Assembly (NCBI GenBank): GCA_000002445.1
Contig: CP000069.1
Span: 1,024,001-1,088,000, forward strand
Source of the DNA: Trypanosoma brucei
Lineage: Eukaryota
DNA: 64,000 nt
Direction of reading: 5' to 3'
In this document: in pieces, positions 1-64,000 of the stretch
How positions within the stretch are numbered: the first letter of the stretch is position 1
Layout of the letters: every line of letters begins with the position of its first letter
Notes under the pieces: model-generated
Told to the model about the DNA's origin: nothing
Database searches by the model: none
Seen by the model: the letters and a program-made list of their open reading frames with translations, nothing else
Program-made: the position numbers and the translations under genes

Positions 1-1446
1 GTGCACGAGGGGTACGTGTCCACGCACACATTAAAATACGCGAGCGCAATAAAATAAATATGTGTAGGATATATATAAATTTATATATGAAAAAAAAAAG
101 AGGGAATAAATTTGTAGTGTTGACGCTGACAAAAAAAAATTGAAAAAAAAATTATACGAAGCTTACAAAAAGGCGTTAAATAGGATGTCCCCACCAACAT
201 CGTGTTCCACCACAGGAATCAAAATTATGAAATTGAAATAATTTCGCCGTCGGTTCTCGGATTGCACTCGCGCATGATCTAACAACAATCAAACATAAAA
301 GAATCATTGCAAAGAAAAAGATAATAATGATAATAATAAAAACGAAGGTAAATCCAGAAACCGGAGAAAACGATATTAACGGAAGCTCTCGAAGGTGATG
401 TGGACTGTTTCCCAAAGAATTTAACATTACATAAAATTTTCCTTTTTATTTAAGTGAATTCTCTCTTTTCACTGAAATTTAGGTATTATTAGTGCTAACT
501 ACCATTTCCTCCTTTTTTTTGTTATGTTATTTCTATTTGTGCCTTTGCCTTTGAGTTTTCACTCCATGAATTCCGCAACACGTGCTAACATACTCTCATC
601 CATTTGATAATGATTTTTTCTTTTTCTTTCTTCATTTAACACTCAGTGACCTCTGTACGGCTTTCCTTCCATCTTAACAGATTCCTTCCATTTACCCCGT
701 CTTTCTGATTTCGTAACTGCTTGTATTTTATTTTATTTTATTTCTCCTTTTCACTAACTTCACACACTTATTTTTTTTATATTTTTCTTTGATACAATGC
801 TGCTGTTATAGTCATTGTTCCCCCTTTTTCCCATCGTTTTCACACCTTTTTCAAAAAAAAAAAAAAGGTCATGTGCTGCTTAACTGCTGGGGGAAAACAA
901 TGGCTGAAGAGGATGTGAATTCCTCCCCTAGCATTCATAAAAATAATAGTAATAAATGAAATAAAAAGTAATTTCTTTTGAACAATTAATATATAAATAT
1001 ATTTATATCCTCCGTTCATCGTTTTTCAATTATTATTTTTATTATTTTTATTTGAATTGCCGTCATTAACTACTCATTTTCAAGAAATGTGTTGACCTTC
1101 GCTCTTGAAGGTGTTTCCGTTTTGTTTGAGTACAAAATTGCAGATAAATCGCTTTCTTTTTTTTTGTTTCGTCTTCTCCCTTTATTCAATTTCTGTATGT
1201 ACTTCTTTTGTATTTTTAAAAAATATATAAATATATATATCTTTTCTCGATTTCAACAGACATTTGCAAAGGGAAGTGTAATGAGGCGAGGCGGGAGGGA
1301 GGGAAGGAAGGGAAGGAGTTTATGATGATGATGAGAGGAAAGGAAGCAGCACGACACCGTAACTGCAAAAATATCTCAAAGGTGAAAAAAAAATTTAATA
1401 AAAAAAAGACATAAAACAAAGCAAACGGAAAAGTAGAAAAAAGCTT

Positions 1447-1462
1447 CCCCCCCCCCCCCCCC
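1447..1462. repeat. C16 homopolymer
   Basis: Direct reading. It lies in the otherwise AT-rich 3' flank of the RRM-protein gene. Confidence 0.95.
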
Positions 1463-3645
1463 AACAAAAGACAGTGAGGATGCTCTCAAAAAAAAAAAAG
1501 GGAAAGAAAGGAGAAAAAGAGGGAGGAGAAGTCATGCAACAAAAACAACAATAATAATAATAATGAAACAGATAATTTCGAAAAAAAAAATTAAAAACGA
1601 TAAGGAAATGAAAAAAAATTTAGGTACAAAAGACAATGAAAAAAATGTAAAATAACGACTTTTACAACACCAAGAAGTTGTTTCAGAATAATATTGCAGT
1701 GACCATATTAATAAATGCAAACACACGCTTGCATGAAGACGTTGTAGCCCCCTTTTCCTCTCTGTTCTATTCCCTTATCATCTCCTTTTAAATCCGTTCA
1801 TCCATTCATTCATTCATTCACCTGTTTAAACATTTAAGCATTTACTTGATACGTCTTTTTCTTTCCTTTTCTTTACAATAACACGAGACTTTCAGGAGTT
1901 ATCGGTGAATTAATTTCCCAGTTTGTGCGAAATGAAATTCACTAACAGAAGAATTTTTAAAAATTGGAAGCATTTCTTCATTGCCATTTAAGCAATAAAT
2001 GGAGAAGCAAAAAAAAAAAAAGAATGAATAATACATTTTAAGAAAAAAAAGGAAAAAAGACTCTGAAGGTAAATAATAGGAGAAAAACGATTTGATGGGG
2101 GTTTCTGTACAACCTCATATCGTTTTAACCATATTTTAATTGCTTTCTCGGTCTTTCGAGTGTAATATTGTTGTAATATTTATCATTTTTGTTTTTTGTA
2201 TAACATATAAGTCACCTTTGTGTATTATTATTATTATTATTACACCTTTGCTTTTACTCCCTTTTACCTCTCTGTTTCCATTTGAATAACCCCTACCTTT
2301 TCTCCCCCTCCTCATAACACATGACGGAAATACATAAAACCTGCGCAAAAACGAGGTAAATTATAATACAAATACACAAGAAAAAGATTTATTTATTATC
2401 TTTTTAAATAATCCTTTTTTTTTATTTGACTCTACAACAGAATAAAATGAAATTGAAACAGCAAACAAGGATGTATCGACAAAAAAAAAAACAGAGTATT
2501 TGAAACGAAGACACCCAGTTTGTCGTTGTTTCCTGTATTTCATTTTCAAAAAAAAATTATTTATTTCGTCTCTTTCTTTTTGGTTAAACTCTTTTTCATT
2601 GCCTTTCCCTCACCACAAAGGTATCATAATTGCTACAATAACAGAAATAACAGCAACAGTAAGACTAATAATAGTAAAAACAATAATAATTGCATTCATT
2701 TTGAGCAGTGCTTTATTTTTTTAAAAAAAAACTTATTGTTTTTTAATTTCAATGCATTTCACCTCTATTTCTTCTAATTTCCCCCACTCCCCTTTTAATT
2801 CCTCTTTTTTAAAAATGAATTGGGTGCGTTGTTTCCTTACTAACTTTTGTTCTCGACTTTTATTTTTTTTCCCCCCTTCCATTTGCTCATTAATTAATTA
2901 ATTCTCACATTTGATTGACTGATTTATTTATTTATTCACATTAAAATAAAAAAAATCGATTTGTTCCTTGTGCGTTTTCTTTACTTCACTTCGCTTAACT
3001 TCACCGCTCGAAATGGTGCAATGCAAACCCGCGGGAAGAAAAGAAAAAAGAGAAAAAAGTTACCGTAATTATTTCCTCTTCTTTTCTTTTAGATTTGTTA
3101 CTATTTTTTGTTTTTTTTCCGATCCTTCCCTATTTTTTTTTTAAAAAAGGACAAAACAATAAAAGGCAACCCCAAATACTCCTTGGTAAAAAACGGAAAT
3201 AAAATAGGAAAAGACACATTTCCACATTTCCCCTTTTAAAACACACATGCGTAAACACCGCAGCATGTGGAACAAAATATTTTAAAGCTGCTTTGCAAAA
3301 AAAAAAATTTTATCCCTCAACACAAACATTTACACATATATTCGTAAATTTATATGCTCAAGTTTTTGTTTACTTTCCGTGGGATTTTACTCATTTCGTT
3401 ACTTTGTTCAGTTGTTTCTTCTGTTTAAATTATTATTTAAATATATCCTCTTAGGTTGATTTCCCTCATAATTTTCACACACATCACCAAGTACCGGGAG
3501 GGATAAAAATTAAAGGGAAATTTTTTTTAAAAAATAAGTAAATACAAAACTAGCATTAATAATAACAATAATAAAGAAGATATCACATGAGAGGAGGAAA
3601 AAAGAGTCAACAACAGGGAGGCTGAAACCCTCACCCCACCCCCCT

Positions 3646-3694
3646 CACACACACACATACACACATATATATATATATATATGTACGTATATAT
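3646..3694. repeat. compound (CA)n(TA)n microsatellite
   Basis: Direct reading: cacacacacacatacacacatatatatatatatatatatgtacgtatatat. Confidence 0.9.
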
Positions 3695-3973
3695 TGACAC
3701 ATATAAAACTATAAATAATCACATAACTTAGCCACGCCCCACAATTCTTATTATTGACTGTTTTTTTTTCTTTTCTTTTCCCCCCTCTTCCTCTTCTCCT
3801 TCTATTCTCTTTTTAACACACGCACACCACAACACCGCAACCATACGCCGCCGCCGCCACCGCCTTCCCCTTCGTTTCAATAGCCTCTGGTGGAAATGAC
3901 CATTATCACACAACTGCTGCTGTTATTGTTGTTATTAATACTATTTGTATTAATACTATTATTAATGTTACCA

Positions 3974-5017
3974 TTACCAGGGTCCATATACAAGTGTTCG
4001 CTGTGGGGGAAGTGGCACGAGTGTTGTATCCACCGCAGGCACTAAAAGAGCAGTAGGTGGCGCATTGAATTTAGTCGGGTGCAAGTTAACAGCATTGGGA
4101 GTGAGAAAAACCTGTTGTCCATTGCCCAGCACAAGTACACCATTGGCAGCTGGACAATCTGCAGTTTGTAACGGCACAGTTGCAGCAGCCCCGTCATAAC
4201 TCATATCAACTGGCAACAGTGGCGGCATTGCTGTCACTGGTGAGGTTGAAAAATATAACGGTTGCGCCCGAGGTTCTACCTCCACCATCGGTGCCACCAT
4301 TTTCGTTTTCGTCACATGATGTGCAGCGGGGGAACATGATGGTGAAGTTTCCGTAGCGGATTGCGACACCTGAGTTTGATTTAAACTCACAACACCGGGC
4401 CGTGGAGGCGGGAACAGGCAAGCGCCCTTCAGCGCAGGTCCGGGTGCCAGTCGTCCCTCTTCACGCCGCCGTCGTCGCTCACGTTTCGCCTCGTCGGTAT
4501 CGGCATATTTAACCATGATGGGAGGGCCTCCGAAGTGGTTGGAGTTGCCGTGTAATTTATCCAGCACCCGTTGGGCGTTCTGAGGGGTGTCAAACTCAGC
4601 GTAAACAACCCAAACGGGATTGCCGTGATGATCTCCACGCATTGCGCAATACTCAAGAGGGGCGAGGTTTGAAAGGAAATTTTGCACCTCCCGTTCCCCC
4701 ATGGTGGTGGGGATATTTCGGATATAAACTGCCCGTGATGGTAACGTGACTGCTTTGCCGTTGTGTTGTGAAGGATAAATGAGGAGGTTGAAGCTGCTAT
4801 TGCAGACACGCACGAGTTTGCGGTTGAGACGTTCATAAGCCGTCCTCCCTTCCTCCTCCTTATCAAAAAGTACAAAACCAAATCCTTTGCTGTTGCCAGT
4901 GGAGGGGTCTAACATTATCTTAGCACCAAGTGGGTTGAAATTACTAAAAATTTGAAGCAAGTCACCGTCACAAAGGTGACGTGGTAACTTTGCTACGAAC
5001 AAATTACTGTACCACAT
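3974..5017 (-). CDS. RNA-binding protein with two RRM domains (DRBD-type)
   Basis: 347-aa ORF; ATG at 5015-5017 checked on the sequence. RRM1 lies near the N-terminus with RNP1 KGFGFVLF. RRM2 has RNP2-like VYIRNI and RNP1-like VWVVYAEF. A basic KRERRRRREEG linker follows, then a Pro/Thr/Val-rich low-complexity C-terminus. Confidence 0.8.
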   Translation of the reverse strand: MWYSNLFVAKLPRHLCDGDLLQIFSNFNPLGAKIMLDPSTGNSKGFGFVLFDKEEEGRTAYERLNRKLVRVCNSSFNLLIYPSQHNGKAVTLPSRAVYIRNIPTTMGEREVQNFLSNLAPLEYCAMRGDHHGNPVWVVYAEFDTPQNAQRVLDKLHGNSNHFGGPPIMVKYADTDEAKRERRRRREEGRLAPGPALKGACLFPPPRPGVVSLNQTQVSQSATETSPSCSPAAHHVTKTKMVAPMVEVEPRAQPLYFSTSPVTAMPPLLPVDMSYDGAAATVPLQTADCPAANGVLVLGNGQQVFLTPNAVNLHPTKFNAPPTALLVPAVDTTLVPLPPQRTLVYGPW

Positions 5018-8000
5018 TAACGCTTCTGGTGCTAAAGTGTTGTTGTTGAAGTGGAGTTTTTTTTTATGTTTTGTGTTTCCTGCTTGTGCTTGTGCTTGTT
5101 CTTGATGGGATAACGATGTCTGTCCTTCCTTATGTTTTCTTTTTTCCTTTAACTCTTACCCTTTTCCGATTTGTTTAATATTATTATTTTTTTTCCTTTT
5201 TCACGTAAACGTCTTTTTTTTTTCAATTGCTTTCTTCTTCTAATCTTTATACCAACCCCTTCTCCCCTTGCGCGAATGGGGTGGATCTATTATTTTATTC
5301 GTCCCTTTTCAAAAAAAAAAAAACAACAACAACAACTGGGCACCCCGTTTTTTACCGCTTTTGATTGCTTCTCCCCCCTTTTTGCTTTTCGTTGTTTTTA
5401 TTCCGTATATATTTAAATATTTATGTATTTAAATATTTAGAGGTGTATAAATTGTCTTTGCTATTGCTCCTTTTCTTTTTCCTTCCTTCGTCTCTTTCTT
5501 GTTTGCGTATCTCTGTTAGTTGTTCTTTTTTTTTTTCTTGAGGAAAGGGATGTGTTGGGTCCCGTTTCTATCAATCAAGAAAGTGATTGATCGATGCAGA
5601 AACGACACGAACCGTCTAACCTCTTATTTTTCTTTTTTTCCCTTCTTCTTCTTCCTTTATTCCTCTTTATTTTTTTTGTTACTTTTGTTCTTTTTGCTTT
5701 TAAACTTGTGAAGAGTTTTCTATTATTATTATTATGATTTTACTTTCCCCTTCTTTTTTTCTGGTTTCCAACCTAAAGGCAATAAAATTGTGATTTTCGT
5801 TTGGTAGGTTGTGCGGAGTATCTCAACAGGTCCTGTTGGCGCTCAATGACGATCCCACCACCACGTGATTCACCTAAAAAAAAAAAATTAATTTAAAAAA
5901 TTTGCCTTTGCTTATTTATTTATTCCTTTTGGGTTGCCTACGCTTTTTTTTCCTTTTTCCTCTTTCCTTTATTGGCTCCAATAATCTCCTTTTTTTTTTG
6001 TCTTCCTTCCCTTATACAAGACGGGAAAAAACTGTGATTTGCCCGTTTTTCCTTCTTTAATCCTTTTTTCTTTTTTTAAAAAAAACAAAAAAACAAATAT
6101 ATATTTATATATGATTGATCTTATTTTTTTTTCCCCCTTCCCCCTAATTTTTTTTTTTGCTTCGTCTCCCTTTTACAAGCCTTCTCCCTTCAATCTGGTC
6201 AAAGCTGTCTTTTTCGATATGTTTTTATTTTTTTTATTTTTTAGTTTTGTTTTGAAGGAGAGTACAAATAAATAAATAAATAACAAAGACATTTAAATTA
6301 ATGAAGTTAAGTACAAGCAGAAAGGAAGAGAAGAGAATGGAATAAAATAAAAATATGTATTGATTGCACAATAGGTGAAATTCACATATATAAATGTAGA
6401 AATAAATGAATGCATGTTTTTATGGGGGAAATATATATATATATATATAACAAAATATGATATAAAATAAAATAAATAATATTAAAATATTAAGTTGTTT
6501 TCAATTTCAAATACAATTACTTAATAAATCTCTACAATTCACAGATTTTAATTAATCGCCACATCGCATAACGCCACAACATACAGAAATGCACACATGT
6601 ATGTGTTCAAAACATATGAAATATATGCTTCTAAGAAAAAATTTAAAAAATGTATATATATATATATATATATAACTATATGATTTCAACTAAACTATAC
6701 TTGTGCTATTTAAAGTGAGGGAGTGGGGGGAAAAAAGAAATGTATACAGACGAGTATATATTTATATATATACATATATAAATGAAGTATTATTCTTCAG
6801 GATAGTGGCAAAATATAAACAGACGCCAAAGAGAAAGATTTGGGTGCAGCATTAAGCAGTGAGGCAAGTGAAAAAAAATTTAAAAAAAACATTACTCATT
6901 TTTTTTTAGTTTGTTTTTTTTTTCTTCGATGATGTGTCTTTTGACGAGAGGGAATAGTGAACATAATATAAAAATAGACTTCAGTAACACAAAAAAAAAG
7001 TGAAGAAGAAAGAAAAAGAAAGGGGAAGATACGTGGGATGAAACGAAAACAAAAAAAATCTGAAAATAGGAAAAATCAAATGAAAAAAAAAACACCAAAA
7101 AAAAAAGGAAAAGATAAAAATTAAAAAAAAATCGGCACAACATTAAAAACACACAAACAAAACGGAAATTTGAAAAAAAAAGAAAGAAATAGAGAAAAGA
7201 AGATTGATGAAAAGAAAATTAAACAAAATTGGTCAAACACACACAAACAAACACACGCATACATAAATACATAAATACATACAACAAAAAAAAAAGGGCA
7301 TCGGGTAACGGGGTACTAATTATTATTATTATTATTTATCATTATTTTTTCCTTCCCTTTTGAAGCATCATTTCATTTCATTTCATTTTGTTTTTTTTTT
7401 CGTTTTGATCCTTTTGTTTCATATCCAGTGCCCAAAATTTTTGTTGCCTTCTAATCATTTCTCGAAACCCACAAATCCTTTTTTCTTTTTTTTCTTTTTT
7501 TTTTTTAAAAAAAAGAAGAAGAGTTAAATATAAAATAATAATAGTAATAGTAATAATAATAAAGAGTCCTCTCTTCCCACATTTTCGTTCTTTTTAAATT
7601 TAATTTAATATTATTTTTTCTCTCTTCAGTGGTGCGCATAAAAAAAAAAAAAAGAACACATGAAAAAGTAACTTCTCCATAATTGGGTTGAATTTCAGGA
7701 GATTTCGGAACGAAGAGGTATCACACAAAAATGAAAAATAAAAAGTAAAAAAAGTAAAAAAAAACAAAACAAAAAAGAGAGAAAGAGAAGTGTGAAAGAA
7801 AAGAAGCAAAAAGGTAAAAAAAACGGGTTTGAGAGTAATGAAGTGAAGTGGATATGAAGTGATTACGTCTGAACACGTAAAAGGTCACAAAAAAAAGGAA
7901 AATATTTTTTAAAAATAAAAATGATGGAGAATTTGAGGGGAGTGGCAAAAAAAAAACAAACAAAAACACACACACTTCCTTCCAACTTTCTCCCTACCCG

Positions 8001-8346
8001 TATAAATAAATATCTCATATTTGCTTCATTACTTCATTTCACTCATTTTATTTTACTTTTTTTTTTGTAACTCTCGTCTTTTCGTCACTTGTGTATCATT
8101 ACTCCGATAACATTTCATTTCCCTTCCCCTTTTTTTTCTCTTTCTCTCTATCTCTATCTCTTTTTCTTTTTTTAATTTGTTCCTTTTTATGGGTTCTCTT
8201 TCAGGCGATGGCACAAAAATAGTAATGATACCGATGGAAGTGTAAACAATAACAAAAAGAAAAAAAAAGAAAAAGAAAAAAAACCGAAAAAAGATGACGG
8301 TACCATCGGCGCCATTTTTCTTTTTTTTTTTTAAAGGAAGCAGCAG

Positions 8347-8403
8347 TAATAATAATAATAATAATAATAATTGTAGTAGTAGTAATTGTTGTTGTAGTAG
8401 TGG
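8347..8403. repeat. (AAT)8 then degenerate (TAG/TTG)n trinucleotide repeats
   Basis: Direct reading. This accounts for the spurious poly-N/S ORF at 8294-8488. Confidence 0.9.
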
Positions 8404-9375
8404 TGTTGCTTTCTTTTTTTTTCTTCTTTTGTGTAACATCAACATCAGAAAAAAAAAAGTTCTTTTACAAAAAATTATTTTTTTTTAAAAAGAAAAAAAA
8501 AGTAACACACAAACACAAACACAAACACACAAACATTTTAAGGAACGAAAAGTCGTAAAAATATTATCCAGTAATGCAAAATGAAGTGACACTTGCAAAC
8601 TTCCTCCTGTTCCTTTTCCTGCTCATGTCCTTTTGTTTTCCCCCATCCCTCAGCCCTTTCCTTTTTTTTAAAAAAAATTACAACACACACAAACACACAA
8701 ACACATAAATATATATATATATATATAAAGAAGTCCCCACTTTTTTTTTAAAAAACTCTTTGTAAAGATCAAAAGAAAAAAAAAGAAAAAATTACTATTT
8801 TTATTCTTATTGTTGCTATTTCTTTTTTTGGTTTGTTTGTTTGCTTCCTGTGCCTGATTGTAATTTTTTTAAAAATTTTTTCCCTACGTCACCATTATAT
8901 TCCCAACATTTGTCACATCTCCTTTTTCGTACCTCTTCATGTTCGAATTGGCGAAATCAATGCGAGAATATAAATAAATAAATATATTTATCTATTTTTT
9001 TTTTCCTTCTTCAACTGTTTCAATAATAAATTTTTTGTATTTATTTCTTTCCTTTTTTTTTGTTACTTTTGCTTCCCCCTTCTTTTTTTTCTTTCCTCCA
9101 TTATAACTTGCAGTGCCTCCATTTCCTTTTCCTTTTTATTTTTTTTCATTCCCATTTCTTTACCTTTCATCATCATCATTTCTTTTTTCTTCTTTTCTTC
9201 TTCTCACGTTCCGCTGTCATTTTATTTCTTTTTATTTTTATCATTTTCGAGTAAACCTCCGCCCCCCTCATCTCAACCACAGTCCCATCATTAATTCTTT
9301 ATTATTTTTTTTCCTTTTCTCTTTTTTTCTCTTCTCTTTTTTTTTCTTTTCTCCTCCCCATACCAAAAAGAAAAA

Positions 9376-9415
9376 AAAACAAAACAAAACAAAACAAAAA
9401 TAAATAAATAAATAA
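9376..9415. repeat. (AAAAC)5 followed by (TAAA)4; a similar (CAAAA)6 recurs at 12549-12578
   Basis: Direct reading. Confidence 0.9.
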
Positions 9416-10462
9416 TTTTTTTTTTAAAAAGAAGATCTCGACGCGATTATCCTCGTGGGGAGTCGTATCATATCGAAAAGGAAAGGAAAAAAAAAGAAGA
9501 AATGCGGGAGAGGTGAATAAAAGATAAATATATAAAAAGAAAAGATGAGGAGAACACATACAAAAAAACATAAACATACAAAAAAAATTAAAAGAAATAA
9601 AAAGAAATGGATGAAAAGGTTCAGATATGGAAAAGAGGAAAGGAGACACCAAAGCTCAAACATTAGGGGAAACAAAAAAATTTTTAACAAAAAATAAGAA
9701 GAACAGATACAAAAACTAATGAGGGAAATATTTAAAAAAAAACAACAATCACACAAACGCAAAGCATGAAAACAATAGAGGAGGGGGGAATAATAAAGGT
9801 ATAAAAAGAAACAAAAAAAAACCAAATTTAAAATAAAAACAAAGCAGAAAGAAGAAAAAAAGAAAAAAAAAGAGAAATCAAAAAAAAAAAAAACAGATGC
9901 CTCCTTTGCATTTACTTAAGACCCTTCAGGACAGATGCGTTGAAAAGGGCATCGTATTGCATTTATGTATGTTGTGCGTAGAAATAAATATGGAAATAAA
10001 TGAAGAGAAAAGGAATTAACGAAAAGTCGTAACGCTGTAAATAAGGAGAGAATCCCCCTCCTTATGCATTCTTCGCTTATTGATGTAATGCTTCAATTCG
10101 CTTCATTCGTTGAATCAAAATATATATTTTTTAAAAATTGTTTCTTTCTTTCTTTCTTGCACTGCACTCTCCTTTTCCTTTACTACTTCATATTTTCCCA
10201 TGACATCACATACATGCATAAATGCACACACATGTAAATAAACCAACTTATATTTATATATTCATAACACACGGTACAGTACAGTGTGATGCCCGAAATG
10301 AAAAAAAAAATCAAAACCAAAAACAAACCAAAAAGAAAAAAAACATTGAAAGAAGGAAACAGAATAAATCAACGAGTGTTACGGATTGGAGGCGAGAGAA
10401 GGTAAAAGTACGCGTGATTAATTATAAAACAAAAGTGCAGGTGAGGAAAAATTAGTTATACC

Positions 10463-10486
10463 GATGATGATGATGATGATGAAGAT
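10463..10486. repeat. (GAT)7 trinucleotide repeat, non-coding
   Basis: Direct reading. Confidence 0.9.
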
Positions 10487-11580
10487 AGTTACAAAGTGGA
10501 AGCTAAAGGTGACGTGATAATAATAATAATAAACAACTGAGATATATATTTAAATATAAGTTAGAAATAAAAAAGAAAAAGAAATGCAGCGAAGCTCACA
10601 ACGAACAAAAAAAAAAAGAAAAAAAAGCAATGATTCGACCGAAACAATGAGTGAGTGTGAGTAGGAAACAAAAGAAAAAAAAGATATAAAGAAAAAAACA
10701 AAAAGGAACCATGAACAAAAACTGCGCGGATAAATAAACAAAAAAACAAAAACGATATCACAAAAGGGTTTGTATGATCGCGGTACTCTGCGGCAACACC
10801 AGCATCATTTATTTTCTCCTTTACGGTACGCGCGCCAGCAAATGGCTTGTCAGACTTTTTTGTTGCGCATATATTTTTTTTAAAAAAAGGAAAATTGAAA
10901 AAACAAACCTAAAATTAAAACTTTAATATGAGAACAACAACAAAAAAAAACGAAGATGATATCAAAACAAAAATAGGACCCTCATTGCCCATTGAAAAGT
11001 AAACTAAAATATTTAAAACATAAAAAACAACAGCTTAAGGTCTGATACTGACAGAAGAAGAAGAACAAAAAAAAAAAGAGAAATAAGAGCAATCTGAAAA
11101 CTTGAAGTCGAGCCTTCGCACCCTTAATAGTAATAATAATGATATTAATAATGAAACTGTGCGGTAACTTTCCCTCACCTCTCTTCCCCATATTTATGTT
11201 TTCTTTTTTTTCCTTTTAATTAGTCATCAGATCCTTTGGTTTTATTATTATTATTATTATTTATATTCCTTCTTTTATTTCTCTTCATTTCATTTTTCTC
11301 ATTTATTCTTCTGGTTACCTATCTGTTGATCTATTGATTGATTCATTTTGCATCGCTTTCCTTTTCCTTCTCTCCTTTTCTTTTGTGCTTTTGCATATTT
11401 TTTTATCTCTTATTCTCCTTTGCATTTTTTTTTTTGGTAAAGTGTGGAAAGGGAACTAAGAGGAATTCCTTTTTTAAAAAATAAAAATCCCCTTTCCCAC
11501 CTAAACCTCATATCTCAATTACGTTTCTCCTTCCTTCCTTTCTTATTTCCTTTTTTGTGTCTTTTTTTTTCCATTAATTT

Positions 11581-11603
11581 CCCCCCCCCCCCGCCCCCCT
11601 CCC
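11581..11603. repeat. C12-G-C6 homopolymer tract followed 40 bp later by (TA)10 at 11641-11661
   Basis: Direct reading. Confidence 0.95.
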
Positions 11604-13003
11604 ATTCAACTTCATTTCGTTCCGTCCATTTTAGATGTTGTATATATATATATATATATATTCTTCCCTCCCTCTGCTTTCTTTCTCATTTTGCTTTTTC
11701 GTCATAAATATATATTTGTGTAAACGTTGTCCATTAATATGGGCGTTGCTATTAGAAAATGGGAACAAACACAAATACAAAATAAGGAAAAAAAACAAAC
11801 ACGCAACGGAGAGACGGGAGCCAAATAACGAAAATGGAAACAAAAAAAGGTAATAAAATCAGGATTGTGTTTCAGGAGAAAAAGAAAGTAAGGAGCAAAA
11901 TTCGTAAAAGCTGCTACAAGGGAGTGAGAAGCAAAAACAAAAATAAAAAAAGGAAAATGATGAGAGAAAATAAAGATGGAAATAAAAAAAACAAATGAAA
12001 AGGTTATTTGAAAAAAAATTAAAGATGTTACTTTCTTTTACTATTTCCCTCCCTAGTCCTTTCATTCCGTTGAGTTGGCAAGTCGAGAGAACTTTATTCA
12101 TCATTTGCTTTTTTTTTATTTTCTCCTTTTTTTTTTGGAGGGGGGGGTTTCATTTTAAGTTTTTTCTTTGTTCCCAACAACTTTTGATATTAGAGGGGAA
12201 TTCGTGAAGCAAATATGAAGCCAACGAAAGGGAACTCCCCACACGCGCACACGCCCCGGTCAAATCCACTGCTTTTTCTTTTCCTTTTTTTTTTGCTATC
12301 TTCAGTTGATTGTTATTATTATTATTACTATTTTTCCCTTTTTCATTTTTTTTCGTCTTGGTTTGTAGGAAATTCTCCTTTTCACTGCTTACCACTCACA
12401 TTTACTTCATCAATTCCTTTTTTTTTCCTCCTCAACTTTTTTCCTTCCTTTATTTTACGTCCTCCTCCTCCTCCTTTCCCTTCCCTTTTTCCTTCTGTTC
12501 CGCTTAGATTCAAATAGAAAAATAAAAATAAAAATAAACTTAGCGAACAACAAAAACAAAACAAAACAAAACAAAAAAGAGGAAAGTTTCCTCCATTCAT
12601 GCGGTATAACACCACAATCACAATCAGAATCACCACACGTACAGATACAAATACGCGCAAATCCAATTACACAAAAAAAACACAACGCACAATTTCCCTA
12701 CTTTTCTTACTTCTTTTTTTTTTTATTCTTCAATTAAATCATACCTTTTCCTTTTCCTTCCTTATTTTCCCACTTTTTCTTTTTTCCTCACCCACTCAAC
12801 CATTTTTTTTTCTCTTTTTTTAAAAATATTTTCATTCCTTCTTCATTCTTTTCCTCCTTTCATTTCTTTCTTTCTTTTTATTTTTTTTTAAAATTATCTT
12901 TCCTTCCTACTAATTTCCGATGCAGTTTTTTTTTCCTTCTTTTTTTTCTCTTTTTCTTTTTTTTTCTCTTTTTCTATTTTTGTTTTTCCCCTTTCCAAAT
13001 GTC

Positions 13004-13312
13004 TCAATCCTCCAACCTTACGCTGTAAAAACTGTACGGATCATGGCGGAAGCGTGAGGCATAAGCGGGTGGGAGAACCATTTCATTTTGCACAGCAGCG
13101 CTGTATGGAGGTGGTGGCGGAAGGTCGGGTTTCTCACCATGTGAAAAGGCGCAACGGGACCCAAACGAGCAATGCGCACCGAACCGATAATTACGGCACG
13201 GTTGCGTGCGGAATTTGCTGGCGTCAACACCCCTGCGTCCATTACGTGAGCCACTGAAGCTGAGGCTGTTTTCTGATCGCACGTCGGAAAGAGTGGGTGT
13301 TGAAATGTGCAT
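13004..13312 (-). CDS. ZFP1: small CCCH zinc-finger protein, ZFP1-type (single C-x8-C-x5-C-x3-H finger plus PPPPY motif)
   Basis: 102-aa ORF; ATG at 13310-13312 checked. Finger is CRNYRFGAHCSFGSRCAFSH (C-x8-C-x5-C-x3-H) preceded by KFRTQP. A PPPPY (PY/WW-ligand) motif lies downstream. The size and architecture match the trypanosome ZFP1 class. The ZFP1 name is inferred from architecture, not from sequence identity. Confidence 0.7.
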   Translation of the reverse strand: MHISTPTLSDVRSENSLSFSGSRNGRRGVDASKFRTQPCRNYRFGAHCSFGSRCAFSHGEKPDLPPPPPYSAAVQNEMVLPPAYASRFRHDPYSFYSVRLED

Positions 13313-14417
13313 TGCCGCTCTCCTTTTTCTTTTCTTCTTCTCTCTCTTTTTTCCTTCCTGTTTTCCTTCCGGGTTATCTCTTCTTGCTTTTTGGTATGTC
13401 CTTCGTACCGTATGCTTTTCTAAAGTTTTCCGTGAAGTATTGTTGTTCTTCCTTCTCTTCGTGAATGCTCCTGCTTAACGGTGTTGTCGCCTCTTTAGCT
13501 GTATTCAAGGAGTGAATAACAGATAGATGGCTGTAATCCCGAGAAAACTTTTTTTTTTATTGGTGTAAGTTTCGCTTAGTGCTAAAAGGAAAAAAAAAAG
13601 GTCGCTTGAGGTCTGCTGTGGGAATGGAAATCTCCTTCTTATTGCAAAAATAAAGAAAAGAGAAAGAGAAAGAGGAAACGTTTATAAAGAATAACTTCTT
13701 CATATGGAAATAATAATAATAATGGGAAAATAACACAAAAGGATGAGTGTTTAAAAACATAAGATGATAAACACAAGCGGGAGTTGTTGCTGCAAAGATT
13801 GAGACAGACCTAGCATCAGTAAGAGGTGAACCATGAGTTGAGTGACATGGAAAACCGACAAACAAATAAAGAAAGAAAAAACATATTATTTGGCGCTTTT
13901 CAGTTACCCATACACCAAAAAAAGCAAAATTTCATTTAGTAGAATGACGGGTATGTGTTTCTTCTTGCTCTTTTTCCTTTTTGGTATTATTAATATTACT
14001 ATAATAATAATAATTACTGTTATTATTATTATTATTTTTTTTTTCTTCACTCATTTTTTTTGCCGACAGATGTTGAAAACAAACAAACAAAAGCAAACAA
14101 AGGGACAAACAGTTCCTAACTTCTACTACCCAATATTTTCCTCCTTTCCCTTTCCTATTGCCTCATCCACATAGGCAAACGCACAGCCACACAAACGCGA
14201 ACACAAATAACCAGAAGTGGGCGAGCAGGCGCGACATCCCGGTAACCACCTTTGACCAACTTCAAAAGTTCTCCTTTTCTTTCCTCATTTTTTTTTGTTT
14301 CTGAATGTTCTTTTCTTCTCTTCTTTTCCTTCCCCTCCCTCGGCGTATGCTCCGGATTTCTATGCTTTTTTTTTGCAAATTCCTCCACTCCGCAATTTAA
14401 CCCTTCTCACCGCATAA

Positions 14418-17400
14418 TTATATCGGTGGTGGCTCGTCATCATTTCCAACGGCACTTGTTGAAGCAAGTGTAATCGAAAGTAACTGTTGCTGATGGTTGT
14501 TACGATGCGTATTTTCCAAATAACCACCCACACGAGGCCCTGAAAGGAAGAGATCGTGGCTTTGCTCTTTATATTTTGCCCAGACAGGACTTGCTGAGAG
14601 GATCTCCTCCACGCGCTGACCATGAATGGGATCCTTCAGATCTGCGATTGCCTTAAGGACTTTAATGATAAGAGCCCGTACAGCCGCCGGAGCCTGATCT
14701 CCACACACTTCAGGGGTGAGTCCATTCTCTAACCATTCGAGTAAGCGCTGGACAAGTTGATTTTGAAGGGCGAGGCGTAAAATGTTAACACGAGAGGATG
14801 GACGGGAAAAAAGACGGCACAACATATCCATGAGAATCGGCAACTGCGATGGGTGGGACCGCTGGTATGCGAGGAGGGATGCGATAAGATCAAAGTTCGC
14901 CAAACTCTCTACACAAACAGGAGAACCACATTCTTCACGTACCAACTTCAGCGCATTCTCTGATACCACGTCTTCCGGCGATTCCATTAGTGTAAACAAC
15001 TTTTGGGCATATCCAAGGGAAACTATGTGATCCACCATCGAGCTAGTTGTTCGAAGCAGTGTGAGAGCTGAGTCGGCAACAAGTGTGAGGATTTCGGCAT
15101 TACGTTCCCCTGCAGAGCGACCACATTCCTCTGCGAAACGGCCCAACAGGGCTGAAAGAAATTCCTTCGGTTTCCGAACCACCCACCCCGATTGGCTCAA
15201 GTACCTCTTCAAGTACACACCGCCAACCTGCAACTCATCGATGTTCTCAACCATGATGCTCTCCGGCAAACTCCACGTGGCGCTGGGGGAGCGCTGCAAC
15301 AATGCAGCAATCTCTTCCTGATATGTGGTGCAATTATCCACAAAGCGAGCTCGGCGCTCTTTAGTCCACACCAACTCGGGAGTTTCCTGGTAGGTGTCGA
15401 GAAGCTGGCAGGCGGCCACGGGGTTCTCTTTCATGGTATCAAGTATAGCGTAAGGGAGCAATTTTAATATGTGCAGTGTCGCCTTTGGTCCCCACAATTT
15501 ATTTGTGCTTATTTTCACGAGAGCCAAACAGGCATCATTCCTACATTCTGGGTTCGTTGTCGTTGCAATAATGCGAAGCAGCAATACATACAAGCCACGA
15601 TCAAAGGCTTGCTGTACAAAAGCACACTCCGGAAGTGCCACATTGAGGAATGCAAGACAACATCGTTCCACTGCAACACCATCACGAACCATAGCCAACA
15701 ATACTTCGGTAACAGCTGTATCAACCCTACACATAGCCTCAAGACAGTTACGATGAAATGTAACCTTCTCCAAAAGCTCAGATGATTTGATTGTGATGGC
15801 GGTGTCCTTGTACGAAAGTAGTTTTAACAAAATAGCTACATATCGCTCCAGAACAGTTGCCACATCGGCGGTTTGGTACGCAACTACCAAGTTCTTCGCC
15901 GCCTCCACTACCATGAGCACGCCCTCAGAGGAGTTCTTACCAATCTGAGCCTGCAGGTACGCCATTAAAGCACTACAGAAGGCAGCAGGCTCCTCAATAG
16001 GGTAATTGGATTGCTCATTATATATTCGCACAAACAAATCACCCACAATAAGCTCATCCTTATGGAGTTTGTATATGAAGCGCTCATCGATGTTAAAAGG
16101 TAGATCATGAGTAACCATGCCACCGTTAAAGCACTTCTCAGAGTTTGAACCCACAATCTCCAACAACTGCTCACGTGTTTCGTTGTTCCACAATAGGTAT
16201 GGCGTTTCGTGATTTGTGTTGAGCATCTTCAAAATCTCTTCCTCTGCACCCGGAAGTTTTGACATCTTCTGGATTATAAATGGGGTTAGTAATCTCTTAA
16301 GCGCCGTGAACACTTTGGCATTGCTAGGCGTGTTCAAATAATCCTCAGATGGCACAATACCGGCCATAGCATATAGAGCCTGTAGCGCATAAACTGCCGC
16401 ACGGTTGGCGAAAAGTTGTGTATGATTTTCCTCCTGCATCTCGATTCCGCTCTGAACCAATGTCGAATCGTAACGGAAAAGGAGAAGTAAGAGATGCCAC
16501 ATCGCACCGTGTTGTATAACACGCTCCTGCAAAACGTCGTCCACGCACAACTCACGGCATGTTTGAATGCAGGCGCGGGAAAGTGCCAGCGCCTTATCGT
16601 ATGCGATGCCTTTGGCCGCAAAATGGCAGATCGTAGGTTCTAGATGAATGCGGCTACGGGATTCAGGGAACTTAGCAGCGACGGAGAACGTGAGCATGGT
16701 GTTACACAGTATCTTCACTTGCGTAAGGTCGTCGGTCGCAGCTGGTGTGAGTGTCTCGGAGCAACGCTGCATAACTGCTGAAAGTAAAGCTATTCCACCT
16801 TCCTCCTGAAGCTCATCAGCGTTAAGAGAAACATTACGCACGGTGTGATAACACAATTCCATTGCTGGTACCATGAGGACGGTGTCTTTGTGTAGCATGT
16901 TGGGGTCCTCATACTCCATCTTGACAAGTTTTAACAGGAGACTGTAACCAGCGTACTTGTAGCGACTCAGCGTTTCAGCATGACGTTTATACAGAATAGA
17001 TTGGGTTCGAAGAAGGAGGTCAATGTTATTTGGATCGGGTTCGCTTGACTCCAGCGTGTCTGACGCGAGAAACTCGTATGCTACCTGAATACGTTCGAAT
17101 TTATCACGTCCGTCTGGGTTTTTGTCAGGGTGATACTTTGCCGCGAGCTTAAAGTATGCCTTGCGCACCGTCTGCTGCGTGGCTCCCGTCGCCTCCGTAA
17201 TACCAAGTTCTGCCAAACAACCTTCACGACTGAGTCCACTCGGTTTCTTTTCTAGTTCACACTGCCACGCAATGAGAACTTCGCGCAATAGTGAAATAGG
17301 ATCGGCAATAGGCCAGTTTGGGTAGCGTAGTTCATCACACAAGTGTCGCAGATAATATTGTGAACAGAAAAGCTCGCGCTTAAGTTGCTCATATACTATG

Positions 17401-20400
17401 CCCACAATCGGACAATACTGATAAATGGCACGTATATTGCTGAAGAGCCTCGGTGTGAAGTCCGCAATATGACCTGCAATCTTTTCCATAAGATACCTCC
17501 GCATATTATTGTTCCAAATCGCCTCCGGCGTTTCGTACTCGCCCAACCAGATATCAGCAAAGCGCTCTGGGCCATGTGCTGTTAAAAAGCAAACGAGCGC
17601 GGGCGGTAGCATGGCACTTAGGACACTGCTCCGCACGATATCGTTGTTTCCACTTTGCTGGTGTACGGACTGCTTACAGTGTGAGAGGTGCAACAACCGA
17701 CAAAGTGGAATTACGTCGGAACCGGTGTACATCAGAGTAAAGAAGAATACACCAGTAAGGAAGAATTGCGGCATGTGTGGGTTTTCATCCATAAGGCTGT
17801 ACAATAATGTGTGAACACGGCTACAAATCGTGGGCTCGAATGTCAGTAGTAGTTGCACAACGTGGGGAAGAACCTGTGGACCTGACAAGAACCGTTTCAC
17901 CTGAGGAATGGGATACATTACAGCTCCATTCTCATCTCTCGACGGGTAGTGAGTACAGAGTAACTGTAGAATATCAAGGACAACGCATGATACTTCCGTG
18001 AAATTAAGCATTTTGTTACTACCACTCGCCACGAGACCCCAGCGAAGTTGATGTACGTCTTTAATTGGTAACCATCCCGACAACCCTTGCGCCCATACCT
18101 TTGTACTGTTGTTGACTGTGCCATCCTTGTACATCTGCTCCAACTTCGCATAAGACACTGGATCCCGCTTTTCTCCATCTTTTATATAGTACCACTCCTT
18201 CTCCTGATCGCGAAGGTCAACAGAGGACTCCCCACCGCACTCAATAGCATTGGTTGAGCAATGGATCTGTGGTCTATCAACATGCAGGTGGGCAATGGGG
18301 AGAAGCTCAACGAGAATTTTCAGGCCGTCACAACCAAGAAACAACTTGACATTCTGGCGGTTGCGCAACACTTGGAGCATAAATAGCAAAAGTTGATCAC
18401 GGAACAGTGGACAAAGGGTCGATTTCAGCAAATTTACCAAGTGTCCTATGTCGTTAAAGTGTCCAATAGCCCCATAGTAGTGCTCGTAGAGAATAGACAT
18501 GGCATTCAAACATTCCAACTGAATTTTTTGATCCTGTGAAAGCAGAAAGCGATGGTACACATCCGTGAAGAAATCCTTTGGCTTCGCAACAACCGGTTTC
18601 TTGGAATCAAAAAGCAACCGTAGGTAATGATCTCCAACCTTCAGTTCGTCTTCAAGACTGGGGTACCGCAACTCAAATTCACGGTAGTTCCACGCAATAA
18701 CCTTGTCGCGGCGCATCTCCATACCTGCCTTGAGGGCCTGCATTTCAGTTTCCAGCGCCTCTCGTAATTCATTGCGTGTTGTATGGTTCCAAATGAGATC
18801 CGGTCGAAGGTGGTCTTGTTTCAACTGGTAAAACATCATGTTCCAGTTAAGCGTAGGTTTAACGCGCACATTTCGTGGTCGAGTTTGCGCCGGACGAAAT
18901 GCCGCTTGCGTCGTCGTATGGCTCCCCGACACACGCGAAAGAACGTCACTTGGGTGAAAGCGTTTTTTAAACCAACCGTTTTTGGATTCCCAGTGGTCGC
19001 CAGACATGGCAACAACATTTTTTGTGGGTCCCTTTTCCATCTCGTCCTCCGGCGGTTCTTCCCGAGATTGCAGAAAATACAAAAATGCAGGTGGAACTAT
19101 GCAGCGCAGGAGGTCCTGCATATCGGAATTCTGATACGCCCAGTAAGCAATAAGTCTGCGCGCCAGGTCACGCACCTCGCGCTTCGTCCCGAAAATTGCT
19201 TCGTGTAGCTGCTTGAGTATTCCACCTTCGCTAAGTGATGCCCTCTGCATGGCGGTAAATTGTTCAGGCGTTCCTTCCTCGAGAATAGCGCGTATCAGTT
19301 GACCCGCACTGTAACTAGTGGCGTCACAACTGTACTGCAACAACGAAAACAATTCACTCCCGGCAACATCAACAAGTTGCTTCATAACAGCATGAAACAA
19401 CTTAGAATCTGTCGTATCACAGAATGGTGGACATAAGGCGTACACAAAGAAGTTGAGCAGCGCCTGAATGATAAGTGAAGCATTATCAGCCGCAGAATAG
19501 TCCCTTAGCATTCGTAAAATGTGGTTCATGAAACCCTCATTACCCAAAATTCGGTTCTTATTTGCCTCCTCATGGGTCACCTCGTAGTGGTCATGATGAG
19601 GTACCATCAATACGTTAATGAAGTCGATCATTGCATGAAAAACAGTGACATTGCTCATTTTTATGGCTTCTTCGCAGGCTGATTCAATACACTTGACAAG
19701 GGAAGGAACAATCGCTGCAGAACTAAATCCTGTGCGCGTCACGCACAGCCGGCGGAGGGCATAAAAATGCTGAGCGAACTCCAAGGGATTTCCGTTTTTA
19801 GGGAAATTCTCCAGCAATAACATTAACGCACTGAAGATCATCTTCTCCCGGTTTTCCGCGAACAACCCATCACTGTTCTCGGAGAAACGTGGACCACAAT
19901 GATCCACATTGGCATTAAAAAACTGCACAATATCAGTTAGTGAAAGGACCACTCCTCCCCCACTGTTGTTTGGATCAATAATACAATTGAGAAGTGTACT
20001 CTCAACCTCTTGTGAGACCAGTGCGCGTAACGGTGCAGTCCGTTTGCCGCGGTCCACGGTGGTTGCGACGACATGCATATTATGGTTCTGTGCGGAGCGG
20101 CAGCAGTCCACAAGATGAGACAAAAGTGCATCTCGCATGGGTGAGGTATACACTTTGCTCATCATCGGCACCGCGAATTGGATAATAAACCGTTGGTCAT
20201 CCCAGTCGCAACGTACAAGCGAGTGAATGCTGGTGAATGAAAAGAGACTCACTGTATTATACGTCTCGGGGTCCAGCTCTTGCAGATGATCTCGTGTTGT
20301 AACTAGTGCGCGACGCACCGGTATGTTGTTATGCTTTACACTGAGTTTCATGACCGGAAACTGAGCTGTCGGTATGAGGAGGTTGGCCTCCACACCCAGA

Positions 20401-21128
20401 CGACTCGTTTTGAATATGTGCGGACTCATCTCGGGAACGGCGTTTAGGGGAGGAAGACCAACAAACCGTTTGGAGAAGTCCGCAATATGCTCACGGATGA
20501 CCTTCGGGTTTGTAACTTCATAAAGGTGGGCTTTCATCAAGGGACCATAAAGTATTACGAGACTTGATGGGTTATCTTGAATGGAGGTGATCCCTCTTAT
20601 GTGCACGAAAAGATACTCACCAACAACGACCCCCTCCTCATTAATTTGTTCCACGGACACAGATGTAACGCGAAGTCGACAAGGCCTTTTTCTTTCATTA
20701 AAGCAGTATTTCTGGCAAACAAAAGAAAGTGAGTCTAGCTGGCTGCGGTACTTCATGTCGATGAGTGCACGGTACCGTTGAACATCCGTAAGTAACTCGG
20801 ATCGCTCCAAAGATGTGCTGCAGCTAAAGTTCATCACTTCCGACTTTCCTTTGCCAACGGTAGTTATAGCAAAATCTGTCTGGTTGTTTGGGTGAGGTGT
20901 GACGTCGATGAGTTGCGATCCGTAGTCCCACCTGTTTGTCACACGGAATATGCTCTGAGGATTTATTGTGGCAAGTTCCTTGCGACCAACGCAAAATATG
21001 CGCATGTATTTTCCCTTCCACGAACTCTTAATCACTGTGTGACGAGCAATGTAGTCATCCACTGGTTGACGCTCCCCCTCCTTGCCAGTTGGGACATCGG
21101 CCACGGACTCTGTTGGATGATTTTCCAT
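14418..21128 (-). CDS. RME8: RME-8 (receptor-mediated endocytosis 8 / DNAJC13-like) endosomal J-domain protein
   Basis: 2236-aa ORF; ATG at 21126-21128 checked. Central J domain is [31 protein letters not shown] with the HPD tripeptide. Four IWN-type repeats flank it: [40 protein letters not shown] and [13 protein letters not shown]. Length and domain order are diagnostic of RME-8. Confidence 0.9.
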
Positions 21129-21189
21129 CGCACGTCAACTTGCACTGATCGCTACCTTGCAGTTTTGGAATTTAAGATTGCTCTTTACA

Positions 21190-21262
21190 AGAAATGCGAA
21201 ATGCACGCACGCATGCGCAGAAAAAGAAGATATTATGTATAATTTATTTGAAAAAAGAAAGA
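21190..21262 (-). promoter_or_regulatory. polypyrimidine tract and probable trans-splice acceptor region upstream of RME-8
   Basis: The plus strand is purine-rich (agaaaaagaagatattatgtataatttatttgaaaaaagaaagagaaaatc). This makes a polypyrimidine tract on the sense (minus) strand about 60-130 nt 5' of the ATG. AG dinucleotides follow on the sense strand. This is the standard kinetoplastid SL-addition signal. Confidence 0.4.
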
Positions 21263-21690
21263 GAAAATCTAACACTGAAGCACTAGATGTATCTTTTCCG
21301 CTTCGAATAGCTCACCTCACGTAATTTGTGATACAAGAAGAGCCGTATCGTCATGCAGAAAATATACACACATCGATACATTTCCAACATTAACAGTTTA
21401 TCAACACATGCATTTACTCGGCAAGTTATTTTTCCCCCACCAAATTGGCCAGTTTACTCGCGGTTCCTGTTTCCTTTAGGGATCACTTTCACAAAAAAAA
21501 AGAGTTGTTGTCAGTGAAGAACAACGACAAACCCAACAGGGGAAAAAAAACAACGGGAAGGAAAGGTAGCGTGAAAGGACTTAGAAACAACCTAGTGATT
21601 TCTATGCAACTGTTGATTAACCAAGAAGGTTGTAAGCACCTACTTGTTGCCACTGTGTACAAATAACGACATTTCATTCACTTAACTTCC

Positions 21691-23298
21691 CTATTTGCAC
21701 CGCCTGCGGCGCGTCGACGACCAGTAAAGCAACACAGTTCCCACAGCTGTTGCCATCAACAAAGCAGAGGCAATCCGGCCTTTTCGGGTTCTAAATGGAG
21801 CAGTAGCGAATCCCACTGCATCTGCTGAAAGGCGCTCCCACCGGCTGCGCAACACCCGACCCATCACACTGTACTTTGTTGCTGATGTAATGACCACTAC
21901 CACGCTCTCCCCCATCCGTGCTTGCGCAGGATCAACAAGTACTTGAACGTAGTTTTTCGTATGTCCAACTAGATGGTGCTTGTCGTGTGCGGTTTCTAGT
22001 AGCGTAACGTTGTGCACCTCACCAACCATCGAATCGAACGTACGATAAGAATTGAAGAAGTTAGTTAACTCTGTGGTACGATGTTTAGCAACATCTGTTG
22101 GGATCTGCTTCATGGCTGCCGCTGGGGTGTTCCGCCGTGGGTAGAAACGTGTGATGTTTATCACTTCGAACTTAGCTCTCTTGCATAGTTCCATCGTTTC
22201 CTGCCATTCTGATTCGCCCTCACCGGGAAAGGCACAAATAATGTCGGTGGCAACTGTAGCCTTCGGAACTGCAGCGCGGATACTGTCGATGCACATAAAG
22301 AACTCTTCAACAGTATACTCACGTAGCATGGTTTGAAGAATGCTGTCAGAACCGGATTGCACAGGGATATGAACGAACTCGTACACGTTTGGATGCTTCA
22401 GAACAGTCGCAAAGCCATCGACATGTCTCAACAGGTAAGGTGGATTACTCATACCAACACGCAGCATCACATCAGTTCCCTCCAACTCTACCGCAACGGC
22501 CCGTAGTAAATAAACTACATCCGTACCTATATCAATACCGTAGGCACCCGAGTCCTCTGATGTAAGTCTGATTTCCTTCACACCATCCCTCACCACTTCT
22601 CGCACCCTATCGACAATCACCTCCACTGGGTAGCTCCGCAAGTCCCCCCGAGCTTGCTTTGTTTTGCAATACGTACAGTTATTTAAGCAGCCCACACTAA
22701 TGGGAATAATTTCGATGTATTTATTCCGACGAACCTTAGGAAGGTCAAGCGCTGGGAGTTCATTAGATTCATTCGACTGTCGTTGGTCCTCCGTTTCACC
22801 TAGCAACCGCACGCAGTTACCTTGCAACGCCTCCTGAACAACATAACTAACGCAGTCAATGCTTCTGACACCAACAACACTTACGTCTCCCCATTGTTTG
22901 TTTGTGGGGTCCGCCTGTGGGACACAACCGGCGACAATAAGTGGTTTCCCGGTGTCTCGCACACGATTCATCATACTGACAAAATGTTCCTCACTTGGAT
23001 TCTTGACGGTGCAGGAATTAAGAAGATAGGCGTCAGCTTGCCCAAATTCGTCGGTGACGTTGTACCCCGATTCCACAAGTTGTCCAGCCATATACTCACC
23101 GTCACTTACATTGTGGCCGCAACCAAACGTATGAACAAAAATAGTGGCATTTCCAGGGATTCCTGGCCCGTAGTCCTCGCGAACGACACGACGACGTCGA
23201 CTGTTAACATTTTGTGCGCAGTTCCCTCGAGGAGCACTTAAGGAACTGTTGCAGAAGAAATCCTCGATATCTCCCTCTCGCGCACTGTTTCTCTTCAT
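21691..23298 (-). CDS. CDKAL1-like radical-SAM tRNA methylthiotransferase (e-MtaB family) with C-terminal membrane anchor
   Basis: The ORF-track entry runs to 23397, but that start codon is TTG. The first ATG is at 23296-23298 (MKRNSAREGD...). The region upstream of it translates to F/L-rich low complexity. The N-terminal MTTase domain has FVHTFGCGHNVSDGEY. The radical-SAM cysteine triad is CLNNCTYC. A TRAM-like region follows. The C-terminal hydrophobic helix is ALLMATAVGTVLLYW followed by basic residues, which is typical of tail-anchored CDKAL1. Confidence 0.8.
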   Translation of the reverse strand: MKRNSAREGDIEDFFCNSSLSAPRGNCAQNVNSRRRRVVREDYGPGIPGNATIFVHTFGCGHNVSDGEYMAGQLVESGYNVTDEFGQADAYLLNSCTVKNPSEEHFVSMMNRVRDTGKPLIVAGCVPQADPTNKQWGDVSVVGVRSIDCVSYVVQEALQGNCVRLLGETEDQRQSNESNELPALDLPKVRRNKYIEIIPISVGCLNNCTYCKTKQARGDLRSYPVEVIVDRVREVVRDGVKEIRLTSEDSGAYGIDIGTDVVYLLRAVAVELEGTDVMLRVGMSNPPYLLRHVDGFATVLKHPNVYEFVHIPVQSGSDSILQTMLREYTVEEFFMCIDSIRAAVPKATVATDIICAFPGEGESEWQETMELCKRAKFEVINITRFYPRRNTPAAAMKQIPTDVAKHRTTELTNFFNSYRTFDSMVGEVHNVTLLETAHDKHHLVGHTKNYVQVLVDPAQARMGESVVVVITSATKYSVMGRVLRSRWERLSADAVGFATAPFRTRKGRIASALLMATAVGTVLLYWSSTRRRRCK

Positions 23299-23813
23299 TG
23301 TCGCCACCACAAAGGAACGGACCACTAGACTCGTTGAAAAAAAAAAGGAAAAAACAAACACCGGAATAAATAAGAGTATAAACGAATTGTGGATCAACAG
23401 AAAAAAACACTAGTTTCTTCCAACGGGTGGAAATAAAATTGCCCTAGTCGTGAACATTATTGCAGAGAAAACGGTACGCCTCGGGTTTAGTCACACGGAT
23501 ACTCAGAATAAAACTCAACTCATTTCCCTCCAGTCAGAGAGACTATATGTCCTCCGATCATTGCAATTCCTTTCATCATGTAAACACAAGATATTTTTTC
23601 GCTTTATATTGATGAAGCGCGTGAAAGTGTTAGTTCCATCACAAGCAACAAAGCGGTTCAGTGGTTCCAGCGATTGAGAGTGGTGGAAATGGCCGCTGGT
23701 GGATTGAATCAACAATCGGTTGTTCAGCCGGCGCGAGTAGCAAAGAGACACAAACACTTATCAGGGTTCAATGGAAAGGGAGCCCTCGTTGGGCCACATG
23801 ATTTCTCGGTAAG

Positions 23814-25766
23814 TCAGTCCTCTGCACGGGGAAAGTATAAGCGCAATATAAATGAAGTCATCAGGAATATGACATCCGCTACAAGTAGTAAAATCAAAAA
23901 CACGTCCGATCCCAAAATAAAAAGTCGGTGACGCCTTCCCTTGATGTTCGCCAGTTGCTGAAGAAGGGCGTCGCTTTTGGCGATGAACCATGAAAAAATT
24001 TTTTCGGAAGAGTTTTGGCGCTCGGCAATCTCGTGATAATCATGAAGCCACCCCATTTCCCACAAAAAGTCGGGAGTGTCAAAAAATTCTGTGATTGCCA
24101 TGTTGGCTATGTGCAACTCCCCCTCGAGACGTGTGATTTGTTGCTGCGCCGAAAAGTAGTCAAAAAAACCACGAATCTCAGAAGGGATTTGTAACACCTC
24201 CTTGTGAAACTTGTGAGTCATGTTGTCGAAAAAATCCACCACTGATATGCGACCAAGGGCGTACGACACAGTCAGCATAACTTGAGATCGTAGAGGGTTG
24301 CTGCGAGGAATAAGATAATGATCAAAACACAGATTTGTAGAGAAACGATCCAGCGCTTGCCTTCTCCCCAACTGTGTCGTCGCATCGTAGTTTTCATCCA
24401 ACTCGTATGAGTGCCACATTGGGAACAACTCATCAATACTTTTTTGTGTGTGTCGTTCCTGTATGGCCTCATTCACAAATGAGGGGTCCGCAGAGAGAAA
24501 ATCATCTTCTACGAGCCAATGGTCACAACGGTTCATTCCCCACCATACCACTACACCACCGGGAAACAAAAAGAGGTCAAACGTATCAAAGGAAGAAACA
24601 TGCAACACGTCATGAATAATCGCAGCCCGGTAACCACGACGCTTGTATAGAGAAGAGAGTAACTCAAGATCGAATTTCCGTGCTACATAACTGCAACTGA
24701 CGCTCCCAATGCGGTTTGACATGGCATGGTAACCGCTGTGGCCACGCAACCGACGTCGTCCTTTGGCTGCTTTGAGTGGTTTGCGCATCGTTACACGGTC
24801 ATCCAGTGGAGAGACGGCGAATATCGACTGGTAGCCTTGTAGGTACTCGAGGACTGTTCCATTAGCTTCAGCAAACCGCTCTTCCCAATTTAATTCTTCA
24901 TGAATGAGCTGCAGTGTTACGCGCCCTGGTTCATTATTGGCTATGATGTTAATGATGTAGTTACGCGGGTCTTCAGGTGATTCATATTTCATTCTCTCAG
25001 CTACGGCACTATTTCCGTCCGTCGCAGCGTCACTTTGGCGCACTACCGTACCACTCACCAACTTCTCTTCAGAGGATTCCGCATGAACTTCCGGTCGGGG
25101 TTCCACAACTGCCGTATATGAGCGTAGAGAAGTGGACCTCATTTCTATGGATGCAGGTGAAGATGAACCACTACGGTTCCCTCGCGACCGTGTCACATGC
25201 TTCACCGTCGGTTCCAGAAGCGATGGCTGATGTAACAGATGATCCTCATCCACTGTTGTGTCTGTGTCACAGTGCGGTGGCTGTTGGTAGTAATATTCCC
25301 AGTGCTTTCCGGTTAAAGAGTTTAAACATTGTGTATCGGACTCACTCCGCAAACCGTGCGGATCAGCAAGGAAGTATCGCGTCGTTTGGCTCATGTTCGG
25401 AGTTTGGTACAATTGATGCCTTGCTGGAGGTTCTCCCTCCTGGATCTCATCGCTGGGGGCTGGAGTGCCCCCAGGGCTCCTCAAACTCATACGCCGTGAC
25501 AATCCGGTGCCTCCTTGAATTTGAAAGGGTTGATCGATAGCTATCGCGTAATCCGTAGCCATGATTCCCGTGATACTACTAACTTCACTACTCCCTCTTC
25601 TCACTCTCAAAATTAGAGGCGGTTCATCCCCATGACTGTGATCATCTCTCACAGGACCCTCATGCCACAAAACTGATTGACTGTTACTCGGATCATAAGT
25701 AAACACACTCGAAGGCGGGTGCGGATTCAGCTTTTGACTATCCTCGTGATCCTCTTTTTGGTTCAT
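23814..25766 (-). CDS. DUF155 (RMD1/Sif2-like) domain protein with C-terminal transmembrane helix
   Basis: 650-aa ORF; ATG at 25764-25766 checked. The N-terminal 350 aa are Ser/Pro-rich and probably disordered. The C-terminal region contains the DUF155-like core VLHVSSFDTFDLFLFPGGVVVWWGMN. The terminal hydrophobic segment FLILLLVADVIFLMTSFIL matches the family architecture. The domain assignment rests on remembered motifs, with no search run. Confidence 0.55.
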   Translation of the reverse strand: MNQKEDHEDSQKLNPHPPSSVFTYDPSNSQSVLWHEGPVRDDHSHGDEPPLILRVRRGSSEVSSITGIMATDYAIAIDQPFQIQGGTGLSRRMSLRSPGGTPAPSDEIQEGEPPARHQLYQTPNMSQTTRYFLADPHGLRSESDTQCLNSLTGKHWEYYYQQPPHCDTDTTVDEDHLLHQPSLLEPTVKHVTRSRGNRSGSSSPASIEMRSTSLRSYTAVVEPRPEVHAESSEEKLVSGTVVRQSDAATDGNSAVAERMKYESPEDPRNYIINIIANNEPGRVTLQLIHEELNWEERFAEANGTVLEYLQGYQSIFAVSPLDDRVTMRKPLKAAKGRRRLRGHSGYHAMSNRIGSVSCSYVARKFDLELLSSLYKRRGYRAAIIHDVLHVSSFDTFDLFLFPGGVVVWWGMNRCDHWLVEDDFLSADPSFVNEAIQERHTQKSIDELFPMWHSYELDENYDATTQLGRRQALDRFSTNLCFDHYLIPRSNPLRSQVMLTVSYALGRISVVDFFDNMTHKFHKEVLQIPSEIRGFFDYFSAQQQITRLEGELHIANMAITEFFDTPDFLWEMGWLHDYHEIAERQNSSEKIFSWFIAKSDALLQQLANIKGRRHRLFILGSDVFLILLLVADVIFLMTSFILRLYFPRAED

Positions 25767-26571
25767 TGGTTAATACTTCGCTTCCCTTCCGTTGCAGCAC
25801 GGACAAAGCCGTTAATTCCCCCCACAGTCTGCACTATTACACAATGAGGAATTGAAAAGTTGAAAGATTCAAGAAAAGGGAAAGTGACACCAAAAAAGAA
25901 AAATAAATAAATAGAGAATCGTAGTAGTAAATAAATATTCTGCCTCAAGATCACATTTTGTCTTCTTTAATTTCACATCAAATATCCTTCTTCGTCAGTA
26001 CAGACATCATAAGTAAAAGGAGAACCATCACCCCTCCGCTACTTCGATAGTGTTAATCTATTGATGATGCACCGAACACCCACACTCCCCACAAAAAGAG
26101 AATTTCAATTTCATAACATCGTCCGCAGTTAAACACGAGGAGGCGCGGCATTCGAACAGCGACATGCTACCCCCCCCCCAAAAAAAAAAAAATAATAATA
26201 ATAGGTCTCATACCAATAACAGAAACTGAAGCACAGCGTGGTACTGTGAGAATACAACTGAAACAATGTACGGTATCAGTTGCAGTAATCAAGAGTTCAC
26301 CTAACACTCGTTGTTATTCCACTTATTCACAATCATGGTGACTAGATGATGCGCAATTTTCAGTCCTCAGATGCAGCTAATATTTATGTCACGCGTAGCT
26401 TCCCCTACACTGTGTAGGTATAGCACAAATATTGTGAAAACATGCTGGGTATTTCAGCGGAATGGCAGGTTATATTAAGCTCAAGGTGGCGCTAAGCATA
26501 TAAATGAAAGCACATCCATAAACGTTACAGAAGCAAAGACTAGTACTAATCTTCCCGGACCCACGCATTTT

Positions 26572-27414
26572 TCAATATCCAAAGCCCGCGCGGGGACCAT
26601 GATGGCGTGCTAAAAGGGACTGTAAAAGAGAAAAGACCCCGAAGCTAACTGCCATCATTGGCACCTCCTTCCGTAAAGTTGGCATAAGGCCCCTGCAGAT
26701 TGCAGAGTCATGAATAACAGTCTGTTGGTAAAAATGGGCAGAGAGTGGATAACAGACGGTAGAAGCCACAGCCGCAGCCACTCCGCCAACAACAGTGTGT
26801 CCAACACCAACGGTGAAATGATTTACAAAATTTATAATCTCTTTTCCACTGGAATCCCTCTCCACACGTAGAGGTAAAATGCGGTTGCGCTCGCAGAAAC
26901 GTCGTAATCCCTCAAAGACAGTCAGCAGAGTGCCGAAGTAAACAGCATTTACCATAAGTGGAGGCGTGGTATAGAAGAATTGCAATATGGTTTTGCTTCG
27001 AAATATCTGACATGTTTTCCTAAAACTGTCACCAGTGCGTAGGCACTCGTCCGATACACGATTTATAGGGTTACATATGAGCCTCATGACGAAACCAGCA
27101 ACAGCACCAATCATGAAAGTCGTAAAGGCTTTATACGGTGGGTTAACTTCGGTACCGGGAAGGAGCCGAGCAGAAACGGGGACATAAAACCACATGAGAA
27201 TTCCAAACTGTGGGGCACGCCGCTGCAGTGCCCTTTTTGGTCCTTTATTCCCTCCTTCATCAAAAGGAAGGGCCACTGCCCGTCCTGCCAAACCCGCCAT
27301 GCTTCCGGTGACAAGAACTAGAGGGTCACGAAGCACTGCGAGCTTCTGTCGCTCAATTTTATGCAATCGTTCAAAGGTTGTACCGATCCCACCCACAACA
27401 GTAGTGAGAACCAT
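26572..27414 (-). CDS. polytopic membrane protein, function unknown (6-7 hydrophobic segments; carrier-like size but no P-x-[DE]-x-x-[KR] signature)
   Basis: 280-aa ORF; ATG at 27412-27414 checked. It has non-repetitive, coding-like composition. Several 18-22-aa hydrophobic stretches are present, for example LVLVTGSMAGLAGRAVALP, AFTTFMIGAVAGFVMRLI and FTVGVGHTVVGGVAAAVASTV. I could not place it in a named family. Confidence 0.45.
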   Translation of the reverse strand: MVLTTVVGGIGTTFERLHKIERQKLAVLRDPLVLVTGSMAGLAGRAVALPFDEGGNKGPKRALQRRAPQFGILMWFYVPVSARLLPGTEVNPPYKAFTTFMIGAVAGFVMRLICNPINRVSDECLRTGDSFRKTCQIFRSKTILQFFYTTPPLMVNAVYFGTLLTVFEGLRRFCERNRILPLRVERDSSGKEIINFVNHFTVGVGHTVVGGVAAAVASTVCYPLSAHFYQQTVIHDSAICRGLMPTLRKEVPMMAVSFGVFSLLQSLLARHHGPRAGFGY

Positions 27415-28144
27415 TATAAATCCGCTACCTCAAATTACCACTTTATATACAATCCAACACTAATACTAAACTGACTCCTATGGTTCAACCACCTTTTCGC
27501 TGAATAAAAAAGCCCTTTGCTTTCTTCCGCTATCTACTGATACTGTTGCTCAAAGACTACACTATGGTTTCCCTTTGCTATCTTCCACAACGACAGAAGC
27601 CCCCGTTTGTATTCTGTTGGGTACGAGAGAAAAATACTGTCACTACCATACAGCAACAAAAAAAAAAGAAGTGAGAGGTAACGAAAAAGGGAAGAAACTC
27701 ATTGGAGTTAATATAATGACGATTACAGCAACCGAGTCACGTATCTCTTTCTGTTAAGCGGACTATCGATGTTTTCTGAAAACAATCGATTCGGGTTTGA
27801 CCCTAACCTCAACGCGCACATTCACTCGGCACTCACACACCGTAACCGAAGTGGAAGCCACCGCATCATTGATGATAGCACCAAAAGGCATTTTCCCCAC
27901 TACCACACGTCACGATCGTTAACGGCCAGTGTTCAGGGGTGAAAAAATAATTATTCGCGGGGGCCCTCCTCGCAACAACGGCCCAATTGATTTAAACTTA
28001 TTCGAATAAGTATATTATTATTATATATATATATATATATTGTTACGACAAAAGAGAAGATGAATGATGCGAATACTGTACCTTACCCAACTCACATTGA
28101 TGATGGGATATTCATTTCCCTGAGTCTCCTTCTGAGGGAAGGTA

Positions 28145-29245
28145 CTAATTCACTCTACCCTCACCATCATAACCTTTAGGATGTAACTTATTACTTCGTA
28201 GACTGACTTTCATCATATGTTCCTGGTAGTGCGCATCCTGTCGCTTCAACAGTTTATGCGCTTCCCTATGAACCTCACGCATTTCCTCACGCTCTTCCCT
28301 ACGCAAAGCAACTTGAGTTTCGTATTGAGCAGCGATAAGTAAGCGATGCTGTTCAATACGCGCGTTACTATCTTTCTTGCGTGGACGTGGGACTTCCGCC
28401 TCCCGTCGTTGTACGCAGCGCCTGCTGTCGGAAACAACCAGTTCCATGTTATTGAGATCGAGGCGCTCACCCACATCCACATCGGCAAGACTAATACTAT
28501 AAAACTCATCGTATTCAGGACCAAGAATAATTCGGTCGTGATTTTTCTCACGCATGTGGGCCCTAAGCGCTTCTAATGATGCGAATGATCTTGTCTTTTC
28601 CCCACAAACAAGGCAGAGCAGACCGTTCGTTTTGCGTGCCACGTAGGAAAGAAGTCCTGCAACGTCTGTACATTTCTCCTGTAGGGGAATTGTGAACTCA
28701 TGAACATTAAAAAGATGTTCCAAGTTTGCCTCCACGTTGTCTGAAAGAGCACCGCATGCAAAGCAACGGACTTCACTCACGTCTTCCTCACGCTCCTCCG
28801 GTTGCACCTTCACCTCTTTCGTTTTCTTCGTACCTTCGCTGAGAGCCTTCGGCCTCTTTGCGTTATGGCGCCGATGTAACCCAACCGCCGCACTACCCAA
28901 TGATGTGCTTGTCAAGGCACTTGCTGCATCAGAGTCACGAGCGAGGATTCGCTGCTCCTTTTTAATGAGATGAGCGGTAGAGCGAACATGCGCCTGAAGC
29001 GTTTGCACGCAATGGAACGTTTTCTTGCAAAGTTTACAGGCGAAAGACGGCCCACCGTCATTGTCCACGTCGATTCCCTCCGCTATACGCATATGTTTGT
29101 ACTCCTGAGCGGTAACTGGTCGCTTCCCTTCCACTCGCATCCGTACGTTATGCACATGAAAATCAGACTGGTAATGTTTGCGACTGGCTTCAATACTGTC
29201 GAATGCAACACCACATGCACCACACTGAGGAGCTGGCAGCGACAT
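28145..29245 (-). CDS. REI1 / ZNF622-like cytoplasmic pre-60S biogenesis factor (four U1-type C2H2 zinc fingers)
   Basis: The ORF-track start at 29257 is TTG. The first ATG is at 29243-29245 (MSLPAPQCGACGVAF...). Finger 1 is CGACGVAFDSIEASRKHYQSDFHVHNVRMR, which is the REI1 N-terminal finger pattern C-x2-C...H-x3-SD(W/F)H-x-(Y/H)N. Three further fingers are FACKLCKKTFHCVQTLQAHVRSTAH, RCFACGALSDNVEANLEHLFNVH and LCLVCGEKTRSFASLEALRAHMREKNH. Confidence 0.75.
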   Translation of the reverse strand: MSLPAPQCGACGVAFDSIEASRKHYQSDFHVHNVRMRVEGKRPVTAQEYKHMRIAEGIDVDNDGGPSFACKLCKKTFHCVQTLQAHVRSTAHLIKKEQRILARDSDAASALTSTSLGSAAVGLHRRHNAKRPKALSEGTKKTKEVKVQPEEREEDVSEVRCFACGALSDNVEANLEHLFNVHEFTIPLQEKCTDVAGLLSYVARKTNGLLCLVCGEKTRSFASLEALRAHMREKNHDRIILGPEYDEFYSISLADVDVGERLDLNNMELVVSDSRRCVQRREAEVPRPRKKDSNARIEQHRLLIAAQYETQVALRREEREEMREVHREAHKLLKRQDAHYQEHMMKVSLRSNKLHPKGYDGEGRVN

Positions 29246-29995
29246 AAGAAGCAGCAATCCTTCCTTACTTGTTTTATTTTTATTTTTTTTAATTTACACC
29301 TCCACCGTTTACCCGCTCTCGAGTTTGTGGGCTTGATGGTGCGTGGTGACTCAGTAATACGAACCCTTAACAAATATATGAGCCAAGGAACTAATACAAA
29401 TATGGAAATATATTTCTGCAATAACGATGCTACTCCGTAGTTCAACACGGTTTTGCCTTACCAGAGATTTACCTTCTTTTTTGAGAAGGGTTTCTTCCTT
29501 TTTTTCTTTTCTTTTCTAATCAAAGTGGATGATAAAGCGTAAAAGCAATAATTTAATAAAAAGAGGGTACAGATTTTAAAAAAAACAATAAACAAAATAG
29601 ATGACACAGCAAAAGAAACTGTTAGGGATAAATTATCTACAGCAAATGAAACTGCTTTTAATACTAATTGACGGTCAAAAAAAAAAACTCAAGTGAATCT
29701 GCACTAATCCACCCATGTGGAGAAACATTTCATAATATGTGCAAAGAAAGGGATGGGAGTACTTTTCTAAAAAAAAACAGGGAGGAGGAGGGGAGAAAAA
29801 AAGTAGCACTACAACAATCCGCACCTTAAGTAGAATTAGATGAAGAGGATAAATATTTAATTATATTTACGCATATTTATGTATACATTGTTTCGACTAT
29901 TGCTGTGGTTATTTCTTCCTTTCTTTCTGTTCCTTTCCAATATTGTAAAAACGGAGATGGAAACCATCCACAATCAAAACAATAGCAACAACACG

Positions 29996-30018
29996 AGGGG
30001 AGGGGAGGGGAGGGGAAG
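29996..30018. repeat. (GGGGA)4 G-run repeat
   Basis: Direct reading (gaggggaggggaggggaggggaag). It lies in the 2.9-kb spacer between the P4-ATPase and the REI1-like gene. Confidence 0.9.
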
Positions 30019-31074
30019 AACGAGCAGAAAACGTAAAAAAAAAAAGGAAAATAGAAGAAGTCGAAAGCAGGTACAACGAAAGGAAACGCCGACAACCAAA
30101 CAAATATATATATATGTTTATATTTATTTACTAATTATTTATTTTTTTTTACTTCTGTTGATATGCCCAACTTGTAGCAATGCCATATTTGTGTGTTCAA
30201 ATAGTTGGGAAAAACAACCACTCGTCGGAAGGGATTTGTCATTCTCGACAAACAACCGAACAAAACAACGAATTTACAAGAATAATTATTCATCCCAGCG
30301 TTATTCAAACAAACTAGTGGTTGAAAACATTATTCATTACCACATAACTAAAAAAAAAGGGAAAAAGTTGACTCTTCGAATTTTATATGATTAATTTTTT
30401 TTTTTAATAGTCTTTCCCGTAATTAGTCATTACCTTAACGTTTCGACTTCATTCTTGTTTTTATTTCTGCTTTCCCTCCACTCTCCACCCACACCCTCCC
30501 ACGGATACTTAAAAACAAAAACATAAATATTTTCCTCCTTTCTTCTCCTTAAGGATCGTCAGCAATACAATGTTGAAGACATAAGTAACCACAAAACACC
30601 CCTACACACTGCCATCAACTTCAACGACAAAAACAAAAACAAACAACAAAATGACAGCGAAACGTACAAGAAAAAAAAACAGTAACCATATCAAGTTTCT
30701 TTTTTCCTGTTGTTTCACATTTACCAACACTAATAATAATAATACCTATTTTTTCTTTCAGTGCCAAACAGGCATAATTCAGTTGCAAAGTCGGCAGCGG
30801 AGGGGGAAATTGCCGCCTTCTCTCACGTGTAGAGGTAAGGAAACGTATAATCAGATGTTTAAGAGGTAAATAAGAGAGAAATAGTAGCACGCAGGGGGAA
30901 AAAAGGAAAAGAAAAAGCGACAAGTGAAGCGTTCAGTTGGAAACCTGCCATAATTTTCTTTTTTTTTTCCTTTCCCTCCCTTATTTCTCCGTTACTAACC
31001 ACTGGTTTAATAAATGTTTCATAAGCTTTATGTTCCTCGTGATATAAAAACTTTTGGTGCATAAATACATAAAA

Positions 31075-31098
31075 ATATATATATATATATATATATAT
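31075..31098. repeat. (AT)12 microsatellite
   Basis: Direct reading. Confidence 0.95.
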
Positions 31099-32158
31099 CA
31101 CAATTAGAACCAATTTGCCCACTTAAATATATTTATCTCTTTCGTCACCTTGACCTCTTACACCTCAGAATCCTATTTCCGTATGTTTATGTTTATTTGC
31201 TTCCGGTTCACCGGCAATTTGGCGTCGGATGCAATACAAAACGAAACCTGACTTTACCATAATCAACATTAAGTAGAAACAAAAATAAAGAAAGAAAAAG
31301 GGAGTTTTTATTTATTTTTTTAAAAAAGGTTAAGACGAATGTTCGTGACAACTATTTCTTCTCTTTTTTAAAAAAATTCCACCATTATCCACCCGCTAAT
31401 TCGATTGCACTTTTCAGTTTTATTTATCCTTATACACGACGTGGCATGCTATATCAAACCAGTGCTTTTCCTCTCAAAACCCTTCTGCTATTGTACCTCC
31501 TGCTCCTAACTTACTTATATTTTCTGCACATGTATAGACAAATACACGTAAATTTGCTATAAACAGGCGAATAAATGAATGAATAGACGGTTATGTAGCA
31601 ATTTTTTTGTTATAATAATATTAATAATGAAACTAACAGCAAGAATTGCATTCATCTACATTCTCTTTCCTCGCTTTCCTTAATTTTCCCTCACTACCCT
31701 CAACTAATGACAACCATTAGCATCCTCAGAGCCCCCTTTTTTATTGTTTATTTACTTTCTTTTTAGTGCACCAAAGGAAATCAAGCAGAAAAACAACAGA
31801 AAGAATACAACACAAAAGAGTAAACCGCAAGGAATCAAAGATGATGACGCCAATAAACAGTATCAAACAGGAATCAAAAAACAAAGCGATCATCAACTAA
31901 TAATAGTGCGACCTCCTATAACAAAATAAATAAATAAATAAACGCTAGACCAGGGAGCTGTGGAGTGACAGCAGAAAGGTAAAAGCACCGAGTTTAAATT
32001 TGAGCAAAACCGAAGTGTGAAATCACAGGTAGAGTCAGCGGTGGTGGTTCAGGGGGCGCCAAGCAAAATTATTAAAAGAATGTTACAAAATAATGTAACG
32101 AAACGAAGCCCTATCACTATTATCCCTTTTCCTTTCCACGAAACGTAAACCACGGTTT

Positions 32159-35100
32159 CTACACAGAGTTTGCGTTCCTTATCGTCAGTTCATCATCTGC
32201 AAGTACAACTGTGACATACGTGGATGGCTCCTCTGGGACACACCATAAGCAGCGGGAGAGACGCGAGACACTCGCTCGTTTCTCCACAGCCAATGGGTCA
32301 TTCGCTTGACGTCGTAATTCTGCCGAGCGCATAACATCTCGCGGATCGGGGCGCCAAATCTTGATAAGAGTCAAGACACCAAGCACAGGAACAACCAAGG
32401 CACTCACCACTGCAATACATGTCAAAAATGAAACAATATCCGTTGTTTTCTTCCACACACCGTAGTAATAAAAACTCTCTAGGGAAGAGTAAATCATGTT
32501 GGCTGCAACGTATACTACTGGCATTCCGAAGATAAAAATCGCATTTAATGCCGTAACAGTGTGTGATTCCATGAGGACAGTTACCACTTGCAATAGGATT
32601 AAAATGGCATATGTTAGGGTGAATGCCACATCCTTTGCGCTTTGACCAGCATCATTTGGGGAGGCGAATCCCGTCCCATGCACACTTAAAACAAGGAAAT
32701 AAGCCAAGATAGATTGGAACACTCCACGGAAAATGAACGACCCAAAAAACTGACAAACACCCAGATCCACACCGCTGCGGGTCACCTTGTAGAGAGCAGG
32801 AGTTTGTTCAAGAACTCTTCGTGGAACCTTTCGATCAAGACAGTAGAGCATCGTCTGTGGAAGTGAATACAGACCGTTCCAAAGAGTTAGTCCAAAACCA
32901 TCCCAAAAACTACCACCAGAATAATGGGTGTGAAAGATATTATGCACCAATTGAATTATGCCAATTAATACCGACTTGTAGAAGCTATACTTAATGACGA
33001 ACGCCGTACGGTTGTATGCCAGCTGTCCATGAACGAAAACAAGCGATCGAAGGTCGGAAAATCGAGAAATGCTAAAATCCGCTGCACGAGCCGCTTGTTT
33101 CCCTTCCCGCCCCGTAATCCCAACACCCACCTGCGCTTCCTGAATCATGGCCACATCGTTACCACCATCGCCAACTGCAAGAGTGATGAATCCACGGGAA
33201 CGAACGAGGCGCGTGACAGCTGCCTTTTGCTTGGGCGTCGTGCGTGCACAGATAACACTGGCGCAGTTTTCACTCAGCTCAGTTAGTAACTTTAACAGCG
33301 ATGGTGTCGTCAGGATTCTTTCAAGCACCTGACCACCTTCTATCACTAGCACGTAAGAAGATCCGGTTGACAGTGGATTCACATCAGCACTCTCATTTGT
33401 TTCTGTTGTCACACTTCCGTTTCGTTTTTGCATCATCCCCATCGCACACACTTTTTCACCCACCGCTGGATCACTACTAGACCCTGTTGGGAAGCCAGCA
33501 TCACCATACTGTACATCCATCATCACGCCCTTTGAGAACTGCAGAAGTGATTCCATGTACCCTTCCCAAGATTCAAAGGCATCTAACTTATCTGCGAGTA
33601 CACGTAGCACACAATCACCCGGTGAACACAAAGAACAGGTTAGTGCAATTTGTTCAGCCGTTTGTACCTTGTCACCAGTAAGCATCCATACCTTAATACC
33701 AGCTTGCAAGAAACTCCGGATAGTTTCAGGCACATGATCCTGTAACTTGTCCTCTATGGCGGTCACACCCAAGATAGTCACGGAGTTCTCCATCTCCAAA
33801 CGCAGCTTATAGATTTCCTCCTTCCGGTTATTCATTGAAAGTTCCGCCTCTCTCACCTTCTCCAAAAACTCATCAAGCTCGTTCCTTGTTAGGCGCTTCT
33901 CAGCGACTAGAAGCGTGCGCAAACCAAACACCGCATAATGTTCTACTTCAGCAAGAATGGCAGCTTTCGAAGACATTCGCTCCCCTTTACCCCACTGCGG
34001 CCCTCCAGTGGAAGAATTCTCATCGAGGGCCATCTCAAGAATGCGGTCATCCGCCCCCTTTACGAAGTAATATATCGCATTGGTGCTTTTTTCCTCAACA
34101 ATAACACCCATTGTCTTGAACTCCGATGCGAACGCAAACACATAATGAACAAACCACTCCTCCTTAATACCGTTCACCTCCACCGCCGCAGTGGTCGCAT
34201 CCCGTGCAACGAGTCTCACGTTCAGTTTCTCACACCCATTACACAGTGCCACTTCATCTGGTGATGCTGCTTGATAACGCATCGTCCCTACTGCACCACA
34301 CCCAGTTGATAAGCCACTCTGAGTCATCTCTTGGCTAACGTCATCATAGACAACTTCTACAGTGTTACACAACGACAAAACACGTCCGAAGTGTAGAACA
34401 TGCTCTCCACAAGAGACCTGCACCTCTTCCGCTTCTACTGGCGCCAGGCACTTTCGCTCACCATTTATCGTTGCAAACAGAAACTCCATTACATTTTGCG
34501 TTAGCGTACCTGTTTTGTCCGAAAGCACGTAGTCCACTTGCCCCAGGTCCTCCACAATGCTGGAGTTCCTCACATTACACCATTCACCATCGTGGTGCAT
34601 GGCCACATCGTTTTCAATAACCAATGCAAAGTAGTATTTGGACATGTCCGTAACGAATTTGAATGAAATTGGTATGAAAACGGTTGTCAAGAGGAAAAAA
34701 CGAAGAGTATAAATGCCGAAGGCGAGCCCATCTTCACCCGTTGTCATCGGAAGGTACCAGTATGTTTTTTCCACATTTTTGTTCATGAGGTAACCTACAG
34801 CCCCAAACAAAAAACCACAGCTTATTTGGAAAATAAAGACGAAAATAGCATACTTTGATATATCTCGGTCGATTTGGGCCCACTTTACCTTTGGGTTCCG
34901 CTTATTCAAGCAGCATTTAGTATCCTCTCCCGTATATACTGCTAAACAAATTGCTGTTTTTGTGTTCTTCAATACGCACGATTGAGGTAAAATATTGTTC
35001 TCAGATAAGGAAACCCGCATCGGAGCGCTGTTATTCGCCGCCACAGTCTCAGCCGCTGGTGATCTGGAGAAAAAGAACTCTGCAACCCCATCGAAACAGT

Positions 35101-35749
35101 TGATCATAGGGGAGGGATCAGAACACGTGACGCGCATTTGGCCCAACTTTCCCACAATCGATGCACAGCTATCATCAACAGAAAGCAACTGATGAGCAAT
35201 GGCATTGGGCACATCGTCGCCTCCCCTGTGATCACTGGATAATTGAGGAGCAACAACATCCCGCGGTTTCAAATCAAGCTCACCATCAAGATTGTCAGTC
35301 CTTATATACACTATAGGATTCGTTGCAGCCAGTACCACCACGTCACACGGAATATCTTCGCCTTCGCGAAGTAGGATCACATCTCCAACCCGAATGCTGC
35401 GGTTCGTGCGTGTCTCCCATGTCATTGCTTCCCTGTTGAGGACTTTCCGTTCTTTCTTGTTGTATATGGCATCCTGTTTATGACGCTTAATATCGTCCCT
35501 TGCCGCCTTTATTGCAGTGAGGGAAAACGTCAGTGCCAGTGGCAGTAGGGTTGAAAGCGGATTGACCGGAGCAACGATGGAAATAAACTTTAGTGATGCC
35601 ACAAGTAAGAAGTAAAAGTTCACCGGACGCCGAAACTGCTCATAAAAGTTCAGAAACAAGAAATTCCAAACGGTGTAGCGGCTATTCGTGACTTTGTTAT
35701 CGCAAAACGCCGCGGCTGTCGAACCATCCAACGGAGCTACGATTCGCAT
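32159..35749 (-). CDS. P4-type ATPase (aminophospholipid flippase)
   Basis: 1196-aa ORF; ATG at 35747-35749 checked. The P4-specific N-terminal motif is FCDNKVTNSRYTVWNFLFLNFYEQFRRPVNFYFLLVA. The phosphorylation site is DKTGTLTQN. Further motifs are TGDKVQTA and the hinge GDGGNDVAMIQEAQVGVGI. Ten predicted TM segments have P4 spacing. Confidence 0.9.
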   Translation of the reverse strand: MRIVAPLDGSTAAAFCDNKVTNSRYTVWNFLFLNFYEQFRRPVNFYFLLVASLKFISIVAPVNPLSTLLPLALTFSLTAIKAARDDIKRHKQDAIYNKKERKVLNREAMTWETRTNRSIRVGDVILLREGEDIPCDVVVLAATNPIVYIRTDNLDGELDLKPRDVVAPQLSSDHRGGDDVPNAIAHQLLSVDDSCASIVGKLGQMRVTCSDPSPMINCFDGVAEFFFSRSPAAETVAANNSAPMRVSLSENNILPQSCVLKNTKTAICLAVYTGEDTKCCLNKRNPKVKWAQIDRDISKYAIFVFIFQISCGFLFGAVGYLMNKNVEKTYWYLPMTTGEDGLAFGIYTLRFFLLTTVFIPISFKFVTDMSKYYFALVIENDVAMHHDGEWCNVRNSSIVEDLGQVDYVLSDKTGTLTQNVMEFLFATINGERKCLAPVEAEEVQVSCGEHVLHFGRVLSLCNTVEVVYDDVSQEMTQSGLSTGCGAVGTMRYQAASPDEVALCNGCEKLNVRLVARDATTAAVEVNGIKEEWFVHYVFAFASEFKTMGVIVEEKSTNAIYYFVKGADDRILEMALDENSSTGGPQWGKGERMSSKAAILAEVEHYAVFGLRTLLVAEKRLTRNELDEFLEKVREAELSMNNRKEEIYKLRLEMENSVTILGVTAIEDKLQDHVPETIRSFLQAGIKVWMLTGDKVQTAEQIALTCSLCSPGDCVLRVLADKLDAFESWEGYMESLLQFSKGVMMDVQYGDAGFPTGSSSDPAVGEKVCAMGMMQKRNGSVTTETNESADVNPLSTGSSYVLVIEGGQVLERILTTPSLLKLLTELSENCASVICARTTPKQKAAVTRLVRSRGFITLAVGDGGNDVAMIQEAQVGVGITGREGKQAARAADFSISRFSDLRSLVFVHGQLAYNRTAFVIKYSFYKSVLIGIIQLVHNIFHTHYSGGSFWDGFGLTLWNGLYSLPQTMLYCLDRKVPRRVLEQTPALYKVTRSGVDLGVCQFFGSFIFRGVFQSILAYFLVLSVHGTGFASPNDAGQSAKDVAFTLTYAILILLQVVTVLMESHTVTALNAIFIFGMPVVYVAANMIYSSLESFYYYGVWKKTTDIVSFLTCIAVVSALVVPVLGVLTLIKIWRPDPRDVMRSAELRRQANDPLAVEKRASVSRLSRCLWCVPEEPSTYVTVVLADDELTIRNANSV

Positions 35750-36923
35750 TGAACAGACGTGTCAACCACCACCTCCGCACCGTACCGGCGTAAACTGCAA
35801 CAAACGCCCAGGTTCAAGAGTGCAGGAATAACGTACTCAAGAGACAAACAGCAATTTCTTTTTTAAAAAAAAGGCAAGCACAGTCAAAGAATCGAATACT
35901 AATGACAGAAGATATTTGCGCTCCGATACTTATTTTTCTGTGAACTTTACTTTTACTACAAAACATAAAGAATAGTAATAAAAACAAACAAAAAAGTAGA
36001 TATGAAACGTAATAAAGGAAACAAGGGCACTCATGGCATTGACAACGATTACAGTGTCATGCAAGAAAAAACAAAAGTCTCCTACCTTTTTAAGGCTAAT
36101 TAAAAACAAACCACACACACACCTTCAAAAATATATATAATTGAAGTACACCACACTATCAACGACAATGGCGAGGAGATCATAAGAATTTTCTCGAATT
36201 TCTCTTGTTACAACCTCACGAACGTTTTAAACGACAACATCGTGGATAATAAAGGTAAAATGACCTTTTTACTTCCCTTGGGAATTCCCATATCCCAAGA
36301 GACTTCCATGATATTTACAAGAAAAAAAAAGCAACCACATCACAGATAACATTCGGGTGTTATGAATCTTATAGAAATAAGCAGTTAATTGATGCTCTCT
36401 AGTACCCTTCAGAGAAAAAGGGATAAATTTGGCGAACAAAAATATCCCCATACTCGAGAACCGCATTCATGACCATTTGATATGGGACACCGCAAACACA
36501 CACACACACATATATATATATGCAAGAACATGTGATACACCGCTTCTTTCCCGTTACGTTTCCCTTTTATGTTCCCTTTTGGCATCCTTTCAACGAGATG
36601 TCAGTCATCACATGCGGGAAGTAAGACCCTAAGAATTTGCCAAACTTCTCTAAGAATAGAATGTTGGGAAAAGGCAAAGAAGCAAACCTGCACAACGTAA
36701 CCAGCCACACGCAAAACAAGGGTAAATGCTCGAGCGTACGCTTGGAAATCATATTGTATGAGAAGCAGAAAAAAAAATAACGGGAAACAATACACTGAAT
36801 TTTTATAGAAGTGCACAAAATGGAATTCAATATGTTCCCATCGCCTCAGCTAGGTTATAGTGAAGACACGTGAACCGCAGCTCTGACACGCATGTCACAA
36901 AGAATTTGTCTCCCCTCCCACAA

Positions 36924-36944
36924 CACACACACACACACACACAC
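36924..36944. repeat. (CA)10 microsatellite; another (CA)8(TA)6 lies at 36496-36521
   Basis: Direct reading. It sits just 3' of the LRR/IQ gene stop. Confidence 0.9.
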
Positions 36945-36991
36945 GCCAACCATATCTCAGTAACTGCCGTTGCCTAACAAATGGATTCCCT

Positions 36992-39900
36992 TCACCTTCT
37001 CTGGAGCTCTCTTTTGATTCTGAGAGGGTCCTTCAAAAACTCTCGCTGCATCTCTTCTCGTCGGGAGCGTTCTATCTTCTTTTGCCTTCGCTCAAAATGC
37101 GAGGAAACAAACTCATTCAAATCATCGCCGCCGTTCGAAGGTGGTGCACGCTCCACCTGCGGTTGGCTGTCCGGACGTTTTACGGTATCCAAAAGCTTGT
37201 GTGTATTGCTGACACGAATCTGCCCCGCAGAATTCGTACGAGGTGGCACATCCTTATTTGCAAAACTTGTTAAATGACAATCGAATGTGATGTTGAGTTC
37301 CGCTCCGCGGTTCTCCAAAACGCGCTGAAGAACCGCGCCAACTCCGTCGTATTCAGCTGTTGCATCATCGAGGAAATCAAGAGATACCGGCTTAAAATTA
37401 TCGTCATCATCCTCCAGATTAGACTTCATAATACGCTTGAGGCGGGAACGAACAACAGCCCCACGCCACAGCGGTTGGATGGTACGTGCAGCCACTTCAA
37501 GGCGCCGCCTCTGAACATTTTCGTAGGAATTCCTTAGTTCTTCTAGTTCCATTTTGGCCTTCTTTACAAGGAAGCAACCGTACATCCAGTTGCATATGAA
37601 CTTTTTCGCTCTCATTTCCTTATAAGCATTAGCCCGTTGGGTGTAGAGAGCGTCGACTATATGGATATTCCCTCGCACACGGGGCACATGCTCCATCTGA
37701 ATTAGGTGTTGCTCCATCATTTTTGTTGACTCACGACGGTTACGAACTTCCACTCTGTCAGAAAGACGTTGTGTTATTGGATTAAGGCTTTGCTTCGAGT
37801 CGCGTAATCGTTTTTTTAAATCTTCCTCTACGCTTACCGCATCATGATATCGGCGCCTACGTATGGTGCAGAGATCATCCTGCTCGCGTTGCATAGAGGT
37901 AAGAAAAATGTCGCTCTCCAAAGCTTTGAACAGATCCGCGTAGGTGTCGAGTGGGCCTCGTTCGCAACCCCAACAACTCATGAGACCGCAGAATTGACGC
38001 ATGTGATCTGCTGAAACAGACACTGGCCAATCCCACATGTCAGCGGGTTTATCTTCTGTGACTCTCCATCGGAGCCGGCGAGCGACACAATACGGCATAA
38101 GAGACGAGAACTCCTCAGTTTCAGATATCTGACGGTGCCCCTCCAACACCTTTTCATTGTTCAACTCGGAAAGGTGCGGAAACCACGCAAGCAGTTTGTT
38201 TCTAACTTTATCCAAATTCTTTCCCAAACTGTTATCGTCCATTTGCCTTGCTGAAAAGGGGTTCTCATTCACCGACAGCACCTGTACCATCCGGCATGCC
38301 GTTAGCGGCAGCAGATCTTCTATGCGCTGCAACTGGTTGAACGAAAGATTTACTGTGGTGAGCCGTGGGCAGTGCCGAAGCCCGGACACATCGCGTAGGT
38401 TATTGTTTTCCACGTGAAGCACCGTTAGCAGGGGAAACCAGCAGAAGCTCTCGTCAGATAATGCAACAAGAGCATTTCCATTTAAAAAGAGTTGACGGAG
38501 AAAACCAAGCGATAGCGTGGGCGGAACATCTCGAACTTTGTTTCGTGACAAGTATAGGTTCTGCAACAACACTTGATGAGCAATGGGATCTATGGTTTCG
38601 ATACGGTTGTCACTTAAGTCAATAGTTTGCAGCAGGCGGAGCTGCTTAAGTTCCACCAACGATGTGACCAAGTTGCGACTCGCCTCCAAACACTCAAGGC
38701 GCGTGCACTGAGCCAGTGGCAACAACGATTCCACCTTATTAGAGAATATAAGCAGCGTTCGGAGGTGGTACGAGAGGAGTTTACCCACAGCTTCAACATT
38801 ATCAAGCGCATTTGCAGATATGTCTAGACGCGTAACTCTCGCTGACTGCGCCACGGAGTTCGCTTGAGCCTCTGAAACACCCCGGAGTGGCGCGACGCGA
38901 CACCTAATATCACGGATTTTATTATCGTTTACATTGAGGCTACGAAGCGAGGGAAACACCCGCAACGCATCATCAAGCTGTAGCTGCTGGAGCGCGTTAC
39001 CACCCAAGTCGAGTTCCTTCACGTAAGAAGTTATCGATGTGGAACCTGCCTCTGCGCATGGCACTGTGAGAGTTGCAAGACTAGAGAAGTCGATATCAGA
39101 AATGTGCTCCAAAGCAAAAGACAACGAGTGACAGCGCTGCGCAACATCACGAGCATCAAGCCTCCCACCACCCAAAGCGAGAGGCTGAAGCCGCCTGGCA
39201 AGTTGAGCATTCAAACAGTTACTTGTATGACCATTTAAATTCGTGTCTCTGTCGCCCAATAATGGTGTTGAATGATTGTTTGCAGTGGAGAGGGAGCTGG
39301 AAGAGCCTGCCGTTGCGGGTCGGCTTCCCGGTGGTGGCTCCACTCGACAGGAATGTGAATCATCAGCACGTAACTGAGTTTTAAGTAGGTCCAAAGTATC
39401 GTTAATATCCTGATGGTACTCTTTCAACCATTTCTCTCCAAAGCATCGTTCCATTAAAAGCATTTTTATGCGAAGTGAGTTGCCAATACCAAGTTGAGCG
39501 GCCAGACCTGTTTTTAGAGCAGATAAGGATTCACCACACGCCTTTAGGGTCTCAGACGAGCGTCGCCACGATGCCTCCGTTGTGAACGTGGCGATATTCC
39601 GAGTGTGGAGAATCCTGTGATTCTGATTACCACAACTTTCCATACTGCCATTGCTGCAGCCCAACATTGAATCTGATATTTTCTGCAAGGTTTTTTTGCG
39701 CAGGGATCGAAGACCCTGAAGTGCACGTTGTGCTTCCTGATACATTTCACCAGCGACCTCCTCCTCCCTTGCAACTATTTCACAGCGGATGTGTTCATGC
39801 TCCTCCATAACCCGACCGAGATCTGCTTCCAGTGCCTGCCGCTGGCGAGTAACTTGCACCTGAGTAACCGCTGCAACGTCATCTCGTTCCTTCCCACAAA

Positions 39901-41440
39901 GTTGCTGAAAGGATATTTCTTCCTCTTCGACAATTTGTCTTTGCAGTGTTTCCTCGCGTCGTATAAAGTCTGCGATCGCGCTCGCCAAGGTATTTTCCTG
40001 CTCCTCAAGACGACGTCGCCACTCCTGGGCGGCCTTAAGGTCTTCTTTTCCCATTAGCAATGTCTCCCGCTCCTCGCATATGAGCCGAAAGCTTTCGCGT
40101 CCAGCCACTTTTCTACTCCGTTCCGCGCTAGAAACACACCGCTCCCCAACCGCTGTCACGTCTACACTTTCTCCTTCCATGGCAAGAATACCACGAATCT
40201 GCACTTCCAGTTCTCCTGGGGGTAATAAATCATCCACCCGCTTTGTGAAACTCTCAAACACAAGCCTACCATGATTCGCTCGTGGAAGCTGAAGCTGCTG
40301 CTGACGCTCTCGATGATGCAACTCCAGCTGCCTTGATGCAGCTGCCTCTAAGTCGCTGTCCCTCGCCTCTATAGTTGCAATGGATTGCAGTACCGTCGCT
40401 TGTTCCTCCTCCCAAGCAGGAGAGGCATGTATGCACATTTTTTTCTCATCTTGTTCGGTAGAAATTGTGTCTAAATCAAGCGCACTTGCAGAACTTGGCA
40501 TGCCTCCATTACGTATCAACTTTGGTGCATAATTAGGGTCCACTTCCAATTGGGTGACACTTTCTGCTCGCTTTTCACAATCCCTTACTGCGTTGTCCCA
40601 TTCCAACAGAATTTGTTGTTCCTCCAGTGTGGGTCCGTACTCAAAGGAAAAAAGTGTTTCCCCCCCTTCATAATCACGTTCTTCATCGATCACTTTCCTT
40701 TCTTCTCCAAATGCTCTAATAGCCCTAATTGCTGAGAGACTTACACTGCCGTCATCATCATCATCATCATCATCACTAGAGTCATCATCCCTTTGAACTG
40801 GGTTCCACAGGCGCTCCTCTTCTTCAAATGCGCGATTCCTCTCCATCAAGAATGTTTCATCCATTGGATCTATATATTGCTTCTTCCGACTTGCGAGAAA
40901 GCGATCTGCTTCCTCCAGCATTCCATCAAGCTTCTTTAAGAGTTCTGTGTCGTCGTTGGAGCGTAAACATGAACGCGTCAAATTGAACATATCCAAATCA
41001 TCAATGCCTAAACCATCATCCATGACGTTCCGCGTTCCATACCTTAACGAACCATCATCAACGGGTCCAACCGTCAGTGATACGGAAGAACTTTCACCCC
41101 CAAGCAATTTATTCACCTCTTCCAAAAGGGGTTGAGCTGTGGACGAAGATATAATGTCTGTATAGTGCATCACTACAGACTCAAGAGGCCATGTGTGATC
41201 CACATCAGCAGCAACGGGCTTCTTTCCATCGGCATCGTTTTCGACTTCAGCCTCCGTTTCCGCGTTGGTTCCTGTGAGGAAAACGTCTCGGCCGCCATAG
41301 TCAAAGACACTATTGGAAACAGCTTGGATGTCAAGCAGATCATCAAATGGGCCGCTAGCGCCATACTCCGCGAGAAGTTCGGCAACTTCCTCAGGCGTCA
41401 TCCCCCGCAATGACTTTCGTGGGGGATCCGAATCATCCAT
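36992..41440 (-). CDS. large leucine-rich-repeat (SDS22-like LRR) protein with IQ motif, coiled coils and poly-Asp tract
   Basis: 1482-aa ORF; ATG at 41438-41440 checked. About eight tandem 22-aa LRRs occur, for example LDISANALDNVEAVGKL, LDLSDNRIETIDPIAH and LYLSRNKVRDVPP. The IQ motif AARTIQPLWRGAVVRSRLKRI lies near the C-terminal region. There are extensive E/R/Q-rich coiled coils and an acidic run DDSSDDDDDDDDG encoded by a (GAT)8 microsatellite. Confidence 0.8.
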   Translation of the reverse strand: MDDSDPPRKSLRGMTPEEVAELLAEYGASGPFDDLLDIQAVSNSVFDYGGRDVFLTGTNAETEAEVENDADGKKPVAADVDHTWPLESVVMHYTDIISSSTAQPLLEEVNKLLGGESSSVSLTVGPVDDGSLRYGTRNVMDDGLGIDDLDMFNLTRSCLRSNDDTELLKKLDGMLEEADRFLASRKKQYIDPMDETFLMERNRAFEEEERLWNPVQRDDDSSDDDDDDDDGSVSLSAIRAIRAFGEERKVIDEERDYEGGETLFSFEYGPTLEEQQILLEWDNAVRDCEKRAESVTQLEVDPNYAPKLIRNGGMPSSASALDLDTISTEQDEKKMCIHASPAWEEEQATVLQSIATIEARDSDLEAAASRQLELHHRERQQQLQLPRANHGRLVFESFTKRVDDLLPPGELEVQIRGILAMEGESVDVTAVGERCVSSAERSRKVAGRESFRLICEERETLLMGKEDLKAAQEWRRRLEEQENTLASAIADFIRREETLQRQIVEEEEISFQQLCGKERDDVAAVTQVQVTRQRQALEADLGRVMEEHEHIRCEIVAREEEVAGEMYQEAQRALQGLRSLRKKTLQKISDSMLGCSNGSMESCGNQNHRILHTRNIATFTTEASWRRSSETLKACGESLSALKTGLAAQLGIGNSLRIKMLLMERCFGEKWLKEYHQDINDTLDLLKTQLRADDSHSCRVEPPPGSRPATAGSSSSLSTANNHSTPLLGDRDTNLNGHTSNCLNAQLARRLQPLALGGGRLDARDVAQRCHSLSFALEHISDIDFSSLATLTVPCAEAGSTSITSYVKELDLGGNALQQLQLDDALRVFPSLRSLNVNDNKIRDIRCRVAPLRGVSEAQANSVAQSARVTRLDISANALDNVEAVGKLLSYHLRTLLIFSNKVESLLPLAQCTRLECLEASRNLVTSLVELKQLRLLQTIDLSDNRIETIDPIAHQVLLQNLYLSRNKVRDVPPTLSLGFLRQLFLNGNALVALSDESFCWFPLLTVLHVENNNLRDVSGLRHCPRLTTVNLSFNQLQRIEDLLPLTACRMVQVLSVNENPFSARQMDDNSLGKNLDKVRNKLLAWFPHLSELNNEKVLEGHRQISETEEFSSLMPYCVARRLRWRVTEDKPADMWDWPVSVSADHMRQFCGLMSCWGCERGPLDTYADLFKALESDIFLTSMQREQDDLCTIRRRRYHDAVSVEEDLKKRLRDSKQSLNPITQRLSDRVEVRNRRESTKMMEQHLIQMEHVPRVRGNIHIVDALYTQRANAYKEMRAKKFICNWMYGCFLVKKAKMELEELRNSYENVQRRRLEVAARTIQPLWRGAVVRSRLKRIMKSNLEDDDDNFKPVSLDFLDDATAEYDGVGAVLQRVLENRGAELNITFDCHLTSFANKDVPPRTNSAGQIRVSNTHKLLDTVKRPDSQPQVERAPPSNGGDDLNEFVSSHFERRQKKIERSRREEMQREFLKDPLRIKRELQRR
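40752..40776. repeat. (TCA/GAT)8 trinucleotide repeat inside a CDS (encodes an Asp9 run)
   Basis: Direct reading. It is in frame within the LRR/IQ protein gene. Confidence 0.95.
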
Positions 41441-42023
41441 AGGCTGTGGAATTGCTCCTCAAGCCCAGTGTTTCAGTACTTACCTTCGCACAAGCACGGA
41501 CATAAAGAAAAGAAAAGACAACAAATATTTAACGTTTTTTCCTCCTCTTTAATTCTGAAAAAAAAATCATAAACAAACATAATATGAACGTGGGCGTTTG
41601 TGGGTATGCTTAGCCACGAAAGAGTTCGTCCAACACGACGGATCCGCATATAGGCACACTTCCACGCATCATTCACTTTACAAATAATTACGTCCCTGAT
41701 ACTTTAATTAAGCAGTGGAGTATCACCTTTTTCTTCGTGCGAAGAAATTTAAAGTACAAAGTGTGTTCACACCCCTCCGTTACCCTAACGTGAAAAAAAA
41801 AATGTATCAAAAAATCGTCTTTACACGTTTTTTTTGTGGCACCCCTCTTTCCTCCCCTTAAAAAATGAGCGAACCCGATAATTCACTACTACTTCACGTA
41901 AATCTAAATATTCTATGAAATAGTAACCTCATTACCAAATAACACCACAGAAAGATCAGCTGCTACCCCTTTTCGTTCCCGCAGAATCGCTTTATACAAG
42001 GGTGAAAACATTTTTTTTTGTAA

Positions 42024-43925
42024 TCAAGCCTCCAATGCCCACATATCGGCTTTGGTTAAATTAACATGCGGTGCTAAGACATCCACATCAGCTAGAGGAA
42101 AAGATGTTGAGTGGGAGGTGAGAAGTGGCGGAAAGATTCGACGGAAGCCGCGGCAGTACGCCAGTTCATCCTGCAGGCGCAACCACACTTCTTCCCTCTT
42201 CTCCAGATCCCCCAGTTGTGTGGGATTATAATGGCTCCGGTGATGGCCCTTCCAACGATGCACCGATTCCGCAGCTTCTAACGTAAGAGAGTCGCACAAT
42301 CCCATAGAGTGTAGACGTTGCTCGTCAATTACCCCCTTGAGACACTCCAAGGGCCGCTCAAAAGGTTCGATCATGGCGAGATTTAGTAAGTCAGAAATAA
42401 TGTTGGTTTTAACGGTATAGTCGAATGTAGATGTACTGGCGAGAGATGGTAGCGTATTGACTTCAACAAGCCATGGTTTCAGACTCGAATCTAACATCAT
42501 ATCGAAACCGTACAACTCAAAAAAGCTTCCAGGTGAGAGATTGCTTTTAACTCCTTTCGACATTGTTGATTTGACAGCTAACAGTGTTTTTACGATTACC
42601 TGTGCAATACTGTTCCACACATGGTCAGACGTTCGCATTTTCGGTGGCTCCGTGGCACAGATTGTTGACACCGACCGCTGTTGTGCTACAGGGCATAGCG
42701 AATCAATATGGTTCCAAAGCTCTTCCATGCTTTTCTTCAAATGTAGTGCTTGAATATCACGTCTTTCTTCACTTGCAATGAGATCAGCATCTTCTAAGTT
42801 CTCTTCCGAAGATCCAAATTGCTTCCCCTTCTTTACCCACTTACGTCCAATTGAGTAGTTCGTCAAGTCACGAAATGGGTCAAAATGAGACAAAGAGACC
42901 TCCACAGGGTCACATCGGGTCGCCTCATCGGGTGCGCCTTCGTTATACTGTTGAACGGCTAATCGAACTAATCCCTCATCGTGAAGGTACACCGTAAGTG
43001 GGTCATAACTAGTAACAGCAACGTAGAGGCGAAGATCCATCTTACGCCCCTCCAAGAGCAGTGGGTCATCCACGTATTCCTGCACCACATAACTGCGGTT
43101 CACCAACGATGGGCTCGTTAAGACGCGTCGCTCCATCTTCTCCAGAACACGCTTCCAATGCACGGAGTTCTTTTCCCCTCCGGGACAAACAAATATACCT
43201 TTTCCACAGCTTCCCCTCGCAGGTTTCCAAATGAAGCGCTGCGTGGGTCTTGCTTGATCCATTGCCTTCATGAGAGATTCTTTCTGCTCGGGGAATATCC
43301 ATGTTTGGGGGAAGAAATCAAATACGTCTCTCTTCACCCCTTCCCTTTCAAGTGACTTCTTTACACGGTGAAGCCGTTGCGCCAAACCCAGTTTACAGCC
43401 GAGTGTACTGTAGGTGCGTGGAAAGTGATTAAAACGCTGATGTGCACAAACCATCTGCAATGCTTCGGTGCTGCTCACTCCTTCTACACCCATAATATGT
43501 GGAGATGTGAGTTGGACAGCACCTCCAGTGTTCCCCGCGTCTGTCTTAATGGGTGCCGTAGGCCGAATCATCAATGAGCGCCCCCAGAGTAGATTACTGG
43601 GGATTTTCGGCGCTAAATGTGTGTGGAGTCGTTTGAATCCAGCCTTCAACAGTGGCAGACGTAGGGCATAATATTCACACGAAGGAGACGTTATACAGAA
43701 CATTGGTGAGGCCGTGCTGAGCGAGGGTGCCCTATAGGCGTAAGATGGGAGATGATCCCTCATACGTGGAAAAACGAAGCTGGGTTTACGGTACTTACTT
43801 CGACTTGGTTTCAGGTAAATGGGCTGTTCCGCTGGTACGGTGTCTTGCTGCTCTGTAGGCATAACAGACGCCCCCACCGTTGGGGATGCGCATGGCCCTC
43901 GCAGCGATCGGCACAGTTTTATCAT
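42024..43925 (-). CDS. tubulin-tyrosine-ligase-like (TTLL) ATP-grasp enzyme
   Basis: 633-aa ORF; ATG at 43923-43925 checked. TTL-domain motifs are FIWKPARGSCGKGIFV, YVVQEYVDDPLLLEGRKMDLRLYVAVTSYDPLTVYLHDEGLVRLA and FELYGFDMMLDSSLKPWLVEVNTLPSL. Confidence 0.85.
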   Translation of the reverse strand: MIKLCRSLRGPCASPTVGASVMPTEQQDTVPAEQPIYLKPSRSKYRKPSFVFPRMRDHLPSYAYRAPSLSTASPMFCITSPSCEYYALRLPLLKAGFKRLHTHLAPKIPSNLLWGRSLMIRPTAPIKTDAGNTGGAVQLTSPHIMGVEGVSSTEALQMVCAHQRFNHFPRTYSTLGCKLGLAQRLHRVKKSLEREGVKRDVFDFFPQTWIFPEQKESLMKAMDQARPTQRFIWKPARGSCGKGIFVCPGGEKNSVHWKRVLEKMERRVLTSPSLVNRSYVVQEYVDDPLLLEGRKMDLRLYVAVTSYDPLTVYLHDEGLVRLAVQQYNEGAPDEATRCDPVEVSLSHFDPFRDLTNYSIGRKWVKKGKQFGSSEENLEDADLIASEERRDIQALHLKKSMEELWNHIDSLCPVAQQRSVSTICATEPPKMRTSDHVWNSIAQVIVKTLLAVKSTMSKGVKSNLSPGSFFELYGFDMMLDSSLKPWLVEVNTLPSLASTSTFDYTVKTNIISDLLNLAMIEPFERPLECLKGVIDEQRLHSMGLCDSLTLEAAESVHRWKGHHRSHYNPTQLGDLEKREEVWLRLQDELAYCRGFRRIFPPLLTSHSTSFPLADVDVLAPHVNLTKADMWALEA

Positions 43926-44310
43926 GAGAAACTCGGATACAATATTATGTTGTATCTATAAGAGCTGACACGCCACTTTGAACCTAGTGAAAAGAGGTGA
44001 TGATATGGGCGTACAAAGAGCGGATGATATGTGAAAATAAGTAAGTCCAAAAATTTAATTAAATCATTACACTCATCTTCACCATGCACATTTCTTTACA
44101 ACATTCACGAACGAGTAGAACCAAAGTTCCTCCATAGTGTAAAAGGAAAAAAACAAGTGTATTTGCCTCTTTAAAGTGTCCCCCACTTGTCGTACTGACA
44201 TGTGTTTATAACTGCACGATTAAACGAGAAATCAAGCGAAAGTGAAAACAGTAGCCGTTGCAGTTGGCGTATCCCGTGGTCCGTAAAACATCATCCACTT
44301 TCACATTTTT

Positions 44311-47052
44311 CTACGTTTCTTCCTTTTCGTCCAAGTTGTGTGGTGTAAGTAACTTTAAAATCAACTGCAAATCAAACTCCCTCAGCAACCCAAAGTGGGG
44401 AGAACGCACATACCAACTCAGAGCAAGAGGAAGTTCACCGGCATATTTGCCGCGACTTGTTAGACTCTTCGGCAGAACGCCAAGTAATGCCCGAGCGGCC
44501 TCATAAGAACCGTTAATTCGCGTGCGGTTCTTCTCCACAAAGTCATTTAATGTCATTACAGCATCCACTTTGGTCAAACTACGCCGCGGCGCCTGCCAGC
44601 ACGGAATTCCTTCCTTTTGCAAAAGAAACTCAGACGATAAGTTGCGTCTCGGATCCCATTCAAGTCCTGCCCGCACACTATCATGCGTTGGGCACCGCAA
44701 CACGGCAAATGTCAATTCGAGAGATTTGACGAGAGACTCAAGGCGGTTGTTATACAGCGACCATAGGCGCGTTGCTAGCTCTTGCCGAGCAGTGGGTGAA
44801 GAAACCTCAACGAAGCGATCCCCAACTGTTATGACATAACCTGTCGGCAGTTTCTGCAGTGACACGAATCCCGAGGCGGAGAGGTCATCAAGCCTAAAAT
44901 TAAAATCATTGAGAGACATATTCAACGCATTCGCTGCATTCACAACGCTCTCCATTCGCTTGTTGTTTCGACACGTCTCGAAAACACCATCTAACGCCTC
45001 GAGCTGAGCCAATGCGCTGCCAACACCCGATTGAACGTCCCGATCCCGCTTGCGCTTTCCACTTGTTGTTGTGTTGATTTCAGTAGACCAACGGATGACA
45101 CGATAACCAGTTGGTGACGTTCCATGGCATGCGGTCAAGACTCCACTTTCCAGTGTAAGCATCATGAAAAGAACAGTTTCCACCGTCTCTTCGCTCATCA
45201 TTAGCTCTTCCGAAATCTTTGACACAGACACCACGATAAGTTTGTCTCCAAACCTAGTAACGGGGCTGGAGAGAATGTGAGTCACAACCGACAGCATCTC
45301 CGTGGGGGACACCAGGGAGGAAAGCAGGCGAGAGCGCAGTGCATAAAAGTCGTATGGGTTGTACAAAAGTCTGCAAATGGATAATTTGCCATCACGTCCA
45401 GCGCGACCAGTTTCTTGGACGTAGCTTTCTATTGAGCTTGGCACCGACGCGTGAACCACAGAACGAATATTTGGCTTATCAATGCCCATTCCAAACGCAA
45501 CAGTCGCAATCAGTACGTCAATCCGATCATGCATAAACTGATTTTGGCACTTTGTTCGGGCATGCCGTTCGAGTGCTGCATGATAACTTTGGATTACGAG
45601 GGGTCTCCCTTCAACACCAGAAGTGATATTTTCCACCGTTCCGTTTTGTATCTTTTCATGAGTGGCGCTGGTAAACAATAAAGAACGTGTTTTATCCCCC
45701 TTTTTCCTCGCTTTTCCATTTTGTGCAGCCCCCAGCTTGGACGAGAGAAATTTAGCCAGTTCATCGGCGTCGGCCCGAGTTTGTACGTACACAAGCATCG
45801 GTTTTGGAAGCTCGAGCACTGTCTGCAACAGCTTCTCCCGCAAATCACTGTGAGTGGGAGGAGAGTCCTTCGTTACGTTTTCACTCAGGAGAGAAACTGC
45901 CTCCAATTGGAGGTTTGCTCGCTGATAGGGTACAACGACTGTTCGCCTAATATTGAATGTCGACTGCAAATCATCGATTACTGATGGCGTTGCCGTTGCT
46001 GTGAGACAAAGAAATGGGGGAGAAAAATCTCCTCCCAAGACTATATCTTCAAGCACACGATGAACGTACAGGAAGGATGGTCGAAAATCATACGCCCATT
46101 GGGAAACACAATGGGCCTCATCAATGCATATGAATGCGATACGGTGAACTTGACCCTTCAGTACTTGCCGAAGCTCACGGTGACGTACAATCTTTTCAGG
46201 TGATAGAAAAACCAAGTCAATATTACACACTGGGGAAGACAAACTTTCCAAGAGATCTTTATCACGTGCACCCGAGGTAGCTGAGGAAAGAATAACTGCC
46301 TTCAAGGAGCCATCCTTCGTAATCCTTTCAACCTGATCGGCCATTAACGACAGCAAGGGAGAAACGACCACACCAAATCGGGAGCACGGCGCCGTATATT
46401 CCGGTAACGATACATTTTCTAATTGCTTCTGTTTCCACAACATGAGCTTCTGCTGAAAGAGCAGTCTGTGAACAAGAATTGGCACCTGAAAGCAGAGCGT
46501 CTTTCCCCAGCCAGTGGGAAAGACAGCAAGAGTGCTTTCCCCTTGCAAAATGGCAAGCACAGCCTCTTGTTGTCCTTCACGGAACTCGCCCGAGGACACA
46601 CCCAAGTGGCTCTGTAACAAGTAGCTGCAAATGGGTATTGTCGAAGTGTTGGAACGTGGAGTTTCCTTGAACAGTCTTTCTAAAGTAACCTGCAAAATGC
46701 TCTTGTCGTCCTCGTCAACACCCTTTCGAATACAATTCATGGGGAAAGCCGCATTGGCAGGTAGTCCAACTGGGTTCTCATCTTGTGGCACTGAATGAGC
46801 GACATGACAAACTGTGAGTCCATTGCTGTTATTTCTATGGTCTGAAGGAGGAGTGTTGCAGAAAGTTGATGCTCGACGTGGCGCCAAAAACGGAACACGC
46901 ATCAAATACTCCTCTTCCTCCTTCTCTTCCTCTGTATTATTCTTTTCATCGTGTACGAGCTCCACATTAACAGGGGTTAAGGCTTCCCCTTCAGAAGGTG
47001 TGTTGTCGCTAGCTACATCGTCGAAAAGAATCTCTTCATAACTATTTTGCAT
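44311..47052 (-). CDS. RecQ-family ATP-dependent DNA helicase
   Basis: The ORF-track start at 47097 is TTG. The first ATG is at 47050-47052 (MQNSYEEILFDD...). Helicase motif I is FPTGWGKTLCFQVP. Motif II plus the RecQ signature is DEAHCVSQWAYDFRP. Motif III is CLTATATPSV, and motif VI is QETGRAGRDGK. An acidic low-complexity N-terminal region is present. Confidence 0.9.
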   Translation of the reverse strand: MQNSYEEILFDDVASDNTPSEGEALTPVNVELVHDEKNNTEEEKEEEEYLMRVPFLAPRRASTFCNTPPSDHRNNSNGLTVCHVAHSVPQDENPVGLPANAAFPMNCIRKGVDEDDKSILQVTLERLFKETPRSNTSTIPICSYLLQSHLGVSSGEFREGQQEAVLAILQGESTLAVFPTGWGKTLCFQVPILVHRLLFQQKLMLWKQKQLENVSLPEYTAPCSRFGVVVSPLLSLMADQVERITKDGSLKAVILSSATSGARDKDLLESLSSPVCNIDLVFLSPEKIVRHRELRQVLKGQVHRIAFICIDEAHCVSQWAYDFRPSFLYVHRVLEDIVLGGDFSPPFLCLTATATPSVIDDLQSTFNIRRTVVVPYQRANLQLEAVSLLSENVTKDSPPTHSDLREKLLQTVLELPKPMLVYVQTRADADELAKFLSSKLGAAQNGKARKKGDKTRSLLFTSATHEKIQNGTVENITSGVEGRPLVIQSYHAALERHARTKCQNQFMHDRIDVLIATVAFGMGIDKPNIRSVVHASVPSSIESYVQETGRAGRDGKLSICRLLYNPYDFYALRSRLLSSLVSPTEMLSVVTHILSSPVTRFGDKLIVVSVSKISEELMMSEETVETVLFMMLTLESGVLTACHGTSPTGYRVIRWSTEINTTTSGKRKRDRDVQSGVGSALAQLEALDGVFETCRNNKRMESVVNAANALNMSLNDFNFRLDDLSASGFVSLQKLPTGYVITVGDRFVEVSSPTARQELATRLWSLYNNRLESLVKSLELTFAVLRCPTHDSVRAGLEWDPRRNLSSEFLLQKEGIPCWQAPRRSLTKVDAVMTLNDFVEKNRTRINGSYEAARALLGVLPKSLTSRGKYAGELPLALSWYVRSPHFGLLREFDLQLILKLLTPHNLDEKEET

Positions 47053-47097
47053 CTTATGTGTGCCTGCCCTCCAAAGGCTGCTTCCCAGTGCAGGCAA

Positions 47098-47250
47098 CGG
47101 AGGTGATGGGCAACAAAGCCGCTAAAGTGGTGGTAAAAAGGAGAGTGAAATGAATATATATATGCAAGTATATATCACCCGAAACAACCAGAAAGTGCTA
47201 TATTTTACAGAAAAACTAACGTTAACGCAACCTCAAGAAAAATTTTACGT
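47098..47250 (-). promoter_or_regulatory. polypyrimidine tract / trans-splice signal upstream of RecQ helicase, within a 273-bp intergenic spacer
   Basis: The plus strand is A/G-rich (ggtggtaaaaaggagagtgaaatg...cagaaaaactaacg), which is pyrimidine-rich on the sense strand. A short T-run on the plus strand (47251-47280) then abuts the upstream gene's stop, marking a compact polyadenylation and trans-splicing coupling region. Confidence 0.4.
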
Positions 47251-47324
47251 TTTTGTTTTTTTTCGTTCTGATTAGCATATATCCAAAAGGCATATTTGCT
47301 CCACCCGGTAATACACTTACAGCG

Positions 47325-50300
47325 CTAAATGATCTCATCGCAAAATTGGACGACACTGGCATCGGCATCTGAGTCTGTTTCATACAGGTCCCTCTTGTTG
47401 TTCACTTCATCCGAATCATTCTCAGCATCACAACACTCACCATTTCCCTGACTTTCCATATTCCTCCGTGCAACCATTGCTCCAGCCTCACAGCGTCTAC
47501 GTTCCAGTTGTAAAACAAGTTTTGCATTGGGATCATGGAAGGGGACGTGATACCGGAACCCTAATGGAGTGAGCGTGCAACTACCGTCACGGATCACACA
47601 AAGACCCCGTTCCTGGCAGGCGAGAAGGGCATCGTAGACACTGGTAAATGAAGTTCTAGCTAATGTATCCTGTGGGAGTACACGCATGGCGGTGCGAACC
47701 TCAACCATAGGCAACGGGTTAGGGAAAACTTCGTTTCGTTTTAGTGAGTAATCGAAAAGATTCAGAATGGGGGTAACCCGCTTGTGGAAAGAAGCACCAT
47801 TACTGAGTGCAGTATCAGCCGTCGCAACCTGCGTCAAAGAACTTTGTTTTTTTGCTTTATTATCGACATCATCCGTGTTTTCAACATCCTCAGCTGTTGA
47901 TTTGACAAGTTGCATCACACTCTCCCAAAACGTCGGCTTTTCATTTCCAAATGTTGCATGTTCAGCATCCTCCACACTTTCACAACTTGGCACTCTCTCG
48001 ACATTCGCACTTTTAGCGCCGATGGTACAGCCCACACCATCGGTGGGATGTATATCTCCTGGTACCTCACGGTTACCCGTTACGACATACTCCAACAACG
48101 CGTCCTGTGTCATGGTGGAAATATAATGGCGAAGTGTGTTCATTATGGTCATTACTCGCGCAGAACTGAGTTGAAGAGACTCAAGAAATGACGACATTCG
48201 AGATATGGCACCAAAATGGATCCTATACAGCCGTAAACGCTCCTTTTGTTCAACTTCTTTGGCATTTTTGGTTTTTACATTCATTTCGGTAAGAGTCATG
48301 AGAGCCTTTTGCATATTTTCTTGCGCTAGCAATCTCTCCCGAGTATGCCTTTCCTCCCTTTCCCGAAGCCGCCCCTCTCTGATATTTTGTATAAAGGCGT
48401 GCTCCCTCTCCCGTGATTCGTTACGTAATCTTAAGTTTTCCTCAAACTCCGCTGCCTTTTTGAGAATTTCCTCTGTTCTCTGTACAGACGCAAACACCTG
48501 CACTCTCATTGCCTCTTCCTCACGTCTTTGCTGCTCCTCACGCCCCCGGCACCGTAACTCCATGGAACTCAATAAGCAACGCTGCATGTTTAAAAAAGCA
48601 CTAAGTAACAGTTGATCATTCAATTCTCCCTCATCGATCGCCCTTTCGACAGCTGAAGCCAGCAGCGACGCGGCCAATTCATCTTCAGAGACAGCACAAA
48701 CCAGCTCCATCATTTGTTCCTGACCAATAAAACTAAGAACAAGTCCAATTGATTGCGTAGGTGACGGGAAACCATTCACTACATAAAAATTTTCTAGCAG
48801 GGGTACACCGCCAAGCCAAACATTAAGAAGTGATTTGTAGACGCCTAGCGAAAACTGTTGCGAGGTGTAGCTCTCCGGAAGGCGCAGCGCCAGAAGTCCA
48901 CAGCACTGAAGCTTGTGAGTAACTTGCACTGCCGCTATCAGCGCCGTGTTACTTTTGTGCCCTAATTTAGCGGTAACACTAGCTCCGTCGCGATTTTCAA
49001 CACTCCCTTCACAAGGCACCCAGATGTATAAGGTTGACAAAAGTGCATGAAGAAAACACTCCCAAGTTGCAGTGGGGGGTCGTGCTCGTCCATCAAAACT
49101 GTTTTTTACGGCAAGAAGCAAACTTGCAATCGACTCAATTGCTTTTTTAATCATTTCGTACATAGACCCATTAGAGGATGGTGACAGCCATATAACGAGA
49201 CAGAGGGCTTCCAAAATGAAGCCGCAGCGACAACATATGTCATCTTCTGCTCGCTCACAGTTTTGCTGATGGGATTGGCTCGTTTTGCCCTTCTCACTCC
49301 TTTTCTTCCCTCCAGAGGCACTCGGCTGTGCGCAGCTTATTGCTGCGGCAGGTGTTTGCTGTGAATCAATCAGCGTCAATAGTTTCTCCAGTAGTGCCAT
49401 TGCATGTGTGGGCGACAGAATACCCGACTCAACTAAGTTTAACTCCCGAACAACGTCAATCTTATGTCTAAGCCGTATACACTGTGAAAGAATGGATAAA
49501 GGTTTCACAAACCGATCAGTTTTTTCCGCAGTCGATGGAACTATGAGCGATGCGTTCACGACAGCACACCACAATCGTGCCTCCAACTCAATAGAGCAAG
49601 CAGATAATGCATCTTCTCTCCACTTAGCTAGTACTCTGTACAAGAAAACATACACCAAAACGCTACCAAACGCATCTTCATTTCTTACAACACGATTCAC
49701 GCAGTATCGTAGAAGGCGTTCGAGGCGCTCAGCTGCCCATGTTGTCAATGGATTCTCCAAGAACACCAATTCCGTCAAGAGGGACATTTTCTCACCATGT
49801 GTTTGTACAATGTCGATGAACACGTCCAACACTGGTACATCCAAACAAGGTATGAGTGCCATGGGGTGCAATGAGGGAATCAAGTGATCGCCGTACACAC
49901 CAAGGATTCGCGATGCCAACTCAGCATCACTTCCAACGACATGTTGGAACTTCTCGACACCATTCATCAATGATAAAAGCAGTTTTACACAATCTTGTGG
50001 AAGGACCACATCAAGTGCGGCGCGGATCATGACTTTAGGGACGAGAAAAGAAGACGTCTCGCGCTCGCCGTTCCCACTGCCCTGTGGTACTTCTTTTTTT
50101 GGTGTCCCCTTCACCTTCTCTGTGCGATTTCTTCGACCCTTTGTCTTTTCATTCCCAGTTTTGCACGCTGTCTGTGGTAAACTGAAGAAAAAGCACATCG
50201 AGTCCACATCCAGTGCTCCCGTCAGAGCGAACAACTTCAAAGTCAACGGCGAGTTTGGAAGAACCTCCTTTGCATCCTTTAATGTGGAATGAAGCGGATA

Positions 50301-50660
50301 CGATGACAATCCGTGCACATAGCAAAGCCCCTCGAGCAACAGTTCCATCAACTGGGGACACGGTTGCCTTCCCTCTGAGCCACTCCTTAGCGACGCACAA
50401 AGAACGGGGAATATCATGTTGATCTCCTCACATTTATCAAGCGCAGACACACGACCTCTACGTTGAAGATGGTTCAGTAAACTAATTAAATTTTGCGCCA
50501 TTGAGCGGCAACAGGGCGACGATGGGTTGGGAAAAGGTGGACGCCCAAGTGCATCATCCAGCTGCCGAACTGCCAAACACGCGTGTGTTTTAACCTCGTC
50601 CACCGTCAACCTGTCGAGTTCATCCGCATTGAAAACTTGCTGTGATGTCGCAAAATTCAT
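47325..50660 (-). CDS. conserved-looking hypothetical protein (1111 aa) with central E/R-rich coiled coil; no recognisable domain
   Basis: Long ORF on the same strand as its neighbours with coding-like composition; ATG at 50658-50660 checked. A coiled-coil block runs about aa 690-790 (RGREEQQRREEEAMRVQ...EREERHTRERLL). I could recognise no catalytic motif. Confidence 0.7.
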   Translation of the reverse strand: MNFATSQQVFNADELDRLTVDEVKTHACLAVRQLDDALGRPPFPNPSSPCCRSMAQNLISLLNHLQRRGRVSALDKCEEINMIFPVLCASLRSGSEGRQPCPQLMELLLEGLCYVHGLSSYPLHSTLKDAKEVLPNSPLTLKLFALTGALDVDSMCFFFSLPQTACKTGNEKTKGRRNRTEKVKGTPKKEVPQGSGNGERETSSFLVPKVMIRAALDVVLPQDCVKLLLSLMNGVEKFQHVVGSDAELASRILGVYGDHLIPSLHPMALIPCLDVPVLDVFIDIVQTHGEKMSLLTELVFLENPLTTWAAERLERLLRYCVNRVVRNEDAFGSVLVYVFLYRVLAKWREDALSACSIELEARLWCAVVNASLIVPSTAEKTDRFVKPLSILSQCIRLRHKIDVVRELNLVESGILSPTHAMALLEKLLTLIDSQQTPAAAISCAQPSASGGKKRSEKGKTSQSHQQNCERAEDDICCRCGFILEALCLVIWLSPSSNGSMYEMIKKAIESIASLLLAVKNSFDGRARPPTATWECFLHALLSTLYIWVPCEGSVENRDGASVTAKLGHKSNTALIAAVQVTHKLQCCGLLALRLPESYTSQQFSLGVYKSLLNVWLGGVPLLENFYVVNGFPSPTQSIGLVLSFIGQEQMMELVCAVSEDELAASLLASAVERAIDEGELNDQLLLSAFLNMQRCLLSSMELRCRGREEQQRREEEAMRVQVFASVQRTEEILKKAAEFEENLRLRNESREREHAFIQNIREGRLREREERHTRERLLAQENMQKALMTLTEMNVKTKNAKEVEQKERLRLYRIHFGAISRMSSFLESLQLSSARVMTIMNTLRHYISTMTQDALLEYVVTGNREVPGDIHPTDGVGCTIGAKSANVERVPSCESVEDAEHATFGNEKPTFWESVMQLVKSTAEDVENTDDVDNKAKKQSSLTQVATADTALSNGASFHKRVTPILNLFDYSLKRNEVFPNPLPMVEVRTAMRVLPQDTLARTSFTSVYDALLACQERGLCVIRDGSCTLTPLGFRYHVPFHDPNAKLVLQLERRRCEAGAMVARRNMESQGNGECCDAENDSDEVNNKRDLYETDSDADASVVQFCDEII

Positions 50661-50690
50661 CCCACAGTTACACGACCATACGTCCTACAC

Positions 50691-50693
<3 letters not shown>

Positions 50694-50731
<38 letters not shown>
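50694..50731. repeat. (TA)19 dinucleotide microsatellite
   Basis: Direct reading. It sits 34 bp 5' of the ATG of the 1111-aa hypothetical gene. Confidence 0.95.
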
Positions 50732-50732
<1 letters not shown>

Positions 50733-51114
50733 CTTATATCAAAAGGGTAAAGATTAGTTTCTCACACATGAGTTTGTTAGCGCAGAAACTGCCAGATGGT
50801 AAAAAGGAAGGGGACAGAAATCTGTCCCACCGCTTCAACGGAGGGATGTAGAAAAGCTGAAAGTTACTGATACACACTTCCTCAAAAGCTCGTCGGTGAG
50901 GCAGAGAAATAATGTTTTCACGAAGAAACTTAACACGTTGAGTAAAAAAAAAATGTGATGAAAAGTGTTGATAGAGGTAGAAAGGGTGAAAAAAAGACGA
51001 GGAAGTAATGCCTTATTTATCCCACAGTAAGCTCACTTTCTCTCCCTTCTTTTAAAAAAAAGAAAATAAGTGAGAAGTGTCGAAAGGTTATAGGGAAGCG
51101 GAGTGAAAGTGTTC

Positions 51115-52434
51115 CTACGATGCTAGTTCTAGCAAGAAAGCGTAAGAGTAGCAGCCAGCCTCCACTGCTGGTAGCGTTGGGTAATCAATGGATGGCCCAA
51201 AGAAGCGAAGGAGTCGCGCTCTTAAACCATGCTCAGCGGTTACTCTGTTAAAAACGTTGAACATTTCACTCCGTGTGGCACGAACAACAGAAGCCGCCAC
51301 ACCACCTCCGGATGCCACATAATCATGCATTCCAAGCAATGCCACTTCCTGCGCTACGACTACAATAGAACCTTTGCCACAAACACCTCGAAACAACATG
51401 ACCTTCAACAAATTTTGCCACTGCTCAGGTGAAGACAGTGTGTCGAAACGGTGCTCCAGAAAAACAACATCCTGCTGACGCATGCTTAGTTCTTCGATAG
51501 GTGAATTTGTCGTTTCACAAGTGTTGAAAACAGCACTTGCATGGTTTGCTACCAGGTTTTCACGCACTCGGTTAAGGAGTGACTCATCTGATTCCGCGAA
51601 AACAACACTTTTCGCCGTCATTACTGCTTGAAGTGCAGCAGCTCCACCACGATCGTTAACACACAAAACGCGCTTACCATGGCATAAATCCCTAAGTACG
51701 GCACGTATTCGACGATGGGCTGTGTTGATAAGCCAACGATTACTTGATGTGGTGGGATATTCATCTCTTGGCAACCACATGTTACTCGCGCCATTTTCCA
51801 TGTATGTTTCGGGTAGAGTTATGGTTGGAGTAATAAGAGTTAGCTTTTCGTGATCCTTTAGGTGTGGAGTATCCAATAGTACCTCTTCGACTCCGTGCTG
51901 CCGCAGCAATTCGGTTACCGCAGGAACAATCCGTTCTGCACCCGCAGATGTTGCAACCACTCGCGCAAAGCTGGAAGAAAAGAGATCAACGTAAAGAGAG
52001 GGAACACCATCTGCATAACCATTCACGACGCGGTAGGCATTGGTGCTGCCGGTCCTTACATGACGGAAAACAGATTGTCGTCGCCCCCACGCCTCTTTAA
52101 CGCGATTAACGAAAAAATCCTCACTAATCCTTGGTAGGTCCGTCACTACTTTAGGTGTATGGTGAAAAATATCAACACGCAGCAGCGCTGGTTCATAAAA
52201 TGCCAGCGCTAGCAGCTTCCGGTGATCCGCATCTCTTAACTCCACAACACTTCCTGGTTCTATCTCACGTCGAGCAAAGTCAAGACTATGAGAATCGAAG
52301 GAGCTCAGCGGAATGGAAAGTTGTCGGCCACACGTGACTCGTCGCTGCTGTCCCACACGTAGTTGCAGTTGCGGAAACTTTTCTGCTGGTGTGAGTCTGT
52401 GGGTAAGCAATGGTGTAAACACCTTGGACCACAT
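51115..52434 (-). CDS. class I SAM-dependent methyltransferase, RlmI/PUA-like
   Basis: The ORF-track start at 52497 is TTG. The first ATG is at 52432-52434 (MWSKVFTPLL...). The N-terminal region is PUA-like. The segment VVNGYADGVPSLYVDLFSSSFARVV resembles the RlmI motif (E/D)GLPGL(V/I)VD(R/Y)YGD. Rossmann motif I-like is VLCVNDRGGAAALQAV, followed by the acidic strand-2 end VVFAESD. Confidence 0.5.
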   Translation of the reverse strand: MWSKVFTPLLTHRLTPAEKFPQLQLRVGQQRRVTCGRQLSIPLSSFDSHSLDFARREIEPGSVVELRDADHRKLLALAFYEPALLRVDIFHHTPKVVTDLPRISEDFFVNRVKEAWGRRQSVFRHVRTGSTNAYRVVNGYADGVPSLYVDLFSSSFARVVATSAGAERIVPAVTELLRQHGVEEVLLDTPHLKDHEKLTLITPTITLPETYMENGASNMWLPRDEYPTTSSNRWLINTAHRRIRAVLRDLCHGKRVLCVNDRGGAAALQAVMTAKSVVFAESDESLLNRVRENLVANHASAVFNTCETTNSPIEELSMRQQDVVFLEHRFDTLSSPEQWQNLLKVMLFRGVCGKGSIVVVAQEVALLGMHDYVASGGGVAASVVRATRSEMFNVFNRVTAEHGLRARLLRFFGPSIDYPTLPAVEAGCYSYAFLLELAS

Positions 52435-52931
52435 GGCAGCTGGAAGTTGTGTCCTCCTCCTATGTGTTAATGTTTCTTCCCTTATACTACCGCACAATAT
52501 TTTTCCTTTATTGCACGGCTATATTCATCCGTTCATTCATTGTTCGTCCGATTAATTCACAAATGGCGGTCCCGGACACAAGAAAGATCAAAATATGTGG
52601 AGAAAAAAGAGGGGGACAGCAAGGATGTGACCATAAAAAGCAAGTTTGAAAAAGAAAATGACGTGCACACCGCAGAGTCCAATGATCAGTACACCTACAG
52701 GTACACCAAAAAAAAAAGTATAAGGAATAAAGGGATAATGATGAAAAAATAGAGAACTGTGTTGGAGCACTGACCGGAAAAACCGACCGTCCCCAATTAA
52801 TGGCAAGAAATTGGTTTTTTTTGTCGCATAAGTACACGCAGGACAACTGCATCCACTAGTACACCGCCGCTTCACACATGTAGTGTCAAGCATCACTGCA
52901 CGCGGGAAAATGAAGAGAAAATCATTCGATA

Positions 52932-53969
52932 TCATTCGAAGTGGTCGTGCTCACCTCCTGCAACTTCACGAGAAAACAAATAACGCGATTCCCACATATA
53001 ATCCTCATCCTCTTCTTCATCGGTGAGTTCATTGGCATTTGTGAAAGAATTACGGTGGCTACGAGGAAACATTCTCTTGCCTTTGTGTTCTCCATAGTCA
53101 AGTGTGAGTTCCTCGCCCACATTAATATCCCTTGCAGCCCGTACAACAACTGTAGCAGTTGGAAGCGACACACAAGCAGCACATGCAGGTGATGAGGCAC
53201 TGTGATTTAACATGTCAACAATTGGTACGATGGCTGACGTTACCGTATCTGTCCTAACGTCATCCGTCCGTATCACCTTCAATTTAAGCACACGAGCACG
53301 CACAACGTAGATGGAAGTAAGAATGGCACTGTCCAATTCGGACGGATGGGCATCGTAAAATCTGTACTCCTCCTGAGGGGCATGTAATAATATGCAATCT
53401 CGCAGATTCCACGCGATCTGCTCGATGGTGGAGTGCACATTTGACCCACACCCACCTTCCGAAAAGTATGGTGCCTCCAAACCATAAGAAAGATACTCAG
53501 TTAAAGGAAGGGAGCTTACGTATAAATCCGCCTTGCGATCTTTTACAGGTCCTAAAGAAGGATTTCCAATACCGACACGAGTTTTGAGTTTCATGACGCT
53601 CTGCCAAAAGTACCGAAGCGCAATGGACACGGCAAGCGACGCCTCCACGGGGGAGAGTGTTAGGGTTACAACTTCATTTTCGTCTGTTGACACGGACGCG
53701 GTAAGTGAAACGCGGTCTTGAGGAAAATCGGGCGACAGTCGCCACAGCCACATCGTTGCCTCGGGGAAAAGTGTGGACCGGTTCCAGCGGCGTAAAGTGC
53801 GAGGGACACGAGACGCATGAGGGAAATAACAGTTACGAGAGGGAACAGAGAGCAACAAATCCCCTTTTCGAAAACAACGGCGCGCGAATAATCCACGGAC
53901 GCTATCATGTCCCCGTCTCGCTTGTAACATAGGTGCCGCACGAGCCCCCAACATGTGAAGCAGCGTCAT
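52932..53969 (-). CDS. SET-domain protein (putative protein lysine methyltransferase)
   Basis: 345-aa ORF; ATG at 53967-53969 checked. SET N-region is CFRKGDLLLSVP. An NHS-type motif occurs in MLNHSASSPACAACVS. The C-terminal motif is ELTLDYG. It has an acidic tail. Confidence 0.75.
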   Translation of the reverse strand: MTLLHMLGARAAPMLQARRGHDSVRGLFARRCFRKGDLLLSVPSRNCYFPHASRVPRTLRRWNRSTLFPEATMWLWRLSPDFPQDRVSLTASVSTDENEVVTLTLSPVEASLAVSIALRYFWQSVMKLKTRVGIGNPSLGPVKDRKADLYVSSLPLTEYLSYGLEAPYFSEGGCGSNVHSTIEQIAWNLRDCILLHAPQEEYRFYDAHPSELDSAILTSIYVVRARVLKLKVIRTDDVRTDTVTSAIVPIVDMLNHSASSPACAACVSLPTATVVVRAARDINVGEELTLDYGEHKGKRMFPRSHRNSFTNANELTDEEEDEDYMWESRYLFSREVAGGEHDHFE

Positions 53970-56057
53970 GCCGTAACTTGCGGTAAAAGGTCCTTCTGGT
54001 TGTGGTAGTTGGCACCAAAACAGCAGTAATGTAAGAAAGATACTAATAAATAATTGAACTTACACATAGGACAAGAGATGTAAAACGGAAAAGAATGAAA
54101 GATGAAGAACAATGTGCGGAATGTTCCTTGTATCATCATTTCATCGCTCATACTCGGTAAATATGTCAGATATACAGCACAACTACAATAGAACAAGAAT
54201 TCAAAAAAGCAACAACTAACCCCACAAACCGACGTACTCTCTGTCAAGGGAACACTCTTTCGATATACTACAGTTGCTACATAATGAACAAATACAAAAT
54301 AGAGGGAGGGAATTAGGTAGTATAGAATCAAATATTCACCGAAAGATGGTTCGTATCTCTCTTTTAAGTGAAATCAAATAGCTGCACGTGCAAGACATGG
54401 AGGAAAAGGCATACGGCACTCACGTGGACAGGCCTGCGATTGTGCAGTACGCTTGTGACACACTAAACGAACACAAAAAAAAACGTGCATACACACAGGG
54501 CAGAATGACTATTGATATCTGAACCATCTAAACGCTAATTGATCGACTTTTTTGTTTTCACGCATTCACTCACGGTTGAAACATACAGATAGTTCAATAC
54601 GACGAAGCAATTTTTTAAAAAAACATTATAAGTAACACCAAGATTAGCGCTGCATGATACAACTGCTATTATTATTATTATTATTTATTACACTCAACCT
54701 CGAGTAACAGCTGGGGGAACAAATCCCTTGTTGGTGTTGAGTGTCTACAGGACGGAGTTTTTAACATTTGTTCAGTGTCCCTTACACGCAGTATAATACA
54801 ATGAACAGGACTTTGATTCCCTTCCACTCTTTCCGTTAATGTGCCCACTCATCGCGCGAAGAAAAAAGGGTGAGGAAAAAGGAAGGAGGCACCTCGAAAA
54901 ACGGATGGAAAAGGGTCGAAAAACATGTAAAATATCGCGAAAATGATGTTTGGAAGAAACATGTGAATCGCAGGAACAAACGCAAGAAAAAGAACCACAA
55001 GTACAAGTACCCCACAATAAGAGGGAAAGGTTTGTGAAAGGCAACGAAGCAAAAAAAAAAATTGCATATGGATATAAAAATACGTTCACAATTCACCTCC
55101 AACTAACGGTAAAGAAAACAAAAAAAAAGTCCTCACGAGCACCCCAACGTAAAGGATTGATTAACACTCGATTTTTTTTTTTAAAAAAAGCGCATAAATG
55201 AACGAAAAGGAAACACCTCTTTACCTCTTCATCTCGATATATCCATTGTTTTCGTACTTTACAAGTCTGACAGCGTGCTATCACCATTCCTTTGAGTGTC
55301 GAGCCGCCCTGACCTTAGCGGTAAAAAATTACAAACAACGCATCAACGCATTTATGTGTAGTGAGGAAAGAAAACCTTGACCCAAACATGAGGTTAACGA
55401 AAAGTAGTAGAACCCAGATAACAACTGTCCCACAGGTCCCACAAACGGGAAAGAAAAAGATATTTACGGTCTGGGCGGGTGCAGTGAGGGATCCATCTAA
55501 AGATGTACAAACTTTTTACAAATAATTACCATGAATCCCAGGTGCGCCATATCCCCTCATTGACAAAACGGAGGAGCCAGAAAAATTACCGCCGCTTCCG
55601 CCCGAGTCCGTTTTAGAGACATGAGTTGACGAAACGGAAGTTGCCTTCGTAGTGGTTGAGGATTCTTTCGGCTTCTCCGACTCGAAGTAACTATTCACTC
55701 TTACTGACGATTTAATCGAGGTTTCCCCAGGTGCAACTGACACAAGCGTACATCCGCTCCCCGACGGCGCAGTGGTGGGCTGATCGTTGGGAAAAGTACG
55801 AGAATAATCGCGAGACTGTACGGCACCGCATACATCGAATTGAGTGTGAGAGGCGCTCGGTGGCAGAATAGCGCTATCGTGAGAGAATGCGGCGCTGTGG
55901 CAAGATCTGCTGCCAAATCCCATAAACGTTCCCTCATTGAGCACTATGGCTTGATGTCCAGGACGGACGTTTACATCAACCCTTTCGGAGATTCCAACTG
56001 CCCCTGAGAAATAAAGAGGTCGTAAATTTGGTCCTTGCGTGGGTTCAAGGCTATTGT

Positions 56058-57287
56058 CTAGTGAATCACCTTGTCGATACAGCGCACTTGTGTCCTTGTT
56101 CCCAAGAGCATCACTGAGGTGTCGAAAGCAGATGATGCATCATCGTTTCCACTTAGTGTCAGTTGCTCTACTTTCAGGCTACCAGTATCACAACTTCTCT
56201 GCCGTAAAGAGCTATGGTACGGATCCGGTGTAGTGCTGCCACTCGCATTATTCCAAAGTACCTCGACACTGGGAAGACTATACACTTCTGCTGGCGATGC
56301 AAATGATACACAATTAAGTACCTTCGGCTCAGCAGTCGAGGTGTTTACAACATCACAGTGTCGATGGAAGTTGCAGCTACCTACGTTTCGTTGCCTAATC
56401 GAAGCCTCCAACTGCGCCACGCGCAACTGTGTCGCATGTAGCTCCTCCTGAAACTTTTTAATTATCATTTCTTGCTCCACCTGCTTTCTTTGCAGGGAAA
56501 TGTTGATATCGTCAGGGGGAGGTGAACATGGCTGACTTGCCACAGGTAACGCTGCATTACCAGTGGAAGCTAACATGGCATTGTCATTCTTGTTTTGTTT
56601 ATTGCAACGTTGCTCGTTTGTCACGAACTCACGCAAAAACGCCAAATCGTGCTTAATTTGTGACACCTCCGCCATCAGTGGGTCATTTGACGCCTCAATT
56701 GCAGCTGATGATTCTGGTGGTGATGCGGTGGCTTCTTCTGTTAATGGATAGTGTTGGACCCTACGGTGACGTTTTATCATGTGAGAATTTAAGGATGAGT
56801 TAGAGGGATAGCTGTTGCCACAATATAAACAAGTGTGTAGCTGCTCCGTTATTCGAGAATGACCCCTCCAGCGTTCGTGCGCGACCTTACGATTAGTTGG
56901 GGAAGCGTCTTGTCGTTTCACGCCGCTCATGGAAACAATCTCTCGCAGTTCCGCCAGTTCTGCAAACACCCGATCACTTTCCTCACGCATGTCACGAAGT
57001 TTTTCTTCAGCTCTTTTTGCCTCAGTTTCCAGCATTTGCTGGCGGTACGAAAGGTACTGAATGGTGCACTGCATCGTACGACTAACTCGCCTCACCAAGT
57101 GATATGCCCTTTTTGAGAAAAACCATTCCAGAGGGAGGTCAAGTTCCTGCCAGCCGATTTGTCGTATCATTGATTCTTTCATTGACGTCTGAGTTCCTTC
57201 CTCAGAGCTGTAAAGCGCAGGCCCATCCACAACGGAAAGAAATGCAATATCACATGGTGGCTGGTGCAACTTAAATTCAAAACCCAT
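56058..57287 (-). CDS. C2H2 zinc-finger / coiled-coil protein
   Basis: The ORF-track start at 57434 is TTG. The upstream 49 codons translate the telomere-like and low-complexity leader. The first ATG is at 57285-57287 (MGFEFKLHQPP...). A coiled coil is RQQMLETEAKRAEEKLRDMREESDRVFAELAELREIV. One classical C2H2 finger is CLYCGNSYPSNSSLNSHMIKRH. A second coiled coil follows. Confidence 0.6.
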   Translation of the reverse strand: MGFEFKLHQPPCDIAFLSVVDGPALYSSEEGTQTSMKESMIRQIGWQELDLPLEWFFSKRAYHLVRRVSRTMQCTIQYLSYRQQMLETEAKRAEEKLRDMREESDRVFAELAELREIVSMSGVKRQDASPTNRKVAHERWRGHSRITEQLHTCLYCGNSYPSNSSLNSHMIKRHRRVQHYPLTEEATASPPESSAAIEASNDPLMAEVSQIKHDLAFLREFVTNEQRCNKQNKNDNAMLASTGNAALPVASQPCSPPPDDINISLQRKQVEQEMIIKKFQEELHATQLRVAQLEASIRQRNVGSCNFHRHCDVVNTSTAEPKVLNCVSFASPAEVYSLPSVEVLWNNASGSTTPDPYHSSLRQRSCDTGSLKVEQLTLSGNDDASSAFDTSVMLLGTRTQVRCIDKVIH

Positions 57288-57295
57288 CGCCGCGA

Positions 57296-57325
57296 GTCTA
57301 AACCCAACCCTAACCCTAACCCCCC
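57296..57325. repeat. interstitial telomere-like hexamer repeats, (CCCTAA)~3 degenerate (taaacccaaccctaaccctaaccccc)
   Basis: Direct reading of the sequence. It is the complement of the TTAGGG repeat unit and lies in the 5' leader of the C2H2 zinc-finger gene. Confidence 0.85.
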
Positions 57326-57857
57326 TCATCAGTTCATTAACAATGCAAATAAAGGGTAAATAAAAAGACACACATACACATAGACTTGAGAATAACTCAC
57401 ACGTGTAGAATACGAAGTAACAAGCAAAAAACAATTAACGGAGCGACCAATACAATTCGTCGGCGTGAGGGGGGGAAGTCATGGCAATTACCAACTTATG
57501 TAGACCTCATGGGCAAAAAGTGTTTCGACCAATATATATGTATACTCTGTACTCTCAACGATAAAAGAGAATACGCATACGAATGCGCCCTCGTTCTGAC
57601 AAACTCAACGATATCACCAAATTATAGTCGCACAAGGGTGTTGTTCTGTCTCCACCAGTAAAAACGGAAGGTGACATTATTCCTCAGGCAGCACTATCTT
57701 ATTCCCATTTCACACTCACAGTGATGAGACCGAGTGAATGGGTGTACGGCTATTTCCTCCGAGGAAGGTAAAATAGTTAGGTATCTTTAAGAAATTATAT
57801 AAAAAACCCTTGGGAAACACCAATAAAAAAAGCGCATCTCGGCATAACCAACTTTTT

Positions 57858-59474
57858 CTAATGTTCGGTGCTGTAGTACTTGTTGAGAAATTCTTTTAAC
57901 ACATCCTTTATTATAGTTCTGTCGCTTACCTTCTGCTGTGATCCGTAAATAGTTGATTTAGCGTTGACAGCACCGTGGCGTCGGCCATTCTTCGTTGCAT
58001 CCTCATATTCCGCAAACATTCTGCCACCAATCTCCGTAACGTCCTCTATAAAGCGATCAGCAACTTCCCCAACCGTCTGCAGTAGCGTGACAGAAAATTG
58101 GAGACCAGATGGAAATTGCAAGCAGTTCAGAACCCAACCTCGGCTACGCAACTCTTCGTTTAAAACGAAAATGTCAATTATGTTACTTCCAAAGGCAAAA
58201 ACACAAGCGGTTGGTTTCCCAATAATGTGTATGTAAGGCAGTTTGGATAACGCATCCGTGATCCTAATCCTCGTTTGTACAATCTTCCGGCAGCAGTCCA
58301 CATAACCCTCCTCTCCGAGTCGTACCATTGATGCCCAGGCGCCAGCAATGACGCTTCCATTCTTTGAACCACAAACTGCTGGGGAACAGTACATGCCACC
58401 AGGCCAGTCCGCTACGCAACAGAACTGGTGGGACCGCAACTCCTGTGTTCTGTAGAGAACAGTCGATGTACCTTTGGGAGCAAAACCATACTTGTGTGTA
58501 TCACAACTGATGGAAGTAACCCCGGGGAGGCGGAAGTCCACAACCGGTGCCGGTAACCCCGCCTTCGCCATGAATGGCACAATGAAACCACCCAAACAAC
58601 AGTCAACATGAAGACCAACGTTGTGCCGGCATGCAATCTCTGACAACTCCTCTATGGGATCAATGACACCGTGAGGAAATGTTGGTGCCGATCCTACAAT
58701 AGCGACTGTGTCATATCTGATGTACTTCTCCATTTCTTTCGCGTCAACCTGCTTCGTGATCGGATCGACAGGTATCTTTACAAGATTAATGCCAAAATAT
58801 TCCGCACCCTTATCAAATGCTGGGTGTGCTGTGATGCCGACAATAACAGAAGGTCGCTCGATCCCCCGGCGAGCCCGTCCCCAATCACGATATGCCTTTA
58901 GAGCCATAACAATACTTTCCGTACCCCCCGATGTAACGGTACCACATGCGTCGGGAAGTAGGTGGCCGTTGAACATGTGAACGACCATCGACACCACCTC
59001 AGCCTCCATTTTACGCACAGCCCCAAAAACATCAGAATGCAGCGGGTTGCTCCACGCAAACATCTTAACAACACGGTTCAACAATTTAGTATGGGAATGC
59101 TCTCCATGATACACTGCGCCGCTTAGAGTGCCATCCTCAAAGGTTTTATCGAGATTTTGGTGAAACTCACTAACCAGGTTGATCACCTCCTCATCTGAAA
59201 AACCCTCCTTCGGTAGCCGTTTGGCTTTAAATTCTCCAGGTTTTGACGGCATCTTTATGCCTTCGGCACTTTTCTTTACTTCCTTCTTTATAATGGGCTC
59301 TACAAAGAACCTCACAACGCGCCACTTTGCGGCATGTAACCGCTTAATGATGCTGCCGTCACGTGCCACATAAATTAGGACTTTGGTTGCAAAGATAGCG
59401 CCGACGGTGAGACACACGATGTGTGACGGTCTTTTCCCCTGAAGACTCCTGTCCAAAAAGCATGACAGCGACAT
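57858..59474 (-). CDS. SPL: sphingosine-1-phosphate lyase (PLP-dependent, group II decarboxylase fold)
   Basis: 538-aa ORF; ATG at 59472-59474 checked. The N-terminal TM anchor is IVCLTVGAIFATKVLIYV. The glycine-rich motif GTVTSGGTESIVMALKAYRDW is present. The PLP-lysine motif SISCDTHKYGFAPKG is present. Overall length and order match the S1P lyase family. Confidence 0.9.
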   Translation of the reverse strand: MSLSCFLDRSLQGKRPSHIVCLTVGAIFATKVLIYVARDGSIIKRLHAAKWRVVRFFVEPIIKKEVKKSAEGIKMPSKPGEFKAKRLPKEGFSDEEVINLVSEFHQNLDKTFEDGTLSGAVYHGEHSHTKLLNRVVKMFAWSNPLHSDVFGAVRKMEAEVVSMVVHMFNGHLLPDACGTVTSGGTESIVMALKAYRDWGRARRGIERPSVIVGITAHPAFDKGAEYFGINLVKIPVDPITKQVDAKEMEKYIRYDTVAIVGSAPTFPHGVIDPIEELSEIACRHNVGLHVDCCLGGFIVPFMAKAGLPAPVVDFRLPGVTSISCDTHKYGFAPKGTSTVLYRTQELRSHQFCCVADWPGGMYCSPAVCGSKNGSVIAGAWASMVRLGEEGYVDCCRKIVQTRIRITDALSKLPYIHIIGKPTACVFAFGSNIIDIFVLNEELRSRGWVLNCLQFPSGLQFSVTLLQTVGEVADRFIEDVTEIGGRMFAEYEDATKNGRRHGAVNAKSTIYGSQQKVSDRTIIKDVLKEFLNKYYSTEH

Positions 59475-60316
59475 TTTTGTAAATGATGCTAAACTTTATG
59501 TGAATTATTCTTCACACGAGAAAGCGAAAAAAGTATTAAAAAGGCGTGAAAACAACAACTGAATGACAGCACAAAGAATGGGGAGAACTAATTTTTTTGC
59601 TAGCAGAACTAATCACATCCTTCGTGTTTCTACTCGTTAATCCCGCACCTCTCTTATTCATTTTCCCCTCTTCTCCTCCCCCCTTCCGCTTTTTTTATCG
59701 AGTCCACTCTATCTTCGTCTCAAAACAATGCAGCACATGAAATAACTCTATTTTTTAGACACGCACAACAAAAAGAAAAAAAATTGAAACAGAAACGGAA
59801 AAGAAAGCGAAAAGTGAAGAAAAAAAAAGGAAAGAGGAACGAAGCGCCGCCTCTTCGCCTCTCAGCGTCTTCTCTCTCCTTTTTTTTTACGCTGTGAATT
59901 AACCGGAAGATTCCCCGACGTTTTTTCCACGCGTAAGAGCAAAGTTAAACACCAAGAGAAAAACTGACGGTACCTCATTGTCATTGTCATGGGGCACTAA
60001 TAAGGCGGTAAATAATCATTTTTTTTTTAAAAAATGAAGTCAGCAGTATTTATTATGAAAGAGTGGGTCTTTATTTTTTTAAAATCCCATAAGCGGTGAA
60101 ATTACAACCCAGAATTAGAGGTTAAAGAGGAATTGAACAAAAAGAAAAAAAAGTTGCTTCGGGCTACACAAGCGGCCAAACGCGTTCCTCAAGGCGCCAA
60201 GAAGGGGGTGTAGGAAAATGTCGAAAGAAAAAAAAAAAGAAATGACTGCACAAAAAAAAACATGTACAGTGAGCCAAGTAGAGGCATTCAAACAGCAAAA
60301 CGAAGCACAAACGTAC

Positions 60317-60352
60317 GCACACACACACATTATATATATATATATGTGTGTG
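60317..60352. repeat. compound (CA)6(TA)7(TG)4 microsatellite
   Basis: Direct reading. Confidence 0.9.
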
Positions 60353-60720
60353 CATGTATGAATATGTGCTACGTGAAAGATTTTTATCTAGTTAAAAACA
60401 ACGGAAAAGAAATCCGACGCAGAGAAGGTGAAAATAATAAACAAAAAAATTAAAAGCAAGAAAGTAAAGTTGTATGACACGCACATACGAATATAAAGAG
60501 ACAAACCTACACAACATGGAAGAAACACTCACGAGTACCTGCCATCGTTTCGCATCACCCATTATTCCACGATCCTGTTCCTGCGTTTCGGCAACATTAT
60601 TCCCAGTAACAAAAAAAAATCTAACTAACACAACCCCTTCGCATAAACAAGTTTACAGTTTTTTTTCTTGTTTTAATTTATGTGGAAGAACGTTACAAAG
60701 CACTTTATTTAAATAACTAC

Positions 60721-62406
60721 TCAGCACGACACAATCAAGGATTCCTTGGGGTAGAGGATGAAACAGGGAGATATTCGCGGATGAAGGCTAGTAACCAGAT
60801 TTCCGTAGTACTTTCCATTTACATTAATGCCGAGTGAACCTTCATCTACGCTATATGTGAAGGTCAAAACGTCACCGATACAACACACAGGTAATTCCTT
60901 GAAGGATTGACCAATTCTACCAATGCCTCCATCAACAACACCGAGTTTTGTGGGTTTCCAGTAGAACCCTCCTGGAACAAGGGAAGTGTCTGTCCTTTCA
61001 ACCACACCGACAAATGATTTGTCAAACCCCTTTCCGAGCTGGACACGCCACGTCACACGCCCACGCTCCTCAGGAAACAAGCGCGCAATTTCCTCCACAG
61101 TTTGTTCAGTACGGATACCAATTTGCTTTAAACTATCGGCTTCATTGGGCTGAGCAGTTACATGAACGACACTGTTCAACACCTTCAAGTCAATGCCTTC
61201 ACGCTCCGTTAATGTGAAGCGTCTACCTGTTCGCAGTGGTATCATGCTACCGTCTTGTGCGCAAACATTCAACACTTTTCCCGATTGTGGTCGGGAATCG
61301 TCATCCACTTGTGAATGTGGAATACATCTCCTGAGGTTTGTGTCCCTTCTAATGCCGTTTTTGGAATGTTCTTCCGACCTCAAATCTAGAAATAATTTAA
61401 ATTGAGGTAAACCAAAATCACCAACCTCAAAAAACTTAAAACCAAGCCCTTCTACATCCGGAGTTTCTTCACTGAGGTGGTACGAAAGATATGATCGATT
61501 CTCTAATATCTTATAATCTGAACAACCGCGTTTCATGTGTTGCAGTAGAACAACCGACTCATTAATAGCATTTGCTTTTGCCAACACCCTTCCCCTACAT
61601 TGATTTAAGGAGGCATGGCCGGTATCGCACAACGACCCGAGGGCTTCAAGAAGCTCCTTTTCACGTTGTGACACCATCATCTGTAGTTGGCTAAAGCGTT
61701 CTTTTATTGATTTCTTAACCTCCTCTAAGGAGTCAAAGTATCTTGTCGTCACGACATTTAACTGATTCACCTTCTTTTCTAATCTCTCCTTCTTGTCTGT
61801 CATGAGGGTAATCTCACCGGGAGCTCTATTCCTAAATATGGCAGCCGCCTCTGGTACGCTAATGCTTTCATGACCGTTATGAGGGCCGGTGAGCAAACAA
61901 TATGCGCAGCAAAGACTTTCACAAACCTTGCAGTAAAACTCTAATCGATACTCTTCATGGCCTTGAACGCCGCAGCATCTATAAAGCTTTCGTGTTTCTT
62001 GAGCGTCATCAAGTGGGAAAAATGTATGGTGGCGCTTCGTGGCGTTTTTGTGCACAGCAGTGTTGCAATCCATGCAATAAGCGCCTGCACATTCATCACA
62101 TTGTATCGCAGCAGCAACCTCTTGGCACCATTGGCAAACCGGTTGCTGGGCGAGGCCCTCAACTCTCGCCTTAACGTAAGCCCTAAGTTCATTGTCCACT
62201 AATTTCGGTAATGTTTCATTGTTAATGTGCTCCTGTTTGGTGCTACAAAGAAGGCAAATGAAATCTCTACCTTCCAAGCATTCCAACCTCCCTAGCACAC
62301 AAGATGCGCAAAAGCTGTGTTTGCAGCTGAGCGTGACGGGATCGTGAAGAATTCCAAAACATATCCCGCAGGTAATAGTGACTGGTATCCCCGGAACCTC
62401 CGTCAT
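60721..62406 (-). CDS. TRIM-like protein: RING finger, two B-box-like zinc fingers, coiled coil, C-terminal SPRY (B30.2-like) domain
   Basis: 561-aa ORF; ATG at 62404-62406 checked. RING is CGICFGILHDPVTLSCKHSFCASCV...C..C. B-box1-like is CQWCQEVAAAIQCDECAGAYCMDCNTAVHKNATKRHH. B-box2-like is CCGVQGHEEYRLEFYCKVCESLCCAYCLLTGPHNGH. The coiled coil covers about aa 200-270. SPRY-like beta-sandwich region is WRVQLGKGFDKSFVGVVERTD...GDVLTFTYSVDEGSLGINVNGKYYGNL. Confidence 0.8.
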   Translation of the reverse strand: MTEVPGIPVTITCGICFGILHDPVTLSCKHSFCASCVLGRLECLEGRDFICLLCSTKQEHINNETLPKLVDNELRAYVKARVEGLAQQPVCQWCQEVAAAIQCDECAGAYCMDCNTAVHKNATKRHHTFFPLDDAQETRKLYRCCGVQGHEEYRLEFYCKVCESLCCAYCLLTGPHNGHESISVPEAAAIFRNRAPGEITLMTDKKERLEKKVNQLNVVTTRYFDSLEEVKKSIKERFSQLQMMVSQREKELLEALGSLCDTGHASLNQCRGRVLAKANAINESVVLLQHMKRGCSDYKILENRSYLSYHLSEETPDVEGLGFKFFEVGDFGLPQFKLFLDLRSEEHSKNGIRRDTNLRRCIPHSQVDDDSRPQSGKVLNVCAQDGSMIPLRTGRRFTLTEREGIDLKVLNSVVHVTAQPNEADSLKQIGIRTEQTVEEIARLFPEERGRVTWRVQLGKGFDKSFVGVVERTDTSLVPGGFYWKPTKLGVVDGGIGRIGQSFKELPVCCIGDVLTFTYSVDEGSLGINVNGKYYGNLVTSLHPRISPCFILYPKESLIVSC

Positions 62407-62800
62407 CGTTGAAGAGGTACTGCCGCAATGAGCGGTTCAGGGGTGGAAAGAAAAAAAAAAAAAGAAAGGAACCACAAACGGAACTCGCTTTTACCTCTAA
62501 CGGGAGAATAATCTAGGGGGTTTAATCCAGTCTTTTTTTCCCCTCCTCAGGTGATGAAGAATTGAAGCGAACAACTTTTTAAAAAAGCAGTCAGTAGGGG
62601 AGAAGAATGAAAATAAAAGTGTGGCGAGTACTCAAACAAGCAGCGGACCATTCAACACACAGAGCGAGGGCAACCAGAAAGAGGGAGGGGGAAAGGGGAA
62701 AGGGAAGGTGGATGAGTTTAACGTGCTCAAAAGAAATAGGGGAGAAGAAAACACCCACAATTATGCCGCAAAAAACTTTCTTAACAAACACCACTGTGCT

Positions 62801-62820
62801 CCCCCCCCCCAAAAAAAAAA
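62801..62820. repeat. C10A10 homopolymer junction
   Basis: Direct reading. It is in the 5' flank of the TRIM-like gene. A second C-run lies at 62968-62978. Confidence 0.9.
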
Positions 62821-63818
62821 GACTCAAAAATATGGTCAATTTATGAATGACTCATGGTAGCGACAGAAGGTGTAGTGTGAAGAAAGCCAAGTGTCTCACA
62901 CACAATATGCCGAGGGAGACATTTAAACGAAAAAGTGACCGTACAGTAAATATTTTATCTTCTCTTCACCCCCCCCCCGCCATTTGCGTGTTTGCTTTTC
63001 TTTTTCCACGTACAAATTTGTAAGCGGCACATTTTTTTTAAAAAAATGGACAATTAATGTGGCTTGGAGACATGGCCCACACACACCTTTGCATTATTTT
63101 TTTTTGTTTCATTTCTTCCTCCGACTTGTCCATCTTCACACCTCCTATCCGGACTCAATTTCTCTTTATTCATTTTTCTAGGGGCCCTCCCACATTGTCC
63201 TCCACGTAAAAATATAAAGCCAGAGCACAAACAAAAAAATTCAAATGGTGCCACCACAAAATGATTGTTTCCCTTACAACGGCAAAAGCGTCAAAAAAAA
63301 TCAATGAAAAAGTAAAAGGGAAGGAGTAGACTTCACAAGCACTTCATTTCGCTCCCCTCTCGCTCATTCTAACTTCAAACGGTACCTTCATCCTTCTTTC
63401 ACACACACCTTTGCACGTCCCTTCTGTTCCGACCACAATAATACGCTCCGTAAAAACGTATTTAATTCCCCCTCTTTTCTCTATTCATGTCTTTCCGACC
63501 GCATCTAAGCTCAAATGACAATTAATTCACCCATCCTTCCTAACGAAAGAAACAATATTATTAATATCAATAAGAAGAGTCACACACACTCACACAACCA
63601 AAGTGTCCCCATTATCGGTTACGCTTTTGCAATGCAATCGCTCAACCAGAGGAACCAAAAGAGGGAAGGTAGTGGCAGTGACATCAATGTTATATATGAC
63701 ATGGAGATAAACGTAAACATATATGAATATCATATGTGAGTGAGGCATGAGCGTGTCTATTGAAGTCTTCCCCCAGGAAATTATTTGCTTTCAGCGCCTT
63801 ACAGACATCAGCTTCCAA

Positions 63819-64000
63819 TTACGGGGCACAAGTGCTAAGTATCCATGCCACGCCTTCCTCCAGTCCTGCTCCCGTTTTGGCGCTACAGCCTTGGATGTGC
63901 CACTTGCGGTCTCGGAAGTCATGCAAATGAAGGCATTCTGCGATCGCCTGAGCATCTTTTGCGGTTGCAAGATCTTGTTTATTCGCAAACACCAAAACCG
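63819..64000 (-). CDS. ARF-like small GTPase (ARL2/ARL3-like), C-terminal 59 codons only; gene continues beyond the right window edge
   Basis: It is not in the ORF track because there is no start codon inside the window. Minus-strand frame from 63998 down to the TAA at 63819-63821 gives [59 protein letters not shown]. This contains the G4 NKxD box (ANKQD) and the G5 CSAKTG box with ARL-typical IQGCSA.TG.GL...G..WL. Confidence 0.7.

What the first reader, a model, noticed from the sequence alone, without database searches (positions are those of the whole stretch)
5018..13003. ORF-free low-complexity interval of about 8 kb between two RNA-binding-protein genes
Elsewhere in the window genes are separated by 0.3-2.9 kb. 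Here 7986 bp separate the stop of the ZFP1-type CCCH gene from the ATG of the two-RRM gene. The interval is made of alternating blocks, several hundred bp each, that are purine-rich or pyrimidine-rich on the plus strand. Examples are pyrimidine-rich blocks at 9060-9360, 12200-12520 and 12700-13000, and purine-rich blocks at 6280-7300, 7500-7950, 9440-9900 and 10290-10750. Embedded in it are a few non-repetitive GC-richer islands at 5801-5875, 9890-10120 and 10766-10860. One possibility is an exceptionally long regulatory 3'UTR of the CCCH gene; trypanosome RNA-binding-protein mRNAs often carry multi-kb UTRs. Another is that it hosts unannotated non-coding transcripts such as lncRNA or snoRNA precursors with their own splice and poly(A) sites. 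The multiple sense-strand polypyrimidine blocks would fit the latter.
Basis: partly seen in the sequence, partly recalled or inferred. Interest (0 to 1): 0.55.

Follow-up and report, generated by a model that had tools for sequence, protein, structure and literature searches.

The report
Giant UTRs between ZFP1 and DRBD5
The 8-kb gene-free stretch is real, but about three quarters of it is the already-annotated 6.2-kb tail (3'UTR) of the Trypanosoma brucei ZFP1 mRNA, and most of the rest looks like an unusually long, start-codon-free leader of the next gene, DRBD5.

Summary
The gap is 7,986 bp, against 227-2,901 bp elsewhere in the window. It has no credible ORF and strongly alternating purine and pyrimidine blocks.

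The window is T. brucei TREU927 chromosome 6 (window coordinate + 1,024,000). All genes lie on the minus strand.

Published nanopore-guided curation (Trenaman 2024) annotates window 6847-13003 as the 6,157-nt ZFP1 3'UTR. That paper's reporter screen scored three fragments of it:
- A-rich, stop-proximal part: positive.
- U-rich middle: negative.
- Mixed distal part: positive.

This fits the paper's model, in which A-rich purine tracts activate and U-rich pyrimidine tracts mask them.

I found no snoRNA, tRNA, conserved island, conserved reading frame or pseudogene relic.

Two additions:
1. The 1,272 nt upstream of the DRBD5 ATG contain no sense-strand ATG, where 10.3 are expected. T. congolense (1,536 nt) and T. 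vivax (1,624 nt) share this property without any sequence similarity. I infer a giant AUG-free DRBD5 5' leader that starts near window 6210, not near 5280.
2. T. vivax, T. cruzi, T. rangeli, T. melophagium and T. theileri carry a second ZFP1-like gene in this interval. T. brucei has lost it without trace.

Verdict: mostly already known; modest interest.

The parts
13004..13312 (-). ZFP1 (Tb927.6.3490) coding sequence, 102 aa, one CCCH finger
   Evidence: ORF and translation. An identical protein is named zinc finger protein 1 in T. equiperdum and the Trypanozoon group. It is encoded on T. b. gambiense chromosome 6.
6847..13003 (-). ZFP1 3'UTR, 6,157 nt (published annotation). On the sense strand it alternates A-rich purine and U-rich pyrimidine tracts.
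   Evidence: Trenaman 2024 Supplementary Data 1 gives the UTR as 1030847-1037003. The +1,024,000 offset is cross-checked against the UTR ends of Tb927.6.3550 and Tb927.6.3570, which match the ORF stops at window 32159 and 42024. My strict count gives 8.0 A-rich and 8.3 U-rich tracts of at least 9 nt per kb. Other inter-CDS DNA in the window has 2.3 and 4.0.
11247..13003 (-). Stop-proximal, A-rich part of the 3'UTR. It scored positive in the published reporter screen.
   Evidence: Fragment NA_peak_1200: 'increased', log2FC 4.83. Sense composition is A 41% and U 27%, with 12.0 A-rich and 4.0 U-rich tracts per kb.
9433..10791 (-). Central, U-rich part of the 3'UTR. It scored negative in the published reporter screen.
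   Evidence: Fragment NA_peak_1199: 'decreased', log2FC -1.70, p 0.042, FDR 0.072. Sense U is 49%, with 12.5 U-rich and 0.7 A-rich tracts per kb.
6847..8794 (-). Distal, mixed A- and U-rich part of the 3'UTR. It scored positive in the published reporter screen.
   Evidence: Fragment NA_peak_1198: 'increased', log2FC 2.47, has_DS_splice_site = yes. It has 7.7 A-rich and 10.8 U-rich tracts per kb.
6211..6846 (-). Processing spacer between the ZFP1 poly(A) site and the predicted DRBD5 spliced-leader acceptor. Sense polypyrimidine tracts lie at about 6740-6712 and 6337-6262. Candidate AG acceptors lie at 6706 and at 6210/6206. It also holds (TA)n microsatellites.
   Evidence: Sequence reading and polyY/AG scan. 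The 6740-6712 tract lies 107-135 nt downstream of the poly(A) site, which fits the 80-140 nt rule quoted in PMC11405848. All nine sense ATGs between the poly(A) site and DRBD5 fall here, at 6775-6292. Which acceptor is used is inferred, not shown.
5018..6289 (-). AUG-free, purine-rich stretch ending at the DRBD5 start codon. Predicted DRBD5 5' leader of about 1.19 kb if spliced at 6210/6206.
   Evidence: It has 0 sense ATG, where dinucleotide shuffles give 10.3 +/- 2.5 (minimum 3 in 2,000). None of its 87 AT dinucleotides is followed by G. It is the longest ATG-free run on either strand of the window. The other 16 genes have 5-468 nt. The property is conserved in T. congolense (1,536 nt, 12.0 expected) and T. 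vivax (1,624 nt, 20.5 expected).
3974..5017 (-). DRBD5 (Tb927.6.3480) coding sequence, 347 aa, two RRMs
   Evidence: ORF and translation. Orthologues were found across trypanosomatids. The gene ID and name come from PMC5413900 and PMC5380359.

Best explanation
Almost the whole interval is mature-mRNA UTR sequence on the minus strand, not empty spacer and not a hidden gene. It has three parts.

1. **Window 13003 to 6847: the 6,157-nt 3'UTR of ZFP1.** The mRNA's 309-nt coding sequence is about one twentieth of its length. The alternating blocks are A-rich polypurine and U-rich polypyrimidine tracts. In T. brucei, A-rich tracts raise expression and U-rich tracts lower it. The U-rich tracts are proposed to mask the A-rich tracts by intramolecular pairing. 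Many RNA-binding proteins can also dock on such a UTR.
2. **Window 6846 to about 6211: a spacer of about 640 nt.** It carries the polypyrimidine tracts that couple ZFP1 polyadenylation to trans-splicing of the next mRNA.
3. **About window 6208 to 5018: a DRBD5 5' leader of about 1.2 kb.** Selection has kept it free of upstream AUGs, so scanning ribosomes can reach the DRBD5 start codon.

**What is shown and what is inferred.**
- Shown, from the published annotation and screen: the 3'UTR extent, the fragment effects, and the presence of a downstream splice site within 732 nt of the poly(A) site.
- Shown here: the AUG depletion and its conservation across salivarian trypanosomes.
- Inferred: the exact acceptor, that the leader belongs to DRBD5 rather than to a separate RNA, and the masking mechanism.
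For: **Published annotation and screen.**
- The 3'UTR coordinates and the three reporter-assay fragments come from PMC11405848.
- That annotation was curated from nanopore direct-RNA reads and from SL and poly(A) reads.
- The coordinate offset is verified on two further genes.

**Fragment direction tracks composition.**
- A-rich fragment: up.
- U-rich fragment: down.
- Mixed fragment: intermediate.

**The architecture is the one described for long T. brucei 3'UTRs.**
- The published description covers long 3'UTRs of RNA-binding-protein and kinase mRNAs, and includes a masking model.
- The interval holds 93 purine:pyrimidine complementary arm pairs of at least 30 nt. One example is 12937-12971 with 8254-8288, 89% complementary over 35 nt.
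- Clayton 2019 states that RNA-binding-protein mRNAs often have multi-kb 3'UTRs.

**The leader.**
- It has 0 ATG in 1,272 nt, where 10.3 are expected. The property is conserved in T. congolense and T. vivax without sequence similarity.
- The has_DS_splice_site flag is based on the position of a site, not on how far the fragment overhangs the UTR end. For this fragment it is 'yes'. That places a splice site in window 6115-6846.

**The same block architecture occurs in the syntenic intervals of six other trypanosomes**.
Against: **No reads were mapped here.**
- Poly(A) and SL site usage, alternative isoforms and 3'UTR-derived fragments are taken from a published annotation or inferred.
- The interval has 37 sense polypyrimidine tracts of at least 12 nt, and 24 of them have an AG within 80 nt. 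Internal processing is therefore physically possible.

**The expression pattern does not fit the published class.**
- ZFP1 mRNA is about 16-fold up in procyclic forms.
- The published class of long dual-tract UTRs is enriched among mRNAs that are up-translated in bloodstream forms.
- ZFP1 therefore does not fit that expression pattern.

**The reporter evidence has limits.**
- The negative fragment is only marginally significant (FDR 0.072).
- The strongest positive fragment also contains the ZFP1 CDS and upstream sequence.

**The acceptor is uncertain.**
- The rule-of-thumb partner of the poly(A) site is AG 6706, not 6210. A transcript spliced at 6706 would carry nine upstream AUGs.
- The splice site flagged in the published table might belong to an annotated lncRNA rather than to DRBD5.

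**Sequence conservation is weak.** Within the T. brucei group the interval varies at 2-4% of columns, against 0.2-0.8% in the CDSs. Most individual positions are therefore weakly constrained.
Confidence: 0.8

Rival explanations
1. The interval hosts one or more independent non-coding transcripts with their own splice and poly(A) sites. These could be lncRNAs, possibly snoRNA precursors like grumpy/snoGRUMPY near RBP7. A candidate is an RNA from AG 6706 to a poly(A) site about 100 nt upstream of the T-tract at 5335-5311. Others could be 3'UTR-derived fragments from cryptic sites.
For: - Many sense polypyrimidine-AG combinations exist inside the interval.
- Candidate acceptors at 6706, 5874 and 5305 follow T-rich tracts.
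- T. brucei has about 1,500 annotated lncRNAs. Roughly 20% of them are detected only as parts of UTRs.
- Cryptic splice sites generate lncRNAs when DRBD3 is depleted.
- The annotated lncRNA set of Guegan 2022 could not be inspected, because no supplement is held.
Against: - No Rfam family reached threshold. The sub-threshold hits are bacterial or plant families.
- No tRNA was found.
- The only C/D-box-like match is antisense and lies inside a (TGA)n repeat.
- The islands show no excess structure and no conservation in six species.
- The nanopore table of novel intergenic lncRNAs has no chromosome 6 entry beyond 729,771.
- Nanopore-guided manual curation drew one continuous UTR.
- The total absence of AUG in 5018-6289, conserved in T. 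congolense and T. vivax, is a constraint that makes sense for a translated mRNA's leader. It does not make sense for a non-coding RNA.
Confidence: 0.12
2. The interval contains a missed gene or a decayed pseudogene: the ZFP1B paralogue that sits between ZFP1 and DRBD5 in other trypanosomes.
For: - A second ZFP1-like CCCH gene of 106-125 aa lies in the syntenic interval in four species: T. cruzi, T. vivax, T. melophagium and T. rangeli.
- In T. theileri a ZFP1-like gene is called just upstream of DRBD5.
- Their ZFP1-to-DRBD5 spans of 4.9-9.5 kb bracket the 8.0 kb of T. brucei.
- A weak tblastn hit of T. cruzi ZFP1 lies on the correct strand at window 9969-9898, with E about 0.5.
Against: - A profile HMM of ten ZFP1A/B proteins finds nothing in the six-frame translation. 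All scores are negative.
- The best tblastn score is 18.5 bits, while locally shuffled intervals average 18.8 bits. 57% of shuffles score at least as high.
- The T. brucei ZFP1 CDS has no DNA match in the interval.
- Every sense ATG ORF is low-complexity and is broken or altered in sister genomes.
- The homologue search returns a single T. brucei-group ZFP1 cluster.
- The literature lists ZFP1B as extra in T. cruzi.
Confidence: 0.03
3. The interval is plain intergenic spacer. The low-complexity DNA would have expanded by microsatellite slippage. It would have short conventional UTRs at each end and no function.
For: - Variation among T. brucei-group genomes is high (2-4% SNP columns).
- There are many slippage indels, and interval length varies from 7,986 to 8,259 bp.
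- No primary-sequence conservation with other species was found.
Against: - The published annotation treats 6.2 kb as UTR, and three fragments changed reporter expression.
- AUG depletion over 1.27 kb is far beyond chance and is conserved.
- A long ZFP1-proximal non-coding span is present in every trypanosome examined, at 2.2-5.3 kb to the next gene.
Confidence: 0.05

Closest known systems
RBP10 (>7 kb) and ZC3H20/21/22 (>4 kb) 3'UTRs of T. brucei: the long regulatory 3'UTRs of RNA-binding-protein mRNAs
   Same: - A multi-kb 3'UTR on a small RNA-binding-protein gene.
- Dense A-rich polypurine and U-rich polypyrimidine tracts.
- Several independent regulatory fragments in the reporter screen.
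   Different: - RBP10 is specific to bloodstream forms. ZFP1 mRNA is enriched in procyclic forms.
- The RBP10-binding motif UAUUUUUU is not enriched in the ZFP1 3'UTR: 2 observed against 5.1 +/- 2.2 expected.
- No dissection of the ZFP1 UTR has been published, as far as I could find.
grumpy lncRNA / snoGRUMPY near RBP7 (Guegan et al. 2022, PMC9200285)
   Same: A non-coding stretch next to a differentiation-regulating RNA-binding-protein gene in T. brucei.
   Different: - No snoRNA signature, no Rfam hit and no conserved or structured island was found here.
- The published curation shows a UTR rather than a separate gene.
T. cruzi ZFP1A/ZFP1B tandem pair
   Same: The gene order is the same: RME-8-like gene, then ZFP1, then DRBD5. 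The intergenic DNA has the same purine/pyrimidine block style.
   Different: - T. cruzi, T. vivax, T. rangeli, T. melophagium and T. theileri keep a second CCCH gene inside the interval. In four of them its core is near-identical to the ZFP1A of the same species; the T. rangeli pair is clearly more diverged.
- T. brucei has none, and no relic either.
Ordinary trypanosome 5'UTRs
   Same: The stretch sits directly upstream of the start codon, downstream of polypyrimidine tracts with AG acceptors, and lacks upstream AUGs.
   Different: T. brucei 5'UTRs have a median of 82 nt and rarely exceed 250 nt. This one would be about 1.2 kb, and 1.5-1.6 kb in T. congolense and T. vivax.

Membership tests
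Long polypurine/polypyrimidine-rich regulatory 3'UTRs of T. brucei (Trenaman 2024) | Annotated 3'UTR longer than 2 kb | tested here: met
   6,157 nt, coordinates 1030847-1037003. This is taken from the published table and was not re-derived from reads.
Long polypurine/polypyrimidine-rich regulatory 3'UTRs of T. brucei (Trenaman 2024) | [quoted passage not shown] | tested here: inconclusive
   My stricter count gives 8.0 A-rich and 8.3 U-rich uninterrupted tracts of at least 9 nt per kb. That is 2-3.5 times the rest of the window's inter-CDS DNA. The paper's motif matrices were not available, so the 20-per-kb threshold could not be applied.
Long polypurine/polypyrimidine-rich regulatory 3'UTRs of T. 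brucei (Trenaman 2024) | Fragments alter reporter expression in the massively parallel assay | tested here: met
   Three fragments: log2FC +4.83, -1.70 (FDR 0.072) and +2.47. These are published data read from the supplement.
Long polypurine/polypyrimidine-rich regulatory 3'UTRs of T. brucei (Trenaman 2024) | mRNA up-translated more than 3-fold in bloodstream forms | tested here: not met
   ZFP1 mRNA is listed as 16-fold up in procyclic forms. ZFP1 protein rises during differentiation to procyclic forms. Translation-efficiency values for ZFP1 were not retrieved.
snoRNA genes or clusters (C/D or H/ACA-like) | Match to a curated covariance model, or C and D boxes on the transcribed strand | tested here: not met
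   No Rfam hit at gathering score in the whole window. Nothing relevant at E up to 5 in 4900-13100. The only TGATGA...CTGA match in the interval is antisense and lies within a (TGA)n repeat.
Independent trans-spliced, polyadenylated lncRNA | Own SL-acceptor and poly(A) clusters with full-length reads | not testable with these tools
   No read data were available. Indirect evidence: absent from the nanopore table of novel intergenic lncRNAs. The annotated Guegan lncRNA list is not held.
ZFP1-family CCCH gene or pseudogene | Recognisable CCCH finger and PPPPY/RFRHDPY core in any frame | tested here: not met
   HMM search of the six-frame translation gave only negative scores. tblastn scores are no better than shuffles.
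5'UTR of a translated mRNA | Depletion of upstream AUGs relative to composition, ending at the start codon | tested here: met
   0 ATG against 10.3 +/- 2.5 expected over 1,272 nt. T. congolense has 0 against 12.0, and T. vivax 0 against 20.5.
5'UTR of a translated mRNA | Mapped spliced-leader acceptor at its 5' end | not testable with these tools
   Only indirect evidence is available. A native splice site is flagged within window 6115-6846. Polypyrimidine tracts are followed by AG at 6210/6206.

The most novel reading that the evidence does not exclude
DRBD5 in salivarian trypanosomes carries a 5' leader of 1.2-1.6 kb. It is selectively kept free of AUG but is otherwise unconserved in sequence. 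In this organism leaders have a median of 82 nt and rarely exceed 250 nt. DRBD5 is among the mRNAs most strongly up-translated in bloodstream forms. The leader could therefore be a stage-specific translational control element, for example a purine-rich platform that is masked or unmasked, or a test case for kilobase-scale scanning. A second novel reading is that the T. brucei ZFP1 3'UTR became this long by absorbing the territory of a lost ZFP1B paralogue.
Probability: 0.45. Interest if true: 0.55.

Novelty: already known. Interest (0 to 1): 0.33.

Why it matters
**For the finding as posed, little changes.**
- The long ZFP1 3'UTR and its purine/pyrimidine tract architecture are already annotated and have a published regulatory model.
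- The value here is negative. There is no hidden gene, snoRNA or conserved element to chase.

**Two by-products could matter to trypanosome RNA biologists.**
1. **A conserved, kilobase-long, AUG-free leader on DRBD5.**
   - DRBD5 is a regulator recovered in a screen for repressors of stumpy-enriched transcripts.
   - It is one of the most stage-regulated mRNAs at the level of translation.
   - The leader would give a concrete handle on 5'UTR-based translational control, which is hardly explored in kinetoplastids.
2. **The ZFP1B paralogue is widespread, not specific to T. cruzi.**
   - It occurs in T. vivax, T. cruzi, T. rangeli and the T. theileri group, and is specifically missing from T. brucei.
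   - This reframes ZFP1B and dates a loss in the ZFP differentiation-regulator family.

Tried and rejected
- **Rfam.** A scan at gathering score over the whole window, and at E up to 5 over 4900-13100, gave nothing relevant.
- **tRNA scan.** None found.
- **C/D-box pattern search.** It gave only an antisense match inside a microsatellite.
- **Folding the three islands and a neighbouring segment.** None showed excess stability. Only a hairpin at 5545-5610 did (z = -2.93).
- **Cross-species blastn** against T. vivax, T. congolense, T. cruzi, T. rangeli, T. theileri and T. melophagium. Only CDS matches and scattered low-complexity matches on both strands appeared. There were no collinear conserved blocks.
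- **ZFP1B relic hunt.**
  - tblastn gave a hit with E about 0.5 at 9898-9969, which I first took as a lead.
  - The profile HMM found nothing.
  - DNA search with the T. brucei ZFP1 CDS, and shuffled controls, showed the hit is at chance level.
- **RBP10 motif UAUUUUUU.** It is not enriched (2 against 5.1). The apparent UAUUUAU excess (15 against 4.4) comes partly from (ATTT)n microsatellites, so I discounted it.
- **Literature and supplement searches for annotated lncRNAs at the locus.**
  - The Guegan 2022 supplement is not held.
  - The DRBD3 2025 supplements have no hits.
  - The nanopore Table S5 has none here.
- **Hendriks 2001**, the original ZFP1 paper with northern blots, is not held.
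- **L. major locus.** It has no ZFP1-like gene within 10 kb upstream of its DRBD5-like gene and was uninformative for the leader.

Full report
**1. Where we are**

All ORFs of at least 150 aa that look like genes lie on the minus strand. The window is therefore part of one polycistronic unit read from right to left.

- The 102-aa CCCH protein at 13312..13004 is identical to 'zinc finger protein 1' of the Trypanozoon group.
- The 347-aa two-RRM protein at 5017..3974 is encoded beside it on T. b. gambiense chromosome 6 and in T. equiperdum assemblies.
- The literature gives Tb927.6.3490 = ZFP1 and Tb927.6.3480 = DRBD5.
- Supplementary Data 1 of Trenaman et al. 2024 (PMC11405848) lists the ZFP1 3'UTR as Tb927_06_v5.1:1030847-1037003, and the DRBD5 3'UTR as ending at 1027973.
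- Those coordinates leave 1029018-1037003, or 7,986 bp, between the two CDSs. That is exactly window 5018-13003.
- The implied offset of +1,024,000 is confirmed on two more genes. The UTR ends at 1056158 and 1066023 fall one base before the ORF stops at window 32159 and 42024.

The window is therefore T. brucei TREU927 chromosome 6, about 1,024,001-1,088,000.

**2. The observation**

- The gap is 7,986 bp. The other 15 inter-ORF gaps are 227-2,901 bp.
- GC is 0.295.
- The variance of purine content in 150-nt windows is about 14 times that of dinucleotide-preserving shuffles.
- The longest sense-strand ATG ORFs (130, 91, 83 aa and shorter) are poly-L/F/K translations. In T. b. gambiense or T. 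equiperdum their matches show a lost start codon, a stop, or gaps and fragmentation.

**3. What most of it is**

The published, manually curated annotation makes window 6847-13003 a single 6,157-nt ZFP1 3'UTR. The curators used nanopore direct-RNA reads together with spliced-leader and poly(A) reads in Apollo.

The same paper's massively parallel reporter assay recovered three fragments from it. I computed their sense-strand composition.

| Fragment (window) | Reporter effect | Sense composition |
|---|---|---|
| 11247-14591 | increased, log2FC 4.83 | UTR part: 41% A; 12.0 A-rich and 4.0 U-rich tracts per kb |
| 9433-10791 | decreased, -1.70, FDR 0.072 | 49% U; 12.5 U-rich and 0.7 A-rich tracts per kb |
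| 6115-8794 | increased, 2.47 | UTR part mixed; 7.7 A-rich and 10.8 U-rich tracts per kb |

- This matches the paper's general result. A-rich polypurine tracts raise expression, and U-rich polypyrimidine tracts lower it.
- The two kinds of tract co-occur at high density in the long 3'UTRs of mRNA-binding proteins and kinases.
- The authors propose that U-rich tracts mask A-rich tracts by base pairing.
- Consistent with that proposal, the interval contains 93 inverted pairs of at least 30 nt. The A-rich tract just after the ZFP1 stop (12919-12987) is 74-89% complementary to U-rich tracts at 9835-9903, 8254-8288 and 7159-7202.
- The block architecture is not peculiar to T. brucei. The syntenic intervals of T. 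vivax, T. congolense, T. cruzi, T. rangeli and T. melophagium, and of T. b. gambiense, show variance ratios of 5.6-22.
- One mismatch with the published class remains. ZFP1 mRNA is enriched in procyclic forms, 16-fold in the nanopore study. The dual-tract long UTRs are enriched among mRNAs up-translated in bloodstream forms.

**4. Hidden RNAs**

I found nothing that supports snoRNA or structured-RNA genes.

- No Rfam hit at gathering score anywhere in the window.
- Only irrelevant bacterial or plant families below threshold in 4900-13100.
- No tRNA.
- No sense-strand C/D-box pattern.
- The islands at 5801-5875, 9890-10120 and 10766-10860 have raised GC. They fold no better than shuffles.
- The islands have no counterpart in six other species.
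- Among T. brucei-group genomes the interval varies fairly evenly, at 10-20 variable columns per 500 bp. The flanking CDSs have 1-4. There are many slippage indels.
- The nanopore study's table of novel intergenic lncRNAs has no entry on chromosome 6 beyond 729,771.

Independent or cryptic transcripts cannot be excluded without reads. There are 37 sense polypyrimidine tracts of at least 12 nt, and 24 of them are followed by an AG within 80 nt. Cryptic splice-site use within UTRs is documented in T. brucei.

**5. The DRBD5-proximal 1.8 kb**

- On the sense strand all nine ATGs between the ZFP1 poly(A) site and the DRBD5 start lie at 6775-6292. From 6289 to 5018 there are none.
- Dinucleotide-preserving shuffles of that segment give 10.3 +/- 2.5 ATGs, never fewer than 3 in 2,000 shuffles.
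- None of its 87 AT dinucleotides is followed by G.
- It is the longest ATG-free run on either strand of the 64-kb window.
- The other 16 genes have 5-468 ATG-free nt upstream.
- The property holds in T. b. gambiense and T. equiperdum (1,253-1,275 nt).
- It recurs in T. congolense (1,536 nt, 12.0 expected) and T. vivax (1,624 nt, 20.5 expected), although blastn finds no similarity between these leaders.
- Non-salivarian species have 341-617 nt.
- In each species the upstream end of the stretch abuts polypyrimidine tracts.

The published table flags the fragment ending at window 6115 as containing 'the native downstream splice site'. Other rows show that this flag depends on the position of a real site, not on mere overhang, because overhangs of 519 and 598 nt are scored 'no'. 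A splice acceptor therefore lies in window 6115-6846.

I infer that DRBD5 mRNA carries an AUG-free, purine-rich leader of about 1.2 kb (66% purine). It would be spliced at the first AGs (6210/6206) after the 6337-6262 polypyrimidine tracts.

The AG at 6706 lies behind the 6740-6712 tract, which is 107-135 nt from the poly(A) site. It may be an alternative acceptor.

T. brucei 5'UTRs have a median of 82 nt and rarely exceed 250 nt. DRBD5 is among the ten mRNAs most up-translated in bloodstream forms. It does not explain the further 970 nt of AUG avoidance upstream.

**6. Evolutionary context**

In other trypanosomes a second ZFP1-like CCCH gene lies between ZFP1 and DRBD5.

| Species | Locus | Second CCCH gene |
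|---|---|---|
| T. cruzi | L007 | 7564-7941 |
| T. vivax | L009 | 14572-14904 |
| T. melophagium | L011 | 12582-12902 |
| T. rangeli | L012 | 15658-16035 |
| T. theileri | L005 | 6996-7277 |

- In T. cruzi, T. vivax and T. melophagium the two copies share near-identical cores but have distinct termini, which suggests gene conversion. The T. rangeli pair is more diverged.
- The ZFP1-to-DRBD5 spans are 4,855-9,500 bp.
- T. brucei has one ZFP1, of the 'A' type at both termini.
- There is no detectable relic in the interval. The HMM scores are negative. tblastn scores are at the level of shuffles, and the ZFP1 CDS has no DNA match.
- The literature describes ZFP1B as an extra T. cruzi homologue. 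The distribution seen here instead suggests an ancestral pair with loss on the T. brucei lineage.
- The T. congolense contig held covered only 3.4 kb upstream of DRBD5 and showed no CCCH gene there.
- Whether the 6.2-kb T. brucei UTR absorbed former ZFP1B territory is speculation. It is consistent with the lengths.

**7. Verdict**

- The first interpretation (a long regulatory 3'UTR) is right for 77% of the interval, and this is already published.
- The ncRNA interpretation finds no support.
- The rest is best read as a processing spacer plus a remarkable AUG-free DRBD5 leader.
- The finding is known biology with one modestly novel by-product.

Noticed in passing
window 5018-6289 (minus strand); L008 1948-3483; L009 18222-19845: There is no sense-strand ATG for 1,272 nt upstream of the DRBD5 start, where 10.3 are expected. 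The same holds for 1,536 nt in T. congolense and 1,624 nt in T. vivax, despite no sequence similarity. This implies a giant AUG-free 5' leader.
   Followed up: yes
L007 7564-7941; L009 14572-14904; L011 12582-12902; L012 15658-16035; L005 6996-7277: A second ZFP1-like CCCH gene (ZFP1B-like) lies between ZFP1 and DRBD5 in T. cruzi, T. vivax, T. melophagium, T. rangeli and T. theileri. It is absent from T. brucei, with no relic. In T. cruzi, T. vivax and T. melophagium the two copies share near-identical cores, which suggests gene conversion; the T. rangeli pair is more diverged.
   Followed up: yes
L007 18026-18664; L005 18339-19289; L013 16670-18172; compare L001 4336-10572: T. cruzi, T. theileri and L. 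major carry a second DRBD5-like RRM gene 5-7 kb downstream of DRBD5. T. melophagium also has a second copy on the same contig, but its position was not determined. The T. brucei group has none in the 6.2 kb downstream. There the next gene is an unrelated 254-aa protein. This region is the annotated 5.6-kb DRBD5 3'UTR, part of which is window 1-3973.
   Followed up: partly
window 5545-5610 (minus strand): A local hairpin (about 9-bp stem inside a longer stem) lies within the predicted DRBD5 leader. Its MFE is -20.6 kcal/mol and z = -2.93, with 1 of 200 shuffles folding as well. It was not checked in other species.
   Followed up: no
window 12919-12987 versus 9835-9903, 8254-8288 and 7159-7202: The A-rich tract immediately after the ZFP1 stop codon is 74-89% complementary to several distant U-rich tracts of the same 3'UTR. 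These are candidate partners for the published masking model.
   Followed up: partly
window 9846-9893, 7771-7806, 7172-7298, 10330-10359 (minus strand): Several of the longest sense polypyrimidine tracts inside the ZFP1 3'UTR have no AG within 80 nt downstream. This might reflect avoidance of cryptic trans-splicing. It was not tested against a composition-matched expectation.
   Followed up: no
window 6847-13003: The ZFP1 3'UTR holds only 2 RBP10-type UAUUUUUU motifs, where 5.1 are expected, although ZFP1 mRNA is procyclic-enriched. Repression in bloodstream forms, if it occurs, is unlikely to rely on RBP10 sites.
   Followed up: partly
L002 and L003 versus window 11078, 8721 and 7732: T. b. 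gambiense and T. equiperdum carry extra non-microsatellite insertions relative to TREU927: 88+21+23 nt at about 11078, 46 nt at about 8721 and 33 nt at about 7732. These account for interval lengths of 8,159-8,259 bp.
   Followed up: no

What the first reader, a model, noticed from the sequence alone, without database searches (positions are those of the whole stretch)
60721..62406. Full TRIM-type domain order (RING, B-box, B-box, coiled coil, SPRY) in a kinetoplastid
The tripartite motif followed by a B30.2/SPRY domain is usually regarded as a metazoan innovation (the TRIM E3 ligases). Here all elements are recognisable in the canonical order in a protist gene. They are a C3HC4 RING, two B-box-like zinc-binding modules, a ~70-aa coiled coil and a SPRY-like C-terminus. 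This is either deep ancestry or convergent assembly, and it makes the protein a candidate E3 ligase with a substrate-recognition SPRY domain.
Basis: partly seen in the sequence, partly recalled or inferred. Interest (0 to 1): 0.55.

Follow-up and report, generated by a model that had tools for sequence, protein, structure and literature searches.

The report
TRIM-type RING–B-box–SPRY protein in trypanosomes
This Trypanosoma brucei gene encodes a protein with the full domain order of animal TRIM ubiquitin ligases (RING, two B-boxes, coiled coil, SPRY), and the family is conserved across Euglenozoa, so this layout is not confined to animals, although what the protein does is untested.

Summary
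Window 60721-62406 (minus strand) is a 561-aa ORF identical to T. brucei TREU927 XP_845482.1 / Q585W2, annotated only as a conserved hypothetical or zinc-finger protein.

Pfam finds a C3HC4 RING (13-54), two B-boxes (91-127, 145-179) and a PML/TRIM-type coiled coil. All 24 zinc ligands are conserved in 22 orthologs. The family profile aligns collinearly, in one stretch, with the whole RBCC of TRIM28 (E 7e-14).

The family occurs in trypanosomatids, diplonemids and a euglenid, always as RBCC followed by SPRY, which argues against recent transfer from an animal host.

The most likely function is a dimeric TRIM-like RING E3 ligase whose SPRY recruits substrates. This is inferred, not shown. A non-catalytic scaffold role, as in Toxoplasma Pcr4/Pcr5, remains possible.

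It is a new, non-metazoan member of a known kind. Whether the SPRY fusion is ancestral or independent is unresolved. Interest is moderate.

The parts
60721..62406 (-). Complete ORF, 561 aa plus stop (stop codon 60721-60723). T. brucei TREU927 XP_845482.1 / Q585W2.
   Evidence: 100% identity over full length.
62245..62370 (-). C3HC4 RING finger, residues 13-54: C13-x2-C16-x11-C28-x-H30-x2-C33-x2-C36-x14-C51-x2-C54.
   Evidence: zf-C3HC4_2 28.2 bits (cut-off 27) and zf-C3HC4 22.6 (cut-off 21); ligands conserved in 22 orthologs; aligned to the RINGs of TRIM5/21/25/30/31/72.
62026..62136 (-). B-box type 1, residues 91-127: C91-x2-C94-x8-C103-x2-C106-x4-C111-x2-C114-x4-H119-x7-H127.
   Evidence: ANCHR-like_BBOX at 90-128 and the first of two zf-B_box stretches; residues 86-182 align to the MID1 tandem B-box1-B-box2 structure 2jun (E 4.9e-12); all eight ligands invariant.
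61870..61974 (-). B-box type 2, residues 145-179: C145-x4-H150-x8-C159-x2-C162-x4-C167-x2-C170-x5-H176-x2-H179.
   Evidence: best zf-B_box stretch at 145-183; aligned to B-box2 of TRIM72, TRIM3 and MID1/2; ligands invariant. This is the most conserved segment (majority fraction 0.78).
61471..61857 (-). Coiled-coil / helical region, residues 184-312 (helices 184-239, 246-294, 297-312).
   Evidence: PML_CC 23.2 bits (cut-off 23) and a weak TRIM_CC hit. AF2 helices; heptad periodicity 3.55, z=6.7 for 184-239; collinear alignment to the TRIM28, TRIM72 and TRIM3 coiled coils up to position ~310.
61378..61458 (-). Conserved family-specific motif, residues 317-343 (consensus P.V.G.GF+...LGD....GL...LDL). 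It is predicted as two short strands at low confidence and its role is unknown.
   Evidence: G320, F323, G329, L340 and D341 are invariant; majority fraction 0.63, as conserved as the folded domains; pLDDT about 41-47; also recognisable in the diplonemid and euglenid relatives.
61240..61377 (-). Hypervariable, probably disordered linker, residues 344-389.
   Evidence: pLDDT 26-40; majority fraction 0.22 and length 34-89 aa among orthologs; much longer in P0033 and P0036.
60724..61239 (-). Divergent SPRY-fold domain, residues 390-561. Canonical core motifs are W453 ('VTWRVQL'), GD511-512 and the '...N-G...' strand.
62420..62470 (-). Polypyrimidine tract (62441-62470) followed by an AG (62420-62421), 14 nt upstream of the ATG. 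Probable trans-splice acceptor region (inferred).
   Evidence: Read directly from the sequence. The functional assignment rests on general knowledge of trypanosome mRNA processing and was not tested.

Best explanation
The gene encodes a TRIM-type (RBCC) RING E3 ubiquitin ligase with a C-terminal SPRY domain.

By analogy with solved TRIMs, the long helix after B-box2 would form an antiparallel coiled-coil dimer. That dimer would place a RING/B-box1/B-box2 head at each end. The two SPRY domains would hang from a flexible linker near the middle.

The RING would recruit an E2~ubiquitin conjugate. The SPRY would bind the substrate or partner. The B-boxes would mediate higher-order assembly or regulation.

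Shown here: the identity, order and conservation of all five modules; the en-bloc collinearity of the RBCC with animal TRIMs; the SPRY fold; and conservation of the whole architecture across Euglenozoa.

Inferred, not shown: dimerisation, ligase activity, the substrate and the cellular role.
For: Domain hits above Pfam cut-offs for the RING, B-box and PML_CC.

One continuous HMM alignment of family-profile positions 12-310 to the TRIM28/KAP1 RBCC construct 6h3a (E 7.1e-14). There are further hits to TRIM72, TRIM3 and the MID1 B1-B2 tandem.

The best Foldseek hit of the full-length model is full-length TRIM72, 7xt2 (E 8e-9, 460 columns).

All zinc ligands are conserved, as is the hydrophobic residue before the second RING Cys (CG[IL/M]C). 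Pro follows C51 (CP.C) in most orthologs, although T. brucei has Leu.

Every family member with a complete N-terminus carries RING plus B-boxes, and the SPRY is always at the extreme C-terminus.

The general TRIM mechanism (the RING recruits E2~Ub, RINGs sit at the ends of a rigid antiparallel coiled coil, the C-terminal domain binds substrate) is taken from PMC7752041.
Against: There is no experimental or localisation data for this gene in the searchable literature.

The residue after the last RING cysteine is S/G/N/T/A, not the Arg or Lys that many active RINGs use to lock E2~Ub. That role for the residue is from my own knowledge, not a tool result. The family has only a very short segment N-terminal to the RING, whereas TRIM RING dimerisation uses flanking helices (PMC7752041). 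Catalytic competence is therefore not assured.

The dimer could not be modelled. The monomer model breaks the long helix at 240-245.

Heptad periodicity is strong only for 184-239.
Confidence: 0.65

Rival explanations
1. It is a TRIM-like structural or assembly scaffold rather than a degradative E3. The tandem B-boxes and antiparallel coiled coil would build a higher-order cytoskeletal or organelle-associated lattice. The RING and SPRY would serve as interaction modules. Possible models are Toxoplasma Pcr4/Pcr5 in the preconoidal rings, or a SUMO-type or non-catalytic role like class VI TRIMs and PML.

For: Pcr4/Pcr5 are tandem-B-box, antiparallel coiled-coil heterodimers needed to build the rings (bioRxiv 10.1101/2022.06.06.494926).

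The best whole-RBCC match is TRIM28. Its class is reported to have monomeric RINGs with no ligase activity (abstract of PMC6487577).

The family has no Arg/Lys after the last RING Cys.
Against: Pcr4/Pcr5 lack a RING. Here the RING is complete and its ligands, together with the E2-facing hydrophobic positions, are conserved across a very old family, which suggests selection on a RING function.

A scaffold role and ligase activity are not mutually exclusive. TRIM5 and TRIM72 do both.
Confidence: 0.25
2. The gene, or its TRIM-like architecture, was acquired by horizontal transfer from an animal host of the parasite. In that case it would say nothing about the antiquity of TRIM-SPRY proteins.
For: Sardiello 2008 raised horizontal transfer as a general caveat for B-box proteins in parasitic protists (PMC2533329). 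The RBCC is collinear with animal TRIMs.
Against: Full-length orthologs occur throughout trypanosomatids, including insect-only genera (Leptomonas, Novymonas, Angomonas). Relatives occur in the diplonemids Diplonema papillatum and Artemidia motanka and in the euglenid Entosiphon sulcatum. That these diplonemids and euglenid are free-living is from my own knowledge.

Similarity to animal TRIMs is remote: structural-alignment identity is 10-17% and the PDB hits are only at E 1e-7 to 1e-14 even with a profile. The SPRY is so divergent that Pfam misses it.

Any transfer would have to predate the radiation of Euglenozoa.
Confidence: 0.04
3. The C-terminal domain is a generic concanavalin-like or lectin beta-sandwich, not a SPRY. 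The protein would then be only RING + B-boxes + coiled coil with an unrelated C-terminus.
For: No Pfam SPRY, PRY or Neuralized hit in any of 22 orthologs even at E<=10. The best PDB sequence hit of the domain profile, the HERC1 SPRY, is sub-threshold (E 0.083).

Against: An exhaustive profile search hits many proteins whose matched stretch lies inside PF00622 domains scoring 30-250 bits.

The HERC1 alignment covers the canonical 'GD...D...g.l.f..NG...P' SPRY core.
Confidence: 0.03

Closest known systems
Animal TRIM/RBCC E3 ligases with a C-terminal (PRY-)SPRY (class IV such as TRIM72, TRIM25, TRIM21; class I such as MID1, TRIM9/67)
   Same: The order is the same: RING, B-box1, B-box2, coiled coil, SPRY. 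The RBCC is collinear with TRIM28 in one alignment. Full-length TRIM72 is the best Foldseek hit. The TRIM67, MID1 and TRIM9 SPRYs are among the best structural matches.
   Different: Found in Euglenozoa, not animals. No PRY sequence signature and no Pfam SPRY hit. No COS box or FN3, so it is not class I. A conserved about 27-aa beta motif plus a hypervariable linker lies between the coiled coil and the SPRY. No Arg/Lys follows the last RING Cys. Sequence identity to animal TRIMs is very low.
TRIM37-like 'Subfamily A' (RING, one B-box, (coiled coil), MATH), the only TRIM subfamily reported outside animals, including excavates (Marin 2012, PMC3503706)
   Same: A non-metazoan RING plus B-box protein, which shows that the RING-B-box core predates animals.
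   Different: Subfamily A has one B-box and a MATH domain. This protein has distinct B-box1 and B-box2 modules and a SPRY, and no MATH hit.
Toxoplasma/Plasmodium Pcr4 and Pcr5 preconoidal-ring proteins (tandem B-box plus antiparallel coiled coil; PDB 9ya0)
   Same: A non-metazoan tandem B-box followed by a coiled coil. There is direct sequence similarity over B1-B2-CC.
   Different: Pcr4/5 have no RING and no C-terminal SPRY. They form a structural heterodimer in an apicomplexan-specific organelle.
Stand-alone or non-TRIM SPRY proteins (RanBP9/RanBP10 and Gid1 of the CTLH/GID E3, SPSB1-4, HERC1, Ash2L, DDX1)
   Different: The surrounding architectures differ (LisH/CTLH, SOCS box, HECT and others). 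Sequence identity is only 12-16%.

Membership tests
TRIM/RBCC family | N-terminal C3HC4 RING finger | tested here: met
   zf-C3HC4_2 28.2 bits (cut-off 27) and zf-C3HC4 22.6 (cut-off 21) at residues 13-54. Eight ligands are conserved. Aligns to TRIM RING structures.
TRIM/RBCC family | One or two B-boxes directly after the RING; when there are two, B-box1 precedes B-box2 | tested here: met
   zf-B_box 34.9 bits (cut-off 24.1) with two stretches. Residues 86-182 align to the MID1 B1-B2 tandem 2jun, E 4.9e-12. Ligand spacings are C5(C)H2 for box 1 and CHC(C)C2H2 for box 2. The first spacing in box 2 is x4 rather than the usual x2; that consensus is from my own knowledge.
TRIM/RBCC family | Coiled coil immediately after B-box2, with the whole RBCC in fixed order and spacing | tested here: met
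   PML_CC 23.2 bits (cut-off 23). AF2 helices 184-312. Periodicity 3.55, z 6.7. A single collinear alignment to the TRIM28 RBCC over profile positions 12-310.
TRIM/RBCC family | Antiparallel coiled-coil homodimer | not testable with these tools
TRIM/RBCC family | RING-dependent E3 ubiquitin (or Ub-like) ligase activity | not testable with these tools
   This needs biochemistry. The sequence shows conserved zinc ligands and E2-facing hydrophobics but no Arg/Lys after the last Cys.
TRIM/RBCC family | Common descent with animal TRIMs (monophyly of the RBCC) | not tested
   No phylogeny was made. The en-bloc collinearity is compatible with common descent but does not prove it.
SPRY domain (Pfam PF00622 / B30.2) | SPRY beta-sandwich fold | tested here: met
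SPRY domain (Pfam PF00622 / B30.2) | Match to the Pfam SPRY model at or above its cut-off | tested here: not met
   No PF00622 hit at E<=10 in this protein or in 21 orthologs.
SPRY domain (Pfam PF00622 / B30.2) | Statistically supported sequence relationship to accepted SPRY domains | tested here: met
   The family C-terminal profile, searched against 1.84 billion representatives, hits P0046 (3e-13), P0047, P0050, P0051, P0057, P0060, P0062, P0069, P0072, P0071 and P0076. All carry PF00622 at 31-251 bits, overlapping the matched stretch wherever Pfam's best stretch is comparable; in multi-SPRY proteins the overlap was not checked domain by domain. The top PDB hit is the HERC1 SPRY.
SPRY domain (Pfam PF00622 / B30.2) | PRY sub-domain signature preceding the SPRY (defines B30.2 in class IV TRIMs) | tested here: not met
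   No PRY family appears among the Pfam hits at E<=10. The model does have three N-terminal strands (405-433) completing the sandwich, as other SPRY structures do.
Class I TRIM (MID1/TRIM9/TRIM67 type) | COS box and FN3 domain between the coiled coil and the SPRY | tested here: not met
   No FN3 or COS hit. Residues 313-389 hold only a short conserved motif and a disordered linker.
TRIM37-like Subfamily A | C-terminal MATH domain and a single B-box | tested here: not met
   No MATH hit and two B-boxes. The definition is from PMC3503706.

The most novel reading that the evidence does not exclude
The complete RING, B-box1, B-box2, coiled-coil, SPRY architecture was already assembled in a common ancestor of Euglenozoa and animals, close to the last eukaryotic common ancestor. 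Differentiated B-box1/B-box2 pairs and SPRY-bearing TRIM ligases would then be ancient eukaryotic inventions that were lost or diverged beyond recognition in most lineages, rather than metazoan or vertebrate innovations.
Probability: 0.2. Interest if true: 0.6.

Novelty: new member of a known kind. Interest (0 to 1): 0.42.

Why it matters
Reviews and the two main evolutionary surveys treat TRIMs with two B-boxes and a SPRY as animal-specific (PMC2533329, PMC3503706).

A conserved euglenozoan family with exactly this layout has three consequences.

First, either the RBCC-SPRY combination is much older than animals, or it is a favoured solution that evolved twice.

Second, it gives trypanosomatid biology a concrete, previously unlabelled candidate substrate-specific RING E3. 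The gene is conserved from Leishmania to T. brucei and is at present annotated only as a zinc-finger or hypothetical protein.

Third, it shows that standard Pfam-based architecture censuses undercount such proteins, because the SPRY is too divergent to be called. That bears directly on claims about lineage specificity.

Tried and rejected
Pfam scan of the protein and of all 22 orthologs for SPRY, PRY or Neuralized found no hit. I did not take this as refutation, because fold and family-profile evidence contradict it.

The C-terminal profile against PDB sequences gave only a sub-threshold top hit, the HERC1 SPRY at E 0.083. That is suggestive but not sufficient alone.

The word-indexed profile search with the full-length alignment returned only the same kinetoplastid orthologs. 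A search with the divergent relative P0054 returned only one unnamed transcriptome protein, P0083, so P0054's taxon is unresolved. Its contig has tightly packed, mostly same-strand called genes.

Exact-sequence contig look-up for the T. brucei protein found nothing on record. I could not obtain the TriTrypDB gene ID.

Literature searches for the accession, for 'Tb927.6' plus B-box, and for trypanosomatid E3 catalogues found nothing about this gene. One hit (PMC11384636) concerns nucleotide similarities between a T. cruzi antigen gene and TRIM genes. Judging from its abstract it is unrelated, and I did not read it further.

The lectin-fold rival and the recent-transfer rival were considered and rejected (see the rival explanations).

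The overlapping 80-90-aa ORFs on the plus strand and in other frames lie inside a conserved coding region. I treated them as chance ORFs.
Full report
**1. The observation**

Window 60721-62406 holds one 561-aa ORF on the minus strand. It is 100% identical to T. brucei brucei TREU927 XP_845482.1 / UniProt Q585W2, on a 1,618,915-bp chromosome. The same sequence in T. equiperdum is annotated 'zinc finger of C3HC4-type, RING/B-box zinc finger, putative'.

The ATG lies 14 nt downstream of an AG that follows a ~30-nt polypyrimidine tract. That is the usual context of a trypanosome trans-splice acceptor; this is an inference from general knowledge. All ORFs of at least 200 aa between 36992 and 62406, bar one 200-aa plus-strand ORF nested inside a larger minus-strand ORF, are on the minus strand, as expected for a polycistronic unit. 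The neighbours are functionally unrelated: a PLP-dependent decarboxylase, a SET-domain protein, a DEAD-box helicase and a TTL-family protein.

**2. The N-terminal tripartite motif**

Pfam gives the following:
- RING at 13-54: zf-C3HC4_2 28.2 bits against a cut-off of 27, and zf-C3HC4 22.6 against 21.
- B-boxes: zf-B_box 34.9 bits against 24.1, in two stretches, with ANCHR-like_BBOX at 90-128 and the best stretch at 145-183.
- Coiled coil: PML_CC 23.2 bits against 23 at 215-311, plus a weak TRIM_CC hit.

Ligand patterns read from the alignment:
- RING: C13-x2-C16-x11-C28-x-H30-x2-C33-x2-C36-x14-C51-x2-C54.
- B-box1: C91-x2-C94-x8-C103-x2-C106-x4-C111-x2-C114-x4-H119-x7-H127.
- B-box2: C145-x4-H150-x8-C159-x2-C162-x4-C167-x2-C170-x5-H176-x2-H179.

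All of these ligands are conserved in 22 orthologs, with a single H30-to-D exception in P0021.

A profile of the 22 sequences aligns in one uninterrupted stretch (positions 12-310) to the RBCC crystal construct of TRIM28/KAP1 (6h3a, E 7.1e-14). Further hits are TRIM72, TRIM3, the MID1 B-box1-B-box2 tandem (2jun, E 4.9e-12) and many TRIM RINGs. The RBCC therefore matches animal TRIMs as a block, not merely as three separate common domains.

The AF2 model (mean pLDDT 77) has helices at 184-239, 246-294 and 297-312. Family-averaged hydrophobicity of 184-239 has a 3.55-residue period (z = 6.7; 0.1% of shuffles reach it). The rest is amphipathic with a period of about 3.6.

**3. The C-terminal domain**

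This was the weak point of the finding. Pfam SPRY, PRY and Neuralized do not match this protein or any ortholog, even at E<=10. Three further tests settle the question.

- A profile of residues 386-561 from 15 orthologs has the SPRY domain of HERC1 (4qt6) as its top PDB sequence hit. The hit is sub-threshold (E 0.083), but it is aligned over the canonical 'GD...D...g.l.f..NG...P' core.
- The same profile, searched exhaustively against 1.84 billion representative proteins, gives only 54 hits at E<=1e-3. After the family members, the hits I scanned are proteins that Pfam calls SPRY at 31-251 bits. Where Pfam's best stretch could be compared, the matched stretch lies within or overlaps the SPRY domain. 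Examples are P0046 at 3e-13, P0047 at 6e-13 and single-domain P0071 at 4.9e-4.

The domain is therefore a divergent SPRY. A PRY sequence signature was not detected, so 'B30.2' in the strict sense is not shown, although the model has the N-terminal strands that complete the sandwich.

The full-length model's best Foldseek hit in the PDB is full-length TRIM72 (7xt2, E 8e-9, 460 aligned columns).

**4. Between the coiled coil and the SPRY**

Residues 317-343 form a family-specific motif (P.V.G.GF+...LGD....GL...LDL). G320, F323, G329, L340 and D341 are invariant, and the motif is as conserved as the folded domains (majority fraction 0.63). It is followed by a hypervariable linker, 344-389 (majority fraction 0.22, 34-89 aa long, pLDDT 26-40). 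The motif is also recognisable in the diplonemid and euglenid relatives. Its role is unexplained. It could dock on the coiled coil as TRIM L2 linkers do, or on the SPRY.

**5. Distribution**

Full-length orthologs at 33-53% identity occur in Trypanosoma (congolense, vivax, theileri, melophagium, conorhini, rangeli), Leishmania, Porcisia, Leptomonas, Novymonas and Angomonas.

The exhaustive search adds relatives from the diplonemids Diplonema papillatum and Artemidia motanka, both N-terminally incomplete sequences. It also adds the euglenid Entosiphon sulcatum (P0053: RING + B-box + coiled coil + this domain), and several unnamed environmental or transcriptome sequences (P0054, P0083, P0041, P0038).

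Every member with a complete N-terminus has RING plus B-boxes, and the SPRY is always at the extreme C-terminus. P0033 (795 aa) and P0036 (970 aa) simply have longer linkers. P0029 (4,046 aa, with cyclin and NIF phosphatase domains upstream) looks like a merged gene model.

I found no clear ortholog outside Euglenozoa, but the tools for that survey were limited.

**6. Mechanism**

The best-supported reading is a TRIM-like RING E3. An antiparallel coiled-coil dimer would present RING/B-box heads at its ends, the SPRY would act as substrate receptor on a flexible tether, and the RING would recruit E2~Ub. The general TRIM mechanism is from PMC7752041.

Supporting sequence features are the conserved zinc ligands, the hydrophobic residue in CG[I/L/M]C, and Pro in CP.C in most orthologs.

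Cautions are as follows. The residue after the last Cys is S/G/N/T/A rather than Arg or Lys. Its significance is from my own knowledge. The segment N-terminal to the RING is very short. Dimerisation and activity are untested.

**7. Comparison with what is known, and novelty**

Sardiello et al. 2008 concluded that the tripartite motif and the B-box1/B-box2 differentiation are metazoan innovations, and mentioned protist B-boxes only as unpublished observations, with a horizontal-transfer caveat (PMC2533329). Marin 2012 found TRIM37-like RING-B-box-MATH proteins in fungi, plants, alveolates and excavates, and kept all other subfamilies as animal-specific (PMC3503706).

The protein here is not TRIM37-like: it has two B-boxes, a SPRY and no MATH. 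It is not class I either, since it has no COS or FN3. Its formal nearest class is IV (RBCC-SPRY), but it lacks a PRY signature.

I found no paper describing it.

Recent transfer from an animal host is unlikely. The family occurs in free-living euglenozoans and insect-only trypanosomatids, and its similarity to animal TRIMs is remote.

Whether the SPRY fusion is ancestral or independent is open. The SPRY's closest structural neighbours mix non-TRIM SPRYs (RanBP9/10, SPSB, HERC1) with class I TRIM SPRYs. That does not discriminate between the two possibilities.

**8. Verdict**

This is a new, non-metazoan member of a known kind, the TRIM/RBCC-SPRY proteins. It is of moderate interest for TRIM evolution and is an unexplored candidate E3 ligase in trypanosomatids.

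Noticed in passing
window 61378-61458 (-), residues 317-343: A strongly conserved short motif (P.V.G.GF+...LGD....GL...LDL) sits between the coiled coil and the SPRY. It is as conserved as the folded domains but modelled at low confidence, and it is followed by a hypervariable linker. It matches no known domain and its role is unexplained.
   Followed up: partly
window 1-14000: A low-GC (26-42%), gene-poor stretch at the downstream end of the minus-strand gene array. The only ORF of at least 250 aa is an RRM protein at 3974-5017 (-). No tandem repeats scoring at least 200 and no tRNAs were found. It may be long UTRs or intergenic DNA, or the end of a transcription unit.
   Followed up: partly
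window 30001-32000: A second GC dip (0.34, against about 0.46 in the flanks) lies between the ORFs at 28145-29257 and 32159-35749. It was not examined.
   Followed up: no
window 63820-64000 (-): The gene upstream of the TRIM-like ORF runs off the window. Its last ~60 codons read '...VFANKQDL...' by eye, with an NKxD motif, which looks like the C-terminus of an ARF/ARL-type small GTPase (sequence). No profile search was run on it.
   Followed up: no
window 36992-62406: Every ORF of at least 200 aa here is on the minus strand, apart from one 200-aa plus-strand ORF (49285-49887) nested inside the 1,111-aa minus-strand ORF. This is one directional gene cluster. The neighbours include a TTL-family tubulin ligase-like protein (42024-43925), a DEAD-box helicase (44311-47097), a SET-domain protein (52932-53969) and a PLP-dependent decarboxylase (57858-59474). 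Three ORFs (47325-50660, 51115-52497, 56058-57434) have no Pfam hit at E<=1e-4.
   Followed up: partly
P0029 (4,046 aa; family SPRY at 3881-4045): One database protein joins a cyclin domain, a NIF phosphatase domain and a complete RBCC-SPRY unit (RING at 3171). It is most likely a merged gene model from an unannotated assembly, not a real fusion.
   Followed up: partly
L001 (ENA ERZ25333188 ctg535, 502 kb); gene at 8001-9599: The most divergent full-architecture relative (P0054: RING, B1, B2, coiled coil, SPRY-like) comes from an unnamed eukaryotic contig with tightly packed, mostly same-strand called genes. Its only close relative is an unnamed EukProt transcriptome protein (P0083). The taxon is unknown, and it could extend the family's range.
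   Followed up: partly
PDB 9ya0 chains (PCR4, PCR5, PCR14) compared with residues 82-258 and 390-561: Components of the Toxoplasma preconoidal ring resemble both halves of this protein: B-box/coiled coil in PCR4 and PCR5, and a SPRY-like fold in PCR14. This hints that B-box, coiled-coil and SPRY modules are used together in protist cytoskeletal assemblies.
   Followed up: partly
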